This document shows positions 1 through 64,000 of a DNA stretch of 64,000 nt, piece by piece; positions within the stretch are counted from its first letter, which is position 1, and the number at the start of each line of letters is the position of its first letter. Source of the stretch: Spirochaetota bacterium. Lineage in GTDB: Bacteria > Spirochaetota > UBA4802 > UBA5550. A program made the translations under genes and the position numbers. The notes under the pieces were generated by a model, which was not told the DNA's origin, made no database searches, and worked only from the letters and a program-made list of their open reading frames with translations. The DNA lies in contig JAGNKX010000006.1 in the NCBI GenBank assembly GCA_017999915.1, positions 64,077 through 128,076 on the forward strand, written 5' to 3'.

Positions 1-1131
1 CGCCTGTTCCGGCGCTGCTTCCTCATCGGGAGGCGATTCCGCCTGGCCCATGTGTACATCAGCCACGACCGCTTCGTGGAGGTGGCCACCTTCCGGGCGG
101 CCGTTGACCCGGACGAGGTCGTAGGCGAGGGGCGCTTCGCCGCCAATAACCAGTACGGCACCATCGCTGAGGACGCACTTCGCCGCGACTTCACCGTGAA
201 CGGCCTTTACTATGACAGCACCGACGGCTCCATCCACGACTACGGCGGCGGCCTCGAAGATCTGAAGAAAAAGACGATCCGGTCCATCGGGGACCCGGCC
301 AAGCGTTTCGCCGAAGACCCGGTGCGCATAATCCGGGCCGCCCGCTTCTGCGCGCAGCTAGGCTTCACCCTGTCCCGCCGCGACTTCAAGGCGGCCATAG
401 GCAGCGCGCACATGATCACCCAGGCTAACGCCCACCGCATGCTGGAGGAGCTGTACAAGATACTCCGGAGCGGCGCATCGGCCGGAACCATGGAGAACCT
501 GAAGAACTTCCGGATACTCCAGCACTGGCTGCCGGAACTCTCGCCGGAGCGGCACGCGGTCCTGCTGCCGCGCCTGGCGGCGGTGGACCGCCGCCGCGCC
601 GCCGGCGAGGAGATCCCGCCGGCAGTGCTCCTGGCCGCGCTCTTCTATGATCTTTTCGATGAGGCCATGGGGGAGAAGCGCGGATTCCAGGACGTTTTTT
701 CCATGATGCATCAGCGTTTCAACGAGGTGGTGACGCGCCTCAAGATCCCGCGCCGCGAGTGGGACGCCATTACGAACCTGATTGCCCGCCAGTCGAGCTT
801 CACCCGTACCGTGAGCGGTCCCAAGGGGAAGGGCTTTGAAAAGCGCTTCGTGCGTAACGCCCATTTCGCCAATTCGCTCATGTTCTTCGAGATTTTCGCG
901 GAAGCGTCGGGGAAATACCAGGAGGAGCTGAAGTACTGGAAAGAGCGGGGGGTGCATTCTGCTTCCCACGAGGGCGCCCGGCACCAGCACCAGGGCGGCG
1001 AGCAGCGGCCTGAGCCGAACCGGCAGCGGCCCGAAGGAGTGCCGGGCCGCCAGGGCGGCAAAAGCGGCAAGCGCAGGAGAAACAGGCGTCCCCACAGACC
1101 TGCTGGACCGGCGCCTGCTGCCGGAGAGTGA
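1..1131 (+). CDS. pcnB: Poly(A) polymerase I (PcnB), C-terminal part. The gene starts upstream of the window and the frame is open from base 1.
   Basis: The frame is open from the window start (RLFRRCFLIGRRF...). The sequence resembles the PcnB nucleotidyltransferase / tRNA-NT core. It has the typical Arg/Lys-rich C-terminal tail (GKSGKRRRNRRPHRP). Confidence 0.7.
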   Translation, partial: RLFRRCFLIGRRFRLAHVYISHDRFVEVATFRAAVDPDEVVGEGRFAANNQYGTIAEDALRRDFTVNGLYYDSTDGSIHDYGGGLEDLKKKTIRSIGDPAKRFAEDPVRIIRAARFCAQLGFTLSRRDFKAAIGSAHMITQANAHRMLEELYKILRSGASAGTMENLKNFRILQHWLPELSPERHAVLLPRLAAVDRRRAAGEEIPPAVLLAALFYDLFDEAMGEKRGFQDVFSMMHQRFNEVVTRLKIPRREWDAITNLIARQSSFTRTVSGPKGKGFEKRFVRNAHFANSLMFFEIFAEASGKYQEELKYWKERGVHSASHEGARHQHQGGEQRPEPNRQRPEGVPGRQGGKSGKRRRNRRPHRPAGPAPAAGE

Positions 1132-1193
1132 CGCGCCTCTAATGTGACTCTATTTTTTTATAGCCAGTTTAATTTGCATAATAATCAATATCA

Positions 1194-1215
1194 TTTACCG
1201 ATAGTTATCGGTAAA
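1194..1215. promoter_or_regulatory. Perfect 10-bp inverted repeat TTTACCGATA-GT-TATCGGTAAA. Candidate TetR-type operator upstream of the reductase/TetR/ACAD block.
   Basis: The palindrome was read directly from the sequence. It lies in the AT-rich intergenic region before 1402. The nearest regulator is the TetR gene at 3360. Confidence 0.4.
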
Positions 1216-1263
1216 AAATAATTTTGCTCTGACCCTATCTAAATCTGCTTGACAATCCCTTGG

Positions 1264-1289
1264 TAATTAAATGAATGTTCAGTTAATTA
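1264..1289. promoter_or_regulatory. Near-perfect palindrome TAATTAAATGAA-TG-TTCAGTTAATTA, preceded by a TTGACA hexamer at 1249-1254.
   Basis: Read directly. It has the same AATTAAA..ATGAA..TTCA..TTAATT architecture as the dsr promoter palindrome at 37222-37262. Confidence 0.35.
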
Positions 1290-1401
1290 TGTAGTCTTAA
1301 CTTCATAATAAAGGATAACTCAGGGTCGCCCAGTGGGCGTATAAGGGGCTTTGCCCCTTAATCCTTAAGAGAATCAAATATTATTCCTGCGAGTAAAAAC
1401 C

Positions 1402-3336
1402 ATGAATGAACTGCCCCATCTCTTCAGCTCTTATAGCATCAATAATCTCAAACTGGCAAACCGCGTTGTCATGCCCGCCATGGGTACCGGCTACGGTGGA
1501 AAGGATGGCACGGTAACAGACCAGCTTGTCGCCTACCTTGAACGAAGGGCCAGGGGCGGTGTGGGCCTTATCGTCACTGAGGAGTGCGCCATCGATCCCC
1601 GGGGAAAGAACATGGGCCGCGAGATAGGGGTATGGAACGATTCCTTTATCCCCGGCCTGTCGCGCCTGGCCGATGCCGCCCACCGGCACGGATCGAAGAT
1701 CGCCCTACAGCTCCATCACGCCGGCCGCGAGACCATTGAAGCGGTGACAGGGGCAAAGCCGGAGGCGCCATCGGAGCTGCCGAGCCTCATCTACAACCAG
1801 CCGACCGAGGCAATGTCCATTGACCGCATCAGGGAGATTGTGAACGCCTATGCCATGGGAGCGCTGCGGGCGAAGAGCGCGGGTATGGACGCGGTGGAGA
1901 TCCACGGCGCCCATGGCTACCTGGTGCACCAGTTCATTTCCCCCTTTTCCAACAGGAGGACCGATGAGTATGGCGGCAGCGACGAGAACCGCGCCCGGTT
2001 TTACCTGGAGATACTGAAGGCGGCCCGGGAAAAGGTCGGCCCCGATTTCCCGATCATCGCCAGGCTCTCGGCCGAGGAGTGCATCAAGGGCGGCTTCGAG
2101 CTGGAGTTCACGAAGTGGCTCGCCCCGCGCCTTGTTAACGCCGGGGCGAGCGCGATCCACGTATCGGTCGGGGTCTACACCACGCCGGGCCTCCTCACCA
2201 TAGCCGCGTCGGACACACCGGAGGGATTCAACCTCTTCCGGGCCCGGGAGATCAAGGAGGTCGTGAAGGTCCCCGTTATCGGCGTGGGAAGGATCATAGA
2301 TCCCCGCATGGCCGACGAGGCCATCGCCCGGGGCGACGCGGACCTGGTGGCCATGGGGCGCCAGCTCCTGGCCGATCCGGAGGTCCTGGTCAAGGCAAGG
2401 GAGGGCAGATGGGACGACGTGCGCCGGTGCCTCGGGTGCAACCAGGGGTGCATCGAGCGCCTCAGCTTCGAGTTCAAGCCAACCACCTGCTCCATCAACC
2501 CCGAGTGCGGCAGGGAGCACGAGGACCGCTACAAAAAAAGCGATGCCCGGAAAAAGGTGTGGATCATCGGAGGCGGGCCGGCGGGCCTTTCGGCGGCCCT
2601 GGCCGCGGCCCTGCGGGGCCATGCCGTGTCGCTCTTTGAGCGCGAGGCCCTGTGCGGAGGCCAGCTTCTGTCCGCGAGCAAGCCGCCCCACAAGGAAGGA
2701 TTCTACCGGTGGGTGGAATGGATCGCCCGCCGGCTGAAGGACCTGGGCGTCGCCGTGAAAAAGTCTGCCGTGGTAACCGAAGCGATGCTCGCGGACAACA
2801 GGCCGGACGCGGTGATCCTCGCGGCCGGAGCGGCGCCGGTCACGCCTCCCATCAAAGGCATCGATGGCAGCACTGTTTTCGAGGCGCGGGACGTTCTCAC
2901 CGGAAAGGCTGCGGTGAAAGGCCCCGTCGTGATCCTGGGCGGCGGCTACGTGGGCATGGAGACCGCCGATTTCTGCATCGACCGGGGCGCCGCGGTCACC
3001 GTGGTGGAGATGGCGAAGTTCCCGCCGGTGAGCTCCTTCCCTGCCCATGGCTACTGGCTCCACCGGCGCCTCAAAAAGAGCGGCGGGACCCTGATGCTGA
3101 ACAGCAGAATCACCGCCATTGAACAGGACACCGTCACGGTCGAGCAGGACGGAAAGGAGCTGCGGGTCGGGCCCGCGGCCATGATCATAAAGGCCTTCGG
3201 GTCCGCGCCGGAGCGCGGCCTGGCGGAGTCCCTGAAAAAGCTCGGCATTCCCTTCGCCGAGGCGGGCGATGTCATCAAGCCCCGCCGGCTCATCGAGGCG
3301 GTCCACGAGGGCGACGAGGCAGGCGTGTCGATATGA
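1402..3336 (+). CDS. NADH:flavin oxidoreductase / 2,4-dienoyl-CoA reductase-like protein. It has an Old Yellow Enzyme TIM-barrel, a 4Fe-4S motif and a C-terminal FAD/NAD(P)-binding domain.
   Basis: 644 aa. The N-terminus has an OYE signature (PAMGTGYGG, HGAHGYL). It carries the CLGCNQGC cluster motif. The C-terminal half has a Rossmann motif (IIGGGPAGL). The architecture matches FadH. Confidence 0.75.
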   Translation: MNELPHLFSSYSINNLKLANRVVMPAMGTGYGGKDGTVTDQLVAYLERRARGGVGLIVTEECAIDPRGKNMGREIGVWNDSFIPGLSRLADAAHRHGSKIALQLHHAGRETIEAVTGAKPEAPSELPSLIYNQPTEAMSIDRIREIVNAYAMGALRAKSAGMDAVEIHGAHGYLVHQFISPFSNRRTDEYGGSDENRARFYLEILKAAREKVGPDFPIIARLSAEECIKGGFELEFTKWLAPRLVNAGASAIHVSVGVYTTPGLLTIAASDTPEGFNLFRAREIKEVVKVPVIGVGRIIDPRMADEAIARGDADLVAMGRQLLADPEVLVKAREGRWDDVRRCLGCNQGCIERLSFEFKPTTCSINPECGREHEDRYKKSDARKKVWIIGGGPAGLSAALAAALRGHAVSLFEREALCGGQLLSASKPPHKEGFYRWVEWIARRLKDLGVAVKKSAVVTEAMLADNRPDAVILAAGAAPVTPPIKGIDGSTVFEARDVLTGKAAVKGPVVILGGGYVGMETADFCIDRGAAVTVVEMAKFPPVSSFPAHGYWLHRRLKKSGGTLMLNSRITAIEQDTVTVEQDGKELRVGPAAMIIKAFGSAPERGLAESLKKLGIPFAEAGDVIKPRRLIEAVHEGDEAGVSI

Positions 3337-3359
3337 TCGCAATCATCATGGAATGATAA

Positions 3360-3962
3360 ATGCAAGGGATAAAAAAAAGACAGAACGCCGACGTACGAAA
3401 GCCGGATATCGTAAAGAATTTCTACCAGGTCATCCTCGAAGAGGGTATCGAAGGCGCGTCCATCGGCAAGGTGGCGAAGCGGATGGACATACATCCCAGC
3501 CTGATCATCCATTACTTCCGGAACAAGGAAAACCTGATCATCGCACTGGTGGATTACATCATCCGCAGGTCCGGCGAGATCTACCGGGAGTTGATCGTCC
3601 AATCGGGCGACCCCGGCAGGCGACTGCGCAACCTCGTGGAGATATTCTTCAGCGAGGCCTGGTACGGCATGTCGGACATCAGCGGCGACTTCGCCATCCT
3701 CTCCATGAGCGGCCGGGAGCCGCGCATCCGCGCCCGGCTGAAGGAGATGTACGCCATCCTGAAAAAACTCATCATCGATGAGCTTGGCAAGATCAACGAC
3801 GACGGGGCCATTCCCCTCAGGGACCCGGGCCGCGCGGCGGATATCATCATCTCGATGTACGAGGGATACCGGCATTTCAAGCACTTCTATATCGATGATG
3901 CCGATGCGGATGCCTTCCGGGAAGACATGATCGAAGCGACCATGGCGGCGCTGTCAAAATAG
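3360..3962 (+). CDS. TetR/AcrR family transcriptional regulator.
   Basis: 200 aa. There is an N-terminal HTH (IGKVAKRMDIHPSLIIHYFRNKENL). It is 23 bp downstream of the reductase. Confidence 0.8.
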   Translation: MQGIKKRQNADVRKPDIVKNFYQVILEEGIEGASIGKVAKRMDIHPSLIIHYFRNKENLIIALVDYIIRRSGEIYRELIVQSGDPGRRLRNLVEIFFSEAWYGMSDISGDFAILSMSGREPRIRARLKEMYAILKKLIIDELGKINDDGAIPLRDPGRAADIIISMYEGYRHFKHFYIDDADADAFREDMIEATMAALSK

Positions 3963-4009
3963 CATGTGAACCTTGCAATGACGTAATCAGATTATCGGAG
4001 GAATTAAAT

Positions 4010-5812
4010 ATGGCAGAACGATTTTTCAGCGAGCGAAATCTAGCATTCACCCTGTTTAACGTCCATGATATCGAATCCCTGCTTGGGCTGGAGCGCTTCG
4101 GCGAATACACCAGGGAGAGCGTGGACATGATCATCGGCACGGCGATGAAGATCGCCTCCGGGCACATGTTCCCGCTCTTTTCCGAGATGGATAAGAACCC
4201 GCCGAAGTATGTCGACGGCACCATCAGGGTCCATCCGAAAGTGAAGGAGTTCACGGCCATGGCCGGGGAGGGAGGATGGATCAGCGCCATCTTTCCCTAC
4301 GAGAGTGGAGGCCAGCAGATGCCGGTGTCGGTGTTCAACGCGTGCCAGTTCATATTCGCGGCGGCCAACTATTCTTTGAGCGTGTATCCCGGCCTCACCA
4401 CGGGGGCGGTGAACCTCATCCTCTCCTTCGGGTCGGAGGAGCTGCGGAAAGCCTATGTCTCGCCTATGACCGAGGGGAAGTGGCAGGGCACCATGGCCCT
4501 CACCGAGCCGGAGGCGGGGAGCTCCCTGAGCGACGTGCGCACGTCGGCAGAGCCGACGGACAGGGGTTACTACCTGATCAGGGGGCAGAAGACCTTCATT
4601 TCATCGGGCGACAACGATGTCGCGGAGAATATCGTGCACCTGATGCTGGCCCGCGTCAAGGGCGCCCCGGCAGGCGTCAAGGGGCTTTCCCTCTTCGTCG
4701 TTCCCAAGTACCGTTTCGCCGCGCCGGGGAAGCTAGAACCCAACGACGTGAGCTGCGCCGGGTGCTACCACAAGATGGGCTACCGGGGCGCGCCCATCGC
4801 CCAGCTCAGCATGGGTGAGAGCGACGACTGCCGCGGATGGCTGGTCGGGGAGGCCAACAAAGGCCTTTCCTACATGTTCCAGATGATGAACGAGGCCCGG
4901 ATCAACGTGGGGCTGGGGGCCACGGGTATCGCCTCGGCCGCCTACCACGCGTCCCTCGAATACGCGCGGGAGCGGCTCCAGGGGAGGAGCATCAGCGAGA
5001 AGGACCCGGCGAAGCCGCAGGTTCCCATCATCGAGCACGCCGACGTGAAGCGGATGCTGCTCCAGCAGCGGGCCATCGTGGAAGGGTCGCTCTCCCTCAT
5101 CGTGTACGCCGGCAAGCTCGTCGACCTGGCGCAGGCCGGAAGCGGCGAGGAAAAGGAGCGCAATGAGCTGCTCCTCGATTTTCTGACACCCATCGTCAAG
5201 ACCTATCCGTCGGAGATGGGCATCATTTCAACCAGCCTTGCCATCCAGTGCCTGGGCGGCTACGGCTACAGCGACGAGTTCCCGGTGGAGCAGTACATGC
5301 GGGACATCCGCATTCATCCGATCCATGAAGGGACCACCGGCATACAGGGCATGGACCTCCTCGGCAGGAAGGTCACCATGCACAAGGGGAAGGCCGCCGC
5401 GATCTACCTGGAAGAGGTGGCAAAGGCGATCGAGGCCGCCCGGTCCGTGAGGGGCCTTGGCCCCTGCGCGGAAAAGCTGAAGGGAGCGGTGGATATCCTT
5501 AAAGCCGTAACGGGCGCCCTTGTCGGCATCGCCGTCAAGGGCGAGATCGAGCGGTTCCTTGCGGACGCGACCCTCTACCTGGAGATGTCCGGGATCATCT
5601 GCATCGCCTGGCAGTGGCTACTCCAGGGGATGGCGGCCGAAAAGGCCCTTGCCAACGCCGCGGAAGCGGACCGGGATTTCCTGGAAGGGAAGATGCTCGC
5701 CATGAAGTACTTCTTTGAATACGAGCTGCCCAGGATCGAGGGGCTGCGGACCAGGCTCATGAGCGAAGAGGCGGTCACGACAGCGGTCCAGGCGCGGCAC
5801 TTTACGGATTAA
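4010..5812 (+). CDS. Acyl-CoA dehydrogenase (long, AidB/FadE-like).
   Basis: 600 aa. It has acyl-CoA dehydrogenase N-, middle and C-terminal domain motifs (TEPEAGSSLSD, ...GYGYSDEFPVEQYMRD...). Confidence 0.75.
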   Translation: MAERFFSERNLAFTLFNVHDIESLLGLERFGEYTRESVDMIIGTAMKIASGHMFPLFSEMDKNPPKYVDGTIRVHPKVKEFTAMAGEGGWISAIFPYESGGQQMPVSVFNACQFIFAAANYSLSVYPGLTTGAVNLILSFGSEELRKAYVSPMTEGKWQGTMALTEPEAGSSLSDVRTSAEPTDRGYYLIRGQKTFISSGDNDVAENIVHLMLARVKGAPAGVKGLSLFVVPKYRFAAPGKLEPNDVSCAGCYHKMGYRGAPIAQLSMGESDDCRGWLVGEANKGLSYMFQMMNEARINVGLGATGIASAAYHASLEYARERLQGRSISEKDPAKPQVPIIEHADVKRMLLQQRAIVEGSLSLIVYAGKLVDLAQAGSGEEKERNELLLDFLTPIVKTYPSEMGIISTSLAIQCLGGYGYSDEFPVEQYMRDIRIHPIHEGTTGIQGMDLLGRKVTMHKGKAAAIYLEEVAKAIEAARSVRGLGPCAEKLKGAVDILKAVTGALVGIAVKGEIERFLADATLYLEMSGIICIAWQWLLQGMAAEKALANAAEADRDFLEGKMLAMKYFFEYELPRIEGLRTRLMSEEAVTTAVQARHFTD

Positions 5813-8800
5813 TTCTTGATCTCCCCGAGGGAATCAAGGGCCTCGTGGAGCTCCTTCTGGTGCCGTGTGCTTTCAAGGCGGCTCATGAGGCTGTAGGCGC
5901 AGGGGACCACGAAGAGGGTGAGGAGCGTCGACAGGAACACGCCGCCGATGACCACGACGCCCATGGGACGGGTCGTTTCCGCCCCGGGGCCGAGGGAGAG
6001 GGCCGGCGGTATGGCTGCGGCGATGGTCGCCAGCGAGGTCATTAAAATCGGCCGTAGCCGCACCGGGCAGGCGTCAAGGAGGGCCTCATGGACGTCCATG
6101 CCGGCGACGCGGCGGTGATTGGTGAAATCGACCAGCATGATGGAGTTCTTCTTCACGATCCCCATCAGGAGGAGCAGGCCGATCATGCTGTAGATGTTCA
6201 GGGATATGCCGGTCATCCTCATGGCGATGAAGGCGCCGCTGGCGCTGAAGGGCAGCGCGAGAAGGATGATGATCGGGTGCAGAAAGCTGTTGTACTGCGA
6301 CCCGAGGATCATGTAGGCCACCACGATCCCCAGGATAAGCGCGAAGATCAGGCTCTCGAAGGATTCCTTGAAGGTCTCGGAGCTTCCTGAAAAGGTGATG
6401 TGGTATTCCTGGGGGAGGACCTGCTTCGCCGTTTTCTCTATGAAGGCCAGTATGTCGGACTGGGATTTCCCCGGACCGATGTTGGCGAATATGTTGATGG
6501 CGCGCTCCCGGTTGTACCGGGTGATGGTCAGGTACGAGGGTTTTTCCGCGATATCGACGACGCTGGAGAGGGGGACCATCTCGCCGTGGATGTTCCGCAC
6601 CTTGATGCGGCTGATGTCGGTGGGCGCGCGGTTATACCGGTCCAGGAGCTTGATGCGCACGTCGTCGCGCCGTCCGGACTCGCCGGTGTACTTCGCGACG
6701 CGGAGGCTCCCCACCGAGGCGCTGATGGTGTTGGCGATGTTCGTGATAGTCACGCCGCGGTCCCTGGCCCGCTCCCGGTCCGGCGTCACCCGCACCTCCG
6801 GCATGCCGAGCTGGTAATCGGTGTCGACGTCGGTGACCAGCCCCGATTTTTCCAGCCGCTCCATCATCTTCTGGCTGTACCCGCCGAGCTTTTCCCAGTT
6901 CGGGCCCTGGACGGAGAACTGGATCGGAAAGCCGCGCTTGGCGGTAAAGCCGGCCTGGGACAGGTCCATCATGTTCGCGGTATATATGCCCGGGATCTTC
7001 CTGATTTTTTCCCTTATGAAACCCATGAATTCCTGCTGGGTGGGACGCTTCTTGAACGGGGCGGCGACGGGGCGCTCCTTGTAGTCCTTCAGGGTGATGA
7101 AGATCGTGCCCTGGTTGACCAGCCCCCCCTGGAAGCCCCCGATGTTGCCGAAGTATTTTTCCACTTCCGGCCGCTCCTTTAGCATGGCCTCGATCTTTCT
7201 GACGACCGAATCGGTGAATTCCAGCGACGAGCCGAGGGGCGTCCTTATGGTGGCGATGAAAATGCCCTGGTCCTGGGATGGCACGAACTCTTTTCGCATG
7301 CCAGGGAGCAGGAAGATGGAGGCGGCGAAGATCAGCGCGGCGGCTCCCAGCACCTTCCAGCGGTTGTCGAGGCACCGGACAAGGGCGCCCCGGTATTTCG
7401 AGGAAACGAATTCCATGAATCCGTCCATGACCCTCCCGAGCCTGGTTTCCCCGCCCTTTTGCAGCATCTGGGAGCAGCGCATCGGAGCCAGGGTCAGGGC
7501 TTCCAGGAGGGAGAGTATGACCGCCACGGAAATGGTGACGCCGAACTGAAAAAAGAACTTCCCGATGATCCCCTTCATGAACACGACCGGGATGAAGATG
7601 GCCAGGATGGCCAGGGACGCGGCCACGGCCGCGGAGGTTATCTCCCGGGCGCCCACGATGGCCGCCTTGACGCGGCTCATGCCGCTTTCGAAGTAGCGGA
7701 CGATGTTTTCCATGACCATGATGGCGTCATCCACGACGATGCCGATGACCAGGGAAAGCCCCAGGAGCGTGAAGGTGTTGAGGGTGAAGCCGAGAAAGTA
7801 GAGCACGATGAACGATCCGATGAGGGATGTCGGTATGGCCAGTATGACGTTGAAGGCGGAGCTCCACGATCCGAGAAAGAGCCAGCAGACGATCGAGGTC
7901 AGGATCACCGACAGGGTCAGGGTGAACATGAGCTCGTTGGTGGAATCCTCGATGAACTTGGTGCTGTCGAAGGAGATGTTCATCTTCATGTTCTTCGGAA
8001 GCATCCCCGAAACGTTGAGCGACTGCACCTTCTCCTTCACCTTGCGCCCCACGGCCACGGCATTGGAGCCCCGCTGCTTGATGACGCCGAGGCCGACGGC
8101 CGGCACGCCCTTGAAGCGCGCCATCCGCCTGACGTCGGCGGTCCCTTCCTCCACGGTGGCCACGTCGCCGAGCCTGATGGGCCTCCAGATCGGCTCGCCG
8201 CCGCGCCGGGTAATGATGAGCCTCTTGAATTCGTCCGGGGTCTTCGCCTCGGAAAGGACGCGGACATTGGCCTCGCGGGGACCGCTTTCTATATACCCGG
8301 AGGGGGTCAGGGTGTGCTGGCTTGATATGGTGGCGATGATGTCGTCCACGGTTATTTCCTGGCGGGCCATGCTGTCGGTGTTGAGCCATATCCGCATGTT
8401 CGGGTCCACGTAGCCGCCCATGCGCACGTCGCCCACTCCCTCGATGGTGGTGATGGCGTCCTTGAGGCGGTCGCGCAGGAAGAGCACCTTTTCCCGGGGA
8501 GACGCCGTCCCGCTCAGGGAGGTGAACATGATCGGGTTGTCCTCGGGGTTCGACTTGGTTACGATGGGCGGATCGATATCGGCGGGAAGGTTCCGCTGGG
8601 ACTGGAGGATCTTGGTCTGCACCTCCTGCAGGGCCGTGTCCACGTCGCGGGAGAGCTCGAACTCGATGGTTATGTTTGTGAGGCCCTCCATCGACGTCGA
8701 GCTGATGTTCCTGATCCCCTCGATGGTCATGACGGAATCCTCCAGCACATCGGCTATGGAGGTCTCCATGGTTTCCGGGGAGGCGCCCACCCAGGTGACG

Positions 8801-8943
8801 GTGACGGTGATGACCGGGAAATCCACGTCGGGCATCTGGCTGATCCCCATGCGGCTGAAGCCGATGGCGCCGAAGATGATAAGGCCGAACATCAGGATCC
8901 AGGCGAAGACGGTGTTTTTTATCGATATGTCAGATAGGGTCAT
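5809..8943 (-). CDS. RND efflux transporter permease (HAE1 / AcrB family).
   Basis: 1044 aa with 12-TM RND topology. The N-terminus (MTLSDISIKNTVFAWILMFGLIIFG) is typical of AcrB. The stop overlaps the ACAD stop by 4 bp (convergent). Confidence 0.9.
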   Translation of the reverse strand: MTLSDISIKNTVFAWILMFGLIIFGAIGFSRMGISQMPDVDFPVITVTVTWVGASPETMETSIADVLEDSVMTIEGIRNISSTSMEGLTNITIEFELSRDVDTALQEVQTKILQSQRNLPADIDPPIVTKSNPEDNPIMFTSLSGTASPREKVLFLRDRLKDAITTIEGVGDVRMGGYVDPNMRIWLNTDSMARQEITVDDIIATISSQHTLTPSGYIESGPREANVRVLSEAKTPDEFKRLIITRRGGEPIWRPIRLGDVATVEEGTADVRRMARFKGVPAVGLGVIKQRGSNAVAVGRKVKEKVQSLNVSGMLPKNMKMNISFDSTKFIEDSTNELMFTLTLSVILTSIVCWLFLGSWSSAFNVILAIPTSLIGSFIVLYFLGFTLNTFTLLGLSLVIGIVVDDAIMVMENIVRYFESGMSRVKAAIVGAREITSAAVAASLAILAIFIPVVFMKGIIGKFFFQFGVTISVAVILSLLEALTLAPMRCSQMLQKGGETRLGRVMDGFMEFVSSKYRGALVRCLDNRWKVLGAAALIFAASIFLLPGMRKEFVPSQDQGIFIATIRTPLGSSLEFTDSVVRKIEAMLKERPEVEKYFGNIGGFQGGLVNQGTIFITLKDYKERPVAAPFKKRPTQQEFMGFIREKIRKIPGIYTANMMDLSQAGFTAKRGFPIQFSVQGPNWEKLGGYSQKMMERLEKSGLVTDVDTDYQLGMPEVRVTPDRERARDRGVTITNIANTISASVGSLRVAKYTGESGRRDDVRIKLLDRYNRAPTDISRIKVRNIHGEMVPLSSVVDIAEKPSYLTITRYNRERAINIFANIGPGKSQSDILAFIEKTAKQVLPQEYHITFSGSSETFKESFESLIFALILGIVVAYMILGSQYNSFLHPIIILLALPFSASGAFIAMRMTGISLNIYSMIGLLLLMGIVKKNSIMLVDFTNHRRVAGMDVHEALLDACPVRLRPILMTSLATIAAAIPPALSLGPGAETTRPMGVVVIGGVFLSTLLTLFVVPCAYSLMSRLESTRHQKELHEALDSLGEIKN

Positions 8944-9073
8944 GGCAGCTGCCGGCGATTGTTTATTCTTGGTTACTCATAGGATGCATTGTATGATCGG
9001 GTCGTCATAAGATGCAAATACAATACTTGGCAATTTATGAAAAAAGTTGTAAGAGCTAATTTATCATTATGAT

Positions 9074-9248
9074 CCCTCACCCCCCGGCCCCCTCTCCCAT
9101 TTAAAATTGAAAAAAGGAGAGGGGGTGCATTAAAAAGAGCCCTCTCCTTTTTCCCGAACTTCATGGGAGGCAACATCTTGTACATCCATGTACGATGCTG
9201 CATGCGCGACATCCTGTCGCTTAGTGCGCGCCGAAGGCGGGGTGAGGG
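9074..9248. mobile_element. MITE-like repeat, copy A. Terminal inverted repeats are CCCTCACCCC...GGGGTGAGGG, with a CCCTCTCC/GGAGAGGG internal hairpin.
   Basis: The terminal inverted repeats were read directly. A near-identical core recurs at 27545-27667. A spurious ORF on the minus strand (MKFGKKERALFNAPPLL...) recurs with it. Confidence 0.6.
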
Positions 9249-9345
9249 TTGACCGTGTTTTTCCCTGAATATTTAAAATTCTTGATATTTTTATATTATT
9301 AGCCACGATTGTTCCCTGAATATTTAATGGGATGATTTTACACCA

Positions 9346-10836
9346 ATGAAGCTTTTTCGAATGACATATCGTACTACCCAAAAAGGCCACAGGATCCGCC
9401 TTTTTTGTGCCCCGCTACTGGGATTTCTTGCCGCTGCGCTGTTTACCGTTTCTCTTCATGCCATCGACAGCGACGTGAAAAAAATGCTCCGCGCCGCCAC
9501 CGGCGTCACCGACGAGGACGTCAGGGCGGCGTCGGGAAAAAAGGAGATCACCCTCTTCGACGCCTTCGCCCTGGCGGTGCTCAAGACCGAGCGCCTGGCC
9601 ATCGAGGGGGAGAGCGCGATCCAGGCGCAGGAGCGGAAGCTCCAGGCCATCGAGGCATGGCTCCCCTATTTTTCGCTCAGGGCGAACAAGGTCTTCCCCG
9701 ATCCGGACACCAGGCATATAAACCTGGCGCGGTCGGCCGTAAGCCTCTACCTGCGCCAGCCCATCATCACCGGCCTCAAGGAAGCTTCCCTGATCAAATC
9801 GGCGTGGTCCGACAGGAAGATCAGGGAGTACCAGCTCCATAACGGCGCGGGCCAGCTGCTGATGGACGTCGGAACGGCCTATTACTCGGTCCTCCTTCTC
9901 GAGCGCGACCTGAAAAACAACGAGGAGCTCCTCAAACTGTCCATGAAAACGGTCGGCGAGATCAGGCGCCGCGTCGATATCGGCCGGAGCAGGCAGAGCG
10001 ACCTGTTAAGGACAAACGGGCAGATATACACCCTCCAGGCGCGCATCAAGTCCCTGAGCACCGGCCTTGATCACGCGAGGCTGGTCCTGGCCGCCCTGAC
10101 CGGCATTGAGACCGAGTTTTCCCTTTCTGATTCGGTCAAGCTGAACGACCCGCCGTACACGCCCGGGGATGTCACGGCCCTCGCGGAGGCCCGCTGGGAC
10201 GTGAAGGCCGCCCGGGAGCAGAGGGAATACGCGAAGGCCGGCGTCCTCGCCGCGTACGGGGCCCATCTCCCCTCCGCGTATCTTGAAGGAAGCTACTACC
10301 TCTGGCAGGATTCTCTTTACAAGACCGATAAGACCAGGCAGCTGACGCAGCTGGCCCTTTCGTCCAATCCGGCGTCTTCGCTGCTCGGGGCGCGTCTGAA
10401 CAACGGGAACCCGACCAGGACCCGCGATTACTATTTTTCACTCGGCGCGGAGCTGCCGATCTTCGGCGGCGACATCACCTTCGCCAGGGTCCGGGAGGCC
10501 AATTCCAGGAAGCGCCAGGCCGACCTGGCATTATCGCAGGCGGTCCGTTTCGCCAGGCAGGATATCGTCGATTCGTTCCAGAACTGGGAAAGCTCGAAGG
10601 TCGAGCTCGAGGCGTACCGCAAGGCGCTGGCGTCGGCCGAGCAGAGCTACCAGGTCGTGTCGAATGAATACCGGCTGAACCAGGTGACGATCCTGGACGT
10701 GCTGACCTCGCTCACCAATCTCCAGAACGCGCGGGACGATTTCGACCGCGCCCTGCTGCAGCTCAAGCTCAACCGCATGCGCCTGGGCGTTTCCATTAAC
10801 GAGTTCACCGGCGAGAAAATCAAGTCCCTCAAGTAG
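9346..10836 (+). CDS. TolC-family outer membrane efflux protein.
   Basis: 496 aa with a signal peptide. It has two OEP repeats. It is divergent from the RND gene. Confidence 0.75.
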   Translation: MKLFRMTYRTTQKGHRIRLFCAPLLGFLAAALFTVSLHAIDSDVKKMLRAATGVTDEDVRAASGKKEITLFDAFALAVLKTERLAIEGESAIQAQERKLQAIEAWLPYFSLRANKVFPDPDTRHINLARSAVSLYLRQPIITGLKEASLIKSAWSDRKIREYQLHNGAGQLLMDVGTAYYSVLLLERDLKNNEELLKLSMKTVGEIRRRVDIGRSRQSDLLRTNGQIYTLQARIKSLSTGLDHARLVLAALTGIETEFSLSDSVKLNDPPYTPGDVTALAEARWDVKAAREQREYAKAGVLAAYGAHLPSAYLEGSYYLWQDSLYKTDKTRQLTQLALSSNPASSLLGARLNNGNPTRTRDYYFSLGAELPIFGGDITFARVREANSRKRQADLALSQAVRFARQDIVDSFQNWESSKVELEAYRKALASAEQSYQVVSNEYRLNQVTILDVLTSLTNLQNARDDFDRALLQLKLNRMRLGVSINEFTGEKIKSLK

Positions 10837-10857
10837 CGGCCCTGAGCCCGGACCGCG

Positions 10858-13695
10858 TTAAAAGGTGTATCCGATCGACAGGTGGAGCATCCCCAGGTCA
10901 TCGCCCCTCTGCCGGTTGATCTTGAAGCCGTAGAGGAGGCCGATGGGTCCCACGGGGGTGACGTAGCGCAGGCCCGCGCCGGCGGACATGCGCATTCTGA
11001 AAAAGCGGTGGAAGGTGTTGTCTATCCTGCCGGCGTCGAAGAAGCCGGTCAGCTCGAAGTTGTATCCCAGGTCGATGCGGGCCTCGACGCTCGCCGCGAA
11101 GGACGCGCGGCCCCCGGCCGCCTTGTTGAAGAGGTCGCGCTTCAGCATGTTCTCCCTGAAACCCCGGACGTCCCCGATCCCGCCGAGGTAGAACAGCTGG
11201 TCGCTGATGACGCCCTTGAAAAACGTGTAGGGCTGGATGTAGCCGATCGCCGCCTGGGCCGCGAAGGTGAGGCGCGGCAGCGGCGTGATATAGCCCTTGA
11301 GGCTCCCGTGATACTTGATGAAATTGTCGGAGTAATCCGCGGCCAGGAGCCGCCACTTCGGCCTGGTGAGATCCACCGATACGTCGGCGGAGAAGGCCGC
11401 GATGAAGCCTTTCCGGGGCCGGATGAAGGAATCCCTGCGGTCGTAGGTGAGGGCGGCCGAGAAGAGGAGTATCCGCCTGAGATGGTACGTGCCGGTCTTG
11501 TCGACATCGCCCAGGTCTCCCATGGACAGGTAGCCGATCATTTTCCTCTGCTGGTAGCTGACGCCCAGGCCTGCGGCGAGGCCATCGAACCAGAACGATT
11601 TCATCGACAGGGTCGGGCCGTACACGATGGTGCCGAAGGTCTGGTTGAATTCCTTAAGCTTTTCTATGGAAAAGCTCAAGGTAGCCGAGGCCCGGGGGCC
11701 GATGAGGCGCGGCTCCGTCAATCCCGCGGCCGCGCTGTAGCCGGTCTCGCTCGCTTCGCCCCTGGCCCACAGCGACTTGTATCTGCCCAGGAAGTTTTTG
11801 TCCTCCAGGCCGGTATTGGCGAAGAACCCCTTCTCCGAATTGTAGCCGCCGCCGATGTTGAATACGTACGGTTTTCTTTCCAGCACGTCGATGTACAGGT
11901 CTGCCCGTTCCTTCTTTTCCTCCAGGCCGGAGGTCGCCATGTTCACCCACTGGAAGATTTCCATGTCGCTGATGTTCTTGTACTCCTCCAGCATCCGGGA
12001 CACCGACAGGGGATCGCCGGGCCTGTTGGATATCTGTTTTTTCAGGTAGGACGTCATGGTGCGGAGGTTGCCGGAAAAGAACACGTTCCCCAGCCTGACC
12101 TGCTTACCCTCGTCGATGGTGAAGAGGAGCGCCGCGCCGGCGCGGTCCGCGCTTATGGAAGCAGTCCCCCTGACGGTGACGTAGGGATAGCCGAGGGCGG
12201 ACACCGCCATGGCGATCCGGTTTTCCGCGCTTTTGACCGCCGCCTCCTGGAAGGGGGCGCCGGGGGCAAGGTCGATTTTCGCCCGGAGGTCTTTGTCGTC
12301 GATGACATGGTTTCCCCTGAACCCGATTGCCGTGACAAGGGTGCGCGGTCCCTCGGCAATGGCGATCAGTATCCGCGCCTTGGTCCTGTCGCGGCTCATC
12401 GTGACGCGGGGAGTGACCGCCGCCTCCCGGAATCCGTTCTTTATGTAAAACGATTCTATCATGAGGATGTCGTTGTTCAGCAGGTCGGGATTGAATATTT
12501 TTTTTATGATCCGTCCCGACGCGGCGGTGCGCATCAGCTTCAGTATCCGCTTTTCGCCGAAGGAGGCGTTTCCCGTGATCCGCAGCTCCTCCACGTCGAC
12601 GCGGCGGCCCTCGTCGATGACGAAGGTGACGATCGTGCGCCTGTTTCCCCGCTCCACGGCCTCCCGCGTCTCCACCTTGACCTGCGCGCCGGGATAGCCC
12701 TTCGATTTGTAGAGGTCCGCGATGTTCCGGGCGCTCTTTCTCGCGCCGGCGTCGTTCCTGTTCCCCCGCTCGGCAAAGGCGAGGCTTTTCCTGAGGGTGA
12801 TGTCCCGGAAGCGCCTGTTCCCGGTAAAGCGGACCCTGTATTTCCGGCCCTCGCTGATCGTGATGTCGATATCGGCAAGGCCGGCGGCCCGGTCCCTGTT
12901 TATCGTGTACCGGATCTCGGCCTCGGGGTAGCCCTGGTTCCAGTACTGCTTTCGCAGGAGGGAGATGTTGTTCCTGAATTCAGATTCGATGAAGCGGAAG
13001 GTTTCTGAAAAGAGCCGCAGCCGGATGGCGGCGTCCGGATAGGCGCGGTTCCCCTCCACGGTGATGTCGCCGTAGGAATAATACGCGCCGGGCCGTATCG
13101 TGACATAGACCGTGTAGTTGCCGTCCCTGCCGCTCCTTTTCGCCCGGGCGGTCACGGCCGGGTCGATGAATCCCTCGGCGATGAATTTCTCCCGGACCAG
13201 CCTTTCCTGCTCCGGCAGGCGCTCCGGCTGAAAGGCCTCGCCGGCGTGGATCGTCATGGTGGAGGAGATCTCGCTTTCCAGGACCGCTCCGTTTCCGCGG
13301 ATGACGATATTCCGTATGAAGCGGTACGGCGTCAGGCTGAAGTCCAGGGCCACCTTCCCGCCGTCTAGGCGGATGTCGGTCTGTATGGACGAGAATCTCT
13401 TCAGCATGGCCAGGGACTTTTTCGAATCCTCCAGCAGGGCGGCGGAAAAAGGATCGCCCTCGCGGAGCTGGAGCGCCTTCCGCGCCGTGTCCGTCCATTC
13501 GTTGATATTCTCCCGATCGTTGAAATCATGAAACCGCACGGTGATGGAACCGACGGCGGCGCCGTTATACCGTGCGGAGGGGACGTCCTTCGCCGGCATG
13601 GCCCGGGCCGGCGCGGCGGAGAGCAGGGCCATCGCCGCGGCCAAGACCAGGGCGGCGGTCCTCGCTCCTGTCGATCTCTCGGTAAAGGGTCTCAT
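10858..13695 (-). CDS. Omp85-family outer membrane protein (BamA/TamA-like) with POTRA repeats and a C-terminal surface-antigen beta-barrel.
   Basis: 945 aa with a signal peptide. The C-terminal beta-barrel ends ...HLSIGYTF. The start lies 6 bp after the TamB stop. Confidence 0.8.
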   Translation of the reverse strand: MRPFTERSTGARTAALVLAAAMALLSAAPARAMPAKDVPSARYNGAAVGSITVRFHDFNDRENINEWTDTARKALQLREGDPFSAALLEDSKKSLAMLKRFSSIQTDIRLDGGKVALDFSLTPYRFIRNIVIRGNGAVLESEISSTMTIHAGEAFQPERLPEQERLVREKFIAEGFIDPAVTARAKRSGRDGNYTVYVTIRPGAYYSYGDITVEGNRAYPDAAIRLRLFSETFRFIESEFRNNISLLRKQYWNQGYPEAEIRYTINRDRAAGLADIDITISEGRKYRVRFTGNRRFRDITLRKSLAFAERGNRNDAGARKSARNIADLYKSKGYPGAQVKVETREAVERGNRRTIVTFVIDEGRRVDVEELRITGNASFGEKRILKLMRTAASGRIIKKIFNPDLLNNDILMIESFYIKNGFREAAVTPRVTMSRDRTKARILIAIAEGPRTLVTAIGFRGNHVIDDKDLRAKIDLAPGAPFQEAAVKSAENRIAMAVSALGYPYVTVRGTASISADRAGAALLFTIDEGKQVRLGNVFFSGNLRTMTSYLKKQISNRPGDPLSVSRMLEEYKNISDMEIFQWVNMATSGLEEKKERADLYIDVLERKPYVFNIGGGYNSEKGFFANTGLEDKNFLGRYKSLWARGEASETGYSAAAGLTEPRLIGPRASATLSFSIEKLKEFNQTFGTIVYGPTLSMKSFWFDGLAAGLGVSYQQRKMIGYLSMGDLGDVDKTGTYHLRRILLFSAALTYDRRDSFIRPRKGFIAAFSADVSVDLTRPKWRLLAADYSDNFIKYHGSLKGYITPLPRLTFAAQAAIGYIQPYTFFKGVISDQLFYLGGIGDVRGFRENMLKRDLFNKAAGGRASFAASVEARIDLGYNFELTGFFDAGRIDNTFHRFFRMRMSAGAGLRYVTPVGPIGLLYGFKINRQRGDDLGMLHLSIGYTF

Positions 13696-13701
13696 GGCGT
13701 G

Positions 13702-16700
13702 TCAGCGGAATTCCTTGTTGTACTGCATGTCGATTCCGACCTCGCCCTTCGAGTCGTACTTGAGGTCAAGGAGGACGCTGTCGTTCAGCCTGTATTTCAC
13801 GGTGGAGGCGGTGCGGATATCCTTGCTGTCCTTGCCGACGGTGTAGTACACGCTGAAGCGCCGGTCAAGGTATTTGCCGATGGTCACCGATTGCCCCTTG
13901 CCGGTCTTCGGATCCGGGGCCTTCACCTCGAGGGTGTCGATGCCGGTCGATTTTTTTATCTGCCCCCCGTAATTGAAGGCGATCAGCTGCCCCAGGAGGT
14001 CGCTGGCGGAATAGGTCATGGCGCCGCCGGTCGTTTTCCCGAGCATGACCAGGGAAAGGATGTTGTTGCTGTCCAGGACCGGGCTCGAGGACAGGTCGTA
14101 CCGGAGCGTCGACGGGGTCCCGGACACGGCGATGGAGACAAGCCATTTCTGTATCCGGGCGTTGCTGCTGATGCTGATCAGCGGCTCGATCCGGTAGGGA
14201 TTGATGAAATCGATCTTTCCCTTCACAATGTCGAAGTCCCTCCCGAGGTAGTGGATCACGCCGCTCTCGACCCGGGCGCTGCCGATGAGGACCGGGGTTG
14301 CCGCGGTGCCTGCGATCCTCAGGTCGCTGGCGATCTTCAGGCCGGCGATATTGTTCTCCACGGCGAAGGGGCTCCTGGTCCTCACCGCCGCGTCGATGAT
14401 GATCGAGTCGAGGATGGTCCGGCGCGCTTTTTCGTCTGCGGCCTTCGTCGGTCTGTCCGTCACGGCGCCGATCTCCTGAAGGGGGCGGAGGACCAGGTCC
14501 TGGTAATATATCCCCTCCAGCACCGTCACGTCGCCCCTGAGGAGGGTCCTGGCGGAATTGCCGGTGATGCGGGCGTTGGCGTCAAAGGTCATGCGCATCG
14601 TGTCCGTTATTTCGACCGGTATGTTCCGCGCCGCGGCGTTCACCCTGATGTCGCTGAGCTTCAGGCCCCGCGCCGCCATGGAGCCGCCGATGGAAAAAAC
14701 GCCCTCGCCCACGTTCCCACGGATCCTGTCCAGGGTCACCCTGTCCGGCGAGAGCGATATCCCGCCGGTGAGGTCCCGGATATCGTTATTGATGGCCGGT
14801 ATGAAAAAGCCGATCCTGTCAAGGCCGATAACCGCGCTCATGCGGGGCCGTTGCGCGGTCCCGGTGAGGCCGCCTTTCACCGAGAGGGTCCCGGTGAAAT
14901 TGGTCAGCGAGTCCGTGAAGCGGTTCGCCAGCTCCAGGGGGACCCGCGCGTCGCAGGTGACGGCCAGGGGGCCCGAGAGGTTTCCCCTGCCGCCGATGGC
15001 GATCCACCCGGAATCAAGGAGTGAAAGGTTTATGCCGGGAATGGTGAATATGCCTTTTGAGAGAACGGCCTCGCATTTCCGCGACGTCACCAGCCGCCGG
15101 CCTTCGCTGAAAAGCTCCAGCTGCCCCAGGCTGAGGCGCAGGTCGGACCGGGCCGGGGCGGCGGCGTTCCCTGAGGCCCTGACCGTTCCCGTGACGGCGC
15201 CGCCGAGGCTTTTCCTGCCGGCCGCGGCAAGGTAGGGCGTGAGGTCGGTCCTGTCGAACAGGGCGGCCGCGGTGAAGCCCCGGTCCCTGAGATCGTAGGA
15301 GCCTTCGAGATCGAAGTTCATCCTCCCCTTGAAGGAGATGCGGTGGTCGGCCATGGTCACCCTGACGATCATGTCGTCGTAGGCGGTGTCGCCATAGGTG
15401 AGGCCGGTGGCTGCGATGGAGCCGCCCAGGGCCGGGTTGCCTAGGAAGCCTTTACCCTTCATGTCTATGGTCATCCTGCCCTGTAATCCCTCCGCCGCCT
15501 CCAGGGCCTGGATCCTTGTAAGGGAAATCGGGTCCGATGTCATGGTGAAATCATAGGAGCGGTCCGTGCCGATCCAGCCGTCACACCGGATCGCTTCGCC
15601 CGGCGACAGGGTCAGCAGGAGGGGATCGATGATGGCCTTCCGGTCCCTGAAGTTGACGGTGCAATCCAGGGACTTGAATCTCTGGATGCGGAGGTTGAGG
15701 TTCGCGCCGGACAGGGCGAGGGCCCCCCTGGGGTCCCTGACGCTTCCGGAAACCCGGCCCGTGAGCGTCAGGGCGCCGCCGAACCTGCCGTCGAAATCGC
15801 CGGGGCTCACCGCGAAGCGCTCTATGTCCAGGGTGATGGGAGGATCGGCGCGCAGGCCCCTGAGGCCCTCATTGAAAAGGCCGACGGCGCCGGACAGGGC
15901 GACCCGTGATTCGCCGTTCGACAGGGTAAACTTCGTCACTGTTATCGCGCCGGCCCCATCGAGGGTGGCGCCGAGAAAGAGATCGCCGATGGCGATGTCC
16001 CTGACGTGGATCGCTTCTCCCGACAGGGTAACAGCAACGACGGGGCGGCGGATGGTCCCGGAAAGGGAGCCCTCCATGCGCGCGGAGCCGCCGCAGCCGC
16101 CAAGGCCCAGCGCCGAGGCTTCACCGCCTATGTCCTTGCTCTGGACCGAGAAGGCGCCACGCATCGACTTAGCCGCTGTATCGATGGACCCGCCCGCCCT
16201 GAGACGGGCGTTGCCGAGGTCCGCCTCCAGGGCGTCCACCCTGAGGATACCGTCTTCCATGGACGCCCTTGCCTGGAGGCTCGCCGCGGCGGGCGCCGCT
16301 TTTGTCCCGATGGAAAAATTCGTTATGGACCCCTTAAGGTCCATCAACGCTGACATGGTATCGGCGTAAACGCCCCTTGCGGAGAAGGATATATCGGCGT
16401 TGACAAGGCCCCGCGCATTGCGGCTGAGGCCGGGGATGTTCCCGATATTATAATTTCTGGCAGCGGCCGTCACCGCGTATGATATCATGTCCGGATCGCG
16501 GTTGGGCCTGATGAAGCCGTCCCGGCAGGCATCGCGCAGGCTGATGGATCCGCGCAGCTCCAGGGACCCGGCTCCGGCCAGGGCCTTCACCGTGTTGATC
16601 GTAACGACCCGGTCCTCCATGGAGATGTCGGCCCTGGCGGCGTCCACCCTGTTCCCGAGGATTGCGCCGCCGGAGTAATCGCCCGTGAGCGAGACGGCCG

Positions 16701-17571
16701 GGTTGTTCACGGTGCCGCGCGCCCTGAAGGTGCCATTGACAGTGCCGTTTAAGGGCCGGGTCATGTTCAGAATGTCGTGGAGCTCGGACAGGGAAATCGC
16801 GTAGCGGGCGCTGATGTTGAAAGCGGGGTTCCTGAAGAGCTCCTCTATGTCCCCCTCTATCGCCAGGTCCGAAGCCGTGGTTTGCAGTTTCAGCCGGAGA
16901 CGCTCCGCTATTCCGCCGGTGACGGCGCTTGACAGGGTCAGGCGCTTCAGGTCGGTCCTGCGGCCCCCGGCAGTGAAGTATCCCCTGCCGATCGTCAGTT
17001 CGATGGATCCGGTTTCATCCCTGAAGTTCAGTCCCGCCGTTGCGCTGATATCGCCAATGTCCAGTTCAAAGTTCGATGAAGGCCGGGCAAAGCCAAAGCG
17101 TCCCTTTTCCAGAACGCATTTCCCGACAACGAGAAAGCCCGGCAGACCGGCGGGCTTGCCGGGAGCCTTCTGTTTTTCCGGCAAGATCCCGAAGGCCTTG
17201 ACGATGTTGAGTCTGCCGTCCCTGTCCAGCGCGAGGAGGCACACCGGTTTTTCCAGGCGCGCCTCGGCTATGTCAAGCTTTCCCCGCAGGGCCGACCAGA
17301 CCGATATCCGCGCCCTGAGGCGGTCAAAGCCGGCTATGGGAGCCCGGTCTTCCCCGGTGAGGAGAGCCTTTGTTATTTCAACCCTGCCGGTAAGCGGCGA
17401 AATGCGGAGGCTCTCCCAGGTGATCGAGCCGGGAATGATGCCGTTAATGATTTTCCGGGCGCGCCTCTGGGCGAAATCGGCATTGAGAACCAGGATAGCC
17501 TGCACCGCCAGCACGGCAGTTGCGGCTATGGCGATTGACAGGACCAGGAGGGTTTTTTTCAGTAACTTCAT
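13702..17571 (-). CDS. tamB: TamB / AsmA-family translocation-and-assembly-module inner membrane protein (DUF490 C-terminus).
   Basis: 1289 aa. It has an N-terminal signal-anchor. It is a long beta-rich repeat protein. The C-terminus (...KYDSKGEVGIDMQYNKEFR) is typical of TamB. Confidence 0.75.
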   Translation of the reverse strand: MKLLKKTLLVLSIAIAATAVLAVQAILVLNADFAQRRARKIINGIIPGSITWESLRISPLTGRVEITKALLTGEDRAPIAGFDRLRARISVWSALRGKLDIAEARLEKPVCLLALDRDGRLNIVKAFGILPEKQKAPGKPAGLPGFLVVGKCVLEKGRFGFARPSSNFELDIGDISATAGLNFRDETGSIELTIGRGYFTAGGRRTDLKRLTLSSAVTGGIAERLRLKLQTTASDLAIEGDIEELFRNPAFNISARYAISLSELHDILNMTRPLNGTVNGTFRARGTVNNPAVSLTGDYSGGAILGNRVDAARADISMEDRVVTINTVKALAGAGSLELRGSISLRDACRDGFIRPNRDPDMISYAVTAAARNYNIGNIPGLSRNARGLVNADISFSARGVYADTMSALMDLKGSITNFSIGTKAAPAAASLQARASMEDGILRVDALEADLGNARLRAGGSIDTAAKSMRGAFSVQSKDIGGEASALGLGGCGGSARMEGSLSGTIRRPVVAVTLSGEAIHVRDIAIGDLFLGATLDGAGAITVTKFTLSNGESRVALSGAVGLFNEGLRGLRADPPITLDIERFAVSPGDFDGRFGGALTLTGRVSGSVRDPRGALALSGANLNLRIQRFKSLDCTVNFRDRKAIIDPLLLTLSPGEAIRCDGWIGTDRSYDFTMTSDPISLTRIQALEAAEGLQGRMTIDMKGKGFLGNPALGGSIAATGLTYGDTAYDDMIVRVTMADHRISFKGRMNFDLEGSYDLRDRGFTAAALFDRTDLTPYLAAAGRKSLGGAVTGTVRASGNAAAPARSDLRLSLGQLELFSEGRRLVTSRKCEAVLSKGIFTIPGINLSLLDSGWIAIGGRGNLSGPLAVTCDARVPLELANRFTDSLTNFTGTLSVKGGLTGTAQRPRMSAVIGLDRIGFFIPAINNDIRDLTGGISLSPDRVTLDRIRGNVGEGVFSIGGSMAARGLKLSDIRVNAAARNIPVEITDTMRMTFDANARITGNSARTLLRGDVTVLEGIYYQDLVLRPLQEIGAVTDRPTKAADEKARRTILDSIIIDAAVRTRSPFAVENNIAGLKIASDLRIAGTAATPVLIGSARVESGVIHYLGRDFDIVKGKIDFINPYRIEPLISISSNARIQKWLVSIAVSGTPSTLRYDLSSSPVLDSNNILSLVMLGKTTGGAMTYSASDLLGQLIAFNYGGQIKKSTGIDTLEVKAPDPKTGKGQSVTIGKYLDRRFSVYYTVGKDSKDIRTASTVKYRLNDSVLLDLKYDSKGEVGIDMQYNKEFR

Positions 17572-17649
17572 TATTGCCTGTCAATTATCATCATGGGGCA
17601 ATCGTGTGCAACAAATAATGATACTGGTCCATGCTCCTTCGGCGGATGA

Positions 17650-17910
17650 TCAGTTGCAGGAGCAGGAGGCTCCCTTGCCGCCGAGGGACTCGGCCAGCTT
17701 CTCGGCGTCGGACAGGTAATCGAAGGTCCCCTTGATGCAGGTGTTCGATCCCCTGGCCGATTTCATCTCCTCAAGGGTCCTGGTGTCCACCTCGATCTTT
17801 CCTTCGGCGCAGAACACGTTATACTGGCTTCCGCCCATTACCTTTGTGGAAAAGACAACCATGACCGGGAGAACAAGAGCTACAGCGATGGTAAAGACGA
17901 TTTTTTTCAT
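17650..17910 (-). CDS. Small secreted hypothetical protein (about 86 aa, signal peptide, 4 Cys).
   Basis: MKKIVFTIAVALVLPVMVVFS is a signal peptide. The internal Met was chosen as the start. Confidence 0.4.
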   Translation of the reverse strand: MKKIVFTIAVALVLPVMVVFSTKVMGGSQYNVFCAEGKIEVDTRTLEEMKSARGSNTCIKGTFDYLSDAEKLAESLGGKGASCSCN

Positions 17911-18107
17911 GCAGGCACCTTCCTGAATGTGCTGGATAGATTTATCATGCAACTGGTCTATAAATAGAGTAATCGCAGATATAATTCAACACAAATTTTA
18001 CCGAGCATCGGTTGCCGAGCGGAGTCGAGGCAAAATATTACTCGACACATCGAAGAACGATGATATCATGTGGTGCAGTTCAAATACCAATCGTGAAGGG
18101 GGCTGTC

Positions 18108-18458
18108 ATGGGATTCGAGTCACTCTCCGATCTGCTCGGCCGGGTCGAGGTGAGGGCTGATCTGAAAATCGGACTGGAACAGGTTTTCCGGAACGAGACC
18201 ATGAGCTTCAACGTCGGCGTCGTGCCCTTGGAGGTGCCCGACCACTATCACAAAATAAGCGACGAGATGTACTTTGTCCACGAGGGAAAGGGAAGGATGA
18301 GGCTCGGCGACGAGCACCGGGACGTGGCCGAGGGCGATTTCATCTCCATTCCCCGCGGCACGGTCCACGGCCTCGTGAAAACCGGCGGCGCCAGGATGGT
18401 CATATTCATCATAACGTCGCCGCCCTTTGACCCGGAACACGACCGCTTCACGGTGTAG
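18108..18458 (+). CDS. Cupin-domain protein.
   Basis: It has a cupin two-His/Glu motif region (HYHKISDEMYFVHEGKG...GTVHG). The start was taken at the internal MGFESL. Confidence 0.6.
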   Translation: MGFESLSDLLGRVEVRADLKIGLEQVFRNETMSFNVGVVPLEVPDHYHKISDEMYFVHEGKGRMRLGDEHRDVAEGDFISIPRGTVHGLVKTGGARMVIFIITSPPFDPEHDRFTV

Positions 18459-18463
18459 CGGCC

Positions 18464-19537
18464 CTACCCGCGGAAATACTTCTGCTCGCCCATGCCGAAG
18501 AACCCGTCAACGGAAACCTTCAGGCCCGACGAGGGCCTGATGGCGCCGGTGAATGATCCGAAGGGTCCGTAGTAATCCGTTTTGATCGCGACCAGGTTGA
18601 GCTTCAGTGGGTTCTCGAAGACCGGCCTGAAGGCGATGTCCACCATGCCGTAGTTGTCCCTTATGGTCCATTCGCCGCTTACGCCGCTGGGACGGTTAAA
18701 GGTAACCGGCGGCAGCAGGTGCAGCTTATTTCCCAGCCAGAGGCAATTCTCGTTATAGCGCTCCTTGTCGCGCACCTGGTTGTCGGTCAGGTTGAAGCCG
18801 GTGAGGCCTTTGTCCGTGAAAGAGGCGCCGGTGACCCAATCGTATTTAAGAATATACGGATAAAATCCCTTGTGATCGTCCATGATGGCGAAGCTGACCC
18901 GCTTCGGGAAGTCGATCTTCCGGCCTTCGAAAAAGAGGGTCCCCTGCATCGGCATCAGGCATTTATGGGAATACATGCCCCGGTTGGCGGCGAAGGGGAG
19001 GCTCACCACAAGGGGATTCACCGCTCCTTTTTCGTGGAAGGCCTCGAAGTGACCGTACAGGGACGGCAGCCTGTCGTCGGCGTCGATGGCCACGTCAATG
19101 AATATCCTGCCCCGGTCCAGCTTGTTGTGCACGTCGATGCGGAAGCTATCCGAAACATAGCGCGCCCTGGTGTCGCCCAGGGAGGAGGGAACGGCGGTCA
19201 CCCAGGAGGGAACCTTTTTTTCATACTTGGTCATCCGCCCGTTTTTTTTGTCGCAGACGATGAACTGGACCAGGGTCCCCGCCTTCTGGTTGTAGATCAC
19301 GGCGAGCATGAAAAAGTCCCTGTTGCCGAGCTGGAAGGCCTGCCATTCCTTGAGACGGAAATTCCTGAAAAAGCGGGGGAGAGGAACGCCGAAGGGCCTG
19401 GCCGCGTCAAGGGGATTGATCTTTTTCAGGGGCCCGTTGAAGGTGCCGAAGGCAATCCTGCCATTCGTAACCAGGCATTCCGGCGGGGGAAGAATCTCCC
19501 GGGAGTATATCGGCTGCTTCATTGGTTGTTTTGTCAT
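18464..19537 (-). CDS. Conserved hypothetical protein (possibly a DUF2804-like family).
   Basis: 357 aa. No catalytic motifs were recognised. The family assignment is from memory only. Confidence 0.4.
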   Translation of the reverse strand: MTKQPMKQPIYSREILPPPECLVTNGRIAFGTFNGPLKKINPLDAARPFGVPLPRFFRNFRLKEWQAFQLGNRDFFMLAVIYNQKAGTLVQFIVCDKKNGRMTKYEKKVPSWVTAVPSSLGDTRARYVSDSFRIDVHNKLDRGRIFIDVAIDADDRLPSLYGHFEAFHEKGAVNPLVVSLPFAANRGMYSHKCLMPMQGTLFFEGRKIDFPKRVSFAIMDDHKGFYPYILKYDWVTGASFTDKGLTGFNLTDNQVRDKERYNENCLWLGNKLHLLPPVTFNRPSGVSGEWTIRDNYGMVDIAFRPVFENPLKLNLVAIKTDYYGPFGSFTGAIRPSSGLKVSVDGFFGMGEQKYFRG

Positions 19538-19676
19538 ACTGTTTCCTCTCCAGTCAATGATTTGGATCTACCGATTTTATTTGCCCATAATCGAACAGAG
19601 CAATAAACAGGCAGGAATTAGATCGTTTATAATAAGTAACTCGGGTCAGGTGTTTTTTAATATAAATAAATAACAA

Positions 19677-19914
19677 CGAATTTGATATCTCATTTTTTCG
19701 ATGTGATATATAATAGAATACTTTAATTTATCCTAAAACGAGCAAAACATGGATGTTTTGCGTTAAGCGAGGATGGTCGCCGACGTGGTTTTGACATCCT
19801 GTCAATGTCGGCACTGCCAACCTCCTGTTGGCAGCAGATGGACCCTCCGCAGCAAAACAAACGATTACAAATAGCTCTCTAACGAAACGAGTAAAAAATG
19901 AGATATCAAATTCG
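19677..19914. mobile_element. 238-bp element bounded by perfect 22-bp terminal inverted repeats CGAATTTGATATCTCATTTTTT. The GC-rich core carries several hairpins. It may be a MITE, an invertible DNA segment or a structured RNA.
   Basis: The terminal inverted repeats are at 19677-19698 and 19893-19914 (exact reverse complements). The core hairpins are GACAT-CCTGTCA-ATGTC and CTGCCAAC-CTCCT-GTTGGCAG. Confidence 0.55.
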
Positions 19915-20004
19915 CTAATATCACATATAATAATAAAAAACGCCTGACTCAAGTAAATAATATAGAATTGTTAATAGTCGAGAAGAAATTAATCAAAAAA
20001 ATCA

Positions 20005-20055
20005 TTGACACCAGAACCCTACTGAATATAGTTCACATATTGAATATTATTCAAT
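20005..20055 (+). promoter_or_regulatory. Promoter of xsc. The -35 is TTGACA at 20005-20010, followed by a 16-bp spacer and a -10 TATAGT at 20027-20032. Two operators, TGAATATAGTTCA and ATTGAATA-T-TATTCAAT, overlap the -10 and the transcription start.
   Basis: Read directly. There is a perfect 8-1-8 palindrome at 20039-20055. The RBS GGAGG lies 8 bp before the ATG. Confidence 0.55.
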
Positions 20056-20080
20056 AATTTTTACCCCGCTGGAGGCTGAA

Positions 20081-21805
20081 ATGACAAAAATGACCCCATC
20101 CGAAGCATTCGTTGAATCACTGGTAGCCGAGGGAATAACCACCACCTTTGGTATCGTCGGGAGCGCCTACATGGACGCCCTGGACCTTTATCCTACGGCG
20201 GGGATACGCTTCATTTCCGTGGCCCACGAGCAGGCTGCGGCCCATGCGGCTGACGGCCTTGCCCGGGTGACCGGCAGGCCCCAGACCTGCATCGCCCAGA
20301 ACGGGCCCGGCGCCGCAAACTTCATATCCGCCATAACCGCTGCCTTCTGGGCCCATTCGCCGGTGGTGGCCATCACCCCGGAGACAGGCAGCATGGGCAT
20401 CGGCACCGGCGGGTTCCAGGAGCTCGACCAGATGCCCTGGTTCGAGAAATGCACCAAGTTCCAGGTCCGGGTAAACCGGCCCGAGCGGATGGCGGAGCTG
20501 ACCCGCCGCTGCTTCTACATGGCAAAGCTCCTGTCCGGCCCGGTGCAGCTCAACATCCCCCGGGACTTCTACTATGGCGATTTGGACTGCGAGATATTCA
20601 AATCGGGCGACGTCAATTACGGCAGCGGCCCCGAGGGTCTGATCAAGAAAGCGGCGGAGCTCCTGGCCAAAGCGAAGAACCCGGTCATCCTCGCCGGCGG
20701 CGGCGTATCCATGGCCAACGCCATTGATGAGACAAAGGCCCTGGCGGAGTACCTTACCTCGCCGGTGGTGAACACCTATCTCCATAACGACACATTCCCG
20801 GCGGCCCACGAGCTGGCCGTGGGCCCCATCGGCTACTGCGGGTCCAAGGCGGCCATGCGCTCCATCGCGAAGGCCGACGTGGTCCTGGCACTGGGAACGC
20901 GCCTGGGGCCCTTCGGCACGCTGCCCCAGTACGACATAGCCTACTGGCCAAATTCGGCGAAGCTCATCCAGGTCGACATCGACGGCACCCAGCTGGGCGT
21001 TTCGAAGAGGATCGACCTCGGCATCGTGGCCGACGCGCGGGAGTTCGCCCTGCAGCTCCTGAAGGCCCTGAAGGCCGTCGACGGGAGCCGTCAGAAGAAC
21101 ACGGCCCGCCTGGCCGATATCGCGAAGGAAAAGGCCGCCTGGAAGGAGGAGCTCGATTCCTGGTCCTCCTCGACCAACAAGCTGATGCACCCGCGCCGCT
21201 TCATCAAGGAGCTCACCGACGCCATTCCCGACGGGTCCATCGTGGCCACGGACATCGGCAATAATTCATCAATTTGCAACAGTTACCTGAAGTTTACCGG
21301 ACCGCGCCAGCACATCTCGGCCCTCTCCTGGGGGAACTGCGGCTTCGCCTACGGGGCCGCCATGGGCGCCAAGATAGGGGCCCCGGGCACGCCGGTCTTC
21401 GCCCTCCAGGGCGACGGCGCCTACGGCATCAGCGGCCTCTCGGAAGTGATGACCGCGGTGCGGGAGAACATCCCCGTCATAGCGGTGGTCTTCAACAACC
21501 ACGAGTGGGGCGCGGAGAAAAAGAACCAGATCGACTTCTTCAAGAGCCGCTTTGTCGGCGCTGATTTATTGACGAACCCGGACTACGACCAGGTGGCGAA
21601 GGACATGGGCGCCGTCGGCTTCAAGGTGGAGAACTACGCCGACGTGAAGGACGTCGTCCGCGAGGCGGTGAAGTGCGGCAAGCCCGTGGTCATCAACGCG
21701 GTGATCGAGGGCGGCGAGAAGGTCCTGGCGGAGCCGTTCCGCCGCGACGCCTTCAAGCCGGCGGTGCGCTACCTGCCCAAGTACAAGCACCTGAGCGCCG
21801 TGTAG
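20081..21805 (+). CDS. xsc: Sulfoacetaldehyde acetyltransferase (ThDP-dependent); produces acetyl phosphate and sulfite.
   Basis: 574 aa. It has Xsc-specific stretches (GTGGFQELDQMPWFE, NIPRDFYYG, HNDTFPAAHELAVGPIGYCGSKAAMRSIAKADVVLALGTRLGPFGTLPQYDIAYWP). These match characterised Xsc far better than generic ALS. Confidence 0.85.
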   Translation: MTKMTPSEAFVESLVAEGITTTFGIVGSAYMDALDLYPTAGIRFISVAHEQAAAHAADGLARVTGRPQTCIAQNGPGAANFISAITAAFWAHSPVVAITPETGSMGIGTGGFQELDQMPWFEKCTKFQVRVNRPERMAELTRRCFYMAKLLSGPVQLNIPRDFYYGDLDCEIFKSGDVNYGSGPEGLIKKAAELLAKAKNPVILAGGGVSMANAIDETKALAEYLTSPVVNTYLHNDTFPAAHELAVGPIGYCGSKAAMRSIAKADVVLALGTRLGPFGTLPQYDIAYWPNSAKLIQVDIDGTQLGVSKRIDLGIVADAREFALQLLKALKAVDGSRQKNTARLADIAKEKAAWKEELDSWSSSTNKLMHPRRFIKELTDAIPDGSIVATDIGNNSSICNSYLKFTGPRQHISALSWGNCGFAYGAAMGAKIGAPGTPVFALQGDGAYGISGLSEVMTAVRENIPVIAVVFNNHEWGAEKKNQIDFFKSRFVGADLLTNPDYDQVAKDMGAVGFKVENYADVKDVVREAVKCGKPVVINAVIEGGEKVLAEPFRRDAFKPAVRYLPKYKHLSAV

Positions 21806-21824
21806 GCCGCTGCCGGGAGGGGCG

Positions 21825-23018
21825 ATGAAGGTCCTGGTGATCAACGCGGGAAGCAGTTCCCTGAAATTCCAGGTCCATGACGGAGACGCCGGGGCCATGG
21901 TCGTCAAGGGCCATTACCTCGATATCGGCGAGACCTCCGCGGACCGCGCCTGCGTGCGGAAGATAACCGCTCGGGGCGCGGAGGAGAAGACGGAGATGGC
22001 GGTCAGGGACCACCGCTCCGCCATCCTTGACATGCTGGGGCTCCTCGAATCGAGGGGCGCCGCTTCCGGCCGGTGCGGCATCTCCGCCGTCGGCCACCGC
22101 ATCGTCCACGGCGGCGAGCGCTACAGCGCGGCCGCGCGGATCACGGCGGACGTGCGGGACTACCTCGAGTCGATATCGTTTCTCGCTCCGCTCCATAATC
22201 CAGTCGGCCTCGCCTGCGTCGACGAGATCGCGGCGTCGCTGCCGGACCTGCCGCAGTACGCCATCTTTGACACGGCCTTTCACCGGACCATCCCGGAGAC
22301 GGTCTACCTCTACGGGCTCCCGATGGAGCTCTACACGAAATACGGCATACGGAAATACGGCTTCCACGGCACCAACCACAAGTACGCGGCGCACCGGGCC
22401 GCGGAGATCATGGGCCGGGACATAGCCTCCCTGAGGATCATAACCTGCCACCTGGGCAACGGCCAGAGCGTCTGCGCCGTGAAACGGGGTCAGAGCGTGG
22501 ACACCTCCATGGGGTTCACCCCCCTGGAGGGCCTGCCGATGGGGACGCGGAGCGGCTCCTTCGACCCGGCCATAATCTTTTTCCTGATAGACCAGGGCTA
22601 CGAACCGGACGAGATCAGGACCATGGTCAACAAGCGGTCCGGACTCCTCGGCGTGTCCGGGATCAGCAGCGACTTCAAGGTCCTGGAGGAGAGGGCGCGG
22701 GGCGGGGATGAAAACGCCAAGCGTGCCGTCGATATGCTCGCCAACCGCATCACCTGCCTGATCGGAGCCTACACGGCGGAAATGTCCGGGGCCGACGCCA
22801 TCGTGTTCACCGGCGGCATCGGGGAGAATTCGGCGTTTTTGCGGAAGGAAGTTCTGGGCGCCCTGGCCCATACGGGCCTCGCCGTCGACGACAGGGCCAA
22901 TGAGGCCCATGATGAAGTGATCACCGCGCCGGGAAGCGCGGTCACGGCCCTGGTGATACCCGCGGACGAGGAGCTTCAGATCGCGCGGGAAGTGATCGGG
23001 GCGATCGAGGGACAATGA
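21825..23018 (+). CDS. ackA: Acetate kinase.
   Basis: 397 aa. It has MKVLVINAGSSSLKFQ and HRIVHGG motifs. It is 19 bp after xsc with its own RBS. Confidence 0.9.
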   Translation: MKVLVINAGSSSLKFQVHDGDAGAMVVKGHYLDIGETSADRACVRKITARGAEEKTEMAVRDHRSAILDMLGLLESRGAASGRCGISAVGHRIVHGGERYSAAARITADVRDYLESISFLAPLHNPVGLACVDEIAASLPDLPQYAIFDTAFHRTIPETVYLYGLPMELYTKYGIRKYGFHGTNHKYAAHRAAEIMGRDIASLRIITCHLGNGQSVCAVKRGQSVDTSMGFTPLEGLPMGTRSGSFDPAIIFFLIDQGYEPDEIRTMVNKRSGLLGVSGISSDFKVLEERARGGDENAKRAVDMLANRITCLIGAYTAEMSGADAIVFTGGIGENSAFLRKEVLGALAHTGLAVDDRANEAHDEVITAPGSAVTALVIPADEELQIAREVIGAIEGQ

Positions 23019-23361
23019 TACCAGGAGATGTCAGATAGAGACTTTTCGGTACGAATACCAGGGTCTTTGAAATTTCAACGGGCAAAAGGAAACCTCGCAG
23101 TCGCAGAGGGGATCGCCCTGGGGCGGAGGGGACTGGTCCTGTCCCCCGCTTCTATCCCTGACCCACCGGGCGGCCTCTTCCTCGGTGTCGGCGAACCCGG
23201 CGCTGAAAATAATCTCGCTTTTGCAGTGCCGGTAGCCATAGATAAGCTCATATCGTTCCTTCATGGCTGGTCGATTTCTCCCCTGGTTTCCTCGATCAAT
23301 ATCCCCGGGAAGAGCTTCCGGTAAACAATGCTTCTTTTATCGACACCGGGCCCTTTTTGTA

Positions 23362-23425
23362 TTGACAGGGGAAGAGTTGTCCGACATAGTCTCATATAAT
23401 GAATATTATTCATAATATGAATATA
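23362..23425 (+). promoter_or_regulatory. Promoter of the SDR operon. The -35 is TTGACA at 23362-23367, followed by 17 bp and a -10 CATAGT (there is also a TATAAT at 23395-23400). Operators are ATGAATA-T-TATTCAT at 23399-23413 and an extra ATGAATAT half-site at 23418-23425.
   Basis: Read directly. It has the same TGAATA-T-TATTCA core as the xsc operator. Confidence 0.5.
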
Positions 23426-23517
23426 ATTTATTGCAAGCAGTTTATTATGGCAGCGGCAAAAAAAGCGAAAATCCGGGTTGTGCGGCATCGACGGCATGAC
23501 CCTTCAGGAGAACAATC

Positions 23518-24354
23518 ATGATGACAGATCTCAAAGGAAAGACGGCCCTGGTCACCGGGGCCGGAAAAAAGACCGGCATGGGCTATGCCATGGCGCGCAA
23601 GCTGGCCTCGTTTGGAACCAATGTAATCATTGCGGACCTGGGGGGAGCGGCCCCGGCGGGCGCCCAGGTCGCCACGGGCACGACCGCGGATATGCAGGAG
23701 ATCGCCGAGTCCCTCGGCAGGGAATTCGGCGTCAGGACCATGGCCGTACCGGTGGACGTGTCAAGCACCGAGTCCGTCGCCGCCATGGCGGAGGCGGTGA
23801 AGGGGAAATTCGACCATGTGGACATCCTCTGCAACAACGCCGGCGCCTCCTTCGGCGTCCCGGCCGCGGTCCATACCTATGACGAGGCGGCGTGGATGAG
23901 GACCGTGGACATCAACCTCCACGGCGTCTTCCGGGTCTCCCGGGCCATGCTTCCCCTCATGCTGGGAAAGCCGGCCAGCATCGTGAACAACGCCTCGCGG
24001 GCCGGCAAGTTTCCCCCGGTCATGAACGGGGCCTACGCGGTGGCCAAGGCCGGGGTGATCATGCTCACCAAGGTGATGGCCAAGGAGCTGGCCGGAGCCG
24101 GCGTGCGCGTCAACGCCATCTGCCCCGGCCAGATCATGACCGACCTGGAGCGGTGGCGCTTCGGGCTGGAGGCGAAGGTCTTCCAGACGACGGCTGAGGA
24201 GCGCGAGAAGGAGATGTGCAAGACGATACCCCTGGGACGCATCGGCACCCCGGAGGAGGTGGCGAACCTGACGGCGTTCCTCGCCTCGGAGGCGTCGTCG
24301 TACATGACCGGCCAGGCGATCAACGTCACCGGCGGGCAATTAATGGAATTGTAA
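23518..24354 (+). CDS. SDR-family oxidoreductase (FabG/IsfD-like).
   Basis: 278 aa. It has TGAGKKTGMG, NNAG and YAVAK motifs. Confidence 0.85.
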   Translation: MMTDLKGKTALVTGAGKKTGMGYAMARKLASFGTNVIIADLGGAAPAGAQVATGTTADMQEIAESLGREFGVRTMAVPVDVSSTESVAAMAEAVKGKFDHVDILCNNAGASFGVPAAVHTYDEAAWMRTVDINLHGVFRVSRAMLPLMLGKPASIVNNASRAGKFPPVMNGAYAVAKAGVIMLTKVMAKELAGAGVRVNAICPGQIMTDLERWRFGLEAKVFQTTAEEREKEMCKTIPLGRIGTPEEVANLTAFLASEASSYMTGQAINVTGGQLMEL

Positions 24355-24380
24355 GATATTGATATCACCCCCGCCGCAAT

Positions 24381-24403
24381 CCTCCCCCATCAAGGGGAGG
24401 AGG
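24381..24403. repeat. REP-like GC hairpin CCTCCCC-CATCAA-GGGGAGG.
   Basis: Read directly. It belongs to the same family as the hairpins at 45194-45215 and 45274-45294. Confidence 0.5.
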
Positions 24404-24456
24404 TCGCGGGAACAAGATAGTGTATAGTAAGAATAAACAATCTCAGGAGTGTTAAC

Positions 24457-26151
24457 ATGGAAAAGATGATCGGCGGAAGACTTGCCGCGGAAGCCCTTAT
24501 AGAACGCGGCGTGAAGTATATTTTTACCATAAGCGGCGGACACATAACCCCGGTTTATGAATTTCTCGAGAATACCAGCGTGAAGCTGTTTTGCACGCGC
24601 CACGAGCAGGCGGCGGTCTTCATGGCCGAAGCCATGGCGCGCATGACGCGGCAGCCCGCCGTGGCGATGGTGACCGCGGGGCCCGGCTTCACCAACGCCC
24701 TCACGGGGATCGCCAGCGCCCGCCTCGCCAACGCGCCGGTCATTCTCATCTCGGGCATCGTGGGTCTGGAGATGTCGGAGAAGCTTGACCTCCAGGACAT
24801 GGTCCAGCTCCCCGTGATCCAGCCGATGGTGAAAAAGGCCCTGGTGTGCAACAACGTCGAGCGGATACCTGAATTCATCGATATGGCCTTCCGGTACGCC
24901 ATGCAGGGGCGTCCCGGACCGGTGTACCTGGAGATACCCGTGGACGTGCTGAACGCGAAGCCCGACATGGGCAAGGTAAAGAAATACCAGAGCACCATCG
25001 TGTCGAAGACCGTGGACACGGCGGCGGCGGAAAAGATCGTGGACATGCTCGGCCAGGCGAAGAAGCCGATCGTCATAGCCGGGAGCGGCGCCTGGTGCGC
25101 CGACGCCGGTCCGGAGCTCGTATCGTTTGTCGAGAAGACGGGAATGCCCGCCATGACCATGGCCGGCGCCCGCGGCCTTATCCCCGACACGCACCCACTC
25201 TGCTTTGAATCGGCCCTGGCCATCCGGCCGGGGGCGGCCCTGGTGGCCGACACCCAGGCGGACCTTGTCCTCTTCCTCGGATCGCGTCTGAGCCTTTTTT
25301 TCATTTTCGGGGGCATCTTCAACCCGAACGCCAAGTTCATACAGGTCGACATCGAGGCGGAGGAGATCGGACGGAACCGTTCCGTGGACCTCGGCGTGGT
25401 GAGCGATATCAAGATGCTGCTGGCGGAGATCAACCGGATCATCGACGCCCGGAAGCTCGGGCCGTCCCTCGTGAAGCAGTACGCGGAATGGGTGGAGGCG
25501 GTCAAGGCCGCGGACGCCAACGGCAAGGCCCAGGCGAAGCCGATGTGGGAAAAGGAGGGAGCGCCGATCCATCCGATGCGGCTGGCCCATGAGATCAACA
25601 AGTTCATGGACCGCGAGGACGACATCGTCGTGGCCGACGGCGGGGACACCACCACCTGGATGGGGATGACCCGCACCGTGCGCCGGCCGGGGCATTATCT
25701 CGATTACGGCCTCTTCGGCAGCCTGGCCGTGGGCATACCCTACGCCAACGCGGCCAAGCTCATCAATCCGGACAAGCGGGTTCTCCTGGTCATCGGCGAC
25801 GGGGCCGCGGGATTCAACTTCATGGAGTTCCACACCGCCATCCGGCACAACATTCCGATCGTGGTGGTCGTGGCCAACGACACCCTCTTCGGCATGATCG
25901 CCCACAGCCAGCAGATCCGCCTCGGCCACGCCATCAAGGACGGGACCGACCTGGGCATGGTCAATTACGAGAAGATGGTGGAGGCACTGGGCGGCTTCGG
26001 CGCCTTTGTCGACAAGCCAGAGGACATCCGGCCGGCCATCGAGGCGGCCTTCAAGTCCGGCAAGACCGCCTGTATCAACGTGATGGTCGATCCGTCGACG
26101 ATCAGTCCGGGCAGTGTGGCCCTGGCCAACCTGGGGGCGTACAAGGCCTAA
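24457..26151 (+). CDS. ThDP-dependent enzyme of the 2-hydroxyacyl-CoA lyase / oxalyl-CoA decarboxylase (HACL/Oxc) subfamily.
   Basis: 564 aa. YIFTISGGHITPV, RHEQAAVFMAEAMARMT...AGPGFTNALTG and GRPGPVYLEIPVDVL align with HACL1/Oxc rather than with Xsc or ALS. Confidence 0.65.
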   Translation: MEKMIGGRLAAEALIERGVKYIFTISGGHITPVYEFLENTSVKLFCTRHEQAAVFMAEAMARMTRQPAVAMVTAGPGFTNALTGIASARLANAPVILISGIVGLEMSEKLDLQDMVQLPVIQPMVKKALVCNNVERIPEFIDMAFRYAMQGRPGPVYLEIPVDVLNAKPDMGKVKKYQSTIVSKTVDTAAAEKIVDMLGQAKKPIVIAGSGAWCADAGPELVSFVEKTGMPAMTMAGARGLIPDTHPLCFESALAIRPGAALVADTQADLVLFLGSRLSLFFIFGGIFNPNAKFIQVDIEAEEIGRNRSVDLGVVSDIKMLLAEINRIIDARKLGPSLVKQYAEWVEAVKAADANGKAQAKPMWEKEGAPIHPMRLAHEINKFMDREDDIVVADGGDTTTWMGMTRTVRRPGHYLDYGLFGSLAVGIPYANAAKLINPDKRVLLVIGDGAAGFNFMEFHTAIRHNIPIVVVVANDTLFGMIAHSQQIRLGHAIKDGTDLGMVNYEKMVEALGGFGAFVDKPEDIRPAIEAAFKSGKTACINVMVDPSTISPGSVALANLGAYKA

Positions 26152-26161
26152 AGCATAATGA

Positions 26162-26197
26162 CGCCATGGGCGCGCTAATGTGTGCGCGCCCATGGCG
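26162..26197. other. Perfect 14-bp GC-rich stem CGCCATGGGCGCGC-taatgtgt-GCGCGCCCATGGCG between the ThDP and MFS genes.
   Basis: Read directly. There is no U-tract, so it is a processing, attenuation or protein-binding structure rather than a classical terminator. Confidence 0.45.
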
Positions 26198-26241
26198 GAT
26201 AATATATCAATACAAGGTTATCATATTCCACAGGAGGTATT

Positions 26242-27534
26242 ATGATGAACGGTCAAAGCGGTACCCATGAATACAAATTATCCAGGGGGTATACGAACTA
26301 TGTTTTCATCCTCCTGTTCCTCCTCTACTTCTTCGACTACGTGGACCGCATGGTGGTCACGTCGCTCTTTCCCTATATCAAGGAGGAGTGGGCCATCTCC
26401 GACGCCCAGTGCGGCATGCTGGTGTCCGCCATCTACTGGTCCATTATCATATTCACCATTCCGGCGTCGGTGCTGGTAGACCGCTGGAGCCGGAAGAAGA
26501 CCATCGGACTCATGGCGGTCATCTGGAGCATCGCCACCGCCGTGTGCGCCCTTACCAAGAATTTCGGCCAGCTCTTTGCCGCGCGGGGCGTCATCGGGGT
26601 GGGCGAGGCCGGGTACGCGCCGGGCGGCACCGCCATGCTCGCGGGCCTCTACCCGGAGGAAAAGCGGTCGAGGATGATGGGCATCTGGAACGCCTCCATA
26701 CCGCTGGGAAGCGCCGTGGGCATAGCCCTGGGCGGCATTATAGCCAAGGAGTTCGGATGGCGCCACGCCTTCGGCCTGGTCGCCCTGCCGGGCCTGATCG
26801 TGGCGATCCTCTTCTTTTTCGTCAAGGATTACAAGACCGTGGAGCTGGTCAAGACCGCGGATGTTGGCGGTTCCAAGGTCGCCATGAGCAAGATGGACAT
26901 ATTCAGGGAATTCATCCACACCCCGTCGCTCATCTTCACCTATTTCGGCTTCGCGGCCATGACCTTCGTGACCACGTCGCTCATCACCTGGCTCCCGACC
27001 TTCTTCCACCGCGTCTATGAACTGCCCATGGACCAGGCGGGAATGAAGGGGGGCTCGGTAATGCTCCTTGCGCTGGTGGGCGCGCCGGTGGGCGGGCTCC
27101 TCGCGGACCTGTGGCTGAAGAAAAGAAAGAACGCCCGCCTTGTGTTCTCGTCGATCGTGGCGGTCCTTTCCGCGATCTTTCTCGGATCGGGGCTGCTCTT
27201 CTTTACCGGCAACATGCAGTACGTACTCATACTGCTCATGGGCCTGGTGGTGGTCGCCTTCGTGCCGGCCGCGGCCGCGGTGACCCAGGACGTGGTGCAC
27301 CCCGGACTCCGGGCCATATCCTACGCCCTGTGCGTCATAGTGCAGAATCTTCTGGGCTCTTCCATGGGGCCCATCGTGGTAGGCTCCATTTCCGACGGCT
27401 ATAACATACAGACGGCCCTCTCCATTCTGCCGATATTCCTGCTCGTCGCGGCGGCGCTTTTCTTCGTGGCTTCGTTGTTCTACGAGCGGGACCTGGACAA
27501 GGTGGAAAAGGTGACGCTGGAAGTGGAGGGCTGA
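26242..27534 (+). CDS. MFS transporter.
   Basis: 430 aa with 12 predicted TM segments. It has an MFS signature (GRWSRKKT, GVGEAGYAPGG). Confidence 0.8.
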   Translation: MMNGQSGTHEYKLSRGYTNYVFILLFLLYFFDYVDRMVVTSLFPYIKEEWAISDAQCGMLVSAIYWSIIIFTIPASVLVDRWSRKKTIGLMAVIWSIATAVCALTKNFGQLFAARGVIGVGEAGYAPGGTAMLAGLYPEEKRSRMMGIWNASIPLGSAVGIALGGIIAKEFGWRHAFGLVALPGLIVAILFFFVKDYKTVELVKTADVGGSKVAMSKMDIFREFIHTPSLIFTYFGFAAMTFVTTSLITWLPTFFHRVYELPMDQAGMKGGSVMLLALVGAPVGGLLADLWLKKRKNARLVFSSIVAVLSAIFLGSGLLFFTGNMQYVLILLMGLVVVAFVPAAAAVTQDVVHPGLRAISYALCVIVQNLLGSSMGPIVVGSISDGYNIQTALSILPIFLLVAAALFFVASLFYERDLDKVEKVTLEVEG

Positions 27535-27544
27535 GATGTGAAGA

Positions 27545-27667
27545 CCCTCACCCCCCCGTCCCCCTCTCCCATTAAAAACTGGAGAAAGGAGAGGGGGAGC
27601 ATATAGAGTAGCCCTCTCCTTTTTTCCAAGCTTCATGGGAGAGGGCGCGCCGGAGACGGGGTGAGGG
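27545..27667. mobile_element. MITE-like repeat, copy B (short version of the element at 9074-9248).
   Basis: The terminal inverted repeats are CCCTCACCCCCCCGTC ... GACGGGGTGAGGG. The CCCTCTCC...GGAGAGGG core is shared with copy A. Confidence 0.6.
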
Positions 27668-27775
27668 AAAAAAAGATTCAACGCGGAGGCGCTGATGAGT
27701 AATCCGTCCTCTGCGACTCAGCGTTGATAAAGCGGTTGATCGCACACTATTGTGAAGTGGTGAAGGTGACAAGGC

Positions 27776-28591
27776 ATGATAGAACACGAACAATTCAACA
27801 ACAAGATCGTCGCCGTGACCGGCGGGGCCAGCGGCATCGGCGAGGCGCTGTGCCGCAGGTTCGGTAAGGCCGGGGCGAAAGTGGCGGTCATCGACATGGA
27901 CGGCAGGGGCGCTGACAGGCTGGCCGGCGAGCTGAAAGACGGCGGGATCGAGGCGGCCGGGTTCGCCTGCGATGTCAGCAAGCAGAAGGAGTGCGAGGCC
28001 GTTATCGGAGCGATCATCAAGCGCTGGGGCGGCATCGACGTGCTGGCGGTGAACGCCGGGATCACCCAGCGGAGCCCCTTCGTGGACACGGACCCGGCCG
28101 TATACCGGCGCGTCATGGACATCAATTTCTTCGGGGCCCTTTATTGCGCAAAGGCGGCCATAAAAGACTTGATCGCGAGAAAGGGTGTGATAGTGGTGAC
28201 ATCAAGCCATGCCGGCTACAGCCCCCTACTCGGAAGGACCGGATACAGCGCGAGCAAGCACGCCCTCCACGGGCTCTTTGAGAGCCTGCGTACGGAGGTG
28301 AGGCCCCTGGGCGTCCATGTCATGATGGTCTGCCCCGGCTTCACGAAGACCAATCTCCAGACAAGGGCCCTCGGGTCGAACGGTACGGTGACGACGCACC
28401 CGCAGTCGAGGGTGGGCAAACAGGACACCCCGGGCCATGTGGCCGAGGCCGTGTTCCGTGGAACGGTGCAGCGCAAGAACATCATCGTGCTGACCACGGT
28501 GGGAAAGCTCACCTATTACCTGCACCGCCTGGCGCCGGCGCTGTACGAACGGCAGATGGCCAAAAAATTACGTTCGGAGATCGAACGGTAA
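27776..28591 (+). CDS. SDR-family oxidoreductase.
   Basis: 271 aa. It has VTGGASGIG, NAG and YSASK motifs. Confidence 0.85.
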   Translation: MIEHEQFNNKIVAVTGGASGIGEALCRRFGKAGAKVAVIDMDGRGADRLAGELKDGGIEAAGFACDVSKQKECEAVIGAIIKRWGGIDVLAVNAGITQRSPFVDTDPAVYRRVMDINFFGALYCAKAAIKDLIARKGVIVVTSSHAGYSPLLGRTGYSASKHALHGLFESLRTEVRPLGVHVMMVCPGFTKTNLQTRALGSNGTVTTHPQSRVGKQDTPGHVAEAVFRGTVQRKNIIVLTTVGKLTYYLHRLAPALYERQMAKKLRSEIER

Positions 28592-28600
28592 AAACAGAGA

Positions 28601-29236
28601 GTGAGACCAATGGGATCACAGGAACGCAGGGAACGGGAAAAGGAAGAGAGAAAGAACCACATCCTCAAGGCGGCGCGGACGCTTCTCCTGAAAAAAGGGC
28701 TCCACGCCACCACGGTCAACCAGATCGCCAAGCTCTCCGAGCTGAGCGTGGGCACCATATACCTCTATTACCACAACAAGGAAGATATTTTCGCGGCGCT
28801 CCAGGAGGAGGGGCTGGCAATGCTGAACGACCAGATAGGGAAGGCCGTGGCGGCGGCGTCCTCCCCGAAGGAGAAGATCAAGGCGGTCGCCCTGGGGTAT
28901 CTCGAGTTCAGCGAAAAGCAGAAGAACTACTACGACATCATCACCTATTTTCTATCGACGCCGGAGCAGCTTTTTCCGCCGCGCCTGAAGAACAGGGTCG
29001 ACAAGACCGGCGGCAGGATCCTCGGCTTCTGCACCGAGGCGATCGAGGCGGGAATGAAGTCAGGCGAATTCAGGAAGGTCAACGCGCGGCGCCACACCAT
29101 CTGGCTCTGGGGCATGCTCCACGGCCTGATCCAGTTCAGGAAGATGGAGAAGACCATCCTCCAGAAAGAGAGCTACACCTCCCTGGTGCAGTACGCCCTC
29201 GAGAATTACCTGAAGACCCTGGCCCCGGAAAAGTAA
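28601..29236 (+). CDS. TetR-family transcriptional regulator.
   Basis: 211 aa. It has an HTH (ATTVNQIAKLSELSVGTIYLYYHNKEDIF). It is 9 bp after the SDR. Confidence 0.8.
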   Translation: MRPMGSQERREREKEERKNHILKAARTLLLKKGLHATTVNQIAKLSELSVGTIYLYYHNKEDIFAALQEEGLAMLNDQIGKAVAAASSPKEKIKAVALGYLEFSEKQKNYYDIITYFLSTPEQLFPPRLKNRVDKTGGRILGFCTEAIEAGMKSGEFRKVNARRHTIWLWGMLHGLIQFRKMEKTILQKESYTSLVQYALENYLKTLAPEK

Positions 29237-29263
29237 ACCCTCCGGCCGTTATCATATTCTCCT

Positions 29264-30865
29264 TTAAAGGTCCCACTTGATGATAGGGGCCTTGACGTCC
29301 ACCATGGCGTTGACGATGAGCTCGACGAGCCCGCCGTAGGCCATCCCCGATTTTTCCCGTACCCCGTAATAATCGAAGAGGTCCCTGATCTGTCCCTTGC
29401 AGTTGGAGCAGGGAGCGCACAGGTATTTTTTTGTATCCGGACCGGGGCAGTCGGCAAAGGCCTCCAGTATCTGCCGGAGCTTCATCCTCCCCGCCACGCT
29501 CACACGCCAGTCCCGGAAGTTGTTCTGGCCCATAATGGCGAAGCCGCTCCCGCCGCCGCAGCAGTAGTTATCCGCGCCGTGGGGCTCCATCTCGCGGAAC
29601 TGCGGGCAGAGCTTCCGGATGATGCGGCGCTGGGGCTCCACGATGCCCAGGTTCCGCACGATGTTGCACGGGTCGTGGAGGGTCACCGGGAAGTCGTTCT
29701 TCGACGGGTCGAAGGCGATCCGGCCGCCCATGACGATCTCCTCCAGGAAGGTGAGGGAGCTCTCCCGGGGGATGTTCAGGTCTCCGGTGAGGATGCGGTC
29801 CGCTATGGTTATCAGGGCCTTGTGGGCGTGGCCGCACTCGCCGAGAATCACTTTCTTGACCTTGAGCTTCTTCGCGGCCTCCATGTGCTTCATCACGATG
29901 CGGGAGAGCTGCACGTCGTCGTAGAAGAGGCCGTAGTTCACGCTGTCGTAGGCGGGTGCCTCGGACGACAGGGTCCAGCTCACGCCGGCCGCGTTCAGGA
30001 TGATGGCGAAGGCGGCAGGATTCTCAGGCCAGGCCAGGATCTCGCCAGCGTTGTGCATGAGGAGCACGTCGGCGCCCTCTTTGTCCCAGGGCGTTTCGAT
30101 GGTTATGCCCAGCTCCTCGGACAGGTCCTCGTCGAGGAAGTCGACGTTGTCTTTCACCACGTTCGGCTTCATGCCGGTGGATGATCCGACCGCGAGTTGG
30201 AGCACAGTTCCCTTCTCGTGGAGCTCCTTCGGCGCCCAGCCGAGCTCCTGGCTGAAGAGCTTGCGGAGCTCCCTGGTCACCAGGGCGTTGTCGAGGCCCA
30301 TGGGGCAGGCCTGGGCGCAGCGCCGGCAGAGGGTGCACCGGTATGAAAGCTCGTAAAGGCGGCTCACCGCGGTCCAGTTCAGGTCGATATCCTCGAGCCT
30401 GAGCTTCGCCATGATCCCGCCGCCGGGTCTCGCGTATTTTTTAACCAGCCGCCGGAACACCTCGGAGCGGTACGTGGGGCGGTAGATCTCGTTCCCGCCG
30501 CTTTCGCGGTAGATCGGGCAGGCCTGGGAGCAGGTCTGGCACCGGGCGCAGTAGTCTATCGTGAGGAGGAGCGGCTGGAGGAAGGTCCAGTTGTTCTCCC
30601 GCGATAGGAGCTTTTGGAGCCCGGCGATGAAAGCTTCGACGACGCGCCGCTCATCGGCCGCGTCCTTCGGCTTCGGAAGGGAGAGGGCCGCCACGCCGTC
30701 GAGGTCGCAGGCAATGGTGTTGCGCTGGTCGTCGCTGAGCTTTTTCCATCCGGGCTGGTCCTCGATCCGGTCATAGGGAGGCGGGAGGGGAAGGAGGTCG
30801 TTGACGTTTATCTCGGTGAGGGGCGCCTCGCCCCTGCTTATATCTTTGATCCCTGTTTTTTTCAT
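29264..30865 (-). CDS. DsrK/HdrD-like iron-sulfur protein (paralog). It has two ferredoxin CxxCxxCxxxCP motifs plus a C-terminal CCG domain.
   Basis: 533 aa. It has CARCQTCSQACP, CTLCRRCAQACP and ...YCCGGGSG. It is a paralog of the DsrK at 34085-35710. Confidence 0.7.
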   Translation of the reverse strand: MKKTGIKDISRGEAPLTEINVNDLLPLPPPYDRIEDQPGWKKLSDDQRNTIACDLDGVAALSLPKPKDAADERRVVEAFIAGLQKLLSRENNWTFLQPLLLTIDYCARCQTCSQACPIYRESGGNEIYRPTYRSEVFRRLVKKYARPGGGIMAKLRLEDIDLNWTAVSRLYELSYRCTLCRRCAQACPMGLDNALVTRELRKLFSQELGWAPKELHEKGTVLQLAVGSSTGMKPNVVKDNVDFLDEDLSEELGITIETPWDKEGADVLLMHNAGEILAWPENPAAFAIILNAAGVSWTLSSEAPAYDSVNYGLFYDDVQLSRIVMKHMEAAKKLKVKKVILGECGHAHKALITIADRILTGDLNIPRESSLTFLEEIVMGGRIAFDPSKNDFPVTLHDPCNIVRNLGIVEPQRRIIRKLCPQFREMEPHGADNYCCGGGSGFAIMGQNNFRDWRVSVAGRMKLRQILEAFADCPGPDTKKYLCAPCSNCKGQIRDLFDYYGVREKSGMAYGGLVELIVNAMVDVKAPIIKWDL

Positions 30866-30868
30866 TAT

Positions 30869-31765
30869 CTATTTCCCCTGAGCGATATCGATCCAATTTT
30901 TTGAGCCCTCCGATCCGACATGGGGAGCGGACCATCGGACCGGTTGGCCGAGCAGCTTTTTTATCTTCTCTTCAGCGGCCGCGTCCATGGGGCTATCGTC
31001 CCAGAGGACGCTGTGAAAGGTGAAGAATTTCGCGGCAAAGTGCCTCATGGAGGTGAAGGGAAGCACGGCCAGGAAGAAGAGGACCGCGCCGATGTGCGCC
31101 GCCCCTGCCCGTGACAGTGAAATATGCGAATCGGCCCTGAATACCGCTTCGATGAAGTCCCTGATCTGGGAGGCCAGGTCGCCGTCCGCGACCAGGGAGG
31201 ACACGCCCGTGGCGAAAAGGGCCAGCAGGATGATCAGGTTCAGGTAGGCCGAGATCCCGGAGTAGGAGCGGAGGTCCCGGCGCACCGCCCGCAGCACCAG
31301 CAGCGACAGTGACCCGGCGAGGCCGAAGAGGTAGCCAATGGTGCCGAGGAAAACGGCTATTCCTTCGAGGAAAGCCGCGGCGGAAGAGAACCCGGCCGCG
31401 TCGACAGCGGCGGCGGCCGCCAGGCACAGCGCCATGAAGAAGATGAAGTAGATGCCGCCATGGAGGGCCATCGAAAAGGGCCAGAGCCGCCTGTGTCCCT
31501 TCCATACGGTGTGGAGAAGGAAAATTTCCTTCATCATATAAATGATTTCATGAATTATGGAGCGCTCCCGGGGCTTCATCCACCAGTCCTGCACCTCGAA
31601 ATAAGAGCCTCCGTAGGATGAGCCGGCCCTGTCATGGGGCACCGGCGCGAGCTCCCACCGGAGATGGGCCGGTAGGCGGGCGATGCGGACAATGCACGCC
31701 GCGATGCCTGCGATGAAGATTGCGATAGATGAGTAAGCGGCAATGAGCCAGATTGTTCCGTTCAT
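30869..31765 (-). CDS. DsrM/NarI-like membrane cytochrome b (paralog); the likely partner of the preceding DsrK-like gene.
   Basis: About 299 aa from the internal MNGTIWL start, which has an RBS. It is a polytopic membrane protein. Confidence 0.6.
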   Translation of the reverse strand: MNGTIWLIAAYSSIAIFIAGIAACIVRIARLPAHLRWELAPVPHDRAGSSYGGSYFEVQDWWMKPRERSIIHEIIYMMKEIFLLHTVWKGHRRLWPFSMALHGGIYFIFFMALCLAAAAAVDAAGFSSAAAFLEGIAVFLGTIGYLFGLAGSLSLLVLRAVRRDLRSYSGISAYLNLIILLALFATGVSSLVADGDLASQIRDFIEAVFRADSHISLSRAGAAHIGAVLFFLAVLPFTSMRHFAAKFFTFHSVLWDDSPMDAAAEEKIKKLLGQPVRWSAPHVGSEGSKNWIDIAQGK

Positions 31766-31782
31766 GGGTCCTCCAGGGTGCG

Positions 31783-32931
31783 TCAATCTCTCCGCCGCAC
31801 CGCGGCTGTTATCTTGAAGAGCAGGGTAAGGATGAAAAGCCCCGTTGCCCACACGCCGAGGGTGATGAATACTTCGGCCAGGGTGGGCCGGTACGACGGT
31901 ATCTTCTCGAGGGGATCGGGGATGAATCCTCCCACCACGAAGCCGAGGCCCTTCTCGATCCACACGGAGGCGAACACGGCGATGGCCGCGATAAGAAGGC
32001 CCGCGTCGCGCCGCCGCGCCGGCGTGTAGAGAATCGCCAAGGCGGCGACTGCCAGGGCTATGGAAATCCACATATAGGGCGTGAGCGACGAGGGATCACC
32101 CCAGCCCCAGAAGAGCCGCTCCAGCGGCGCCCGGTGCGTGGGGATGCCGCTGTAGAGGGCGGTGAATATTTCGAGAATAATGAAAAAGACATGGGCGCTG
32201 AAGGCGTAGGTGATGATGGTCCCCAGGGAGCGCTCGGGCCGGTCGCCCGGGTCGAAATCCGTATAGCGCCGCGCCACGCGGCAGAGCACGATGAGGAGGG
32301 CCGGGCCGGAGGAAAAGGCCGACGCCAGGAAGCGCGCCGCCGTGATGGCCGTGAGCCAGAGGTGCCGCCCCGGGAGCCCCGCGTACAGGAAGGCGGTCAC
32401 GGTGTGGATGCTGATCGCCCAGGGGATCGACAGGTAGATGACCGGCTTCACCCAGGCGGGCGGCGGCGTTCCCCGGTGCTCGGCCGTGAGGACCGTCCAC
32501 CCGATCAGGATGTTGATTACCAGGTATAGGGAAAGGACCACCGTGTCCCAGAACATGGGGGACGTCGGCGACGGATAGAGTATGACGTGGAGTATCCGGA
32601 AGGGCTGTCCCAGGTCGACGAAGATAAAGAGAAGGCACATGACGACCGCGGACACCGCCAGGAATTCCCCCAGGATCGTGATCCTGCCGAAGGCCCGGTG
32701 GTCGTGGAGGTAGTAGGGGAGCACCACCGTCACGGCCGAGGCGGCCACGCCCACCAGGAAGGTGAACTGGGCGATGTAGAGGCCCCAGGACACGCTCCGG
32801 GACATGCCGGTAACGGAAAGACCCTCTGTTGTCTGTTTAAAGTAAAAGAATATCCCCGCTGCGATGAAGAGGCCCAGTGCCAGGAGAAGGAGCCAGTAGC
32901 GCCGCGGGCCATGGAACACTTTTTCTATCAT
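31783..32931 (-). CDS. dsrP: DsrP (NrfD/PsrC-family integral membrane subunit).
   Basis: About 382 aa from MIEKVFHGP (GAGG RBS upstream). It has 10 predicted TM helices and the NrfD family pattern. It is the last gene of dsrMKJOP. Confidence 0.75.
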   Translation of the reverse strand: MIEKVFHGPRRYWLLLLALGLFIAAGIFFYFKQTTEGLSVTGMSRSVSWGLYIAQFTFLVGVAASAVTVVLPYYLHDHRAFGRITILGEFLAVSAVVMCLLFIFVDLGQPFRILHVILYPSPTSPMFWDTVVLSLYLVINILIGWTVLTAEHRGTPPPAWVKPVIYLSIPWAISIHTVTAFLYAGLPGRHLWLTAITAARFLASAFSSGPALLIVLCRVARRYTDFDPGDRPERSLGTIITYAFSAHVFFIILEIFTALYSGIPTHRAPLERLFWGWGDPSSLTPYMWISIALAVAALAILYTPARRRDAGLLIAAIAVFASVWIEKGLGFVVGGFIPDPLEKIPSYRPTLAEVFITLGVWATGLFILTLLFKITAAVRRRD

Positions 32932-32938
32932 GGAATCC

Positions 32939-33709
32939 TCACAGGAGATAGTATACGGCCGGGTCGGTCCCGAGCTCCGGTTTTCGCCGGAGGGCGATCC
33001 TTCCGGCCAGTGCCTTCCGCACCGCCGAGGCGCCATCGCGGAGGTCGCCGAAGGCAATGGCCTTTTCACCGCAGGCGGACGCGCACAGGGGCTCCTGGCC
33101 GCGGTCGACCCGCTCCGCGCAGAACTCGCATTTTTCCACGGTCCCCTTGGTGCGGGTCGGGTAGTCTTTATTGATAGATTGCTTCGCCAGGTATTTTCGC
33201 GGGTCGCTCCAGTTGAAGCTCCGGGAGCCGTAGGGGCAGGCAGCCATGCAGTAGTGGCAGCCGATGCAGCGGTGCTGGTCCATCATGACGATGCCGTCGC
33301 CGCGCTTCCAGGTCGCGCCGGTGGGGCACACCCGCACGCAGGGCGGGTTCCCGCACTGGTTGCAGAGAAGCACCGGTTTCGCGCCGCGCAGTTCCCCGCC
33401 GGAAAAGTCGTCCAGGACGCCGGGCATGGCGCGCTCCAGGTCGTCCCGCCAGATCCAGGCGATGGCCCGCTTCACGTCCGGTATGGCCGGCACGTTGTGG
33501 CCCCGGTGGCAGGCGTCGACGCACTTCTCGCACTGCCCCGCCTTCAGGCAGGCCCGGAGGTCCACCGCCATGGCGAGGCGTTTTCCGGCCGGCGGCGCGG
33601 TTTCGGCGCCGAGGGCTTTGCCGGCCATGATCTCGAAGGAGGCGCCGCCGAATATGATGATGCCGGTGCGCCAGGCCTTTCTCAGGAATTCAAGCCGTGT
33701 CAGTTCCAT
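32939..33709 (-). CDS. dsrO: DsrO (periplasmic FeS ferredoxin-like subunit, PsrB/HmcB family).
   Basis: 256 aa. It has multiple 4Fe-4S motifs (CNQCGNPPCVRVCP, CIGCHYCMAACP, CEFCAERVDRG). It has an N-terminal Tat-like signal. Confidence 0.75.
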   Translation of the reverse strand: MELTRLEFLRKAWRTGIIIFGGASFEIMAGKALGAETAPPAGKRLAMAVDLRACLKAGQCEKCVDACHRGHNVPAIPDVKRAIAWIWRDDLERAMPGVLDDFSGGELRGAKPVLLCNQCGNPPCVRVCPTGATWKRGDGIVMMDQHRCIGCHYCMAACPYGSRSFNWSDPRKYLAKQSINKDYPTRTKGTVEKCEFCAERVDRGQEPLCASACGEKAIAFGDLRDGASAVRKALAGRIALRRKPELGTDPAVYYLL

Positions 33710-34092
33710 GGTCCCCGCTCCGATGTGTCGATATGGCAGTCAAAGCAGGCCGGTGCCGACCCCAGGGCGGTGTGGCAGCGGTCGCAGAAATTTTCTTTTT
33801 TAGCATGGCATTTGAGGCAGGAGCCGCTGAGGCTCTTCTCGTACTGTTTGCCGCCGATTGTCACGGCGCTGCGGACGCCCTTCCGCACGACATCGTCGCG
33901 CCATTGAAAGAGGAGGGTCATGTGGTTCGCCCTCATCTCCGACGCGGGGAGGACGCATTCTTTTTCAACGGCGGGCTTTTCCGGCGCCGGCGATTTTTTC
34001 TTCGCGCCGCGCAGGACGTTCCACCAGAAGGGCGCCCCCACCAGGGCGGCGACCAGGGTCAATGCGGCGGCCGTCTTTATTATCCTACTCAT
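33700..34092 (-). CDS. dsrJ: DsrJ (periplasmic triheme cytochrome c).
   Basis: 130 aa with a signal peptide. It has three CxxCH motifs (CLKCH, CDRCH, CFDCH). Confidence 0.8.
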   Translation of the reverse strand: MSRIIKTAAALTLVAALVGAPFWWNVLRGAKKKSPAPEKPAVEKECVLPASEMRANHMTLLFQWRDDVVRKGVRSAVTIGGKQYEKSLSGSCLKCHAKKENFCDRCHTALGSAPACFDCHIDTSERGPWN

Positions 34093-35710
34093 TTTTGCTG
34101 CCCTCCTCCCCGAGGGGCTCGCCCCTCAGGTTCGCGGTCCGGGGCGTCTCGCCCTTCATGACCAGGGCGTTGCCCAGGAGCTCGTGGACGCCGCACACGT
34201 CCACGCCGGGGACCCAGAACTGCATCAGGGTGGGGAGCGTGGCCTTGTCGATGGCGCAGATGCAGGAGAGCATGTTCACGCCGTGGCGCTCCCGCACGTG
34301 GCGCACCGCCTGGGCCCGGGGGAGGCCGCCGCGCAGGCGCATTTCCAGGTTCTCGTCCGTGCCGATGCCGGAGCCGCTGCCGCAGCAGAAGGTGTGCTCC
34401 CGGATGGTCTCCTCCGGCATTTCGTAGAAATGATCGCAGGAGGCCTCGATGACGGCCCGGGGCTCGTCGAAGAGGCCCATGGCCCGGGCCGGGTTGCACG
34501 AGTCGTGGTAGGTCACGCGGTAGGCCCTGTTACGGGAGGGGTCCAGGGCGAGCTTCTTATTGTGTATAAGGTCGGCGGTGAATTCGCAGATATGGACCAT
34601 CTTTGTCGAGCGGGCGTGGTCGAAGACCGTGCCGGTGACCGGCGACCGGGGCGTTTCCAGAAAATCGGCCGGCCCGTTCATGGTGTCCATGTACTGGTGG
34701 ATGACGCGCCACATGTGGCCGCACTCGCCCCCCAGGACCCACTTCACGCCCAGGCGCTTCGCCTCGGCGTAGATCTTGGCGTTGAGGCGCTTCATCAGCT
34801 CCGTCGAGTGGAAGAGGCCGAAGTTTCCTCCCTCCGACGCGAAGGCGCTGAAGGTATAATCGATCCCCATCTCGTGGAGCATCATCAGGTACCCGTAGAA
34901 GGTGAAGATGTGGGGATCGGCGAAGATGTCTGCCGACGGGATTATGAAGAGGATCTCGGCGCCCTTCCTGTTTATGGTGGGCTCCACCGTGATCCCCGTG
35001 AGCTCCCGGATCTCGTCCACGGCGAAATCGATGTTGTCGCGGAAGGTGTGGGGCTGGAGCCCCAGGTGGTTCCCGGTGCGGAAGCAGTTCGAGGCCGGCT
35101 CGATGATCCAGTTGATGTTCACGCCGATGAGGTTCAGGAGCTCCCGGCCCATCATGGTGATCTCGGCCGTATCGATGCCGTAGGGGCAGTAGACCGCGCA
35201 GCGGCGGCACTCGGTGCACTGGTAAAAATAATAAAACCACTCTTTTATAACCTGCTCCGTGAGGCGGCGGGCGCCGATGAGCCTGCCGAAGATCCTTCCC
35301 GGAAGGGTGAGCTCGCCGCGGTAGACCGACCGGAGGAGCTCGGCGCGGAGCACCGGCATATTTTTCGGGTCGCCGGTGCCGAGGAAGAAGTGGCACTTGT
35401 CGGCGCAGGCGCCGCAGCGCGCGCAGGTCTCCATGAAGAGTCGGAACGACCGGTTCCGGCCCAGGCGCTCCCGCATACCATCAAGGACGATCTTTTTCCA
35501 GTCCGGCGGGAGCTTCCAGTCCCCGTCATGGGGCTGCCACTCCCGCGGGTTCGGCAGGCCCAGGTACTGGACGTGCTTCGCCACGCCGGCGTGGCTGTAG
35601 GTGCCCTTGCGCATCGGCGCCGGCATATCCTTCCAGTCTTCGGCGGGCATAGGGGCCGCCATGGCCAGGTCGTGGGGTCGGTATTTCTCAGCCATTGCCG
35701 CCTCCCTCAA
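34085..35710 (-). CDS. dsrK: DsrK (HdrD-like catalytic FeS subunit with a CCG domain).
   Basis: 541 aa. It has CARCGACADKCHFF, CTECRRCAVYCP and CCG-domain cysteines (...FCCGSGSG). Confidence 0.85.
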   Translation of the reverse strand: MREAAMAEKYRPHDLAMAAPMPAEDWKDMPAPMRKGTYSHAGVAKHVQYLGLPNPREWQPHDGDWKLPPDWKKIVLDGMRERLGRNRSFRLFMETCARCGACADKCHFFLGTGDPKNMPVLRAELLRSVYRGELTLPGRIFGRLIGARRLTEQVIKEWFYYFYQCTECRRCAVYCPYGIDTAEITMMGRELLNLIGVNINWIIEPASNCFRTGNHLGLQPHTFRDNIDFAVDEIRELTGITVEPTINRKGAEILFIIPSADIFADPHIFTFYGYLMMLHEMGIDYTFSAFASEGGNFGLFHSTELMKRLNAKIYAEAKRLGVKWVLGGECGHMWRVIHQYMDTMNGPADFLETPRSPVTGTVFDHARSTKMVHICEFTADLIHNKKLALDPSRNRAYRVTYHDSCNPARAMGLFDEPRAVIEASCDHFYEMPEETIREHTFCCGSGSGIGTDENLEMRLRGGLPRAQAVRHVRERHGVNMLSCICAIDKATLPTLMQFWVPGVDVCGVHELLGNALVMKGETPRTANLRGEPLGEEGSKNE

Positions 35711-36683
35711 GGTCGTAGCCTGATTTCGCCAGGCGGTCGCGGAACTCCTCCTCCCACTCGCCGTAGCTGTGGACCGGCACCTCGGGGTTCCACGGGTTCA
35801 CCCGGCGCCGCCTGCGGCTGTCCGCGGCGGCATTCCGTGTCGGCGAGAAGAATACGCCGGCCATGTGCGATATCTTGCCGGCCGGTATCGCGGCGGCCAG
35901 GATCGAGACCAGGGCGATGTGCACGTAGAACGAGGGCGGCGCCTTTTCCGGAAGGACCGGGCTGAAGGAGAGGAGCCCCAGTGCGTACTGCTTCACCGCC
36001 AGGAGGTCGACGCGGCCGAAATAGCGCAGCCAGATGCCGGAGAGGGCCACGGCCCCGATCAGGGCCAGGAGAAAATAATCCTGGAACAGCGAGACATAGG
36101 CCACACGCCGGTCCGCGATGCGCCTCATGAAAAGGAAAAGGAGCGCGGCGATTATGATAATGTCGGTGATAAGCAGAGGCGGAGTGCCGATATGGAAGAC
36201 GCCGTCAATGCTCTGCAGCAGCCCGGTCCATGCCGGCACCGGCTCGACGGCGAGGCGCAGGTGCCTGAGAACGATGACGAGCATGGACCAGTGAAAGGCC
36301 ATGGAGCCCAGCCAGAGCCACGTGGCCGGTCCGTACACGATGGCCGTGCCGTACCGGCCGGCTTTAGAATTCCTGAAAAGGGAGCGGAAAAGGGCCGTTT
36401 CCAGGACCATGCGGAGCGCCGCAGCCCAGGGGCGCTGGGGATTGTCCAGGGGCTCCGCCTTCACCCAGAGAAGGGACTTCTGCTGGCCGCAGGTGACAGC
36501 TATATTGAAGGGAACCGGGGTCAGGGCCCAGCGGCCCACGCGCCAGAGCATCCCCGCGGCCAGGACCAGGCAGCCGGCGTAGGGCAGGGCGATGCCGATG
36601 AGGCCCCTCAGGCCCAGGACCGCGCAGGCCCAGGCGGCTAAGGCGATACAGGCGGCTGCCGCTATGGCGATGGCGCTTTTCAT
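35688..36683 (-). CDS. dsrM: DsrM (NarI-like dihaem membrane cytochrome b).
   Basis: 331 aa with 5-6 TM segments. It has the NarI-family pattern. The 3' end overlaps the dsrK start. Confidence 0.8.
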   Translation of the reverse strand: MKSAIAIAAAACIALAAWACAVLGLRGLIGIALPYAGCLVLAAGMLWRVGRWALTPVPFNIAVTCGQQKSLLWVKAEPLDNPQRPWAAALRMVLETALFRSLFRNSKAGRYGTAIVYGPATWLWLGSMAFHWSMLVIVLRHLRLAVEPVPAWTGLLQSIDGVFHIGTPPLLITDIIIIAALLFLFMRRIADRRVAYVSLFQDYFLLALIGAVALSGIWLRYFGRVDLLAVKQYALGLLSFSPVLPEKAPPSFYVHIALVSILAAAIPAGKISHMAGVFFSPTRNAAADSRRRRRVNPWNPEVPVHSYGEWEEEFRDRLAKSGYDLEGGGNG

Positions 36684-37192
36684 TGGCCGGCCTCCACGCT
36701 TTTATTCTCGTTTAATACCCGTATTTCCGTACGCCGCCGTTCCCTCGATTTCAGCCGGGGGATGAGGGCGCGGTATTCATGGTAGAGTTCTTTCGCGACC
36801 GATATCCATTCGTCAAGGGCGGCGTCAATGACACGTACCGCCTCTTTCCCGGCGCCGTCACGGCCGGCGGCGTGTTCCTCGACAAGGGTTTTCAGCATCA
36901 GGAGAAAATCGACGGCGTCTTCGGGCCCGGTCGCTTCCAGGGACTGCAGCTTCATGAAGGTGTCCAGGGACCCGATCATGAAATCCCGCCCGCACTCACC
37001 GGCGATCCCGGCGAGGATCTTGTGAATGGTGTCATGGAGTATGAAGCCCCGTATGTTCCTGAAGCGGTCCGCCTCTCCCCGCGCCGGGGAGCATCCGGCC
37101 GCGTTATGGATACGCTCGCTCCAGGGGACCGCTACGGCTTCGCAGATCTCCGCCACCAGGGCGGCAGTGTCGTTGTTGCTCCTTTCGATCAT
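36680..37192 (-). CDS. Hypothetical protein upstream of dsrM and translationally coupled to it. The start may be leaderless.
   Basis: The ORF stop overlaps the dsrM ATG (ATGA). Only the MIERSNND start is compatible with the promoter palindrome. There is no RBS, and a -10-like CACAAT lies 6 nt before the ATG. Confidence 0.35.
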   Translation of the reverse strand: MIERSNNDTAALVAEICEAVAVPWSERIHNAAGCSPARGEADRFRNIRGFILHDTIHKILAGIAGECGRDFMIGSLDTFMKLQSLEATGPEDAVDFLLMLKTLVEEHAAGRDGAGKEAVRVIDAALDEWISVAKELYHEYRALIPRLKSRERRRTEIRVLNENKSVEAGQ

Positions 37193-37221
37193 GGTGTGAT
37201 TGTGCGGCCGGAGGCGTCCCG

Positions 37222-37262
37222 TGTCAATTAAAAAATGAATGGTATTCATTTTTTAATTGACA
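37222..37262. promoter_or_regulatory. 41-bp near-perfect palindrome TGTCAATTAAAAAATGAATG-G-TATTCATTTTTTAATTGACA, a divergent dsr promoter/operator. It has TTGACA -35 hexamers on both strands flanking a central AAAAAATGAAT-GGT-ATTCATTTTTT inverted repeat.
   Basis: Read directly. On the plus strand, TTGACA at 37257-37262 is followed by 16-17 bp and TAGATT, with the RBS GAGGAGG before dsrA. On the minus strand, a mirrored -35 is followed by 17 bp and CACAAT. Near-identical copies lie at 42317-42349 and 44098-44135. Confidence 0.6.
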
Positions 37263-37319
37263 TTCAGTGAATGGCCCCTAGATTGGTGATATCGATATTA
37301 AATTTTGAGGAGGTGACCC

Positions 37320-38486
37320 ATGTCGGATACACCCCTGCTGGATAAGCTGGAACAGGGCCTGTGGCCCAGCTTCGTAAAGGAGATCAAGCGCGCGGCGGAG
37401 AAGAACCCCGCGGCGAAGGACCTGCTCGGCATCGTCGAGCTGTCCTATAATGACAAGGTGACCCACTGGAAGCACGGGGGCATCGTCGGCGTCGTGGGAT
37501 ACGGCGGCGGCGTCATCGGCCGCTATTCGGACGTGGCCGAAAAGTTCCCGGCCGCGGAACAGTTTCACACCGTACGGGTGAACCATCCCGCAGGATGGTT
37601 CTATGACACGAAATCGCTCAGGAAGATATGCGATATATGGGAGAAGCATGGCAGCGGCCTGACCAACTTCCACGGCTCCACCGGCGACATCATACTGCTG
37701 GGCACCAGGACCGACAGCGTCCAGCCCTGCTTCAACGAGCTTTCCGAGGCGGGCTTCGACCTGGGAGGCTCCGGGTCGTGCCTGCGGACGCCGACGGGAT
37801 GCGTGGGACCGGCCCGGTGCGAATGGTCCTGCTTCGATACCCTGGACCTCATCCACGACCTGACCCACTCGTTCCAGGACGAGCTGCACCGGCCGCGGTG
37901 GCCCTACAAGTTCAAGATCAAGGCCTCCGGCTGTCCCAACGACTGCGTGGCCGCCATAGCGCGGTCCGATTTCACCATCATCGGGACCTGGCGCGGCAGC
38001 ATCAGGATCAACAACGACGAGATCAAGAAATACGTCGCGAAGGGCGTGAACATGAAGGAGGACATCGTGGACCGCTGTCCCGGGAGCGCCCTTTCCTTCG
38101 ACGAAAAAACATCGACCCTGTCGGTGCGGCCGGAGGAATGCGTCCGGTGCATGCACTGCATCAACAAGCTCACGAAGGCGGTCAAGCCGGGCGCGGAGAA
38201 GGGCGCGGCCATTCTCATCGGCGGCAAGGCGCCGATTCTCCGCGGCGCCTTCCTCTCCTGGGTGCTGGTCCCCTTCATGGAGATCAAGCCGCCCTACAAG
38301 GAGATCAAGGACCTGCTGGCCAAGATGTGGGACTGGTGGGACGAGAACGGCAGGAACCGCGAGCGTATCGCCGAGACCATTTCGCGCGTCGGCCTGAAGG
38401 TGTTCCTGAAGGCCATGGATATGAAGCCGCTGCCGCAGATGGTCAAGCATCCGCGGTCGAATCCCTTCGTATTTTATAACCGATAA
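37320..38486 (+). CDS. dsrA: Dissimilatory sulfite reductase alpha subunit.
   Basis: 388 aa. It has [31 protein letters not shown] and a siroheme/FeS Cys cluster ([23 protein letters not shown]). Confidence 0.9.
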
Positions 38487-38507
38487 CTATCGCAGGAGGA
38501 AAACATT

Positions 38508-39566
38508 ATGGCACGCACAGATATAGGCCCCCCGGATTTCCGCACCATGCTGCCGGAGGCCATCAAGAAAAATTACGGTACATGGGATTACCACGAGATT
38601 CTGAAGCCGGGCGTGATGCGCCACGTCGCGGCCGGCGGCGACGTGCTCTATACCGTCAGGGCTGGCACGCCCCGCCTGCTGAGCATCGATTGTGTCCGCG
38701 ACATCTGCGACATAGCGGACAAGTACTGCGACGGCCATCTCCGGTTCACGAGCCGGGCCAACGTGGAGTTCATGACGCCGAAGAAGGAGAACGTCGACGG
38801 CATCGTAGCGGCGGCGAAGGCCATGGGGCTCCCGGTGGGAGGCATCGGCGACTGCGTGTCGAACATCGTCCACACCCAGGGGTGGATCCACTGCCACAGC
38901 GCCGCCACTGACGCGTCGGGCCTGGTGAAGGCGATCATGGACGAGCTCTACGGCTACTTCACCGAGTTCAGGCTCTCGTCGAAGCTGCGCATCGCCGTGG
39001 CCTGCTGCATCAACATGTGCGGCGCCGTCCATTGCTCCGACCTGGCCGTGGTGGGCGTCCATACCAAGCCCCCCAAGATCGACAATGACCGCCTGACCAA
39101 GGCGTGCGAGATTCCGTCCACGATCCGGTCGTGCCCCACGGGGGCCATCCGGAAGAACCCGGACGGCGACGGCCTGGTGGTGAACCGCGAGCGGTGCATG
39201 TACTGCGGCAACTGCTACACCGTGTGCCCCGCCATGCCCCTGGCCGACGCCGAGGGAGACGGCCTCGCCATCTTTGTCGGCGGCAAGGTCTCCAACGCGC
39301 GCAAGGCGCCGATGTTCTCGCGCCTGGCGATACCCTTCCTGCCGAACAATCCGCCCCGCTGGCCCGAGGTGACCGATGCCCTGAAGAACATCGTCGAGGT
39401 GTATGTTAAGCATTCGCGCAAGTACGAGCGCCTGGGCGAGTGGATCGAGCGGATCGGGTGGGAGCGCTTCTTCACCCTCACCGGCATAGAGTTCACCGAG
39501 GACCACGTGGACGATTTCACCACCGCCACGGAGACCTACCGGTCGTCGATGCAGTACCGCTGGTAA
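38508..39566 (+). CDS. dsrB: Dissimilatory sulfite reductase beta subunit.
   Basis: 352 aa. It has [44 protein letters not shown] and a ferredoxin domain ([12 protein letters not shown]). Confidence 0.9.
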
Positions 39567-39628
39567 CGCCGGCAAGAAAATCCCCCGGGCCTTTGTTCGG
39601 GGTTTGTATAGAGCAAAGAATTATGCGG

Positions 39629-39661
39629 GAGAGCCCCATTCCGGGATGCCGGGATGGGGCT
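39629..39661. terminator. GC hairpin GAGCCCCA-ttccgggatgccggga-TGGGGCTC followed by a T-rich tract. It is a bidirectional terminator between the convergent dsrB and hydrolase genes.
   Basis: Read directly. Confidence 0.6.
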
Positions 39662-39668
39662 CTTGTTA

Positions 39669-40493
39669 TTAATTGCCGGCGAGCCCGCCGTAGGCGCCGG
39701 GGCGGCGCTCTTTCAGGAAATACCCCATGGACGAGGAGCGCACCCGGCCGATGACGTCGCGGCGCACATCGGCGGCCGCGATGGCGGCGCCGTCTCCGTG
39801 GGAGCTGTCCAGGATCTCGCCCTTCGGATCGAGGACCAGGCTCGCCCCCTGGAACACCATGGCGCGGCCGTTGTCGCCGCACTGGTTGCAGGCCGCCACG
39901 TAAAGGCCGTTGTCGTAGGCCCGCGCAGGCAGGTAGCGGAGCCACCGGGCGAGCTTTTCCGCCGGGGTTTCCGGCGGCGGCGACGCGTGGGGATAAAATA
40001 TGATGTCCGCCCCGGCCAGGGCGTAGAGGGTCGCGAGCTCGGGGAAGTGCGCGTCATAGCAGAGGCCGATGCCGAAGGAGAAGCCCTTCCACCGGAAGAC
40101 GGGCGTTTCGCTCCCGGCCGCGAAGAGTCGCTGCTCCCCGGGAGAAAGGTGCATCTTGCGGTAGAGCCCTATCAGGCCCCCTGGCCCCGCCGCGACCTGG
40201 GTTATGAAAAATTCGCCGCCGGAGCGTTCGATGAATCCCGCGATCACCGCGCACCCCCGTGTGCTGCTCGTCTGGATGAGCCGTTCGGTGAGGGGGCCGG
40301 GCACTTCCTCGGCCAGGTCCAGGGCGTCCTTCGAGAGACAGTAGCCGGTGAGGGAGCACTCCGGGAAGCAGACAATATCCGCGCCAGCGGTCCCGGGACC
40401 CTGAAGGAGCCCTTCCATTAATGAGAAGTTCCCGTCAACGTCGCCAAAGGGGGCGGGGCAGCTCACCGCGGCGATCCTGATAACATCAGTCAT
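39669..40493 (-). CDS. Carbon-nitrogen hydrolase (nitrilase superfamily).
   Basis: 274 aa. It has the E-K-C triad context (FPECSLTGY, ...KMHL..., GIGLCYDAHFPE). Its start overlaps the dsrN stop (ATGA). Confidence 0.7.
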   Translation of the reverse strand: MTDVIRIAAVSCPAPFGDVDGNFSLMEGLLQGPGTAGADIVCFPECSLTGYCLSKDALDLAEEVPGPLTERLIQTSSTRGCAVIAGFIERSGGEFFITQVAAGPGGLIGLYRKMHLSPGEQRLFAAGSETPVFRWKGFSFGIGLCYDAHFPELATLYALAGADIIFYPHASPPPETPAEKLARWLRYLPARAYDNGLYVAACNQCGDNGRAMVFQGASLVLDPKGEILDSSHGDGAAIAAADVRRDVIGRVRSSSMGYFLKERRPGAYGGLAGN

Positions 40494-41905
40494 GATATCC
40501 TCTCCCGGGCCAGGGCCACCAGGGCCCGCGGCCAGGTGACGCCGCTTCCCAGGGCGTGGGTGTGGCAGAAGGTCCCCAGGGCGTTCTTATACAGGACCCC
40601 GTCGCGGCCCTCCCTGAGGCCCGTGCCGCGCTCCATGGAGAAAACGGTTTCAACGGCGCCGGCGCCGTTGAGGCGCGAATACCTGAATTCATGGCCCCGC
40701 ACAACGGTTCCCTGCGGATAATAGGGATTGCCCCGGTCAACGGTGAAGCAGGTGTAGCCATGGCCCTGGGGCTTCCGGCTCACGGTGAAGCGGAGAGGGA
40801 ACACGCCGGTCATCGGGTATTCCGTTCCGCCGGCATCCAGCGTTTCGGAAAGATACACCAGGCCGCCGCATTCGGCGTAGACCGGCAGGCCCTCCTCCAC
40901 GGCGTCGCGGATGGCTTTTCGCAATGAGACGTTGGCCGCGATCTCCCGCGCGTGGGTCTCGGGAAACCCCCCGCCTATGTAAAGCCCGTCGATGGGCGGC
41001 AGCGCCGCGTCGCGCATCGAATCGATCTCGACGATGGCGGCGCCGCTCCCGGCCAGGGCCTCTATGTTTTCAGGATAGTAAAAGGTGAAGGCGCTGTCGC
41101 GGATGACGCCGATGGTCGGAGCCGCTTTCCCGGTTTCCGGTGAAGGCGCGGCGCTGTCGGCAGGGCCGCCGAAAAGCGACGCCAGGGACGGATAGCCATG
41201 GCGCTCCATGATGGCCATGATGCCGTCGAGGTCCACGGCTGCGCCCACGGCGCGCGTTATGGTCTCGATGATGCGGTCCGGTTCAGTGTGCTCCTGCACC
41301 GGCACGAGACCCAGGCTTCGCTCCGCAAGGTCGAGGCCCGGTATGCGGGGGATGGCGCCCAGGACCGGTATGCCGCAGTAGCGCTCGATGGCGCCGGCTG
41401 TGATGGAGCGGTGCCGCTCCCCGGCCACGCGGTTCAGGATCACGCCGCGCAGGGCCAGGTCAGGGTCGAAGGCCTGGCAGCCCCGGACCATGGCGGCGAC
41501 GGTGCGGCTCGCCTTGGCGCAATCGGCCACCAGTATGACCGGTATACCCAGGAGCCCGGCAAGGCCTGCGACGCTGTGGGTCCCTTCAATGTCCATGCCG
41601 TCGAAGATGCCGCGGTTTCCCTCCACGACGGCGACGGCGCAGTCGCTGTTGCGGGACAGGTACGTATCAATGATGGCGTCCCTTTCCAGGAGATAGGTGT
41701 CGAGATTGTGGCAGTGGCGGCCGGCCGCGCGGGTGAGCCAGGCCGGGTCGATGTAGTCAGGCCCCTTCTTGAAGGGGGCGGCGGCGATGCCGCTCCGCCT
41801 CAGCGCCCCGATGAGGCCCAGGGTCACCAGGGTCTTGCCGCTGCCGCCCCTGAGGCCGGCGACGGCGATTCCCCTGCGGGATTGCGTTCGGGTGCTGTCG
41901 GCCAT
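40490..41905 (-). CDS. dsrN: Cobyrinic acid a,c-diamide synthase homologue; likely DsrN (siroheme amidase).
   Basis: 471 aa. It has an N-terminal P-loop (GLRGGSGKT) and a C-terminal GATase with AECGG. It sits directly downstream of dsrC in a dsr locus. Confidence 0.65.
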   Translation of the reverse strand: MADSTRTQSRRGIAVAGLRGGSGKTLVTLGLIGALRRSGIAAAPFKKGPDYIDPAWLTRAAGRHCHNLDTYLLERDAIIDTYLSRNSDCAVAVVEGNRGIFDGMDIEGTHSVAGLAGLLGIPVILVADCAKASRTVAAMVRGCQAFDPDLALRGVILNRVAGERHRSITAGAIERYCGIPVLGAIPRIPGLDLAERSLGLVPVQEHTEPDRIIETITRAVGAAVDLDGIMAIMERHGYPSLASLFGGPADSAAPSPETGKAAPTIGVIRDSAFTFYYPENIEALAGSGAAIVEIDSMRDAALPPIDGLYIGGGFPETHAREIAANVSLRKAIRDAVEEGLPVYAECGGLVYLSETLDAGGTEYPMTGVFPLRFTVSRKPQGHGYTCFTVDRGNPYYPQGTVVRGHEFRYSRLNGAGAVETVFSMERGTGLREGRDGVLYKNALGTFCHTHALGSGVTWPRALVALARERIS

Positions 41906-41932
41906 GGGCGCCGGAACAGTCCTGGCGGCGGG

Positions 41933-42250
41933 TTATACGCATCCGGTCGGTTTCGGCAGTCCCGCCCATTTGCACGCGGAGTTGGCCGGCCCCTGCGGAA
42001 ACAGCTCGTACATCTGTTTCAGCTGCACGCCCGTTTCCTTGGTGAGTTTGCGCACCATGGGGGCGATGCCGTTGTCCTTGTAATAGTCCCGAAGGTAATT
42101 CATCACCTTCCAGTGCTCGTCGGTGAGGCTGTTGATGCCTTCCTTTCCGGCCAGGGCAGCCGCGATGGCTTCAGTCCATTTCTCCGGCTCCTGGAGGAAG
42201 CCGTCCTCGTCAACCTCGTACATTACGCCGTTGAGTTCGATTTGTGGCAT
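41933..42250 (-). CDS. dsrC: DsrC.
   Basis: 105 aa. It has the canonical C-terminal arm ...CKWAGLPKPTGCV with two conserved Cys. Confidence 0.9.
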   Translation of the reverse strand: MPQIELNGVMYEVDEDGFLQEPEKWTEAIAAALAGKEGINSLTDEHWKVMNYLRDYYKDNGIAPMVRKLTKETGVQLKQMYELFPQGPANSACKWAGLPKPTGCV

Positions 42251-42316
42251 AGTCGTATCCTTTCATAATTTATTAATGTTCAATTTCAATATAGTATGTA
42301 TCTCCCGGGTGTCAAA

Positions 42317-42349
42317 TGAATGTCAATTAAAAAATGAACGGTATTCATT
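42317..42349. promoter_or_regulatory. dsr promoter/operator motif copy 2 (TGAATGTCAATTAAAAAATGAACGGTATTCATT), oriented toward dsrC.
   Basis: It is nearly identical to 37222-37262. The minus-strand TTGACA lies about 90 bp upstream of the dsrC ATG. Confidence 0.55.
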
Positions 42350-42412
42350 ATTTTTGTTCCCAAAACCTGCCCCGCCTCGTCGATTGATTTACGGCGCCAA
42401 TTATTAGTTTTT

Positions 42413-44026
42413 TTAACCGTCGTTCCGCGTGGAAAGGTTCCTGAGCACGCCGGATGTTTTAACCAGATTGTCGGATGTGGTTGACAGATCATGGGCGCTC
42501 ATCGCGATATCCTGCGTGGTGTCGTTTATGATCGTTATGCTTTTTGATATCTCCAGGAGGGCCGTTTTCTGCTCGTTCGTGGCTGCCAGGATGCTGTTCG
42601 CCTCTTTGTACACGTCCATGAGGGATTCCCGGGCGGTACTGTTGAGGTCCAGGTCCTGCCTGGTAAGATCGACAACGATGTCAATGCGGTTGCTGAAATC
42701 CGTTATGCAGTCGATCATGCTGTTCAGGGAACTGACGAACTCCTCGAGCCTGCCGTAGACGTTGCTTATTTCACTGTTGCTCATCGAGAACGAGGTGTTT
42801 ATCGATTTGACGTTGGAGGAGGTGCTGTCGGCGAGCTTCCCGATCTCGTCCGCCACGACGGCGAATCCCCTGCCGTGATCTCCGGCCCTGGCCGCCTCGA
42901 TCGACGCGTTGAGGGAAAGCAGGTTGATCTTTTCGGATATGTCCTCTATGACGTTTACCGTTTCCTGGACGTCTTTGAATTTCATGGTCGCGGTTGACAT
43001 CACGGCCAGGACGTTTTTTATCTCGGCCTTTGATTTCTCGACCATTTCATTGAGCCTGTCGCGGATAACGACGGCGTCGCGCATCTTCTCCCCCGCTTTG
43101 GCGACTATGCCATAGAGGTTTTCCATGTCGATCCTGACCTTGTCCGTGAGATGAGACTGGTTCATGGCCATGCCGTATATCGAGTCGCCGCTGGCGGTCA
43201 CCTCTTCGACGGTCGAGGTTATTTCCTCGACGGATGCTGCCTGTGACTGGGCGCCTATGGAGAATGACTTGGTCATGCTCGCCATGTTGCCCGTGGCCCC
43301 CGCAAGGTCCACGGCGACGCTGTTCGCCTGCAGCAGTATGCTGTTTATATTTTCGCGGTGGCGGTTGCTTTCTCCGAGGGCCATGTTGATCGAGTCGTAT
43401 GACTGGCGGCTGTTGGAGAGGATCGTGAAGCAGATTATGCCCAGCATGATGAGGGCCGCGAGTCCGTCGGCTAAATAGCTGAAGGAGGCGGGCCTGCTCA
43501 TGATCTCGTTATCCAGGGCGAACTTGACGAATCCACCGAGGGCGAGGCAGTTGGCCGCCGTGTAGATGATTATCGAGACCCTGTTGGTGAGAAGCGCCGA
43601 AAGCCCGATCAGCGGGAACAGCAGTATAATGGCGTCGATGACCCGAGCGATCTCAACCTTGCCCGCGGTGGTGACCATCGTCAGCCATACCACCGACATG
43701 ATTGGCACGAGCATGATGTGGGAGGCAATGGTATTATGGCCTTTTTTCGTGAGTATGAAGCTTGTGATAATGATGCCTTCAAGGATGAAAATTCCCAGCA
43801 CCGAGACATCCGCGAGGTTTTTTCCCTGGACCAGCATGAAAAAGAGGTTGAGGGCGAGCATGATCCCGCCTATGGACACGCATATGATGTACAGGCTCCG
43901 CGCCTTTTGCTGATCGCTGATAGCCCGATCCCGGTATGCGCCGAATAAAAACTGATTGATATGGCCCACGTGCGTTTCCTCCAGATTGAAAAAATTCGTT
44001 GTTATGGCCATGTATGGGGCTGCCAT
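42413..44026 (-). CDS. Methyl-accepting chemotaxis protein with a multi-TM N-terminal sensor region.
   Basis: 537 aa. It has the MCP signalling domain (...[30 protein letters not shown]...) and an N-terminal hydrophobic 6-7 TM region. Confidence 0.85.
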
Positions 44027-44097
44027 GGACTCACGATGCTCCCGGCGTATGTTTCAATCATGATTGTTGGTAATGTACTTTTTTACATCCAGTTTAC

Positions 44098-44135
44098 TGA
44101 ATGTCAATTAAAAAATGAACGGTATTCATTTTTTT
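44098..44135. promoter_or_regulatory. dsr promoter/operator motif copy 3, oriented toward the MCP gene.
   Basis: TGAATGTCAATTAAAAAATGAACGGTATTCATTTTTTT. There are only 1-2 mismatches to the other copies over about 35 bp. Confidence 0.55.
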
Positions 44136-44261
44136 GCTTCACCTGCGCGGAGCAGGGGGAAAATTTGTTGACAGTGACCTTGTAGAGGCTTTCCTTCAGG
44201 AAAGACCATGGTTTTGAGAAACGCGGCGGCCCAATCCATCCGGCTCTGAACAGGACCCGAC

Positions 44262-45122
44262 ATGAAACAGGAAATCCATACCGGCATACTGACCAGACAA
44301 AACGGCAGGACCTATCTCCTCGGCGAAAGGGGACGCAGGCTTTGCGGGGACGAAACTATCTGGGAGGGATACGTGACCCACTGGCTGGGGAAAAAGGTCA
44401 ATGCCCGCCGCCTTCCCCAGCGGGAGTACGGGACCGGGAGGAACATCCTTGTCCTCTGGCCGTACCGGGAGTGGTCGGGGGAGCCCTCTGTGGAGCTCTA
44501 CTACAATGAGCGGCTGGTGAAGTATCCCCTATCCATCGTTGGGCACCTGGCGGTCAACGTCAGCGGCGAGATATTCAATTTCTCCCATCTCATCAACGAG
44601 AATGAGATCATCTCGGAGGAGGAATATTTTTACCGGCCCGCCCTGGGCGAGTTCGCCCCCCATCCCCTGACGGGGCGTTTCAATGTCGATGATCCCGCGC
44701 GCCCCTACTATGACAAGTTCGGCAGGAATTTCATGCGGACCATCCATGTTCTGCGCATCACCGGCATCGACGCCGGCCGCCTCGCGGGCCTGTACAGGGA
44801 GATGCTGGCGGAGATCGTGAGCAGGCCCGACCCGCGCCGCCCCGAGGAATACCGCGATTTCAGCATCATCACCCGCAGCTGCGTCACCTTCATCCGCGAC
44901 GGCCTGCGCGAGTGCGGCTTTGCCGGCCTGAGGGGGATATTCCCGCGGGACTTCTTCATCAACGCCGCCTATCATTTTTTGAAGATGAACGGCGCCGGCG
45001 CCGTGAGCTCCTCCCTCTACCGCATGCCACAGCTCATGGTGCCGGAGTCGCCCCGCAGCGCCCTCACGTTCATTTTCAATCCCATTAATCGTATCCGGGC
45101 GCGTAAGCTCCCGCGGTATTGA
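44262..45122 (+). CDS. Hypothetical protein.
   Basis: 286 aa. No recognisable motifs. Confidence 0.4.
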   Translation: MKQEIHTGILTRQNGRTYLLGERGRRLCGDETIWEGYVTHWLGKKVNARRLPQREYGTGRNILVLWPYREWSGEPSVELYYNERLVKYPLSIVGHLAVNVSGEIFNFSHLINENEIISEEEYFYRPALGEFAPHPLTGRFNVDDPARPYYDKFGRNFMRTIHVLRITGIDAGRLAGLYREMLAEIVSRPDPRRPEEYRDFSIITRSCVTFIRDGLRECGFAGLRGIFPRDFFINAAYHFLKMNGAGAVSSSLYRMPQLMVPESPRSALTFIFNPINRIRARKLPRY

Positions 45123-45193
45123 TGTAAATTATTCTCTTGACGTGGATGTGTGAACTTTTTTAAAATACAAACATTCTAACATGATGCGATTCT

Positions 45194-45294
45194 CCCTCCC
45201 CCTTGATGGGGGAGGATCGAGGTGGGGGTGAATGCATTATTAGGCGTGACGCGATATGATCACCCTCCCCTTTCCCCTCCCATCAAGGGAGGGG
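45194..45294. repeat. Pair of oppositely oriented REP-like GC hairpins about 60 bp apart: CCTCCCCC-TTGAT-GGGGGAGG and CCCCTCCC-ATCAA-GGGAGGGG.
   Basis: Read directly. The hairpin at 24381-24403 belongs to the same family. Confidence 0.55.
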
Positions 45295-45320
45295 GATCTC
45301 GAAATATTCAAGGTGATTGA

Positions 45321-47261
45321 TTGGCATCATCAAAACAACAGCCTCTTCATAAGCGTCTCCTCAATGTTATCTTCAAACAGAACAGGGAGATCGGCGATCT
45401 CGTCAATGTCCGGGAGGTCTATTTCGGCCTGAGGAGCAGGGTCCTGGGGCTCCTCGCCCTGGTGATGATCGTCGTCGTGTCGATCCTCGCGGTCGTCATG
45501 TACTTCAATAACCGCCGCCTCGTGGAGAGTGAGAAGAGCGCCAAGGCGCGGTCCCTCACCCATATCCTCACCGGCCCGGCGGAGTTCTATCTCGACAAGA
45601 CCAATAAGACCACGGCGGAGGAGCTGCAGACCAAGTACCAGATCATCCAGCGTGAATCCCAGAATTTTTTGACCTACAATGACGACATAGTAAAGATCAT
45701 TCTCACCGATGAGTCCGGCAGGACCAGGTTCAGCACCAGCCCCTGGGATTACCGCCGCAGGGACGTGCCGCCCTACATCAGGGGGGGGCTTCTGCAGAAA
45801 GAGGAAAAGCTGGTATCCACGGATTACACGGAGCAAGTGAAGGAACCCAAAAAGAAAAAAACGCGCGCCGCCAGCTACCGGGCGCTTACCTATCCGATAC
45901 TGCTCCACAAGGGCGAAACGGTCAACATTCTGCAGGACTTCAACCGCTTCTATGGCGAATACCACGGGGCGGGCAAGGGGAGAAAAAGCCGGATCTACTT
46001 CTACCTGTGGAGCAGGCACAGGGATCTCCTCGGCAAGGACTTTGATCCGGCGGCGGCAAGCAGGGATAAGGGTAAGCCGAAAGGGAGGACGGAGGCCCCG
46101 AGGGTCTCGAAGGTGTATGATGTCGATTTTCTCTTCCTGGCTCTGTTCAATCACTGCATGACCTCCAGGAACAGGAGGATCCTTCCCCGGGAGAGGTGGC
46201 TCTGGAACGACCGCTGGCTTTTCGCCCTGAAAGAGGACAAAATGAAGGCCTACCGCGACGACGCTTCAGCCAGGGCCAAGGAGATCGACGACCTCATACA
46301 GTCGCGGATCCGCGGCCTTGCAGCCCGGGTCGAGGAGAGCAGGAGGCTCGGCGTCCTGGCCGTGGTCTTCAACGTGGACTCGTTCAGGAAGGTTCCCACC
46401 GGGAACATCGAGCTGATCATGAAGATCGCCCTGGTCATGATCGCCGTCGGCTGCGCGGCGGTCCTCGTTGTCCTCAACTTCAGCGTCAGGAACCTCAAGA
46501 AGCTCGAGAAGTGGGCCATTTCCGTCAGCAGGGGCAACCTCGACGAAAAGATAGAGATCGCCTCCAACGACGAGATCGGCAGGCTCGGCGACATCACGAA
46601 CTACATGATCGACGAGATCAGGGCGAAGTACCATCTCGAGAAGTTCGTGTCGCGCTCCACGAGGAGCATGATCAGCGGGTCCATGACCGCCGAGAACGGG
46701 CCTGACCTCGGGGTGACCGGGAGAAAGACACTGGCCTTCATTTTCTCGGACGTCCGCGGCTTCACGTCGTTCTCGGAGAAGAACGACCCGGAGACCGTCA
46801 TCGAGGTGCTCAATTATTACCTCGAGCTCCAGTCGAACATCATCAAGGGCAACAAGGGCGATATCGACGATTTCGTCGGCGACCAGATCATGGCCCATTT
46901 CTCGGGGGAGACGAGGGCCGACAGGGCCATCGACACCGCGATAAAGATAATGAAGAGCGTCGCCGGCACCAACGCCGAAAGAGCAGGGGCCGGCCTCCCG
47001 GTCTTCGAGGTGGGCATCGGGGTCCACGAGGGAGACGTCGTGACGGGCAATATCGGGTCGAAGTTCAGGATGGATTTCGCCTGCGTCGGCGATGCGGTGA
47101 ACCTGACGTCGCGGCTCTGCTCCGCCGCCGGGGCCGGGGAGATCTTCGTTTCGCAGGACCTATTCGACCGGGCGAAGAAAAAATACGCCGTGGCCGGGCG
47201 GCCCTCCATCGAGGTCAAGGGGAAGGAAAAAAGGGTGAAGATCGTGAAGATCGACTACTGA
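45321..47261 (+). CDS. Membrane-anchored class III adenylate/guanylate cyclase with a HAMP domain.
   Basis: 646 aa with TM segments and a HAMP region (NLKKLEKWAISVSRGNLDEKIEIASNDEIGRLGD). It has a cyclase core (LAFIFSDVRGFTSFSE...VGDQIMAHF...EVGIGVHEGDVVTGNIGS). Confidence 0.8.
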   Translation: MASSKQQPLHKRLLNVIFKQNREIGDLVNVREVYFGLRSRVLGLLALVMIVVVSILAVVMYFNNRRLVESEKSAKARSLTHILTGPAEFYLDKTNKTTAEELQTKYQIIQRESQNFLTYNDDIVKIILTDESGRTRFSTSPWDYRRRDVPPYIRGGLLQKEEKLVSTDYTEQVKEPKKKKTRAASYRALTYPILLHKGETVNILQDFNRFYGEYHGAGKGRKSRIYFYLWSRHRDLLGKDFDPAAASRDKGKPKGRTEAPRVSKVYDVDFLFLALFNHCMTSRNRRILPRERWLWNDRWLFALKEDKMKAYRDDASARAKEIDDLIQSRIRGLAARVEESRRLGVLAVVFNVDSFRKVPTGNIELIMKIALVMIAVGCAAVLVVLNFSVRNLKKLEKWAISVSRGNLDEKIEIASNDEIGRLGDITNYMIDEIRAKYHLEKFVSRSTRSMISGSMTAENGPDLGVTGRKTLAFIFSDVRGFTSFSEKNDPETVIEVLNYYLELQSNIIKGNKGDIDDFVGDQIMAHFSGETRADRAIDTAIKIMKSVAGTNAERAGAGLPVFEVGIGVHEGDVVTGNIGSKFRMDFACVGDAVNLTSRLCSAAGAGEIFVSQDLFDRAKKKYAVAGRPSIEVKGKEKRVKIVKIDY

Positions 47262-47335
47262 CACGATTTGTTATTGAAGTTTTTGCCGCCTTCGTGTAAT
47301 ACTGCTGAAATACATCACGGGAAAGGAGAGACGGT

Positions 47336-47953
47336 ATGGCCGAGGTTAAGTTCGTTATAGCTCTTGATAAGAAGCTGATGGAGGAGGGAATCATCGATCC
47401 CGCGTACATGGATGACTACAAGAAGGTCCACGCCATGCTCAACACCCACGTGAGAAAGACCGGAAAGATCCTTTCCGAGGAGACCTTTGACCGCGGGGAT
47501 CAGCAGCTCAGGAAGTGGCTCATGGTCCTCTACCGCCAGGGGGCGCCCCAGGAAAAGCTTTCCAGCTACCTGCGGTGCGGCCTTGCCCATCTCTGCTTTG
47601 ATTTTATCGAATCGTCCTATCACGCCATTTCAACCGATGACCTGGTCACGAGGGCCATCCAGTCCTTTAAAAAACGGAATTTCCACAAGACCTACTTCAG
47701 GGTCGCACCATCGGAGATCAAGGCTCCCGCCGGGAAAAAGAAGAAAGCGGTAAAAAAGAAATCCCCGAAGGCCGCGAAAAAGAAATCGCCCGCAAAGAAA
47801 GCCGTCAAAAAGAAAGCGGTGAAGAAAAAAACCGTGAAGAAGGCGGTGAAAAAGACAGCCGTCAAAAAGAAGAAGGCTCCCGCCCGCTCGAAGGGGAAGA
47901 AAAAAGGAAAATCAAAAAATAAAAAAGGCATTTTCGCCCGTCTCTTCGGCTAG
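47336..47953 (+). CDS. Protein with a histone H1-like lysine-rich C-terminal tail (KKAVKKK repeats); a putative nucleoid-associated / DNA-binding protein.
   Basis: 205 aa. The C-terminal 80 aa is almost pure AKK(A/S)VKKK repeats. The N-terminal domain is unrecognised. Confidence 0.55.
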   Translation: MAEVKFVIALDKKLMEEGIIDPAYMDDYKKVHAMLNTHVRKTGKILSEETFDRGDQQLRKWLMVLYRQGAPQEKLSSYLRCGLAHLCFDFIESSYHAISTDDLVTRAIQSFKKRNFHKTYFRVAPSEIKAPAGKKKKAVKKKSPKAAKKKSPAKKAVKKKAVKKKTVKKAVKKTAVKKKKAPARSKGKKKGKSKNKKGIFARLFG

Positions 47954-47998
47954 TACTTCCGAATAGCTATTTCTGTCGCATAGCCGTATTCCTCTTGG

Positions 47999-48022
47999 GT
48001 CTAAGGGGCGAAGCCCCTTGGA
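47999..48022. terminator. Hairpin AAGGGGC-gaa-GCCCCTT. It is a probable bidirectional terminator between convergent genes. The same hairpin type occurs at 1340-1358.
   Basis: Read directly. Confidence 0.4.
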
Positions 48023-48039
48023 AAGCCCCCGCAGAGCAA

Positions 48040-48897
48040 TTATTTTTTCCACCGGTCGGTGTTGTAGACCATCTTCAGCTGGATGAGGACGTCGTCGATG
48101 GTGTCGGGACTGAGGGGCGGAATCACCATCATCCGCACAAAGGGATCATGGCGCTTCACCTGAAGGAGCGCCTCCTTGTCCGCGTTGGTCAGCGCCTCGC
48201 TGAAGGCGACAAGCCTTGCATTGGTGCCGATGTATTCCTCGGCCAGCCTGCCCGGTTCCTCCACCCGGTACACGTCCTTGTTCGGAATGAAATCGGGCGA
48301 TATCTCGAATTTCTTGTCGAACTTGTGCGACAGCATCGATCCGACCAGGTCGATGCTCTTCCGGTAACCGTCCCTCTCGGCGTATTCATTGGACTGTATG
48401 GATCCGTACAGTATGATGCCGTTTTCCGAGCTGCGGAGGAAGAATTTCTGGGACGCCTCGACATATATCTTATTTCCCTTCCATTTGTGGAGGTCGAGTC
48501 TTTCGCCGTGCCTGAAAACGATCTCCTGCTGGGACTGCCTCCCGTCGTTCCAATAGATATCGCCGATGATCTGGAAGAATCGTTTGCGTTTCGACTGCGC
48601 GTTTATCAGGTCGAGTTCGGCCAGGAGCTTCTCCATCGTTACGGAATCGACCCAGCGTACGGGCCGGCGGTATTCCACCGGGTATTCGCGGATGAGGTAC
48701 TCGTACAGGGTGACATCGTATCGCACGTCCAGCTCTTTGACGCCGTTTTTCTGGAGCTGGTTCGCGTGGAGCAGCAGCACCTCGGAGCCCGCCCTGTACT
48801 TTTTTCCCTCGATGACGGTATCATGCAGATAGAAGCAGTTGAATTCGTCCGTGTACTTGTTGATCAGGTACTGGAGTTTTTTTATTTCTATTATCAT
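48040..48897 (-). CDS. Hypothetical protein.
   Basis: 285 aa with plausible amino acid composition. There is no ORF on the other strand. Confidence 0.45.
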   Translation of the reverse strand: MIIEIKKLQYLINKYTDEFNCFYLHDTVIEGKKYRAGSEVLLLHANQLQKNGVKELDVRYDVTLYEYLIREYPVEYRRPVRWVDSVTMEKLLAELDLINAQSKRKRFFQIIGDIYWNDGRQSQQEIVFRHGERLDLHKWKGNKIYVEASQKFFLRSSENGIILYGSIQSNEYAERDGYRKSIDLVGSMLSHKFDKKFEISPDFIPNKDVYRVEEPGRLAEEYIGTNARLVAFSEALTNADKEALLQVKRHDPFVRMMVIPPLSPDTIDDVLIQLKMVYNTDRWKK

Positions 48898-49206
48898 ATG
48901 GGTCCTGACACCGCGCCCATGCCGCGGTGACGGCGATCATGGCTCTGATGATAATTTCACGGGTTTACGACATTCAATATCAGTCAGAAAAAAAATCAAA
49001 CTATTTTTGATTGCAGCGGTTCTGAGGCGGATCATTGTCCTGTGCGGCCATGGCGCTGAATTGGCGGAAAGGTCAACATTGAAACCTCGGGAGCCGCTGA
49101 TTGTATACAATATGAAATGCCGAATTCGTCCTGTGATGCGAAGACCTTCCGCCTTTATGGCGGTTTGGATCGTCAGGGGCATGCCGCGGCCATGGAGGGG
49201 CGGCCC

Positions 49207-50451
49207 TTATTTTTTTATTATCCTGAATTCCGTGCGCCTGTTCAGCTCGTCATAGTCCTTGCCGGTCCGGTTAACCACGGGCTGGGTTTTGCCGGCTCCC
49301 TTGATGCTGAAACGCCCGGCATCGAGGCCTTTTTCCGTGAGGTACTTTTTCACCGCTTCGGCCCTTGCGCGGCTCAGCCGGTTGTTGTAGTCGTCGGTGC
49401 CGTGGAGGTCCGTGTGGCCGATGATCTCGACGTTCGTATCGCCGTGCTCCTTGATGAACTGGAAGAGGGCGTCAAGATAGGGGTATGATTCTTTCCGGAT
49501 CACGGCCTCGTTGAAATCGAAATGGATGGCCCGGGTCTCGAAGGCCGCGTCCTTTGTGAAGACGAAGGATGAATAAAGGTCGAAGAGGCCGGAGCCCCCG
49601 GGCCGGTCTGAGCAGAGGTAGTACCTCTGGTCGGCCCGGGACAGGTATATCTCGTTTTCCGCGCCGTTGACCCTGTCCCCCAGGTTCTGAGGCGCGCCGA
49701 ATTTCCCGTCTTTATACGACACGAAGTAGATGTCGAACTTGCCGATGCTGTCGTTCCTGTTGGAGGCGAAAAAGAATCCCTTCAGGTCTTCGGCCGGGAT
49801 GAGGGCCACATCCTGGAACCCGCTGTTGAAGGGGGTAGGGAGGGGCCTGGAATTCACGAACCTGCCGTCGCGAAACTCCGCCTGCACCAGGGCGCTCCTG
49901 CTCATGTCGCCGAAGAGCCAGGTGCTGTAATAGATCGTTTTACCGTCCCTGCTCAGGCTCGGCGTTTTTTCATGGAACCGGGTGTTCACGTCCCCGGGAA
50001 GGGGTTCCGGCGCCGACCATTGGCCGTTCACCCGCCTGGACCAGTACAGGTCAAAGGATACTTTTATCTGGTTGCGGCTGTCGGGGGGCATCTCGACGCT
50101 CCCGTCACGGTCCGAAGAAAACAGGAGGATCGTGCCGTCGGCCGAGATGAAGGGCGTCTCGTCGTTGAAGGGAGAATTGAGCTGTTCCAGCGGAACCGGA
50201 TCGCTCCATGCACCGTCCTTCAGGCAGGTGATATAGAGGTCCTGGTACTTGCCGTTCCTGTTTGAATTGAATATCATGTAGCTCCCGTCGGGACTGATGG
50301 CCGGCGCGAAATCGTTCCTGGTGCTGTTCACCGGAGAGCCGATATTCTTAGGCGGTTCATAGGATGAGAAGGACTGTGCGGTGAGATGGCCCCATGCCAT
50401 TGCTAGTGAAATGCAGGTCAGGATTCCCACTGGTAGTTTTACAAGTTGCAT
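49207..50451 (-). CDS. OmpA-family protein with TolB/WD40-like beta-propeller repeats.
   Basis: 414 aa with a signal peptide. It has repeated NDxxP(S/A)ISxDG motifs. It has a C-terminal OmpA peptidoglycan-binding domain (...NRLSRARAEAV...NRRTEF). Confidence 0.8.
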   Translation of the reverse strand: MQLVKLPVGILTCISLAMAWGHLTAQSFSSYEPPKNIGSPVNSTRNDFAPAISPDGSYMIFNSNRNGKYQDLYITCLKDGAWSDPVPLEQLNSPFNDETPFISADGTILLFSSDRDGSVEMPPDSRNQIKVSFDLYWSRRVNGQWSAPEPLPGDVNTRFHEKTPSLSRDGKTIYYSTWLFGDMSRSALVQAEFRDGRFVNSRPLPTPFNSGFQDVALIPAEDLKGFFFASNRNDSIGKFDIYFVSYKDGKFGAPQNLGDRVNGAENEIYLSRADQRYYLCSDRPGGSGLFDLYSSFVFTKDAAFETRAIHFDFNEAVIRKESYPYLDALFQFIKEHGDTNVEIIGHTDLHGTDDYNNRLSRARAEAVKKYLTEKGLDAGRFSIKGAGKTQPVVNRTGKDYDELNRRTEFRIIKK

Positions 50452-50683
50452 ACATATTATCCCCTATTTACTATTAACGGTTTTTACTGTCAATTCTTGA
50501 GAAAAATTTTTAATGATGCCATTGGAAACATTGATAATAATTAAGCTTTGCAGAAAGTTTTATATATAAAAATTAATATAAATTAAACACATAATATGTA
50601 TTATTAAAAAAACCCATCTGTATGGGATTTAATAATTGACTTTGTTTCTTACTATTATTATAATGAACTTAAAGAGGAGAATA

Positions 50684-50848
50684 ATGGGAATGTTAACCGC
50701 AATAATGATTAAAATCCATGATAGAATAGTGGATCTCATGGAAACATATCTTGGAACGCATAATAATATGATGCCTTCCCCGGTAAAGGTTCGTGGAAAA
50801 AATGAAAAAAATAAGGTCGTTGCAGGATCATGGAAAATCGATCGATGA
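50684..50848 (+). CDS. Small ORF (54 aa) translationally coupled to the STAS gene (ATGA overlap).
   Basis: The RBS AAAGAGGAGAATA lies before the ATG. The stop TGA overlaps the MKQVEF start. It sits in a low-GC islet. Confidence 0.35.
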   Translation: MGMLTAIMIKIHDRIVDLMETYLGTHNNMMPSPVKVRGKNEKNKVVAGSWKIDR

Positions 50849-51198
50849 AACAAGTTGAATTTGAAATGATAGATAATATCATCATCCTGCACCTGGAAGG
50901 GGACATGAATTCATGCGGGATCATGAACGTTGAAAGCGTTCTGGATGAGATCATGGAAAGGAATCCCATCACCATAGCGGTGGATTGCGGCAGGCTCCTT
51001 GTTCTTGATTCCGTGACCGTCTCGCAATTGACGAAATATCTGAAAAAGGCAAAGAGCAATAATATAGAACTGGTGCTCTATAATATCAATCCTGAAGTGC
51101 TCATGACCATCACATTGATGCAGGTGGACGGGCTGTTCACCCTTGTTACTGAGGAACAGTTCGAACGGCGGTATATAAACAAGGAGATGCTTAACTAG
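50845..51198 (+). CDS. STAS-domain anti-sigma-factor antagonist (SpoIIAA-like).
   Basis: About 117 aa. It has the STAS pattern (...IIILHLEGDMNSCGIMNVESVLDEI...DCGRLLVLDSVTVSQL). Confidence 0.7.
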   Translation: MKQVEFEMIDNIIILHLEGDMNSCGIMNVESVLDEIMERNPITIAVDCGRLLVLDSVTVSQLTKYLKKAKSNNIELVLYNINPEVLMTITLMQVDGLFTLVTEEQFERRYINKEMLN

Positions 51199-51227
51199 GA
51201 ACGGCCCGCGCACCGGGCAGCTTGTTT

Positions 51228-52319
51228 TTAGTATGAATGGCGGATGAATTTTTTTATCAGAATATAGCCTGATCCTTTTTCCAGAACTGCGGCATTATCG
51301 TAGCCCACCACGATGCTGATTCTCGTAAATCCCGACAAGCTCTTTGTCAACAACATCACCAGCGACGATATGATGGTGGCGTCTATGGTGCAAAGGTTTC
51401 CTATGTTGATGACCACGTCATCGTTCTTGTGAAATTGCCTGCCACCTATGCCCTTCACGATGGAGTCACTCAGTTGTCCGGCGACCTCAGCCTGGTTTTT
51501 ATACTCCCATCTGCCGACGACGTAAAACTGATCGGCGGAAAAGGAGCTGAATGACGCGATCCTGTCTTTGCCGACCGGGACTCCGTCACAGTACACCGTG
51601 GCGTCGTCGACACGGAACACGATATGGGCCACGGGCGCTTCGGCCGAGTTTTTTTTCGCGGCCTGGGCCTGCCGGGGGGCCGAATCCTTCTCTTCCGGCC
51701 GTTCCGATGAATGTTCGATTTCTTCTCCCGTGGAAAGCGCGATTACGGTCTTTTCGAAAGAAGCTTCGAAGGAGTCGCCCTGAATCGGCACGATCCGGAA
51801 TGTCCGGTTGAATTGGGCCGGATCCTTCTTTATGCCCGCTATGAGGGTGTTGACCTCCTCGTTGTCCGACTTCATGATGTCGAGAAGCGATACCGGATTT
51901 TTCTGGAACGCCGCGGCTTCGGCGAAATCGGCCTGATCCGTGATGAGGACGAAGGCGATACTGTTTTCGCCCAGCTCGTTTCTCTTCATCATGATGACCA
52001 GGGAAATGAAAAACGTCCGCAGCAGTTTCCTGTGGTCGGAATCGTTGATCGAATCGGGGCCCAGGTTGATCCGATAGTCGAGGATCAACATGGCCGGCGG
52101 CCCCCAGTCCTTTATCAGGCGCGTAAAGGACTTTCTGATGAATACCGTGTTTTGCGTTTCCTTCAGGGAATTCTTGATCACGGTGATGGAGTTCAGCGAT
52201 TCATATTCGGTATTGACGGTGATGCGGTATTTGCCGAGCATCGATCTGGCATGGGAGCCAAGGGCGGAGTTGCCTGTTATCAGCAGGGCCTGTTTATTTC
52301 TGGCGTTGGCGCTGTCCAT
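51228..52319 (-). CDS. Hypothetical two-domain protein with a C-terminal STAS-like domain.
   Basis: About 363 aa from MDSANARNK. The C-terminus (...VINIGNLCTIDATIISSLVMLLTKSL...) is STAS-like. The N-terminus is unrecognised. Confidence 0.45.
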   Translation of the reverse strand: MDSANARNKQALLITGNSALGSHARSMLGKYRITVNTEYESLNSITVIKNSLKETQNTVFIRKSFTRLIKDWGPPAMLILDYRINLGPDSINDSDHRKLLRTFFISLVIMMKRNELGENSIAFVLITDQADFAEAAAFQKNPVSLLDIMKSDNEEVNTLIAGIKKDPAQFNRTFRIVPIQGDSFEASFEKTVIALSTGEEIEHSSERPEEKDSAPRQAQAAKKNSAEAPVAHIVFRVDDATVYCDGVPVGKDRIASFSSFSADQFYVVGRWEYKNQAEVAGQLSDSIVKGIGGRQFHKNDDVVINIGNLCTIDATIISSLVMLLTKSLSGFTRISIVVGYDNAAVLEKGSGYILIKKFIRHSY

Positions 52320-52507
52320 TGTACCGTACCATGATGCCCGGCAGCGGAAATCCAATGCGTGCCCGGCCAATAACACTTTAGGATATAATTGAAAGATGTC
52401 AATAGCTTTATGCGGCGGGGCCCGATAATTGCAACCCGGCCGGGCCCCATGACCTGACCATGATACCATGGGCAGGTCATGGGGTTTTTACTGGCGGGAG
52501 TGGATCG

Positions 52508-53545
52508 TCAGTCGTTATAAAAAGTCATCTCGGTATAGTTTTTCCCCTTGACCGGCTTGCCCTTTATGGAGCCGTCAACGGTGCAGAGTCCCTCCCAGTA
52601 GCTGGGCGTCTTGACATGGTGGATGCTCTGTGCGTCGAAGATGGGCTTCACGGTAAACCGCGCGTCGAGGTCTTTAATCGCGATGGTCCAGTCCACGGGA
52701 TAGGTGGCCTTTCCGGCGTCGTCCCGCCATTTGCGCGCCGCCGTTATGGTCGCGCTGGACCCATAGGAGGCCGAGCCGTCAGGGGCGCGGTAGGTCCATT
52801 CGACACGGTGGGGCTTGTCATTCTTGTCCCTGATGTTAAAGAGCATCAGGGCGCCGCCGTCGTCAAAGCGCATGGAGAACCAGTCCCAGTGCATGCCCGG
52901 GATCTTGAAGTTGCCCCACTGGTGGTCCATCCAGGTCCTCCCGGAGACCACCTTGTGCTCCTTGCCGTTGTAGGCGATGGTGCCCTCGGTCGCCAGGTCG
53001 GTGAAGGAGTAGTAGGCCGATTCGCGGTCGTCTCCCATGAGAATGCCGCCGTCCTCGCCGTGGAGCAGGACGCCCTGCTTCGATTTCAGCTTGAGGTTCA
53101 GCTTGATGCCGTTGCTGTCCGCGGCTATGGCGAAACCGTTGGGATCGTTGTAAGCGTAGTTGAATTTCCCGATATTGACCTCAGCTTTCGTCCGGTCAGG
53201 CTTTATCGAGTAGAGGGGGGCGATGTATTCGCCCAGGTAGTGTTTCTTCGCGTCCAGGTCGCTCACGGCCACGTGGCCCACATATGCGAAGTCCATGAGG
53301 TACCAGCGCACCTTGCCCATCTGGAATATGGTGAACTCGTAGCCGAATTCCTTCCCGCTGTCGGTCCTGACGACGCCGGTGAAGTAGAGCCATTCAGCGT
53401 ATACAAAGTGGAGGCCATGGTCCCTCGGGAACGTGAAGGGTTTTTTTACCTCTTCATAGTTGGTCCGCGCCGCGCTCACGATGAAGAACACGACGATGAG
53501 TGTCAGGATTATCGCAGACGCGATAAAAAATCTCTTTTTATTCAT
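52508..53545 (-). CDS. AttH/CrtC-like (hydroxyneurosporene synthase superfamily, lipocalin-like) secreted protein.
   Basis: 345 aa with a signal anchor. It has FPRDHGLH...EWLYFTG, which is typical of the CrtC/AttH family. Confidence 0.6.
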   Translation of the reverse strand: MNKKRFFIASAIILTLIVVFFIVSAARTNYEEVKKPFTFPRDHGLHFVYAEWLYFTGVVRTDSGKEFGYEFTIFQMGKVRWYLMDFAYVGHVAVSDLDAKKHYLGEYIAPLYSIKPDRTKAEVNIGKFNYAYNDPNGFAIAADSNGIKLNLKLKSKQGVLLHGEDGGILMGDDRESAYYSFTDLATEGTIAYNGKEHKVVSGRTWMDHQWGNFKIPGMHWDWFSMRFDDGGALMLFNIRDKNDKPHRVEWTYRAPDGSASYGSSATITAARKWRDDAGKATYPVDWTIAIKDLDARFTVKPIFDAQSIHHVKTPSYWEGLCTVDGSIKGKPVKGKNYTEMTFYND

Positions 53546-53744
53546 GGTATCACCCTGGAAAAATTTTCTTTCTGGCCATGGATGCTGATGCCATTCGTGG
53601 CCTATTCATTGAAAATTTTGATGAGTATTGAGTCAACAAATAAAACCCGTTTTTTTCAAGTATCGGACCGATCATTCCCCTCCATTGGCCAAAGTCCAAT
53701 GAATAAGCCTGTTATCCGGTGAAATTCTTGACAAAACCGGGATG

Positions 53745-53771
53745 TTTTGGCAAAAATAGTTTTGTGCAAAA
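53745..53771. promoter_or_regulatory. Two palindromic boxes, TTTTGGCAAAA-ATAG-TTTTGTGCAAAA, overlapping the -10 of a TTGACA promoter (-35 at 53728-53733). Candidate MarR autoregulatory operator.
   Basis: Read directly. The site is in the divergent region between the AttH-like and MarR genes. Confidence 0.5.
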
Positions 53772-53817
53772 CTAATTATTCCCCCTGCGTGGAGCCGTAA
53801 AACCTGTAAAGGATGCT

Positions 53818-54255
53818 GTGTGCCTGATGGAAGTGAACCGGAACAATTTTCTGTATGCGCTGACAAAAATCCGCCAGCGCATTTTCGCCTTTCTTGAGGA
53901 GGAAATGGCAGAGAAGGACATCGACGACATCGCGCCGTCGCACGGCCATATCCTTTTTATCCTGGATACGAAGGGCCCGCTCTCCCTGATGGAGCTGGCC
54001 CGGTTCGCGGAAAAGGACAAGTCCACGGTGTCGTCGGTGATCACACGGCTCGAGGAGAAGGGCTATGTCGCCAAGGTAAAAGGCGCTGAGGACGGCCGCT
54101 TTGTGAAGATCAGGCTCACTGCGCGGGCGAAAAAGATCAGGCCCGTATTGTGGGGCATATCGGCCGCGATGAATGAGAGGCTTTTCCGCGGCTTCAGCCA
54201 GGATGAAAAGTCTAAGCTTTTCGAGCTTGTCGGGAAAATGTTGAATAACTTATAA
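53818..54255 (+). CDS. MarR-family transcriptional regulator.
   Basis: 145 aa. It has a winged-HTH pattern (LSLMELARFAEKDKSTVSSVITRLEEKGYVAK). Confidence 0.8.
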   Translation: MCLMEVNRNNFLYALTKIRQRIFAFLEEEMAEKDIDDIAPSHGHILFILDTKGPLSLMELARFAEKDKSTVSSVITRLEEKGYVAKVKGAEDGRFVKIRLTARAKKIRPVLWGISAAMNERLFRGFSQDEKSKLFELVGKMLNNL

Positions 54256-54276
54256 TCTGAGCGGAGTCGGTTCACC

Positions 54277-55086
54277 ATGATAGAATCAAGCGTCTTTGAA
54301 GAGGTAATACAGATACGGATGAGCAGGGAAATTGGCGGCAGGGCCCTTTACTGGGTGGCCGCATACCTGGTGGACGGCCTTCTCATAGACACGGGGTGCA
54401 GCTACACCTCGAAGGAGCTGCTCTCGTTCCTGGCCGGGAAGGATGTGAGGCTCGCGGTCAATACCCATTTTCACGAGGACCATGTCGGGGGGAATCGCGA
54501 CATCATCAATGCCCTGGGCATCCCGGTCTATGCCCATCCCGACTCTGTTCCGCTCATAGGGAAGCGGCAGGAGCTGTTCCCGTACCAGGAAATGGTCTGG
54601 GGCCATCCGGCGCCGTCCGTTGTCGAGCCCGTACCGGAAATCATCAGGACCGAACACTGCTCCTTCACGGTGATGGAAACGCCGGGCCACAGCGCCGGCC
54701 ATATCGCCCTCGCGGAGCCGGCCCGGGGATGGTTCTTCACCGGCGATATCTTTTCTCGGGAAAAGCCCAAGTTCATACGGCCGGAAGAGAACATCGGTCA
54801 GACCATCGCGTCCATGAGAAGGATCATGGAGGTTCCCGCCGGGCGCCACGTCCTGTTCACCTCCGTGGGCAAGATCGTGGAAAACGGCCGCGCCGCCCTT
54901 GGAGCGAGCGTCGATTATCTGACCGGCCTTGCCGGGTCCGCGAAGCGGCTGAAGGGCGAAGGCATGGGTCCGGAGGATATCATGAAGGAACTGTTCGGCG
55001 GGGAGCATGACTTTGCCCGGCTCACCGACGGCCAGTACACGACCCTCAACCTGGTGCGTTCCCTGCTGGAGGCCGGGGGAGCGTAG
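54277..55086 (+). CDS. MBL-fold metallo-hydrolase.
   Basis: 269 aa. It has a HxHxDH motif (THFHEDHVGGN) and a downstream His (TPGHSAGH). Confidence 0.8.
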   Translation: MIESSVFEEVIQIRMSREIGGRALYWVAAYLVDGLLIDTGCSYTSKELLSFLAGKDVRLAVNTHFHEDHVGGNRDIINALGIPVYAHPDSVPLIGKRQELFPYQEMVWGHPAPSVVEPVPEIIRTEHCSFTVMETPGHSAGHIALAEPARGWFFTGDIFSREKPKFIRPEENIGQTIASMRRIMEVPAGRHVLFTSVGKIVENGRAALGASVDYLTGLAGSAKRLKGEGMGPEDIMKELFGGEHDFARLTDGQYTTLNLVRSLLEAGGA

Positions 55087-55193
55087 CATGGCCGGTTTTT
55101 CAGACATCTGCATATTAACTGCTTGAAAAAAATTTCCTGAAGAAGAATGCTTTGACGCGTCTTCCGATCATTGACCGCGCAGGGGGTATCAGT

Positions 55194-56009
55194 ATGCTTA
55201 CAGACCTGTTGAAAGAATTTAATCCGGTGCTCATGGCGCTCTTCGCCACCCTTTTTACCTGGGGCGTTACGGCCCTCGGCGCGTCCATGGTCTTTTTCTT
55301 TAAAACGATCAACAGGCGTGTCCTGGACGCGATGCTCGGCTTTGCGGCCGGGGTGATGATTGCCGCCAGTTTCTGGTCCCTCCTGAGCCCGGCCATCGAA
55401 ATGGCCGGGGCTGACGGCGTGCCGCCGTGGCTTCCCGCCGTAATCGGCTTTCTCGCGGGCGGGGCCTTCCTGCTCCTGATCGACAGGGTCATGCCGCACC
55501 TCCACCTGGGCCTACCCATGGATGAAGCGGAAGGCGTGAAGACCTCCCTGCGCCGGAGCATACTCCTTGTCCTGGCCGTCACGATCCACAATATACCGGA
55601 AGGACTCGCCGTGGGCGTCGCCTTCGGCGCCATCGCCGCCGGGCTGCCGTCCGCGTCGATCGCCGGGGCGGTCGCCCTGGCCCTCGGCATAGGCCTCCAG
55701 AACTTTCCGGAGGGGGCGGCCGTGTCAATACCGCTGCGGCGGGAGGGCCTGTCGAGGCTGAAAAGCTTCTGGTACGGGCAGCTTTCGGGGTTCGTGGAGC
55801 CGGTCTCGGGTGTGTGCGGCGCCCTCCTGGTGATGGCCGCCAGGCCGATCCTTCCCTACGCCCTCTCCTTTGCGGCCGGCGCCATGATCTACGTCGTGGT
55901 GGAGGAGCTGATCCCGGAGTCACAGCAGGACAGGAACACGGACCTTTCCACCATCGGGGCCATGCTCGGTTTCGCCGTCATGATGTTCCTTGACGTGGCC
56001 CTGGGCTGA
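55194..56009 (+). CDS. zupT: ZIP-family zinc transporter (ZupT-like).
   Basis: About 271 aa from MLTDLL. It has 8 TM segments and [10 protein letters not shown] / QNFPEGAAV metal-binding motifs. Confidence 0.8.
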
Positions 56010-56031
56010 CGGGGCCCCGCGGATAGGCGCC

Positions 56032-56571
56032 ATGATAGAATATTACGCGAACAGGGTCAACCGGTGCCGGCCGGGCCATGGCGCCTCCTGCGCCTTCTGC
56101 TGCGGCAGCCACAACTATTCCATGGCTCCGGAGGAGATCGAGGAGCTCTTCGACGGGCGGGGCCGCGGAGGCGCTGCGGGCCCGGCGCTCCACCAGGACA
56201 TCGCCTGCGCCGAAAAGCTCTTTCATGACGCGATCCAGTGTTCCCACGTGGGCATGGACCCGTCGGAGCCGGGGGTGGTCTGCTGTCTCCTCTACGGAGA
56301 AGACGACCGGGGAGGGGACGTCGAATCTTTTTTCATCGGCACTTGCAGAAATTTTTACTGCCCGGCCTGGGACGACCTCACGGACCGGCAGGTGCTGTTC
56401 GCCGCGCGCCTCATGGGCGACTGGTACTATTACAGCCTCCTGATCAACGACATCGCCGAGGTCCTTGACCTGTGCGCTGCCTACGACCGGCCGGAGGATG
56501 TCCCTCCGGAGGAGCTCGTCTCGCTCAAGGAGAGGCTGACGGAAAGGTTGATGGAGGAGGATGGGAAATAG
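56032..56571 (+). CDS. Cysteine-rich hypothetical protein.
   Basis: About 179 aa from MIEYYANRVN. It has Cys clusters (CAFCCGSHNY, VVCCLLYGED, CRNFYCPAWDD). Confidence 0.45.
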   Translation: MIEYYANRVNRCRPGHGASCAFCCGSHNYSMAPEEIEELFDGRGRGGAAGPALHQDIACAEKLFHDAIQCSHVGMDPSEPGVVCCLLYGEDDRGGDVESFFIGTCRNFYCPAWDDLTDRQVLFAARLMGDWYYYSLLINDIAEVLDLCAAYDRPEDVPPEELVSLKERLTERLMEEDGK

Positions 56572-56599
56572 CCGCACCCTTCGGGGCGCGGCTTATCCG

Positions 56600-57781
56600 C
56601 TATAGCTTGCCGCTCATCTCCGACAGGAAGGCCTTGATCCGTGACCGCTCCTCATCGTTGAGGGAATCCGTGTCGATGCGGATATGGCAGTGGTCGGATT
56701 GAAGTGAACAGGTGCCGGCAGACGCGGCAGACATCACTTCATAGGCCTGCACCGGGTACGATATCCCCTTAACGTCGATGGGTGGCTGCGCCACGCATTC
56801 AAACTGGTCCTTGACGAGCTGGTAGGTCTCTTCCGATATCATGATCCCGCCCGGCTTCGCCTGGCTCTGCAGGCGCGACGCCAGGTTTACCGGCGTGCCC
56901 ATGATGGTGTAGGCCAGCTGGGTGGAGCTTCCGAAGTTCCCGACGGTGCAGAATCCCGTGGTTATCCCCATGCGGACCTGCAGGGGGAGGGCGATACCCT
57001 TTGATTGCCAGGCGCTCTGCAGGGTCCCGATGGCCTCCTGCATGGCCAGGGCCATGCGGATGCACGCCTCCGCGTCTTCCCTGACGCCCTGGGTGGCCGG
57101 GTCCCCGAAGAACACCAGTATGGCGTCGCCGATATACTTGTCCAGCGTTCCCCTGTACGCGTGGACGATCCCGGTCATGGTGTCGAAATAGTGGTTGAGC
57201 AGATAGGTCATGTCCTCCGGCTCGAGCTTTTCGGTCTGCCTCGTGAAGTCCTTTATGTCGGAAAAGAACACCGTCAGCTTCTTGCGACTGCTGCCGATGG
57301 ATGCCGTGATTTCGCCGTCGCGGATGCTCCGGGCGAGCTGCGGCGAGATGTATGTCGAGTACTGCCTGCTCAGGTCCTCGATCTTTTTCCGCGCCCGGGC
57401 CAGCTCAAGATGAAGCTTCACCCGCTGGATCACCACGGGCGGGCTTATCGGCTTGGTGATATAATCCACCGCGCCCAGCTCAAAGCCGAGGGCCTCGTTC
57501 TGTGCGTCGGTCACCGCCGTCACGAAGATGACCGGGATATGGCGCGTTTTCTCGCTGCCTTTCAGCCTCCGGCAGACCTCGTGCCCGTCCATCTCCGGCA
57601 TCATCACGTCGAGGAGGATGATGTCGGGCGGGGAGTCGCCGTCGCAGATGCTGAGGGCCTTTTTCCCCGACGTGGCCGCCTTGATGAGGTAGAAATCTGA
57701 AAGAACGCCGCTCAATACCGATATGTTTTCCGGCGTGTCGTCGACAATGAGGAGAGAGGGCTGCAGCTGTTCCGCATCCAT
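56600..57781 (-). CDS. Response regulator with a REC receiver plus a class III adenylate/guanylate cyclase output domain.
   Basis: 393 aa. It has REC (LLIVDDTPENI...DVMMPEMDG...) and a cyclase core (LTVFFSDIKDFT...IGDAILVFFG...). Confidence 0.85.
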   Translation of the reverse strand: MDAEQLQPSLLIVDDTPENISVLSGVLSDFYLIKAATSGKKALSICDGDSPPDIILLDVMMPEMDGHEVCRRLKGSEKTRHIPVIFVTAVTDAQNEALGFELGAVDYITKPISPPVVIQRVKLHLELARARKKIEDLSRQYSTYISPQLARSIRDGEITASIGSSRKKLTVFFSDIKDFTRQTEKLEPEDMTYLLNHYFDTMTGIVHAYRGTLDKYIGDAILVFFGDPATQGVREDAEACIRMALAMQEAIGTLQSAWQSKGIALPLQVRMGITTGFCTVGNFGSSTQLAYTIMGTPVNLASRLQSQAKPGGIMISEETYQLVKDQFECVAQPPIDVKGISYPVQAYEVMSAASAGTCSLQSDHCHIRIDTDSLNDEERSRIKAFLSEMSGKL

Positions 57782-57803
57782 AGTATAAGACTCCTGTCTG
57801 GTG

Positions 57804-58175
57804 TTATATCATTGATGTCACAAGGCGGCGTATCGCTTCCGGATCAAGGGGCTTGGTGATGAACCCGGCCGCTCCGAGGGACGTGGCTTTCTCCCGGTCC
57901 TCGTCGCTCGCCAGGGCGGTCACGTATATGACCGGTATGGCCGCGGTGGCGGGATCGGCCTTGAGCCTCCCGAGTACTTCCCACCCGTCCATTTCCGGCA
58001 TCAGGATATCAAGGAATACCAGGTCCGGCCTGGGATCGCCCGCGCATATCTTCAGCGCTTTTTCGCCGCTCGTCGCGGCTTTGATCTTTCCAAAGGGGGC
58101 CAGAATGGCGCTCAGGGCCGTTATATTTTCCGGCGTGTCGTCTACGATGAGAATGTTTTTCCCGGTTGCAGTCAT
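57804..58175 (-). CDS. Single-domain response regulator (REC).
   Basis: 123 aa (ILIVDDTPENI...LDILMPEMDGWEV...). Confidence 0.85.
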   Translation of the reverse strand: MTATGKNILIVDDTPENITALSAILAPFGKIKAATSGEKALKICAGDPRPDLVFLDILMPEMDGWEVLGRLKADPATAAIPVIYVTALASDEDREKATSLGAAGFITKPLDPEAIRRLVTSMI

Positions 58176-58185
58176 TGGTGCCTCG

Positions 58186-61100
58186 CTAATCCATTGGTAA
58201 ATTATCGATACGGTTTTTCAATTCTGTCATATGCTCCAGAACCGATTCGAAGTCGTAGTTTTCAGCCTTTTTCTTCATGGTGGTGAGAAGATCATGAAGG
58301 TCCGGGATGTCCATGTCGTATATCTCGGAAATGACGGCGATGGATGAGATATCGTCGTTCCTGAGGAGGGCCTCAAGGGCATCGGCGCGCTCCATCAGGC
58401 GGCCGACGTCGATCGCCGCCGGGCCTTGGCGCCGCGTTTCCTTCGCGGCCGCGATCCATGATTCCAGGCCGGTCACGACCTCCGAGAGGGCCCGTTCCAT
58501 CAGGTCCAGCTTCATCCCCGCGTCGCGGCCGTGCTTGAGGGCGAACTCCGCGTCACGGGAGGCGGCGTGAAGCTCCTTCGCGCCGAGGTTGCCCGCCACC
58601 GATTTAAGCGAATGGGCGAATCGCACCGCCTCGGCCTGTTCCCCGTGGGCGATGAGCGAGCGTATCGATTCTACGCAGGACCCCTGCCGCTCGGGGAACT
58701 GGCGCAGCAGCCTGATGTAGGCCGCGGCGTTTCCGGCAAGGTGGGTGAGGCCGTCATCGATATCAATGCCGGGGAGCTGTTCCGGCAGGGCTGAAGCATC
58801 CGCATGGAACGAGTGAAACGAGCCTTCATCGGGCTTCACGTCAAAGGGTTTGTCCGGATCAGGCTTGATGAATTCGACGAGGGTGCCGTACAGCTTCTCC
58901 GGATCGACCGGTTTGGCCACGTGGGACACCATCCCCGCTTCGCGGGCCCTGTCAAGGTCCTGCTCCATGGCGTTGGCGGTCATGGCTATGATCGGGATGC
59001 CGTCAAATTCGGGCCTTGACCTGATGATGCGGGTCGCCTCGTATCCGTCCATGACGGGCATCTGCATGTCCATCAGCACGGCGTGGAAATCGGCCTTCAT
59101 TTTTTCAACCGCGTCCCTGCCGTCGACGGCCAGGGTGACGGAGAGCCCGGCCCCTTCGAGAAGCTCGATGGCGACCTGCTGGTTCAGGTCGTTGTCCTCG
59201 GCCAGGAGGATCCTGGCGCCGCGGATGTCCCTGACGATCTCCGCCGGGTCTTTGCCGGCGCGGCTCCGCCGGTGGCCCTGGACGGCTTCGTCTCTGCGGA
59301 GGAAGATGTTCATCAGGGTGTCGATGACGGTGGAGGGACTGACCGGTTTTATAAGGAAGCCTTCAATGCCGATCTCCTCTGCGCTGTTCAGGAGCCCCTC
59401 GGATCCATAGGCCGTCACCATGACAATCGTCGGGATTTTCGACAGGTTCGGATCGGCCTTGATCCTCCGGCTGGCCTCCAGGCCGTCCATGCCGGGCATC
59501 TTCCAGTCCATGAGCACCAGGTCGTAACCGGCGCCCGTCCCGGACGCCCGTTCCAGCTCCCTGATGGCGTCATCCCCGGAGGGGCACACAGAGACCTTGA
59601 AATCGAGGCGCTCCATCATGTCCTTCAGTATCTGCCGCGAGCTCTGGTTGTCATCGACCACGAGTACCCGCATGCCCCGGAGCTCAACGACCTTCTTGTC
59701 TATGGGCGCTTCCGATCCTTTCTGGACCCGGAAGGCCGCGTTGAACCTGAAAACGCTTCCGGCGCCGAAGGTGCTTTCCATCGATATGGCCCCGCCCATC
59801 ATTTCCACGAGGCGGCGCGATATGGAAAGGCCCAGGCCGGTGCCTCCGTATTTTCGCGTCGTCGAGCTGTCGGCCTGTGAAAAGGACTGGAACAGCTTAC
59901 CCATCTGTTCGTCAGTCATGCCGATTCCGGTGTCCGAGACCGTGAATTCGACATGGACCGAGTCATCCGACCGACGGAGGAGCCGCGACCTGACCACGAT
60001 CTCCCCTTTTTCGGTGAATTTGACCGCGTTGCTGCAGAGGTTGACCAGCACCTGGTTGAGGCGCAGGGGGTCGCCGATCAAGAGGTTGGGTATGTCCGCC
60101 TGCGTGTCAAAGATCAGTTCGAGACCCTTCTCCTGGGCCTTGACGCTGACGACCGTTGAGAGGTTTCCCATCACGTCGTCGAGGTTGAACGGGATCTGCT
60201 CCATGTCGAGCTTTCCGGCCTCGATCTTGGAAAAGTCCAGGATGTCGTTTATGATATGGAGAAGGCTGTGCGCCGCCCGGTCGATTTTTCCCAGGTAGTC
60301 CCGCTGCCGAGGATTGAGGCTGGTCTTGAGAGCCAGGTGCGACATGCCGACGATGGCGTTCATCGGGGTCCTGATCTCGTGGGACATGTTGGCCAGGAAA
60401 TCGCTCTTTGACCTGTTGGCCGCCTCCGCCGCGTCCCTGGCCTCCTTCAGTTCTTTTTCGGCCCGCCGTATCTCGGTGATGTCGCGGATCGATTCAATGG
60501 CGCCGATGATGTTCCCCTGCGAATCGCGGAGGGCCGACGCGAATCCGATAAGGATGATCCCGTTCGTTCCCAGCATCGGAATAAAGGACTCGGCGGTCAG
60601 GATATCGCCCTCGCGCTGGACGTGCTTGTAGCTGGTGTCAAGCTCCTCTTCCGAGGCGAACACGAGGTCGATCAGGACGGGGCGCCGCTCCCCGTAGAAT
60701 GGAAGGGAGTACTCGTGGTCTCCCTTGCCGATGATGCCGTTACGTTTAACTCCTGTTATGTTTTCCATTGCCCTGTTCCACGCGGTGACCCTTCCCTCGC
60801 GGTCGATGACGAAGGTGGCGTTGGGGAGGAAGTCGATGATATCGGCCAGGCGGCGCTCCGAGTCGAGCAGTGCCTCGGTCGCCGATTCCAACTCCGTGAT
60901 GTCCCGGAAGTACCAGACGCGCCCGTAATAGTCGCCTTCGTCGTCTATCATCGGGGCTGAGTAGCGGTCGAAGGTGTGGCCGTCTTTCAGGAGGATTTTG
61001 TCGCGGCTTGTCTCGGAGCGGTTCCGGTTCAGGTAGCGTATCTTGCCGGTGACTTCTTCCGGGTCAACACAGTTTTCCAGCATTGACTGCTGCACCTGCC

Positions 61101-62670
61101 GGGCCGACCGTGATTCAATCACGGTGAGTGGAAGGTTCCACATGTCGACGAACCGCCTGTTGTACGAGAGGATGCTCCCTTCCCCGTCGACGATGAGGAC
61201 GCCGTCAAGTGAGACCTCCTGCTGTGTCGTGAGCAGGATATTCCTGAGATACAGCTCCTTCTGTTTTTCCTTGATCTCGGTGAGGTCCGATATGATGCCG
61301 AGAAGGTGATACTTGGTCCCCAGGGTTATCCTGACAAGGCTGATCTCGCAAAAGACCTCTCCGCCGCCGCGGTGCCTGAAGACAAACTCGCTGCGGACCT
61401 GACCCTCTTCCATGGCCCGGTCGCACATCTCGTAAAAAAAGATGACCGACGCCGCGCCGTTATGCTGGATTTCAGGGAGCAGTGACGGAAGGTCCGACAG
61501 GAATTCATCTTCGTGATCGACGCCGAACATCGTTTTCACCGCGGGATTGATGCTGAGGAGCCGCGGCGGCGTTTCATTGGCGTCAATGATGAGTATCGCA
61601 ACGGGTGACTGCCGGTGCACGGCGCCGAGCATTTCTCCCGTTAACCGCTTCTCGGTGACGTCTATCAGCACGGCCATGGCGCCGCCCCCCGCCTCGGGGC
61701 TGACGGGCGAGACGTTGAGATTGATCCAGACCGGTTCGCTGCCGGGGGTTATTATGCCGATGTCACGGTTGTCTATCCTTTTCATCTCCGACAGGGTATC
61801 CACCAGGAGGTATTCGGAGGCAGGCATCACCGATCCGTCCTGCCGCAGGATTTTCCAGCCCCGTTCAACCACCTCCTTCAGGTTTTTGAGGGGCTCTGCC
61901 AGGTTCAATATCTCCAACAGCTTTTTGTTGTGCTGCTGAATCGATCCGTCCGGCATCAGCCTGAGCAGGCCCACCGGTATGGCGTCGAATATCACGTCAT
62001 TGAGCAGCGTCTTTACCGAGATCGTATGCCTCTGATCATCGATGGTGATATTCTGAAGAAAATTTTTCTTGAAGCCCGAGTACATGATCCGCGTCAGGAC
62101 CCAGGATATCAAGGTCAGGGTTGTTCCATTTGCATAATGGCCGTAGAGCTGATTGTAGTCGGTCTGGGTGTAGGATATCCCGATCAGAAAAAGCGCCAGT
62201 GCAATACCATGGATGACGATACTCGCGGAATGGGAAAAAAGGATTGAGGCGCTGATGCCGAAGGAGAAAATGACATAGGCGGTGATCTGGCCGTGAATCT
62301 TCTGGTCGGCCGCCGCTGTCGCCACCGCGCTTAACATCAGGGCGAGGCAGATTCCATTGACGGCTATTTTATGGAAGATGTTGATGCCTGCTTCCGATTT
62401 CGGCCTGGAGAGGAAAAAAACAAGGGCAAAAAATACCATCGCCGCCAGTGTCGCGCAATGGATAATGAAGAGATCATAGTAACCGGGATTGCTCCAGAGC
62501 CCCTTGTCTTTATTTGACAAATCAGCGATGACATTTAAAATGAAAACGGGAATCAGGATGGCGGCAAAAATTCTGCACCGGGCGAAATCGGTTGCGTAGA
62601 GATTGCGGATGAAAGTCTGTTTTAAGTCTTTCGGTAATCTGGTGATTGTCACGTACCTGTTCAATCTCAT
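58186..62670 (-). CDS. Giant hybrid sensor histidine kinase. Domain order: N-terminal multi-TM sensor, several PAS domains, HisKA/HATPase, two REC domains and a C-terminal HPt domain.
   Basis: 1494 aa. It has an H-box ([22 protein letters not shown]) and N/G boxes. It has two receiver domains (...[13 protein letters not shown]..., ...[13 protein letters not shown]...) and an HPt ([13 protein letters not shown]). Confidence 0.85.
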
Positions 62671-62691
62671 GTTGTTTTCACCTGGTATGTG

Positions 62692-62913
62692 TTATTGCCC
62701 ATCCCGGAGGATTTCCCCGGCCCGGTCAGTATTATCCGGGTAGAGGTCCGGGGGGACTTTTTCTTTACCCAGCGTGCTCGCAACCATGAAACGGGCGCAC
62801 CGCGCATTGCTGCCCAGGCAGTATTTCTTTTTGATAAAGATGGATTTACCCGGCATGTTCGCCAGGGTATCGTTGAAAAAAGGACATGTTTTCAATGATG
62901 GGCATTCCGCCAT
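62692..62913 (-). CDS. Small Cys-containing hypothetical protein (73 aa) between the two kinase genes.
   Basis: MAECPSLKTCPFFNDT...CLGSNARCARF. There are four Cys arranged as a possible metal-binding knuckle. Confidence 0.35.
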   Translation of the reverse strand: MAECPSLKTCPFFNDTLANMPGKSIFIKKKYCLGSNARCARFMVASTLGKEKVPPDLYPDNTDRAGEILRDGQ

Positions 62914-63041
62914 ACATACCTCTCAAACCGTTATTATAGGCTGTACCCTGAAAAGTATTCTGTCAAACACTAATGGGCCCGGTGCCGATGATTCTTCCAT
63001 GTTGGAAATCAAACGGGATAATGCCCGTAATGGCCGGCGGC

Positions 63042-64000
63042 TTAATCCTCTTTTATATTCTCCAGCAGTTTTTCAAGCTTAGCAAGGCGCAGCAGCGCCG
63101 ATTCAAAATTATAATTTTCAGCTTCTTTCCGCAGGTCGGACAGTACCTCCCGGAGGGCAGGAATCCTCATCGCGTCCAGCTTGTCAATGATCCCGATGGC
63201 CGCGGTGTCATCGTCCTTGAGAAGAGCCCCGAGTTCCTTTGCCATCTCCTCCAGGCGTTCTCTGCCGACGGGCGCGGTCTCGTCACGCCGTTCATTCCCG
63301 GCGGCCGCCGCCCAGGATTTGATCCCCGAGACAATGTCATCAAGGGCGCGGTCCATGGCGGCGAGCGCCACGGCGGGGTCGCGGCCTTCCTTGAGGGCGA
63401 GCTCGGCATCGCGGGAAAAGGCGAAGAGCTCCTGCGCGCCGATATTGCCGGCCACGGACTTGAGCGAATGGGCCAGGCGCACCGCCTCGGTCATTTCGTT
63501 CTTTTCCACGCAGGAGCGAATTGATCCGGCGCTTTGCCCCAGCCGCTCCGGGAACTGCAGCAGGAGCCTGATGTAGGCCTGCGCGTTGCCTCCCAGGTGG
63601 GACAGGCCGTCGTCGATGTCTATGCCGGGAAGGCTGTCAGGAAGCCCGGCGCGGTCCGTCACGCGCGCTCCGCCTGTCGGCTCCTCCTTCGTGTCAAAGG
63701 GCTTCGCCGGGTCCGGTGTGATGAATTCGGCAAGGGTGCGATAGAGCCTTTCCGGGTCGACCGGTTTCGCCACGTGGGAGACCATCCCGGCTTCCCGCGC
63801 CTTCTCGAGGTCCTGCTCCATTGCGTTGGCTGTCATGGCTATGACGGGGATGCCGTCGAATTCGGGCTTGGACCTGATGATGCGGGTAGCCTCGTACCCG
63901 TCCATGGCGGGCATCTGCACGTCCATCAGCACCGCGTGAAAATCGGCCCTCATTTTTTCGACCGCGTCCCTGCCGTCCACGGCAAGGGTGACGGAAAGGC
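63042..64000 (-). CDS. Second hybrid histidine kinase, C-terminal REC-HPt part. It is a paralog of 58186-62670, and the gene continues beyond the window.
   Basis: The frame is open to the window end. The protein and DNA are about 80-85% identical to the 58186-59200 region. Confidence 0.8.
   Translation of the reverse strand, partial: LSVTLAVDGRDAVEKMRADFHAVLMDVQMPAMDGYEATRIIRSKPEFDGIPVIAMTANAMEQDLEKAREAGMVSHVAKPVDPERLYRTLAEFITPDPAKPFDTKEEPTGGARVTDRAGLPDSLPGIDIDDGLSHLGGNAQAYIRLLLQFPERLGQSAGSIRSCVEKNEMTEAVRLAHSLKSVAGNIGAQELFAFSRDAELALKEGRDPAVALAAMDRALDDIVSGIKSWAAAAGNERRDETAPVGRERLEEMAKELGALLKDDDTAAIGIIDKLDAMRIPALREVLSDLRKEAENYNFESALLRLAKLEKLLENIKED

What the first reader, a model, noticed from the sequence alone, without database searches (positions are those of the whole stretch)
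37222..37262. Palindromic divergent dsr promoter: a 41-bp AT-rich block with mirrored TTGACA hexamers serving dsrAB and the dsrMKJOP operon
The 41-bp block TGTCAATTAAAAAATGAATG-G-TATTCATTTTTTAATTGACA is an almost perfect palindrome. Each arm ends in a consensus -35 hexamer facing outward. On the plus strand it is followed 16-17 bp later by TAGATT, a 28-nt leader with a GAGGAGG RBS, and dsrA. On the minus strand it is followed 17 bp later by CACAAT and, 6 nt further on, the ATG of the ORF fused to dsrM. The central 11-3-11 repeat AAAAAATGAAT-GGT-ATTCATTTTTT lies about 14 bp upstream of both -35 elements. It looks like a shared activator or repressor site, or an UP element. The same about 35-bp block recurs almost unchanged upstream of dsrC and an MCP gene. 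An AT block of this length conserved at 3 sites in a roughly 62% GC genome argues for a dedicated regulator of the sulfite-reduction regulon that has not, to my knowledge, been described.
Basis: seen in the sequence. Interest (0 to 1): 0.75.

Follow-up and report, generated by a model that had tools for sequence, protein, structure and literature searches.

The report
Shared operator in divergent dsr promoters
The AT-rich palindrome between the sulfite-reductase genes dsrAB and the dsrMKJOP operon of an uncultured spirochaete is a real, conserved control region: two back-to-back promoters around a 13-bp operator that also sits before dsrC and the sulfite-releasing xsc genes, and is probably bound by a TetR-family repressor encoded 8 kb away.

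Summary
Positions 37222-37262 form a 19-3-19 palindrome with outward TTGACA hexamers, and near-identical blocks lie upstream of dsrC and an MCP gene. The block 37222-37266 is invariant in six related Spirochaetota species, apart from its centre, while the flanks diverge. The 25-nt pattern occurs at most twice per related genome, so it is not a dispersed repeat.

It is a 13-bp core, TGAAY-N3-RTTCA, with 6 exact copies in the window against 0.12 expected, all in promoters. In more distant relatives the 41-bp block is lost, but the core stays upstream of dsrA and dsrC.

The core also occurs as tandem pairs (13+5+13) over the -10/+1 of xsc-ackA (sulfoacetaldehyde acetyltransferase) and of an SDR-TPP-MFS-SDR-TetR operon. 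The MCP copy is a local duplication of the dsrC copy.

Orthologues of that TetR gene (28601-29236) in other lineages sit in operons whose promoters carry the same operator. Its closest solved relative is Bacillus FadR, which recognises TGAAT/ATTCA half-sites.

Best reading: a TetR-type repressor regulon that couples organosulfonate breakdown to sulfite respiration. Binding, effector and transcription starts are inferred, not shown. This is a new member of a known kind and of moderate interest.

The parts
37222..37262 (.). 41-bp 19-3-19 palindrome. It comprises two outward -35 hexamers, symmetric A6/T6 tracts and the central operator.
   Evidence: Invariant in 6 species except the centre.
37236..37248 (.). 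Core operator TGAATGGTATTCA (TGAAY-N3-RTTCA), centred about -50 from both predicted transcription starts.
   Evidence: A PWM trained without the dsr-module sites ranks it 3rd of 64,000 positions.
37257..37284 (+). Predicted sigma-70 promoter of dsrAB: TTGACA (37257-37262), 16-nt spacer, TAGATT (37279-37284).
   Evidence: In all 6 species the -10 position keeps A2 and T6 at a 16-nt spacer (read by eye).
37199..37227 (-). Predicted sigma-70 promoter of ORF170-dsrMKJOP: TTGACA (37227-37222), 17-nt spacer, CACAAT (37204-37199). The ATG follows 6 nt later, so the mRNA would be leaderless or nearly so.
   Evidence: CAGAAT or CATAAC is found at 17-18 nt in three relatives and is unclear in two others.
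37254..37266 (.). Weak second operator-like site TAATTGACATTCA, 18 bp from the core and embedding the dsrA -35. Its outer half ATTCA is invariant in 6 species.
   Evidence: PWM score 6.1 bits, rank 21 of 64,000. There is no equivalent on the dsrM side (-25.7 bits).
37307..37313 (+). Shine-Dalgarno sequence GAGGAGG of dsrA, inside a conserved 5' leader (GATATT..AATTTGAGGAGG).
37320..39566 (+). dsrA (37320-38486) and dsrB (38508-39566).
   Evidence: Pfam NIR_SIR and NIR_SIR_ferr. Homologues are named dissimilatory sulfite reductase.
36680..37192 (-). Conserved 170-aa ORF of unknown function. It is the first gene of the dsrMKJOP operon, and its stop overlaps the dsrM start.
   Evidence: No Pfam or NCBIfam hit. 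An orthologue has a weak RsbRD_N hit.
31783..36683 (-). dsrM (35688-36683), dsrK (34085-35710), dsrJ (33700-34092), dsrO (32939-33709) and dsrP (31783-33069).
   Evidence: Pfam. Synteny with relatives.
42317..42359 (-). Module copy upstream of dsrC, with core TGAACGGTATTCA at 42335-42347. A second TTGACA (42315-42310) plus TATATT (42293-42288) is the likelier dsrC promoter.
   Evidence: Conserved in L025, L037 and L038.
39669..42250 (-). dsrC (41933-42250), a dsrN-like cobyrinate a,c-diamide synthase (40490-41905) and a CN-hydrolase (39669-40493).
   Evidence: Pfam.
44098..44140 (-). Module copy upstream of the MCP gene, with core at 44116-44128. It is a duplicate of the dsrC copy that arose with insertion of the MCP gene (42413-44026).
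20005..20053 (+). xsc-ackA promoter: TTGACA (20005-20010), 12 nt, operator 1 (20023-20035, covering the -10), 5 nt, operator 2 (20041-20053).
   Evidence: Conserved in xsc orthologues of at least 80% identity.
20081..23018 (+). xsc, sulfoacetaldehyde acetyltransferase (20081-21805), and ackA (21825-23018).
   Evidence: NCBIfam TIGR03457 at 749.6 bits and NF005713 at 830.9 bits, both above cut-off. Pfam Acetate_kinase.
23362..23430 (+). Promoter of the SDR-TPP-MFS-SDR-TetR cluster: TTGACA (23362-23367), 17 nt, CATAGT, then operators at 23400-23412 and 23418-23430 (13+5+13).
   Evidence: Conserved in L046 and L052.
28601..29236 (+). TetR-family regulator gene, the candidate binder of the operator. 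Public gene calls start it at 28610 (208 aa).
   Evidence: Pfam TetR_N. Orthologue contexts and their operators. Closest solved structure is Bacillus FadR.

Best explanation
The 41-bp palindrome is the control region of two back-to-back sigma-70 promoters. One drives dsrAB. The other drives a 170-aa ORF plus dsrMKJOP.

At its centre is a 13-bp operator, TGAAT-N3-ATTCA. A/T tracts on each side run directly into the two outward-facing TTGACA -35 hexamers. On the dsrA side, and likewise at dsrC and the MCP gene, a weaker second site (TAATTGACATTCA) lies 18 bp away and contains the -35.

The same operator, as tandem pairs with the same 13+5+13 spacing, covers the -10/+1 of the xsc-ackA promoter and of the SDR-TPP-MFS-SDR-TetR promoter.

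The most likely binder is the TetR-family protein encoded at the end of that last cluster (28601-29236). It would act as a repressor that an effector from organosulfonate or sulfite metabolism releases. Sulfite-producing genes (xsc) and sulfite-consuming genes (dsrAB, dsrC, dsrMKJOP) would then be switched on together.

**Shown:** the sequence features, their conservation, their restriction to these promoters, and the linkage of the operator to the TetR orthologue group.
**Inferred:** binding by this TetR, repression rather than activation at the dsr promoters, the effector, and the transcription starts.
For: 1. **Conservation.** The block 37222-37266 is invariant in six species (DsrA 86-94% identical) apart from four central positions, while the flanking intergenic DNA is largely not conserved. 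The central triplet occurs as GGT or as its complement ACC (GGC with a G in the adjacent half-site in one species), as expected for an uncontacted spacer.
2. **Rarity of the core.** The core has 6 exact copies in 64 kb against 0.12 expected, all in promoter regions.
3. **Persistence in distant relatives.** In relatives with DsrA 77-83% identical the 41-bp block is gone. A single core site still lies upstream of dsrA (3 of 3 loci) and upstream of dsrC in the two loci where dsrC has its own upstream region, next to or downstream of promoter-like hexamers. That is 5 sites in 39 kb against 0 expected.
4. **xsc, SDR and TPP promoters.** Most loci with at least 80% Xsc identity show TTGAYA, then site, N5, site (a few keep a single exact site). 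That is 23 sites in 65 kb against 0.15 expected, whereas 365 kb of more distant xsc loci hold none.
5. **Independent PWM.** A PWM trained only on sites outside the dsr modules ranks the seven window sites as the top seven of 64,000 positions.
6. **TetR linkage.** The TetR gene forms a tight orthologue group of 92 proteins. In 8 contexts it lies inside an operon. The operon's promoter lies outside one locus. Three promoters carry an exact core site and a fourth a near-exact tandem (L132, L133, L136, L135), besides the window and L129/L052. L131 has a variant palindrome at the same place.
7. **The site follows the regulator.** In L133 the operon content differs (aminotransferase-glyoxalase-TetR, next to TauE), yet the site is still there.
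8. **Closest solved structure.** The best PDB match of the TetR is Bacillus halodurans FadR (5gp9/5gpc, E = 1e-10). Its box is WTGAATGAMTANTCATTCAN, bound by a dimer of dimers (PMC5397183).
9. **Shared contigs.** TetR and DsrA orthologues report the same longest-contig lengths in at least four cases.
Against: - There is no binding, expression or transcription-start data.
- At the dsr promoters the strong site is centred near -50, an activator-like position, unlike the -10/+1 position at xsc and in more distant dsrA promoters.
- The proposed second site over the dsrA -35 is weak (6 bits) and is absent on the dsrM side.
- The TetR assignment rests on gene neighbourhood, and another factor could recognise the same sites.
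- L131 lacks the canonical core.
- At dsrC and the MCP gene the module's TTGACA has no convincing -10.
Confidence: 0.6

Rival explanations
1. The site is a real operator of the same regulon, but it is bound by a different transcription factor encoded elsewhere. At the dsr promoters that factor may act as an activator from about -50.
For: - The strong site lies near -50 of both dsr promoters, a position typical of activators.
- The TetR link is based on neighbourhood only.
- Other uncharacterised conserved genes sit in the neighbourhood: a 205-aa protein with a histone-H1-like tail at 47336-47953, and proteins of 286 and 285 aa.
Against: - The operator follows the TetR gene even when the rest of the operon changes (L133).
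- TetR is the only recognisable DNA-binding gene conserved in these operons.
- Its closest solved relative recognises TGAAT/ATTCA half-sites.
- At xsc, and in distant dsrA promoters, the geometry is that of a repressor.
Confidence: 0.22
2. There is no dedicated regulator. The block is simply a strong symmetric promoter core: consensus -35 hexamers plus A/T-rich UP-like tracts for alpha-CTD, conserved because the dsr genes need very high expression.
For: - Both -35 hexamers are consensus TTGACA.
- A6/T6 tracts lie immediately upstream of both -35 hexamers.
- Both promoters are predicted by the scan.
Against: - The G/C-containing core TGAAT..ATTCA is invariant.
- The core recurs at other promoters in different positions: over the -10/+1 at xsc and SDR, and next to or downstream of promoter-like hexamers in distant dsrA loci. 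UP elements do not act there.
- The match to the UP consensus is poor (comparison by eye).
Confidence: 0.08
3. It is the site of an already known global regulator with TGAA/TTCA half-sites: Rex (predicted on dsrABD and dsrMKJOP in Desulfovibrio) or ArgR (the ARG box).
For: - Rex sites are predicted and conserved upstream of dsrABD and dsrMKJOP in Desulfovibrio (PMC4045070).
- The ARG box half-sites are TGAAT/ATTCA, and ARG boxes occur in tandem (own knowledge).
Against: - The spacing does not fit. Here it is TGAA-N5-TTCA (13 bp, odd). Rex is TTGTGAA-N4-TTCACAA and the ARG box is TGAAT-N4-ATTCA.
- The G of the Rex GTGAA is absent: the sites read ATGAA, CTGAA or TTGAA.
- Tandem spacing is 18 bp, not about 21 bp.
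- The regulon has no arginine genes.
- The Rex and ArgR consensus sequences are recalled from memory, not taken from a tool.
Confidence: 0.05
4. It is a dispersed, mobile or purely structural palindrome (REP/MITE-like element, cruciform or bidirectional terminator) without gene-specific function.
For: - It is a perfect 19-bp-arm hairpin (z = -7.5).
- One copy has clearly been duplicated locally.
- The central triplet is inverted in some species.
Against: - There are at most two copies per related genome, always at orthologous dsr promoters.
- It lies between diverging genes, not converging ones.
- The stem is A/T-rich, with no G+C-rich terminator stem.
- There is no Rfam match in the window.
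Confidence: 0.03

Closest known systems
Bacillus FadR (YsiA), the TetR-family fatty-acid degradation repressor, and its FadR box
   Same: - It is a TetR-family repressor and the best solved-structure match of the candidate regulator (5gp9/5gpc).
- Its operator half-sites are TGAAT/ATTCA.
- Two dimers bind per promoter.
- The operator lies in the promoter of the operon that encodes the regulator (PMC5397183).
   Different: - The match is only about 45 bits. The NCBIfam FadR equivalog score is 61.9 against a cut-off of 200, so it is not an orthologue.
- The FadR box consists of two overlapping 16-bp repeats offset by 4 bp. Here there are separate 13-bp palindromes 18 bp apart.
- The regulon here is sulfonate and sulfite metabolism, not fatty-acid degradation.
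- The effector is unknown.
Tn10 tetR/tetA divergent promoter-operator region
   Same: Palindromic TetR-family operators lie between and over two back-to-back promoters and control both directions at once (own knowledge).
   Different: - In Tn10 the regulator gene itself is one of the two divergent genes, and two full operators overlap the promoters.
- Here the regulator is encoded 8 kb away.
- There is one strong operator, lying between the -35 hexamers, and only a weak flanking site overlaps one -35.
Predicted Rex regulon of Desulfovibrionales (dsrABD, dsrMKJOP, aprAB, sat, qmo)
   Same: It is the only previously proposed transcription-factor control of dsrAB and dsrMKJOP that I found. The operator is a palindrome with TGAA/TTCA half-sites, and the factor is a repressor of energy-metabolism genes (PMC4045070).
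   Different: - The half-site spacing and flanking bases differ.
- The regulon here is tied to xsc and organosulfonate genes, not to sulfate activation.
- The phylum differs (Spirochaetota).
- The candidate protein belongs to the TetR family, not Rex.

Membership tests
Divergent sigma-70 promoter pair | -35 and -10 hexamers with a 16-18 bp spacer on each strand, facing outward towards genes. | tested here: met
   - 10 of 12 consensus matches on each strand, 2 found against 0.3 expected.
- dsrA side: A2 and T6 of the -10 are kept at a 16-nt spacer in 6 species.
- dsrM side: clear in 4 of 6 species.
Divergent sigma-70 promoter pair | Transcription starts mapped about 7 nt downstream of each -10. 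| not testable with these tools
   There are no transcriptome or 5'-end data for this uncultured organism.
TetR-family repressor/operator system | A TetR_N-containing regulator gene genomically linked to the regulated genes. | tested here: met
   - TetR_N E = 9.5e-14 at 28601-29236.
- It is the last gene of a cluster whose promoter carries the tandem operators.
- TetR and DsrA orthologues report the same longest-contig lengths in at least 4 cases.
TetR-family repressor/operator system | A palindromic operator in the promoter of the regulator's own operon, conserved with the regulator across lineages. | tested here: met
   - Exact core sites in L132, L133 and L136, and a near-exact tandem in L135.
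- A variant palindrome in L131.
- The promoter of L134 lies outside the locus.
- 3 exact sites in 100 kb against 0.3 expected.
TetR-family repressor/operator system | Direct, effector-reversible binding of the protein to the operator. | not testable with these tools
   This needs EMSA or footprinting with purified protein.
Bacillus FadR (YsiA) equivalog | Score above the NCBIfam NF053878 cut-off (200 bits). | tested here: not met
   61.9 bits. It is related, but not FadR.
Rex operator | 18-bp TTGTGAA-N4-TTCACAA palindrome. | tested here: not met
   - All 25 collected sites are TGAA-N5-TTCA and are preceded by A, C or T, not GT.
- The consensus is recalled from the literature.
ARG box (ArgR) | TGAAT-N4-ATTCA in an 18-bp box, with tandem boxes about 21 bp apart, upstream of arginine genes. 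| tested here: not met
   - The spacer is N3.
- Tandem spacing is 18 bp.
- There are no arginine genes in the regulon.
- The consensus is recalled from memory.
UP element | A/T-rich -38 to -59 region matching NNAAAWWTWTTTTNNNAAANNN and stimulating transcription through alpha-CTD. | tested here: inconclusive
   - A6/T6 tracts are present at the right place.
- The match to the consensus is poor by eye.
- The function cannot be tested here.
Dispersed repeat (REP/MITE) | Many copies at unrelated loci in one genome. | tested here: not met
   At most 2 copies of the 25-nt pattern per related genome, both at dsr promoters.

The most novel reading that the evidence does not exclude
This TetR-family protein would be the first dedicated transcription factor for dissimilatory sulfite reductase genes. 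It would sense a sulfonate-derived metabolite, such as sulfoacetaldehyde, or sulfite itself. Through one 13-bp operator it would co-ordinate sulfite production (xsc, the SDR-TPP pathway, an aminotransferase), sulfite respiration (dsrAB, dsrC, dsrMKJOP) and a chemoreceptor. This would be a complete organosulfonate-respiration regulon in uncultured Spirochaetota. At the dsr promoters one dimer placed between two -35 hexamers would control both directions.
Probability: 0.4. Interest if true: 0.6.

Novelty: new member of a known kind. Interest (0 to 1): 0.45.

Why it matters
- Transcriptional control of dsrAB is poorly understood even in model sulfate reducers. In Desulfovibrio the predicted Rex sites did not respond in a rex mutant (PMC4045070).
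- This finding gives a compact, strongly conserved operator and a named candidate regulator. It also gives a coherent regulon linking organosulfonate cleavage (Xsc produces sulfite and acetyl phosphate) to sulfite respiration in uncultured Spirochaetota.
- The prediction can be tested directly in vitro with a 208-aa protein and short oligonucleotides.
- It offers a sequence signature for finding sulfite and sulfonate respiration genes in MAGs.
- It could yield a sulfonate- or sulfite-responsive biosensor part.

Tried and rejected
- **Source genome.** The genome-contig scan did not contain it, so a true genome-wide regulon scan was not possible. The exact DsrA and TetR proteins were found only on short Logan contigs.
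- **Rfam.** The whole window gave no match.
- **Other nearby candidate regulators.** The 170-aa ORF, the 286-aa and 285-aa proteins, the 77-aa Cys-rich ORF and a cupin protein were all checked. None has a DNA-binding domain in Pfam or NCBIfam, even at E <= 1. They are not supported as candidates but not excluded.
- **The 205-aa protein with a histone-H1-like tail (47336-47953).** Noted but not followed up.
- **Rex, ArgR, Fur and ArsR/SmtB-type motifs.** Considered from memory and rejected on half-site spacing.
- **LysR T-N11-A box.** Considered. No LysR gene is nearby and the tandem geometry does not fit.
- **Terminator or cruciform role.** Rejected on gene orientation and A/T-rich stem composition.
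- **Weaker PWM hits** at 1175, 42270 and 50706. These score 11-12 bits with the independently trained PWM and were not pursued.
- **Literature.** Searches for a TetR-type regulator of dsr, xsc or isethionate genes found nothing relevant.
Full report
**1. The observation**

The sequence at 37222-37262 is TGTCAATTAAAAAATGAATGGTATTCATTTTTTAATTGACA. It differs from its own reverse complement only in the central GGT, so it is a 19-3-19 palindrome. Folded as single-stranded DNA it forms the full hairpin at -16.9 kcal/mol, z = -7.5.

A consensus scan of 36900-37500 finds exactly two sigma-70-like promoters, 2 against 0.3 expected:
- TTGACA(37257)-16-TAGATT(37284) on the + strand.
- TTGACA(37227)-17-CACAAT(37199) on the - strand.

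GAGGAGG lies at 37307-37313 and the dsrA ATG at 37320. On the other strand the ATG at 37192 follows CACAAT by 6 nt.

Related blocks lie at 42317-42359 and 44098-44140. The window is 59.7% G+C.

**2. Genes**

| Coordinates | Strand | Gene or product | Evidence |
|---|---|---|---|
| 37320-38486 | + | dsrA | |
| 38508-39566 | + | dsrB | |
| 36680-37192 | - | 170-aa ORF, no family hit | |
| 31783-36683 | - | dsrM, K, J, O, P | |
| 41933-42250 | - | dsrC | |
| 40490-41905 | - | dsrN-like amidase | |
| 39669-40493 | - | CN-hydrolase | |
| 42413-44026 | - | MCP | |
| 20081-21805 | + | Xsc, sulfoacetaldehyde acetyltransferase | |
| 21825-23018 | + | ackA | |
| 23518-29236 | + | SDR, an ALS-like TPP enzyme, MFS transporter, second SDR, TetR-family regulator | |

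- The stop of the 170-aa ORF overlaps the dsrM start, so the two are coupled rather than fused.
- Xsc scores above both NCBIfam cut-offs.

**3. Taxon**

The exact DsrA occurs only on short metagenome contigs. Its closest named homologues are "Spirochaetes bacterium" MAGs, and the identical TetR protein is also labelled that way. dsrAB-carrying Spirochaetota MAGs are known (PMC10591310).

**4. Not a dispersed repeat, and strongly conserved**

I scanned one genome per species (185,579 species) with AAAAAATGAAYNNNATTCATTWWTT. This returned 42 loci.
- Eight are orthologous dsr loci from five related Spirochaetota species, with DsrA 86-94% identical.
- In those genomes the pattern is found only in the dsrA/ORF-dsrM intergenic region and upstream of dsrC, at most two per genome.
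- The other hits are isolated matches in unrelated genomes.

I aligned the ORF-to-dsrA intergenic region of the six species.
- There is an invariant run from 37222 to 37266, interrupted only at the centre (37241-37244).
- The centre is GGT in three species and its complement ACC in two. One species has GGC with a G in the adjacent half-site.
- Outside this block only the 5' leader and Shine-Dalgarno region of dsrA is conserved.
- One species carries about 100 extra bp between the promoter and the leader.
- On the dsrA side the invariance extends beyond the -35 (TTGACATTCA). On the dsrM side it stops at the hexamer.

**5. The functional unit is a 13-bp core**

TGAAYNNNRTTCA has 6 exact matches in the window against 0.12 expected, and all lie in promoter regions:
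- The three module copies.
- Two sites 18 bp apart upstream of xsc (20023, 20041).
- One site upstream of the SDR gene (23400), with a one-mismatch partner 18 bp further on at 23418.

In more distant relatives (DsrA 77-83% identical; L126, L128, L129) the 41-bp palindrome is absent. A single core site still lies upstream of dsrA in all three. It also lies upstream of dsrC in the two loci where dsrC has its own upstream region. These sites lie next to or downstream of promoter-like hexamers.

**6. xsc and SDR promoters**

A metagenome scan with Xsc gave 80 loci.
- Most loci with at least 80% Xsc identity keep TTGACA-N12-[site]-N5-[site] in front of xsc, of the SDR gene or of the TPP gene. A few keep one exact site.
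- The first site contains the -10, which is a repressor geometry.

Counts in sets chosen by protein homology only:

| Set | Exact core sites | Sequence scanned | Expected |
|---|---|---|---|
| xsc loci, at least 80% identity | 23 | 65 kb | 0.15 |
| xsc loci, more distant | 0 | 365 kb | 1.10 |
| Distant dsr loci | 5 | 39 kb | 0 |

**7. Same layout at the dsr promoters**

The arrangement [TGAATGGTATTCA]-TTTTT-[TAATTGACATTCA] has the same 13+5+13 spacing, and the second, degenerate site encloses the dsrA -35. I trained a PWM only on sites outside the dsr modules.
- It ranks the seven window sites as the top seven of 64,000 positions.
- The gene-proximal second sites (37254, 42317, 44098) score 6-9 bits, ranks 12-21.
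- The dsrM-side equivalent scores -25.7, so it is not a site.

**8. The MCP copy is a duplicate**

Relatives lack the MCP gene. In them dsrC is directly divergent from a 286-aa gene, with one module in between. The alignment shows two things:
- The window's MCP-upstream region carries the ancestral promoter of the 286-aa gene.
- The roughly 43-bp module is present on both sides of the inserted MCP gene.

At dsrC a second TTGACA (42315-42310) followed by TATATT is a better promoter than the module's own hexamer.

**9. Candidate regulator**

The TetR gene (28601-29236) belongs to a tight orthologue group of 92 proteins at 43-100% identity, followed by a gap to about 33%. I looked up seven further members. 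Each lies inside an operon, usually SDR-TPP-(transporter)-(AFOR/ADH)-TetR, and once aminotransferase-glyoxalase-TetR beside a TauE gene.

| Locus | Operator at the operon's promoter |
|---|---|
| L132 | TTGACA-N13-TGAATAGCGTTCA-N5-TGAGCGATGCTCA |
| L133 | TTGACA-N7-TGAATGGCATTCA |
| L136 | TTGACG-N12-TGAATATAATTCA-N5-TGAGCGTCATTCA |
| L135 | A near-exact tandem |
| L131 | A variant palindrome, CGAGCGTCGCTCG |
| L134 | Promoter lies outside the locus |

- The site follows the TetR gene even when the enzymes in the operon change.
- L129, which also carries the TetR, is on the same contig as the xsc locus L052, whose SDR promoter carries the site.
- The closest solved structure is Bacillus halodurans FadR (5gp9/5gpc). 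Its box is WTGAATGAMTANTCATTCAN, bound by two dimers (PMC5397183).
- It is not a FadR orthologue (61.9 bits against a 200-bit cut-off).
- In the HTH alignment, L131's protein, which has the variant operator, differs at two positions at the start of the recognition helix. That is a single case, so it is weak support.

**10. Mechanism (inferred)**

A TetR-type dimer binds each 13-bp palindrome.
- At xsc and SDR, two dimers would cover the -10 and +1.
- At the dsr control region, one dimer would sit between the two -35 hexamers, on the A/T tracts where alpha-CTD would otherwise bind.
- A second dimer, at the weak site, could cover the dsrA -35.
- An effector from sulfonate or sulfite metabolism would release the repressor and induce sulfite production and sulfite reduction together.

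An activating role from -50 cannot be excluded.

The ORF170 mRNA would be leaderless or nearly so. There are 6-10 nt between the -10 and the ATG, and no Shine-Dalgarno sequence, in the four species where a dsrM-side -10 can be read.

**11. Comparison with the known**

- In Desulfovibrio, Rex sites are predicted upstream of dsrABD and dsrMKJOP, but these genes did not respond in a rex mutant (PMC4045070). HcpR was predicted not to include DsrAB (PMC545781).
- The present core differs from the Rex operator and from ARG boxes by one base of spacing and in its flanking bases.
- No paper in the searchable library links a TetR regulator to dsr or xsc.

**12. Verdict**

This is a conserved operator-promoter module of a probable TetR-family regulon that couples organosulfonate degradation to dissimilatory sulfite reduction in uncultured Spirochaetota. 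It is a new member of a known kind. The regulon and the operator are well supported. The identity of the binder, the sign of regulation at the dsr promoters and the effector remain to be tested.

Noticed in passing
window 36680-37192 (-): A conserved 170-aa ORF is the first gene of the dsrMKJOP operon in all six close species and also in L126 and L129. It has no family hit, though an orthologue has a weak RsbRD_N (globin-like sensor) hit. It has no Shine-Dalgarno sequence, and its ATG lies 6-10 nt after the predicted -10, which suggests a leaderless mRNA.
   Followed up: partly
window 42413-44026 (-) with 42317-42359 and 44098-44140: The MCP chemoreceptor gene is absent at this position in relatives and is flanked by two copies of the 43-bp operator module. 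It was inserted with duplication of the module. An MCP gene also sits inside the TetR operon of L136, so a chemoreceptor may be a recurrent regulon member.
   Followed up: partly
window 47336-47953 (+): A 205-aa protein has a conserved N-terminal domain and a long lysine/alanine-rich histone-H1-like tail (KKAVKKK repeats). It is conserved next to the dsrC neighbourhood in relatives (88-90% identical over the N-terminal 128 aa). It may be a nucleoid-associated or A/T-binding protein.
   Followed up: no
window 23031-23264 (-): A 77-aa cysteine-containing ORF with no family hit is conserved (42-72% identical) between ackA or xsc and the SDR/TPP genes in L046, L050, L051 and L052.
   Followed up: no
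window 24457-26151 (+) and 23518-24354 (+): An ALS/oxalyl-CoA-decarboxylase-like TPP enzyme (below all NCBIfam cut-offs, about 26% identical to Xsc) is always paired with an SDR. It is often accompanied by AFOR, ADH and sulfonate-type transporters in the TetR operons of several phyla. This may be an uncharacterised (sulfonate?) catabolic pathway.
   Followed up: partly
window 9080-9169, 27552-27641, also 24356-24397 and 45193-45296: G+C-rich palindromic intergenic repeats (CCCTCTCC...GGAGAGGG hairpins of about 90 nt, 84% identical between two copies). They look like REP-like elements or terminators.
   Followed up: no
window 19538-20080: An unusually long (540 bp) A/T-rich intergenic region lies upstream of xsc. 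It contains a 29-nt inverted repeat pair (19670-19698 / 19893-19921, 90% complementary) enclosing about 190 bp. There is no Rfam match.
   Followed up: no
window 29264-30865 (-) and 30869-32071 (-): A second DsrK/HdrD-like protein (NCBIfam DsrK 315 bits, below cut-off) lies directly downstream of dsrP, next to a further ORF. The same paralogue pair is seen in L002, L042 and L128.
   Followed up: no
window 39567-39668: There is no dsrD gene after dsrB in this clade, whereas L128 and L129 have a 67-aa gene (weak HTH_24 hit on the L129 copy) in the position of dsrD directly after dsrB. I did not check whether dsrD lies elsewhere in the genome.
   Followed up: no
window 58658-59133 vs 63514-63986: Two direct repeats (300 nt at 86% and 119 nt at 77%), about 4.85 kb apart, lie inside or next to the 1494-aa gene and the 312-aa gene. 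They are probably paralogous domains.
   Followed up: no

Follow-up and report, generated by a model that had tools for sequence, protein, structure and literature searches.

The window, which is the whole 64,000-nucleotide stretch of DNA analyzed here, contains three consecutive genes on the minus strand: dsrC, dsrN, and a gene for a dsr-associated nitrilase-superfamily amidase, hereafter CNH. This unit is convergent with dsrAB, and a further block of dsrM, dsrK, dsrO-like, and dsrP-like genes (31783..36683, minus strand) is divergent from dsrAB (Table 1). The dsrA product showed 94% identity with DsrA of locus L011. The initial annotation had described the order of dsrC, dsrN, and a carbon-nitrogen hydrolase gene, with an ATGA overlap at 40490-40493, and we confirmed all three ORFs and the overlap, in which the ATG of CNH shares 4 nt with the TGA of dsrN (junction, -4 nt). 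An SD-like GGAGAGG is located 5 nt upstream of the CNH start codon, and dsrC and dsrN are separated by 27 nt. A promoter-like site lies within the AT-rich gap between an MCP gene and dsrC, and a terminator-like hairpin begins 5 nt past the CNH stop codon. The promoter-like site, junctions, and hairpin suggest that dsrC, dsrN, and CNH constitute one transcription unit, and the ATGA overlap suggests that translation of CNH is coupled to that of dsrN. In a search of sequencing runs, this DNA was listed in wastewater, anaerobic digester, and sediment metagenomes and in no RNA run.

Table 1 Positions of the dsr genes and candidate signals in the window.
Feature	Position	Strand	Basis
dsrP-like	31783-33069	-	NrfD
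dsrO-like	32939-33709	-	Fer4_11
dsrK	34085-35710	-	Fer4_8 with CCG
dsrM	35688-36683	-	Nitrate_red_gam
dsrA, 388 aa counted from the first ATG	37320..38486	+	NIR_SIR and NIR_SIR_ferr domains
dsrB, 352 aa	38508..39566	+	NIR_SIR, NIR_SIR_ferr, and Fer4 domains
G+C-rich terminator-like hairpin between convergent CNH and dsrB	39629..39664	. (called on the + strand)	16-bp stem, 10 G-C pairs
CNH, dsr-associated nitrilase-superfamily amidase, 274 aa	39669..40493	-	PF00795 E=3e-43; E45, K113, E120, C145
dsrN, CobB/CbiA-type ATP-dependent amidotransferase, 471 aa	40490..41905	-	CbiA/AAA_26 and GATase_3 domains (E=5e-36)
dsrC, 105 aa, C-terminal C93 and C104 (penultimate residue)	41933..42250	-	PF04358 E=2e-38; TIGR03342 120 bits vs cut-off 53.5
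Sigma-70-like promoter-like site, TTGACA-16-TATATT, 5' of dsrC	42288..42315	-	11/12 consensus matches; consensus match only

CNH matched the CN_hydrolase profile PF00795 across the whole domain (148.6 bits, cut-off 23.2; profile positions 1-255 of 256 align with residues 6-252). The E-K-C triad recognized in the initial annotation (E45, K113, and C145) was invariant in an alignment of 24 family members, as was the second Glu, E120; W184, R186, R191, R252, and R263 are conserved as well. In a HMMER alignment, the motifs FPE, YRK.HL, and C-[YF]-D of CNH aligned with the corresponding segments of the Pyrococcus enzymes. An AF2 model of CNH (pLDDT 94.4) matched approximately 50 nitrilase-superfamily structures in Foldseek (probability 1.00, TM 0.80-0.88), consistent with the alpha-beta-beta-alpha sandwich of this superfamily. 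The best matches, 6ypa, 2w1v, and 3ivz (TM about 0.87), are all small-molecule amidases. By its sequence and predicted fold, CNH is a nitrilase-superfamily enzyme of the amidase type that stands alone and has intact catalytic residues.

The Pyrococcus amidase/nitrilase group (PH0642, PDB 1j31/6ypa; 3ivz of P. abyssi) gave both the best sequence match to CNH (E about 1e-29) and the best structural match (TM 0.87, with 29% of structurally aligned residues identical). These enzymes resemble CNH in their stand-alone size of about 265-275 aa and in their C-terminal tail, and they share its E-K-E-C residues. However, CNH scored below the cut-off of the archaeal nitrilase equivalog NF040852 (102.1 bits vs 500), has its own insertion and motif, PHASP...EK..RW[LM]R[YH]LPARAYDN in the family alignment, and is held in strict synteny with dsr loci; to our knowledge, the archaeal Pyrococcus-type enzymes are not known for such synteny. 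The scores of CNH were also below the cut-offs for AguB N-carbamoylputrescine amidase (TIGR03381, 92.3 bits vs 410) and Nit1-type deaminated glutathione amidase (NF033621, 81.2 bits vs 355). The label 'N-carbamoylputrescine amidase', common on CNH relatives across sources, stems from automatic annotation. Nit1 (deaminated-glutathione amidase) and Nit2 are small, cytosolic, accessory 'clean-up' amidases to which CNH can be likened, and the Nit2 omega-amidase has the same fold (2w1v, TM 0.85). However, Nit1 and Nit2 are only about 28% identical to CNH and are housekeeping enzymes tied to no locus.

The source genome encodes three other CN hydrolases, located elsewhere. In a tree rooted on these paralogues, CNH grouped with other Spirochaetota sequences; the root and deep order of this tree are unreliable because the paralogue branches are approximately 10 long. 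The nearest relatives of CNH are labelled Spirochaetota/'Leptospirales' and not Desulfobacterota, the group across which the initial annotation had proposed a co-occurrence analysis.

The amidotransferase had been assigned as DsrN. The source genome (99% complete) has no other CobB homologue, and a CobQ was not found in it. Identity of the protein to the CobB homologues within dsrABN operons is 47-54%, compared with 31-38% for second CobB paralogues. The dsr-linked clade was assigned by these percent identities and copy number. The single copy and the lack of a detectable CobQ eliminated a cobalamin enzyme as the identity of this CobB homologue, and together with its closeness to the DsrN proteins of dsrABN operons they bear out the assignment as DsrN. 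The protein has the architecture of CobB, namely a P-loop synthetase domain (P-loop, G20-T25) and a GATase_3 domain with a catalytic Cys. The initial annotation had asked whether DsrN retains a functional GATase Cys and had noted AECGG; this motif spans residues 344-348, and the glutaminase Cys346 and the C-terminal histidines were invariant in 46/46 DsrN/CobB homologues, including every CNH-adjacent one. A complex prediction for DsrN and CNH from both alignments scored 0.00 in a run without controls and counts neither for nor against binding. DsrN is known to amidate siroheme through genetics in A. vinosum, as cited in PMC10504309. By homology, DsrN of the window would carry out the same amidation.

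To define the gene context of CNH, we compared 100 loci carrying a CNH relative of at least 40% identity. dsr or siroheme genes adjoined CNH in 99 of them. The gene directly before CNH was dsrN in 26 loci, a gene for an AhbA/B-type siroheme decarboxylase in 62, and yjbQ in 8; a siroheme enzyme was thus the immediate predecessor in 88 loci, and dsrC was likewise present in 88. CNH was divergent from dsrA and did not adjoin dsrN in four loci. AhbA/B siroheme decarboxylase starts haem synthesis from siroheme, and in most Desulfobacterales CNH follows the gene for one of its subunits instead of dsrN, with a median gap of 35 nt between Ahb and CNH genes. In the one genome checked in which CNH follows ahbA/B or yjbQ, dsrN is located elsewhere. 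The Ahb-like (NirDL-like) neighbour was one of just two strong copies per genome checked, indicating that it is AhbA or AhbB itself; this count eliminated a third, dsr-specific paralogue and an AsnC-type regulator as its identity.

The co-occurrence of DsrN with a downstream CN hydrolase, proposed for checking by the initial annotation, proved to be conserved rather than unique to this genome. From the dsrN stop to the CNH start, about 30 loci belonging to several lineages have distances between -8 and +66 nt, and 8 loci have an NTGA overlap. The pair is kept through rearrangements (dsrC-dsrN-CNH, dsrN-CNH-dsrC, and dsrABN-CNH-C) and occurs in Spirochaetota, Desulfobacterota, and MAGs labelled Abyssobacteria, Poribacteria, and Hydrogenedentota. 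The tie to DsrN that had been noted is a conserved pairing, but the initial annotation missed the wider pattern: judging from gene order, the association of CNH is with the whole dsr locus (dsrC, dsrN, ahbA/B, and yjbQ) rather than with DsrN by itself. We are highly confident that this association is specific to dsr.

We also surveyed 401 Desulfobacterota genomes, of which 208 were dsrB-positive. Fifty-five CNH matches were obtained, 53 strong and 2 weak (32-34% identity), and the weak matches had no dsr neighbours. dsrB was present in 50 of the 53 strong-CNH genomes; in the three others, CNH was beside dsrC and, in two, also beside dsrN. All 53 strong-CNH genomes carry dsr genes, which speaks against the housekeeping clade that the initial annotation had considered. 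Co-occurrence of CNH with dsrB gave a Fisher p of 5e-11 over the 401 genomes, a value inflated by the non-independence of related genomes. CNH was carried by about a quarter of the dsrB-positive Desulfobacterota and lacking in three quarters; its carriers include the cultured Desulfosarcina cetonica JCM 12296 and Desulfonema limicola. Furthermore, close relatives keep dsrC-dsrN or dsrABNC with nothing in the CNH position, indicating that CNH is accessory. On this comparative evidence, relatives of at least 40% identity are a distinct subfamily, accessory to dsr loci in several phyla.

Since the gene immediately upstream of CNH encodes a siroheme-handling enzyme (DsrN or AhbA/B) in nearly all loci, the most likely substrate would be a carboxamide on a siroheme-type tetrapyrrole. 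CNH may hydrolyze the siroheme amide, or over- or mis-amidated sirohydrochlorin or siroheme species, to the acid. The products of DsrN would thereby be edited, or the amidated cofactor would be sent back to the siroheme pool feeding haem synthesis. That CNH acts on a tetrapyrrole amide is a tentative reading of its neighbouring genes. The narrower proposal of a dedicated siroheme-amide (siroamide) amidohydrolase, which would reverse or edit the amidation by DsrN and set the share of siroheme between DsrAB and Ahb-dependent haem synthesis, is possible but more doubtful. CNH is dispensable, which would suit a role in editing or salvage. Against a tetrapyrrole substrate stand the closest solved relatives of CNH, which act on small aliphatic amides, the loci in which CNH follows yjbQ or is divergent from dsrA, the three quarters of dsrB-positive genomes that do without CNH, and, as weak evidence, the failure of a search to find DsrN-CNH or Ahb-CNH fusions.

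An alternative substrate of CNH would be an amide or nitrile other than a tetrapyrrole, with a tie to DsrC or to the chemistry of sulfite reduction. Such a role may fit the synteny almost as well, the dsrC neighbour being as constant as the siroheme enzymes and directly adjoining CNH in the dsrN-CNH-dsrC arrangement. Examples would be the repair of a damaged small metabolite from sulfite reduction or the deamidation or deacylation of DsrC; the adjacency to siroheme enzymes would then merely reflect shared dsr regulation. Consistent with this, the structures closest to CNH belong to enzymes of metabolite repair or of small amides, namely the Nit2 omega-amidase and the glutaramide-bound PH0642 amidase, and the co-located yjbQ has no tetrapyrrole link. 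However, dsrN separates CNH from dsrC in the lineage of the window itself, yjbQ and/or ahb do so in Desulfobacterales, and the gene just before CNH encodes a siroheme enzyme in most loci. In addition, we know of no amide-bearing intermediate in the Dsr pathway. We regard this role as rather unlikely.

The initial annotation had also suggested that CNH supplies ammonia for siroheme amidation. CNH would then be a glutaminase or ammonia-generating subunit feeding DsrN. The model for this idea is glutamine-dependent NAD synthetase (NadE), whose CN-hydrolase domain likewise pairs this fold with an ATP-dependent amidating enzyme. The tight and conserved dsrN-CNH junctions with start-stop overlap, the precedent of the NadE glutaminase domain, and a weak match of CNH to NF010588 (81 bits) are in line with this role. 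However, in NadE the two parts are fused and joined by an ammonia tunnel, whereas CNH is a separate protein of 274 aa not fused to a synthetase, and DsrN already has its own GATase_3 glutaminase. A search for longer forms, which is weak evidence, revealed no DsrN-CNH or Ahb-CNH fusion and returned only unrelated proteins of 577-623 aa with at most 31% identity. Moreover, CNH follows ahbA/B or yjbQ and does not adjoin dsrN in 70/100 loci, and relatives have dsrN without CNH. Since every CNH-adjacent DsrN retains the glutaminase cysteine, ammonia supply by CNH is improbable, and the other idea of the initial annotation, removal of an amide, would fit the gene context better. It is highly improbable that CNH is a housekeeping or hitch-hiking gene whose linkage is an inherited accident of one ancestral operon: the many loci supplied by related Desulfobacterales, and the lack of CNH in close relatives and in some three quarters of dsrB-positive genomes, would agree with this, but at least four gene orders in different phyla all place CNH within dsr/siroheme clusters, dsr genes accompany all strong matches, and it is the homologues of at most 34% identity that lie elsewhere.

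For the preferred reading, amide removal from a siroheme-type tetrapyrrole, a functional analogy is offered by CbiZ adenosylcobinamide amidohydrolase. In cobamide salvage, this accessory hydrolase cleaves an amide carried by a modified tetrapyrrole. The analogy is to the proposed role only: CbiZ belongs to an unrelated protein family and acts on a corrinoid aminopropanol amide.

Dissimilatory sulfite reductase drives the global sulfur cycle, and repeated inventories of the dsr genes exist. The dsr literature searched yielded no description of a dedicated DsrN partner, in agreement with the initial annotation. Searches for dsrC with carbon-nitrogen hydrolase, nitrilase, or amidohydrolase, and for UPF0047/YjbQ, found no relevant paper in the literature covered, and the large surveys of dsr synteny and diversity that were consulted do not mention CNH. 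Nevertheless, a catalytically intact amidase is present in the dsr loci of about a quarter of the sampled dsrB-positive Desulfobacterota, as well as in several other phyla, and annotation pipelines now mislabel it as 'nitrilase' or 'N-carbamoylputrescine amidase'.

CNH points to an undescribed accessory step, probably in the handling of the siroheme cofactor. What the amidation of siroheme by DsrN is for is itself poorly understood. With its gene locked to dsrN or a siroheme decarboxylase gene, CNH provides a testable handle on the editing, removal, and recycling of this amide, and it bears on the partition of siroheme between DsrAB and haem synthesis. At minimum, the CNH gene offers a new marker of one subset of dsr loci; if it were a siroamide amidohydrolase, it would add a new enzymatic step to the tetrapyrrole metabolism of sulfite- and sulfate-reducing bacteria.

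Open reading frames for dsrC, a CobB/CbiA-type amidotransferase, and a nitrilase-superfamily carbon-nitrogen hydrolase (CNH) were confirmed on the minus strand, and the amidotransferase stop codon and the CNH start codon overlap in ATGA. A Shine-Dalgarno-like GGAGAGG is located 5 nt upstream of the CNH start, a TTGACA-16-TATATT site 5' of dsrC, and a 16-bp hairpin 3' of the CNH stop. Upstream of dsrA, in divergent orientation, are dsrMK and dsrOP-like genes.

Features of the dsr locus in the window
Feature	Position	Strand	Remarks
second DsrK-like gene	29264-30865	minus	Fer4_8 with CCG; after dsrMK(J)OP genes
second DsrM-like gene	30869-32071	minus	Nitrate_red_gam; after dsrMK(J)OP genes
189-aa ORF	36680-37249	minus	between dsrM and divergent dsrA; no Pfam match
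dsrA	37320-38486	plus	convergent on dsrC-dsrN-CNH unit
dsrB	38508-39566	plus	convergent on dsrC-dsrN-CNH unit
CNH	39669-40493	minus	274 aa; PF00795, E=3e-43
amidotransferase (dsrN)	40490-41905	minus	471 aa; P-loop domain and GATase_3 domain
dsrC	41933-42250	minus	105 aa; PF04358, E=2e-38; both C-terminal cysteines present

The 189-aa ORF occupies the position of dsrT-like/RsbRD_N-domain genes in other dsr loci (e.g., L013:2898-3449). Immediately after dsrB come a terminator and the convergent CNH gene, and dsrD is missing from this stretch (37320-39668); a PF08679 (DsrD) search of the whole window genome (99% complete) gave no match, but since control genomes were negative too, this is no proof of absence. 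Diao et al. 2023 (PMC10591310; dsr survey of 950 genomes) report that some Spirochaetota MAGs carry dsrD and others lack it. The nearest relatives of the locus are labelled Spirochaetota/'Leptospirales' (L011, L012, L019, and L141; DsrA 94% identical). Roughly half of the relatives at genus level have neither DsrN nor dsr genes, so these genes are patchy in the lineage. DNA of the window was found in wastewater, anaerobic-digester, and sediment metagenomes.

Despite its NCBIfam label, CobB (413 bits), the amidotransferase is DsrN, as initially annotated, because it is the sole CobB homologue in the 5.46-Mb genome (99% complete), a search of that genome found no CobQ, and it shares 47-54% identity with CobB homologues in dsrA-dsrB-dsrN operons of other phyla but only 31-38% with second paralogues. 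DsrN amidates siroheme, a function cited in the dsr synteny study of 2070 genomes by Neukirchen et al. 2023 (PMC10504309). The motif AECGG is at residues 344-348, and the glutaminase cysteine and C-terminal histidines are kept in all 46 DsrN examined, including every CNH-adjacent one.

In the order of the window genome, 5 of 41 genomes carry a CNH orthologue (63-100% identity), always in a dsrC-dsrN-CNH unit convergent on dsrB. A pattern scan with one genome per species yielded 467 CNH relatives, and nearly all of the best 80 (40-76% identity) adjoin dsr genes. Clustering of neighbour genes with a Pfam scan revealed three further arrangements: dsrA-dsrB-dsrN-CNH-dsrC or dsrN-CNH-dsrC, the latter order also in another Spirochaetota lineage and in a MAG with a Hydrogenedentota label; CNH divergent from dsrA-dsrB-dsrN-dsrC; and dsrC-[yjbQ/UPF0047]-[NirDL/AhbAB-type siroheme decarboxylase gene]-CNH, preceded by an Hdr/Flx-like set of redox genes, which is the order found in most Desulfobacterales.

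The gene directly 5' of CNH in 100 loci was dsrN in 26, an Ahb-type gene in 62, and yjbQ in 8, so that a siroheme-handling enzyme is encoded immediately upstream in 88. The pairing with dsrN is thus not confined to the window genome. dsrC was found in 88 loci, and those lacking it mostly end just upstream of CNH; the single locus with none of these neighbours has only 182 bp of upstream sequence. The dsrN-to-CNH gap ranges from -8 to +66 nt (NTGA overlap in 8 loci); between Ahb-type genes and CNH, the median is 35 nt. Siroheme decarboxylase (AhbA/B) starts haem synthesis from siroheme. The Ahb-type neighbour was taken as this enzyme because the genomes checked each have only two genes of this type, the neighbour being one. 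The window genome has a single frame of ~365 aa with two NirDL-like HTH domains (G000:C14:240976-241632; L134/L135), which looks like a fused AhbA/B-type decarboxylase; a siroheme-dependent haem route is therefore probably present.

In most Desulfobacterales loci, the UPF0047/YjbQ-family gene directly follows dsrC (L023:5145-5537, L050:5561-6004, L070:673-1053, and ~50 others); of the 8 yjbQ genes immediately before CNH, 4 overlap it by 4 nt. Three yjbQ genes are present in the window genome, all outside the dsr locus. The four conserved redox genes preceding dsrC in Desulfobacterales (L020-L090; e.g., L020:7-4828 and L050:2096-5041) encode HdrA-like FAD/4Fe-4S, FrhB/Fer4, Fer4_22 AsrA-like, and FAD/NAD AsrB/FlxA-like proteins, and look like a soluble DsrC-directed electron-transfer module. 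One Desulfobacterales subgroup (L038, L045, L051-L056, L060, L064, L069, L078, and L089) encodes, on the strand opposite dsrC and upstream of it, a long CN-hydrolase-domain protein beside miaA and a radical-SAM gene; this protein, NadE-like at a guess from its length only, is unrelated to the dsr-linked CNH family.

We sampled 401 Desulfobacterota genomes for CNH (family profile A1, E<=1e-50) and dsrB (TIGR02066), which were found in 55 and 208 genomes, respectively. dsrB was present in 50 of the 55 CNH-positive genomes (Fisher's test, p=5e-11, which exaggerates the significance because related genomes do not count as independent observations). The remaining five comprise three fragmented MAGs with CNH adjacent to dsrC, and in two of these also to dsrN, and two genomes whose matches are weak (32-34% identity), have no dsr neighbours, and thus fall outside the family. 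The three other CN hydrolases of the window genome are located elsewhere and share at most 29% identity with CNH. CNH is therefore not a housekeeping enzyme found at unrelated loci, and the idea of a dedicated partner was broadly right. Neither large dsr survey (PMC10504309 and PMC10591310) contains the words hydrolase or nitrilase, and the full-text literature searched, with incomplete coverage, contained no relevant report pairing dsrC or dsrN with a CN hydrolase, nitrilase, or amidohydrolase.

CNH is not essential. It occurs in ~24% of the sampled dsrB-positive genomes, and in many Desulfobacterota the run dsrA-dsrB-dsrN-dsrC has no gene where it would sit. In the same-genus genome G011, the stops of dsrN (of dsrC-dsrN) and dsrB are only ~70 bp apart, and a search of the whole genome detected no CNH at the threshold used.

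In an alignment of 24 diverse members, E45, K113, E120, and C145 were invariant, as were the family-specific motif PHASP..EK..RW[LM]R[YH]LPARAYDN and the C-terminal MGYFL..RRP..Y. The AlphaFold2 model was confident (pLDDT 94.4). The best structural and sequence matches were the Pyrococcus horikoshii/P. abyssi amidase/nitrilase group, mouse Nit2, plant N-carbamoylputrescine amidase, and Nesterenkonia aliphatic amidase. Since every NCBIfam equivalog score was far under its cut-off, the sequence places CNH within the nitrilase superfamily but in none of the named functional families.

DsrN or an AhbA/B-type gene immediately upstream in 88 of 100 loci points, tentatively, to the carboxamide of an amidated siroheme-type tetrapyrrole as the substrate. 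Amide removal, one of two roles initially proposed, is the best current hypothesis, although read from gene context only and still somewhat short of an even chance. The main rival, a role tied to DsrC or another small amide, is favoured by dsrC being an equally constant neighbour, and is less probable. The other role initially proposed, a glutaminase supplying ammonia to DsrN, is unlikely, because DsrN keeps its own glutaminase residues, CNH is away from dsrN in most carriers, and relatives run dsrN without CNH. That CNH is a pure hitch-hiker is very improbable. CNH is a genuine and conserved accessory amidase specific to dsr loci; under amide removal, it would act as a thiol amidase at the siroheme branch point, hydrolysing the carboxamide on an amidated siroheme-type tetrapyrrole, and may thereby edit DsrN products or salvage the amidated cofactor for the siroheme pool.
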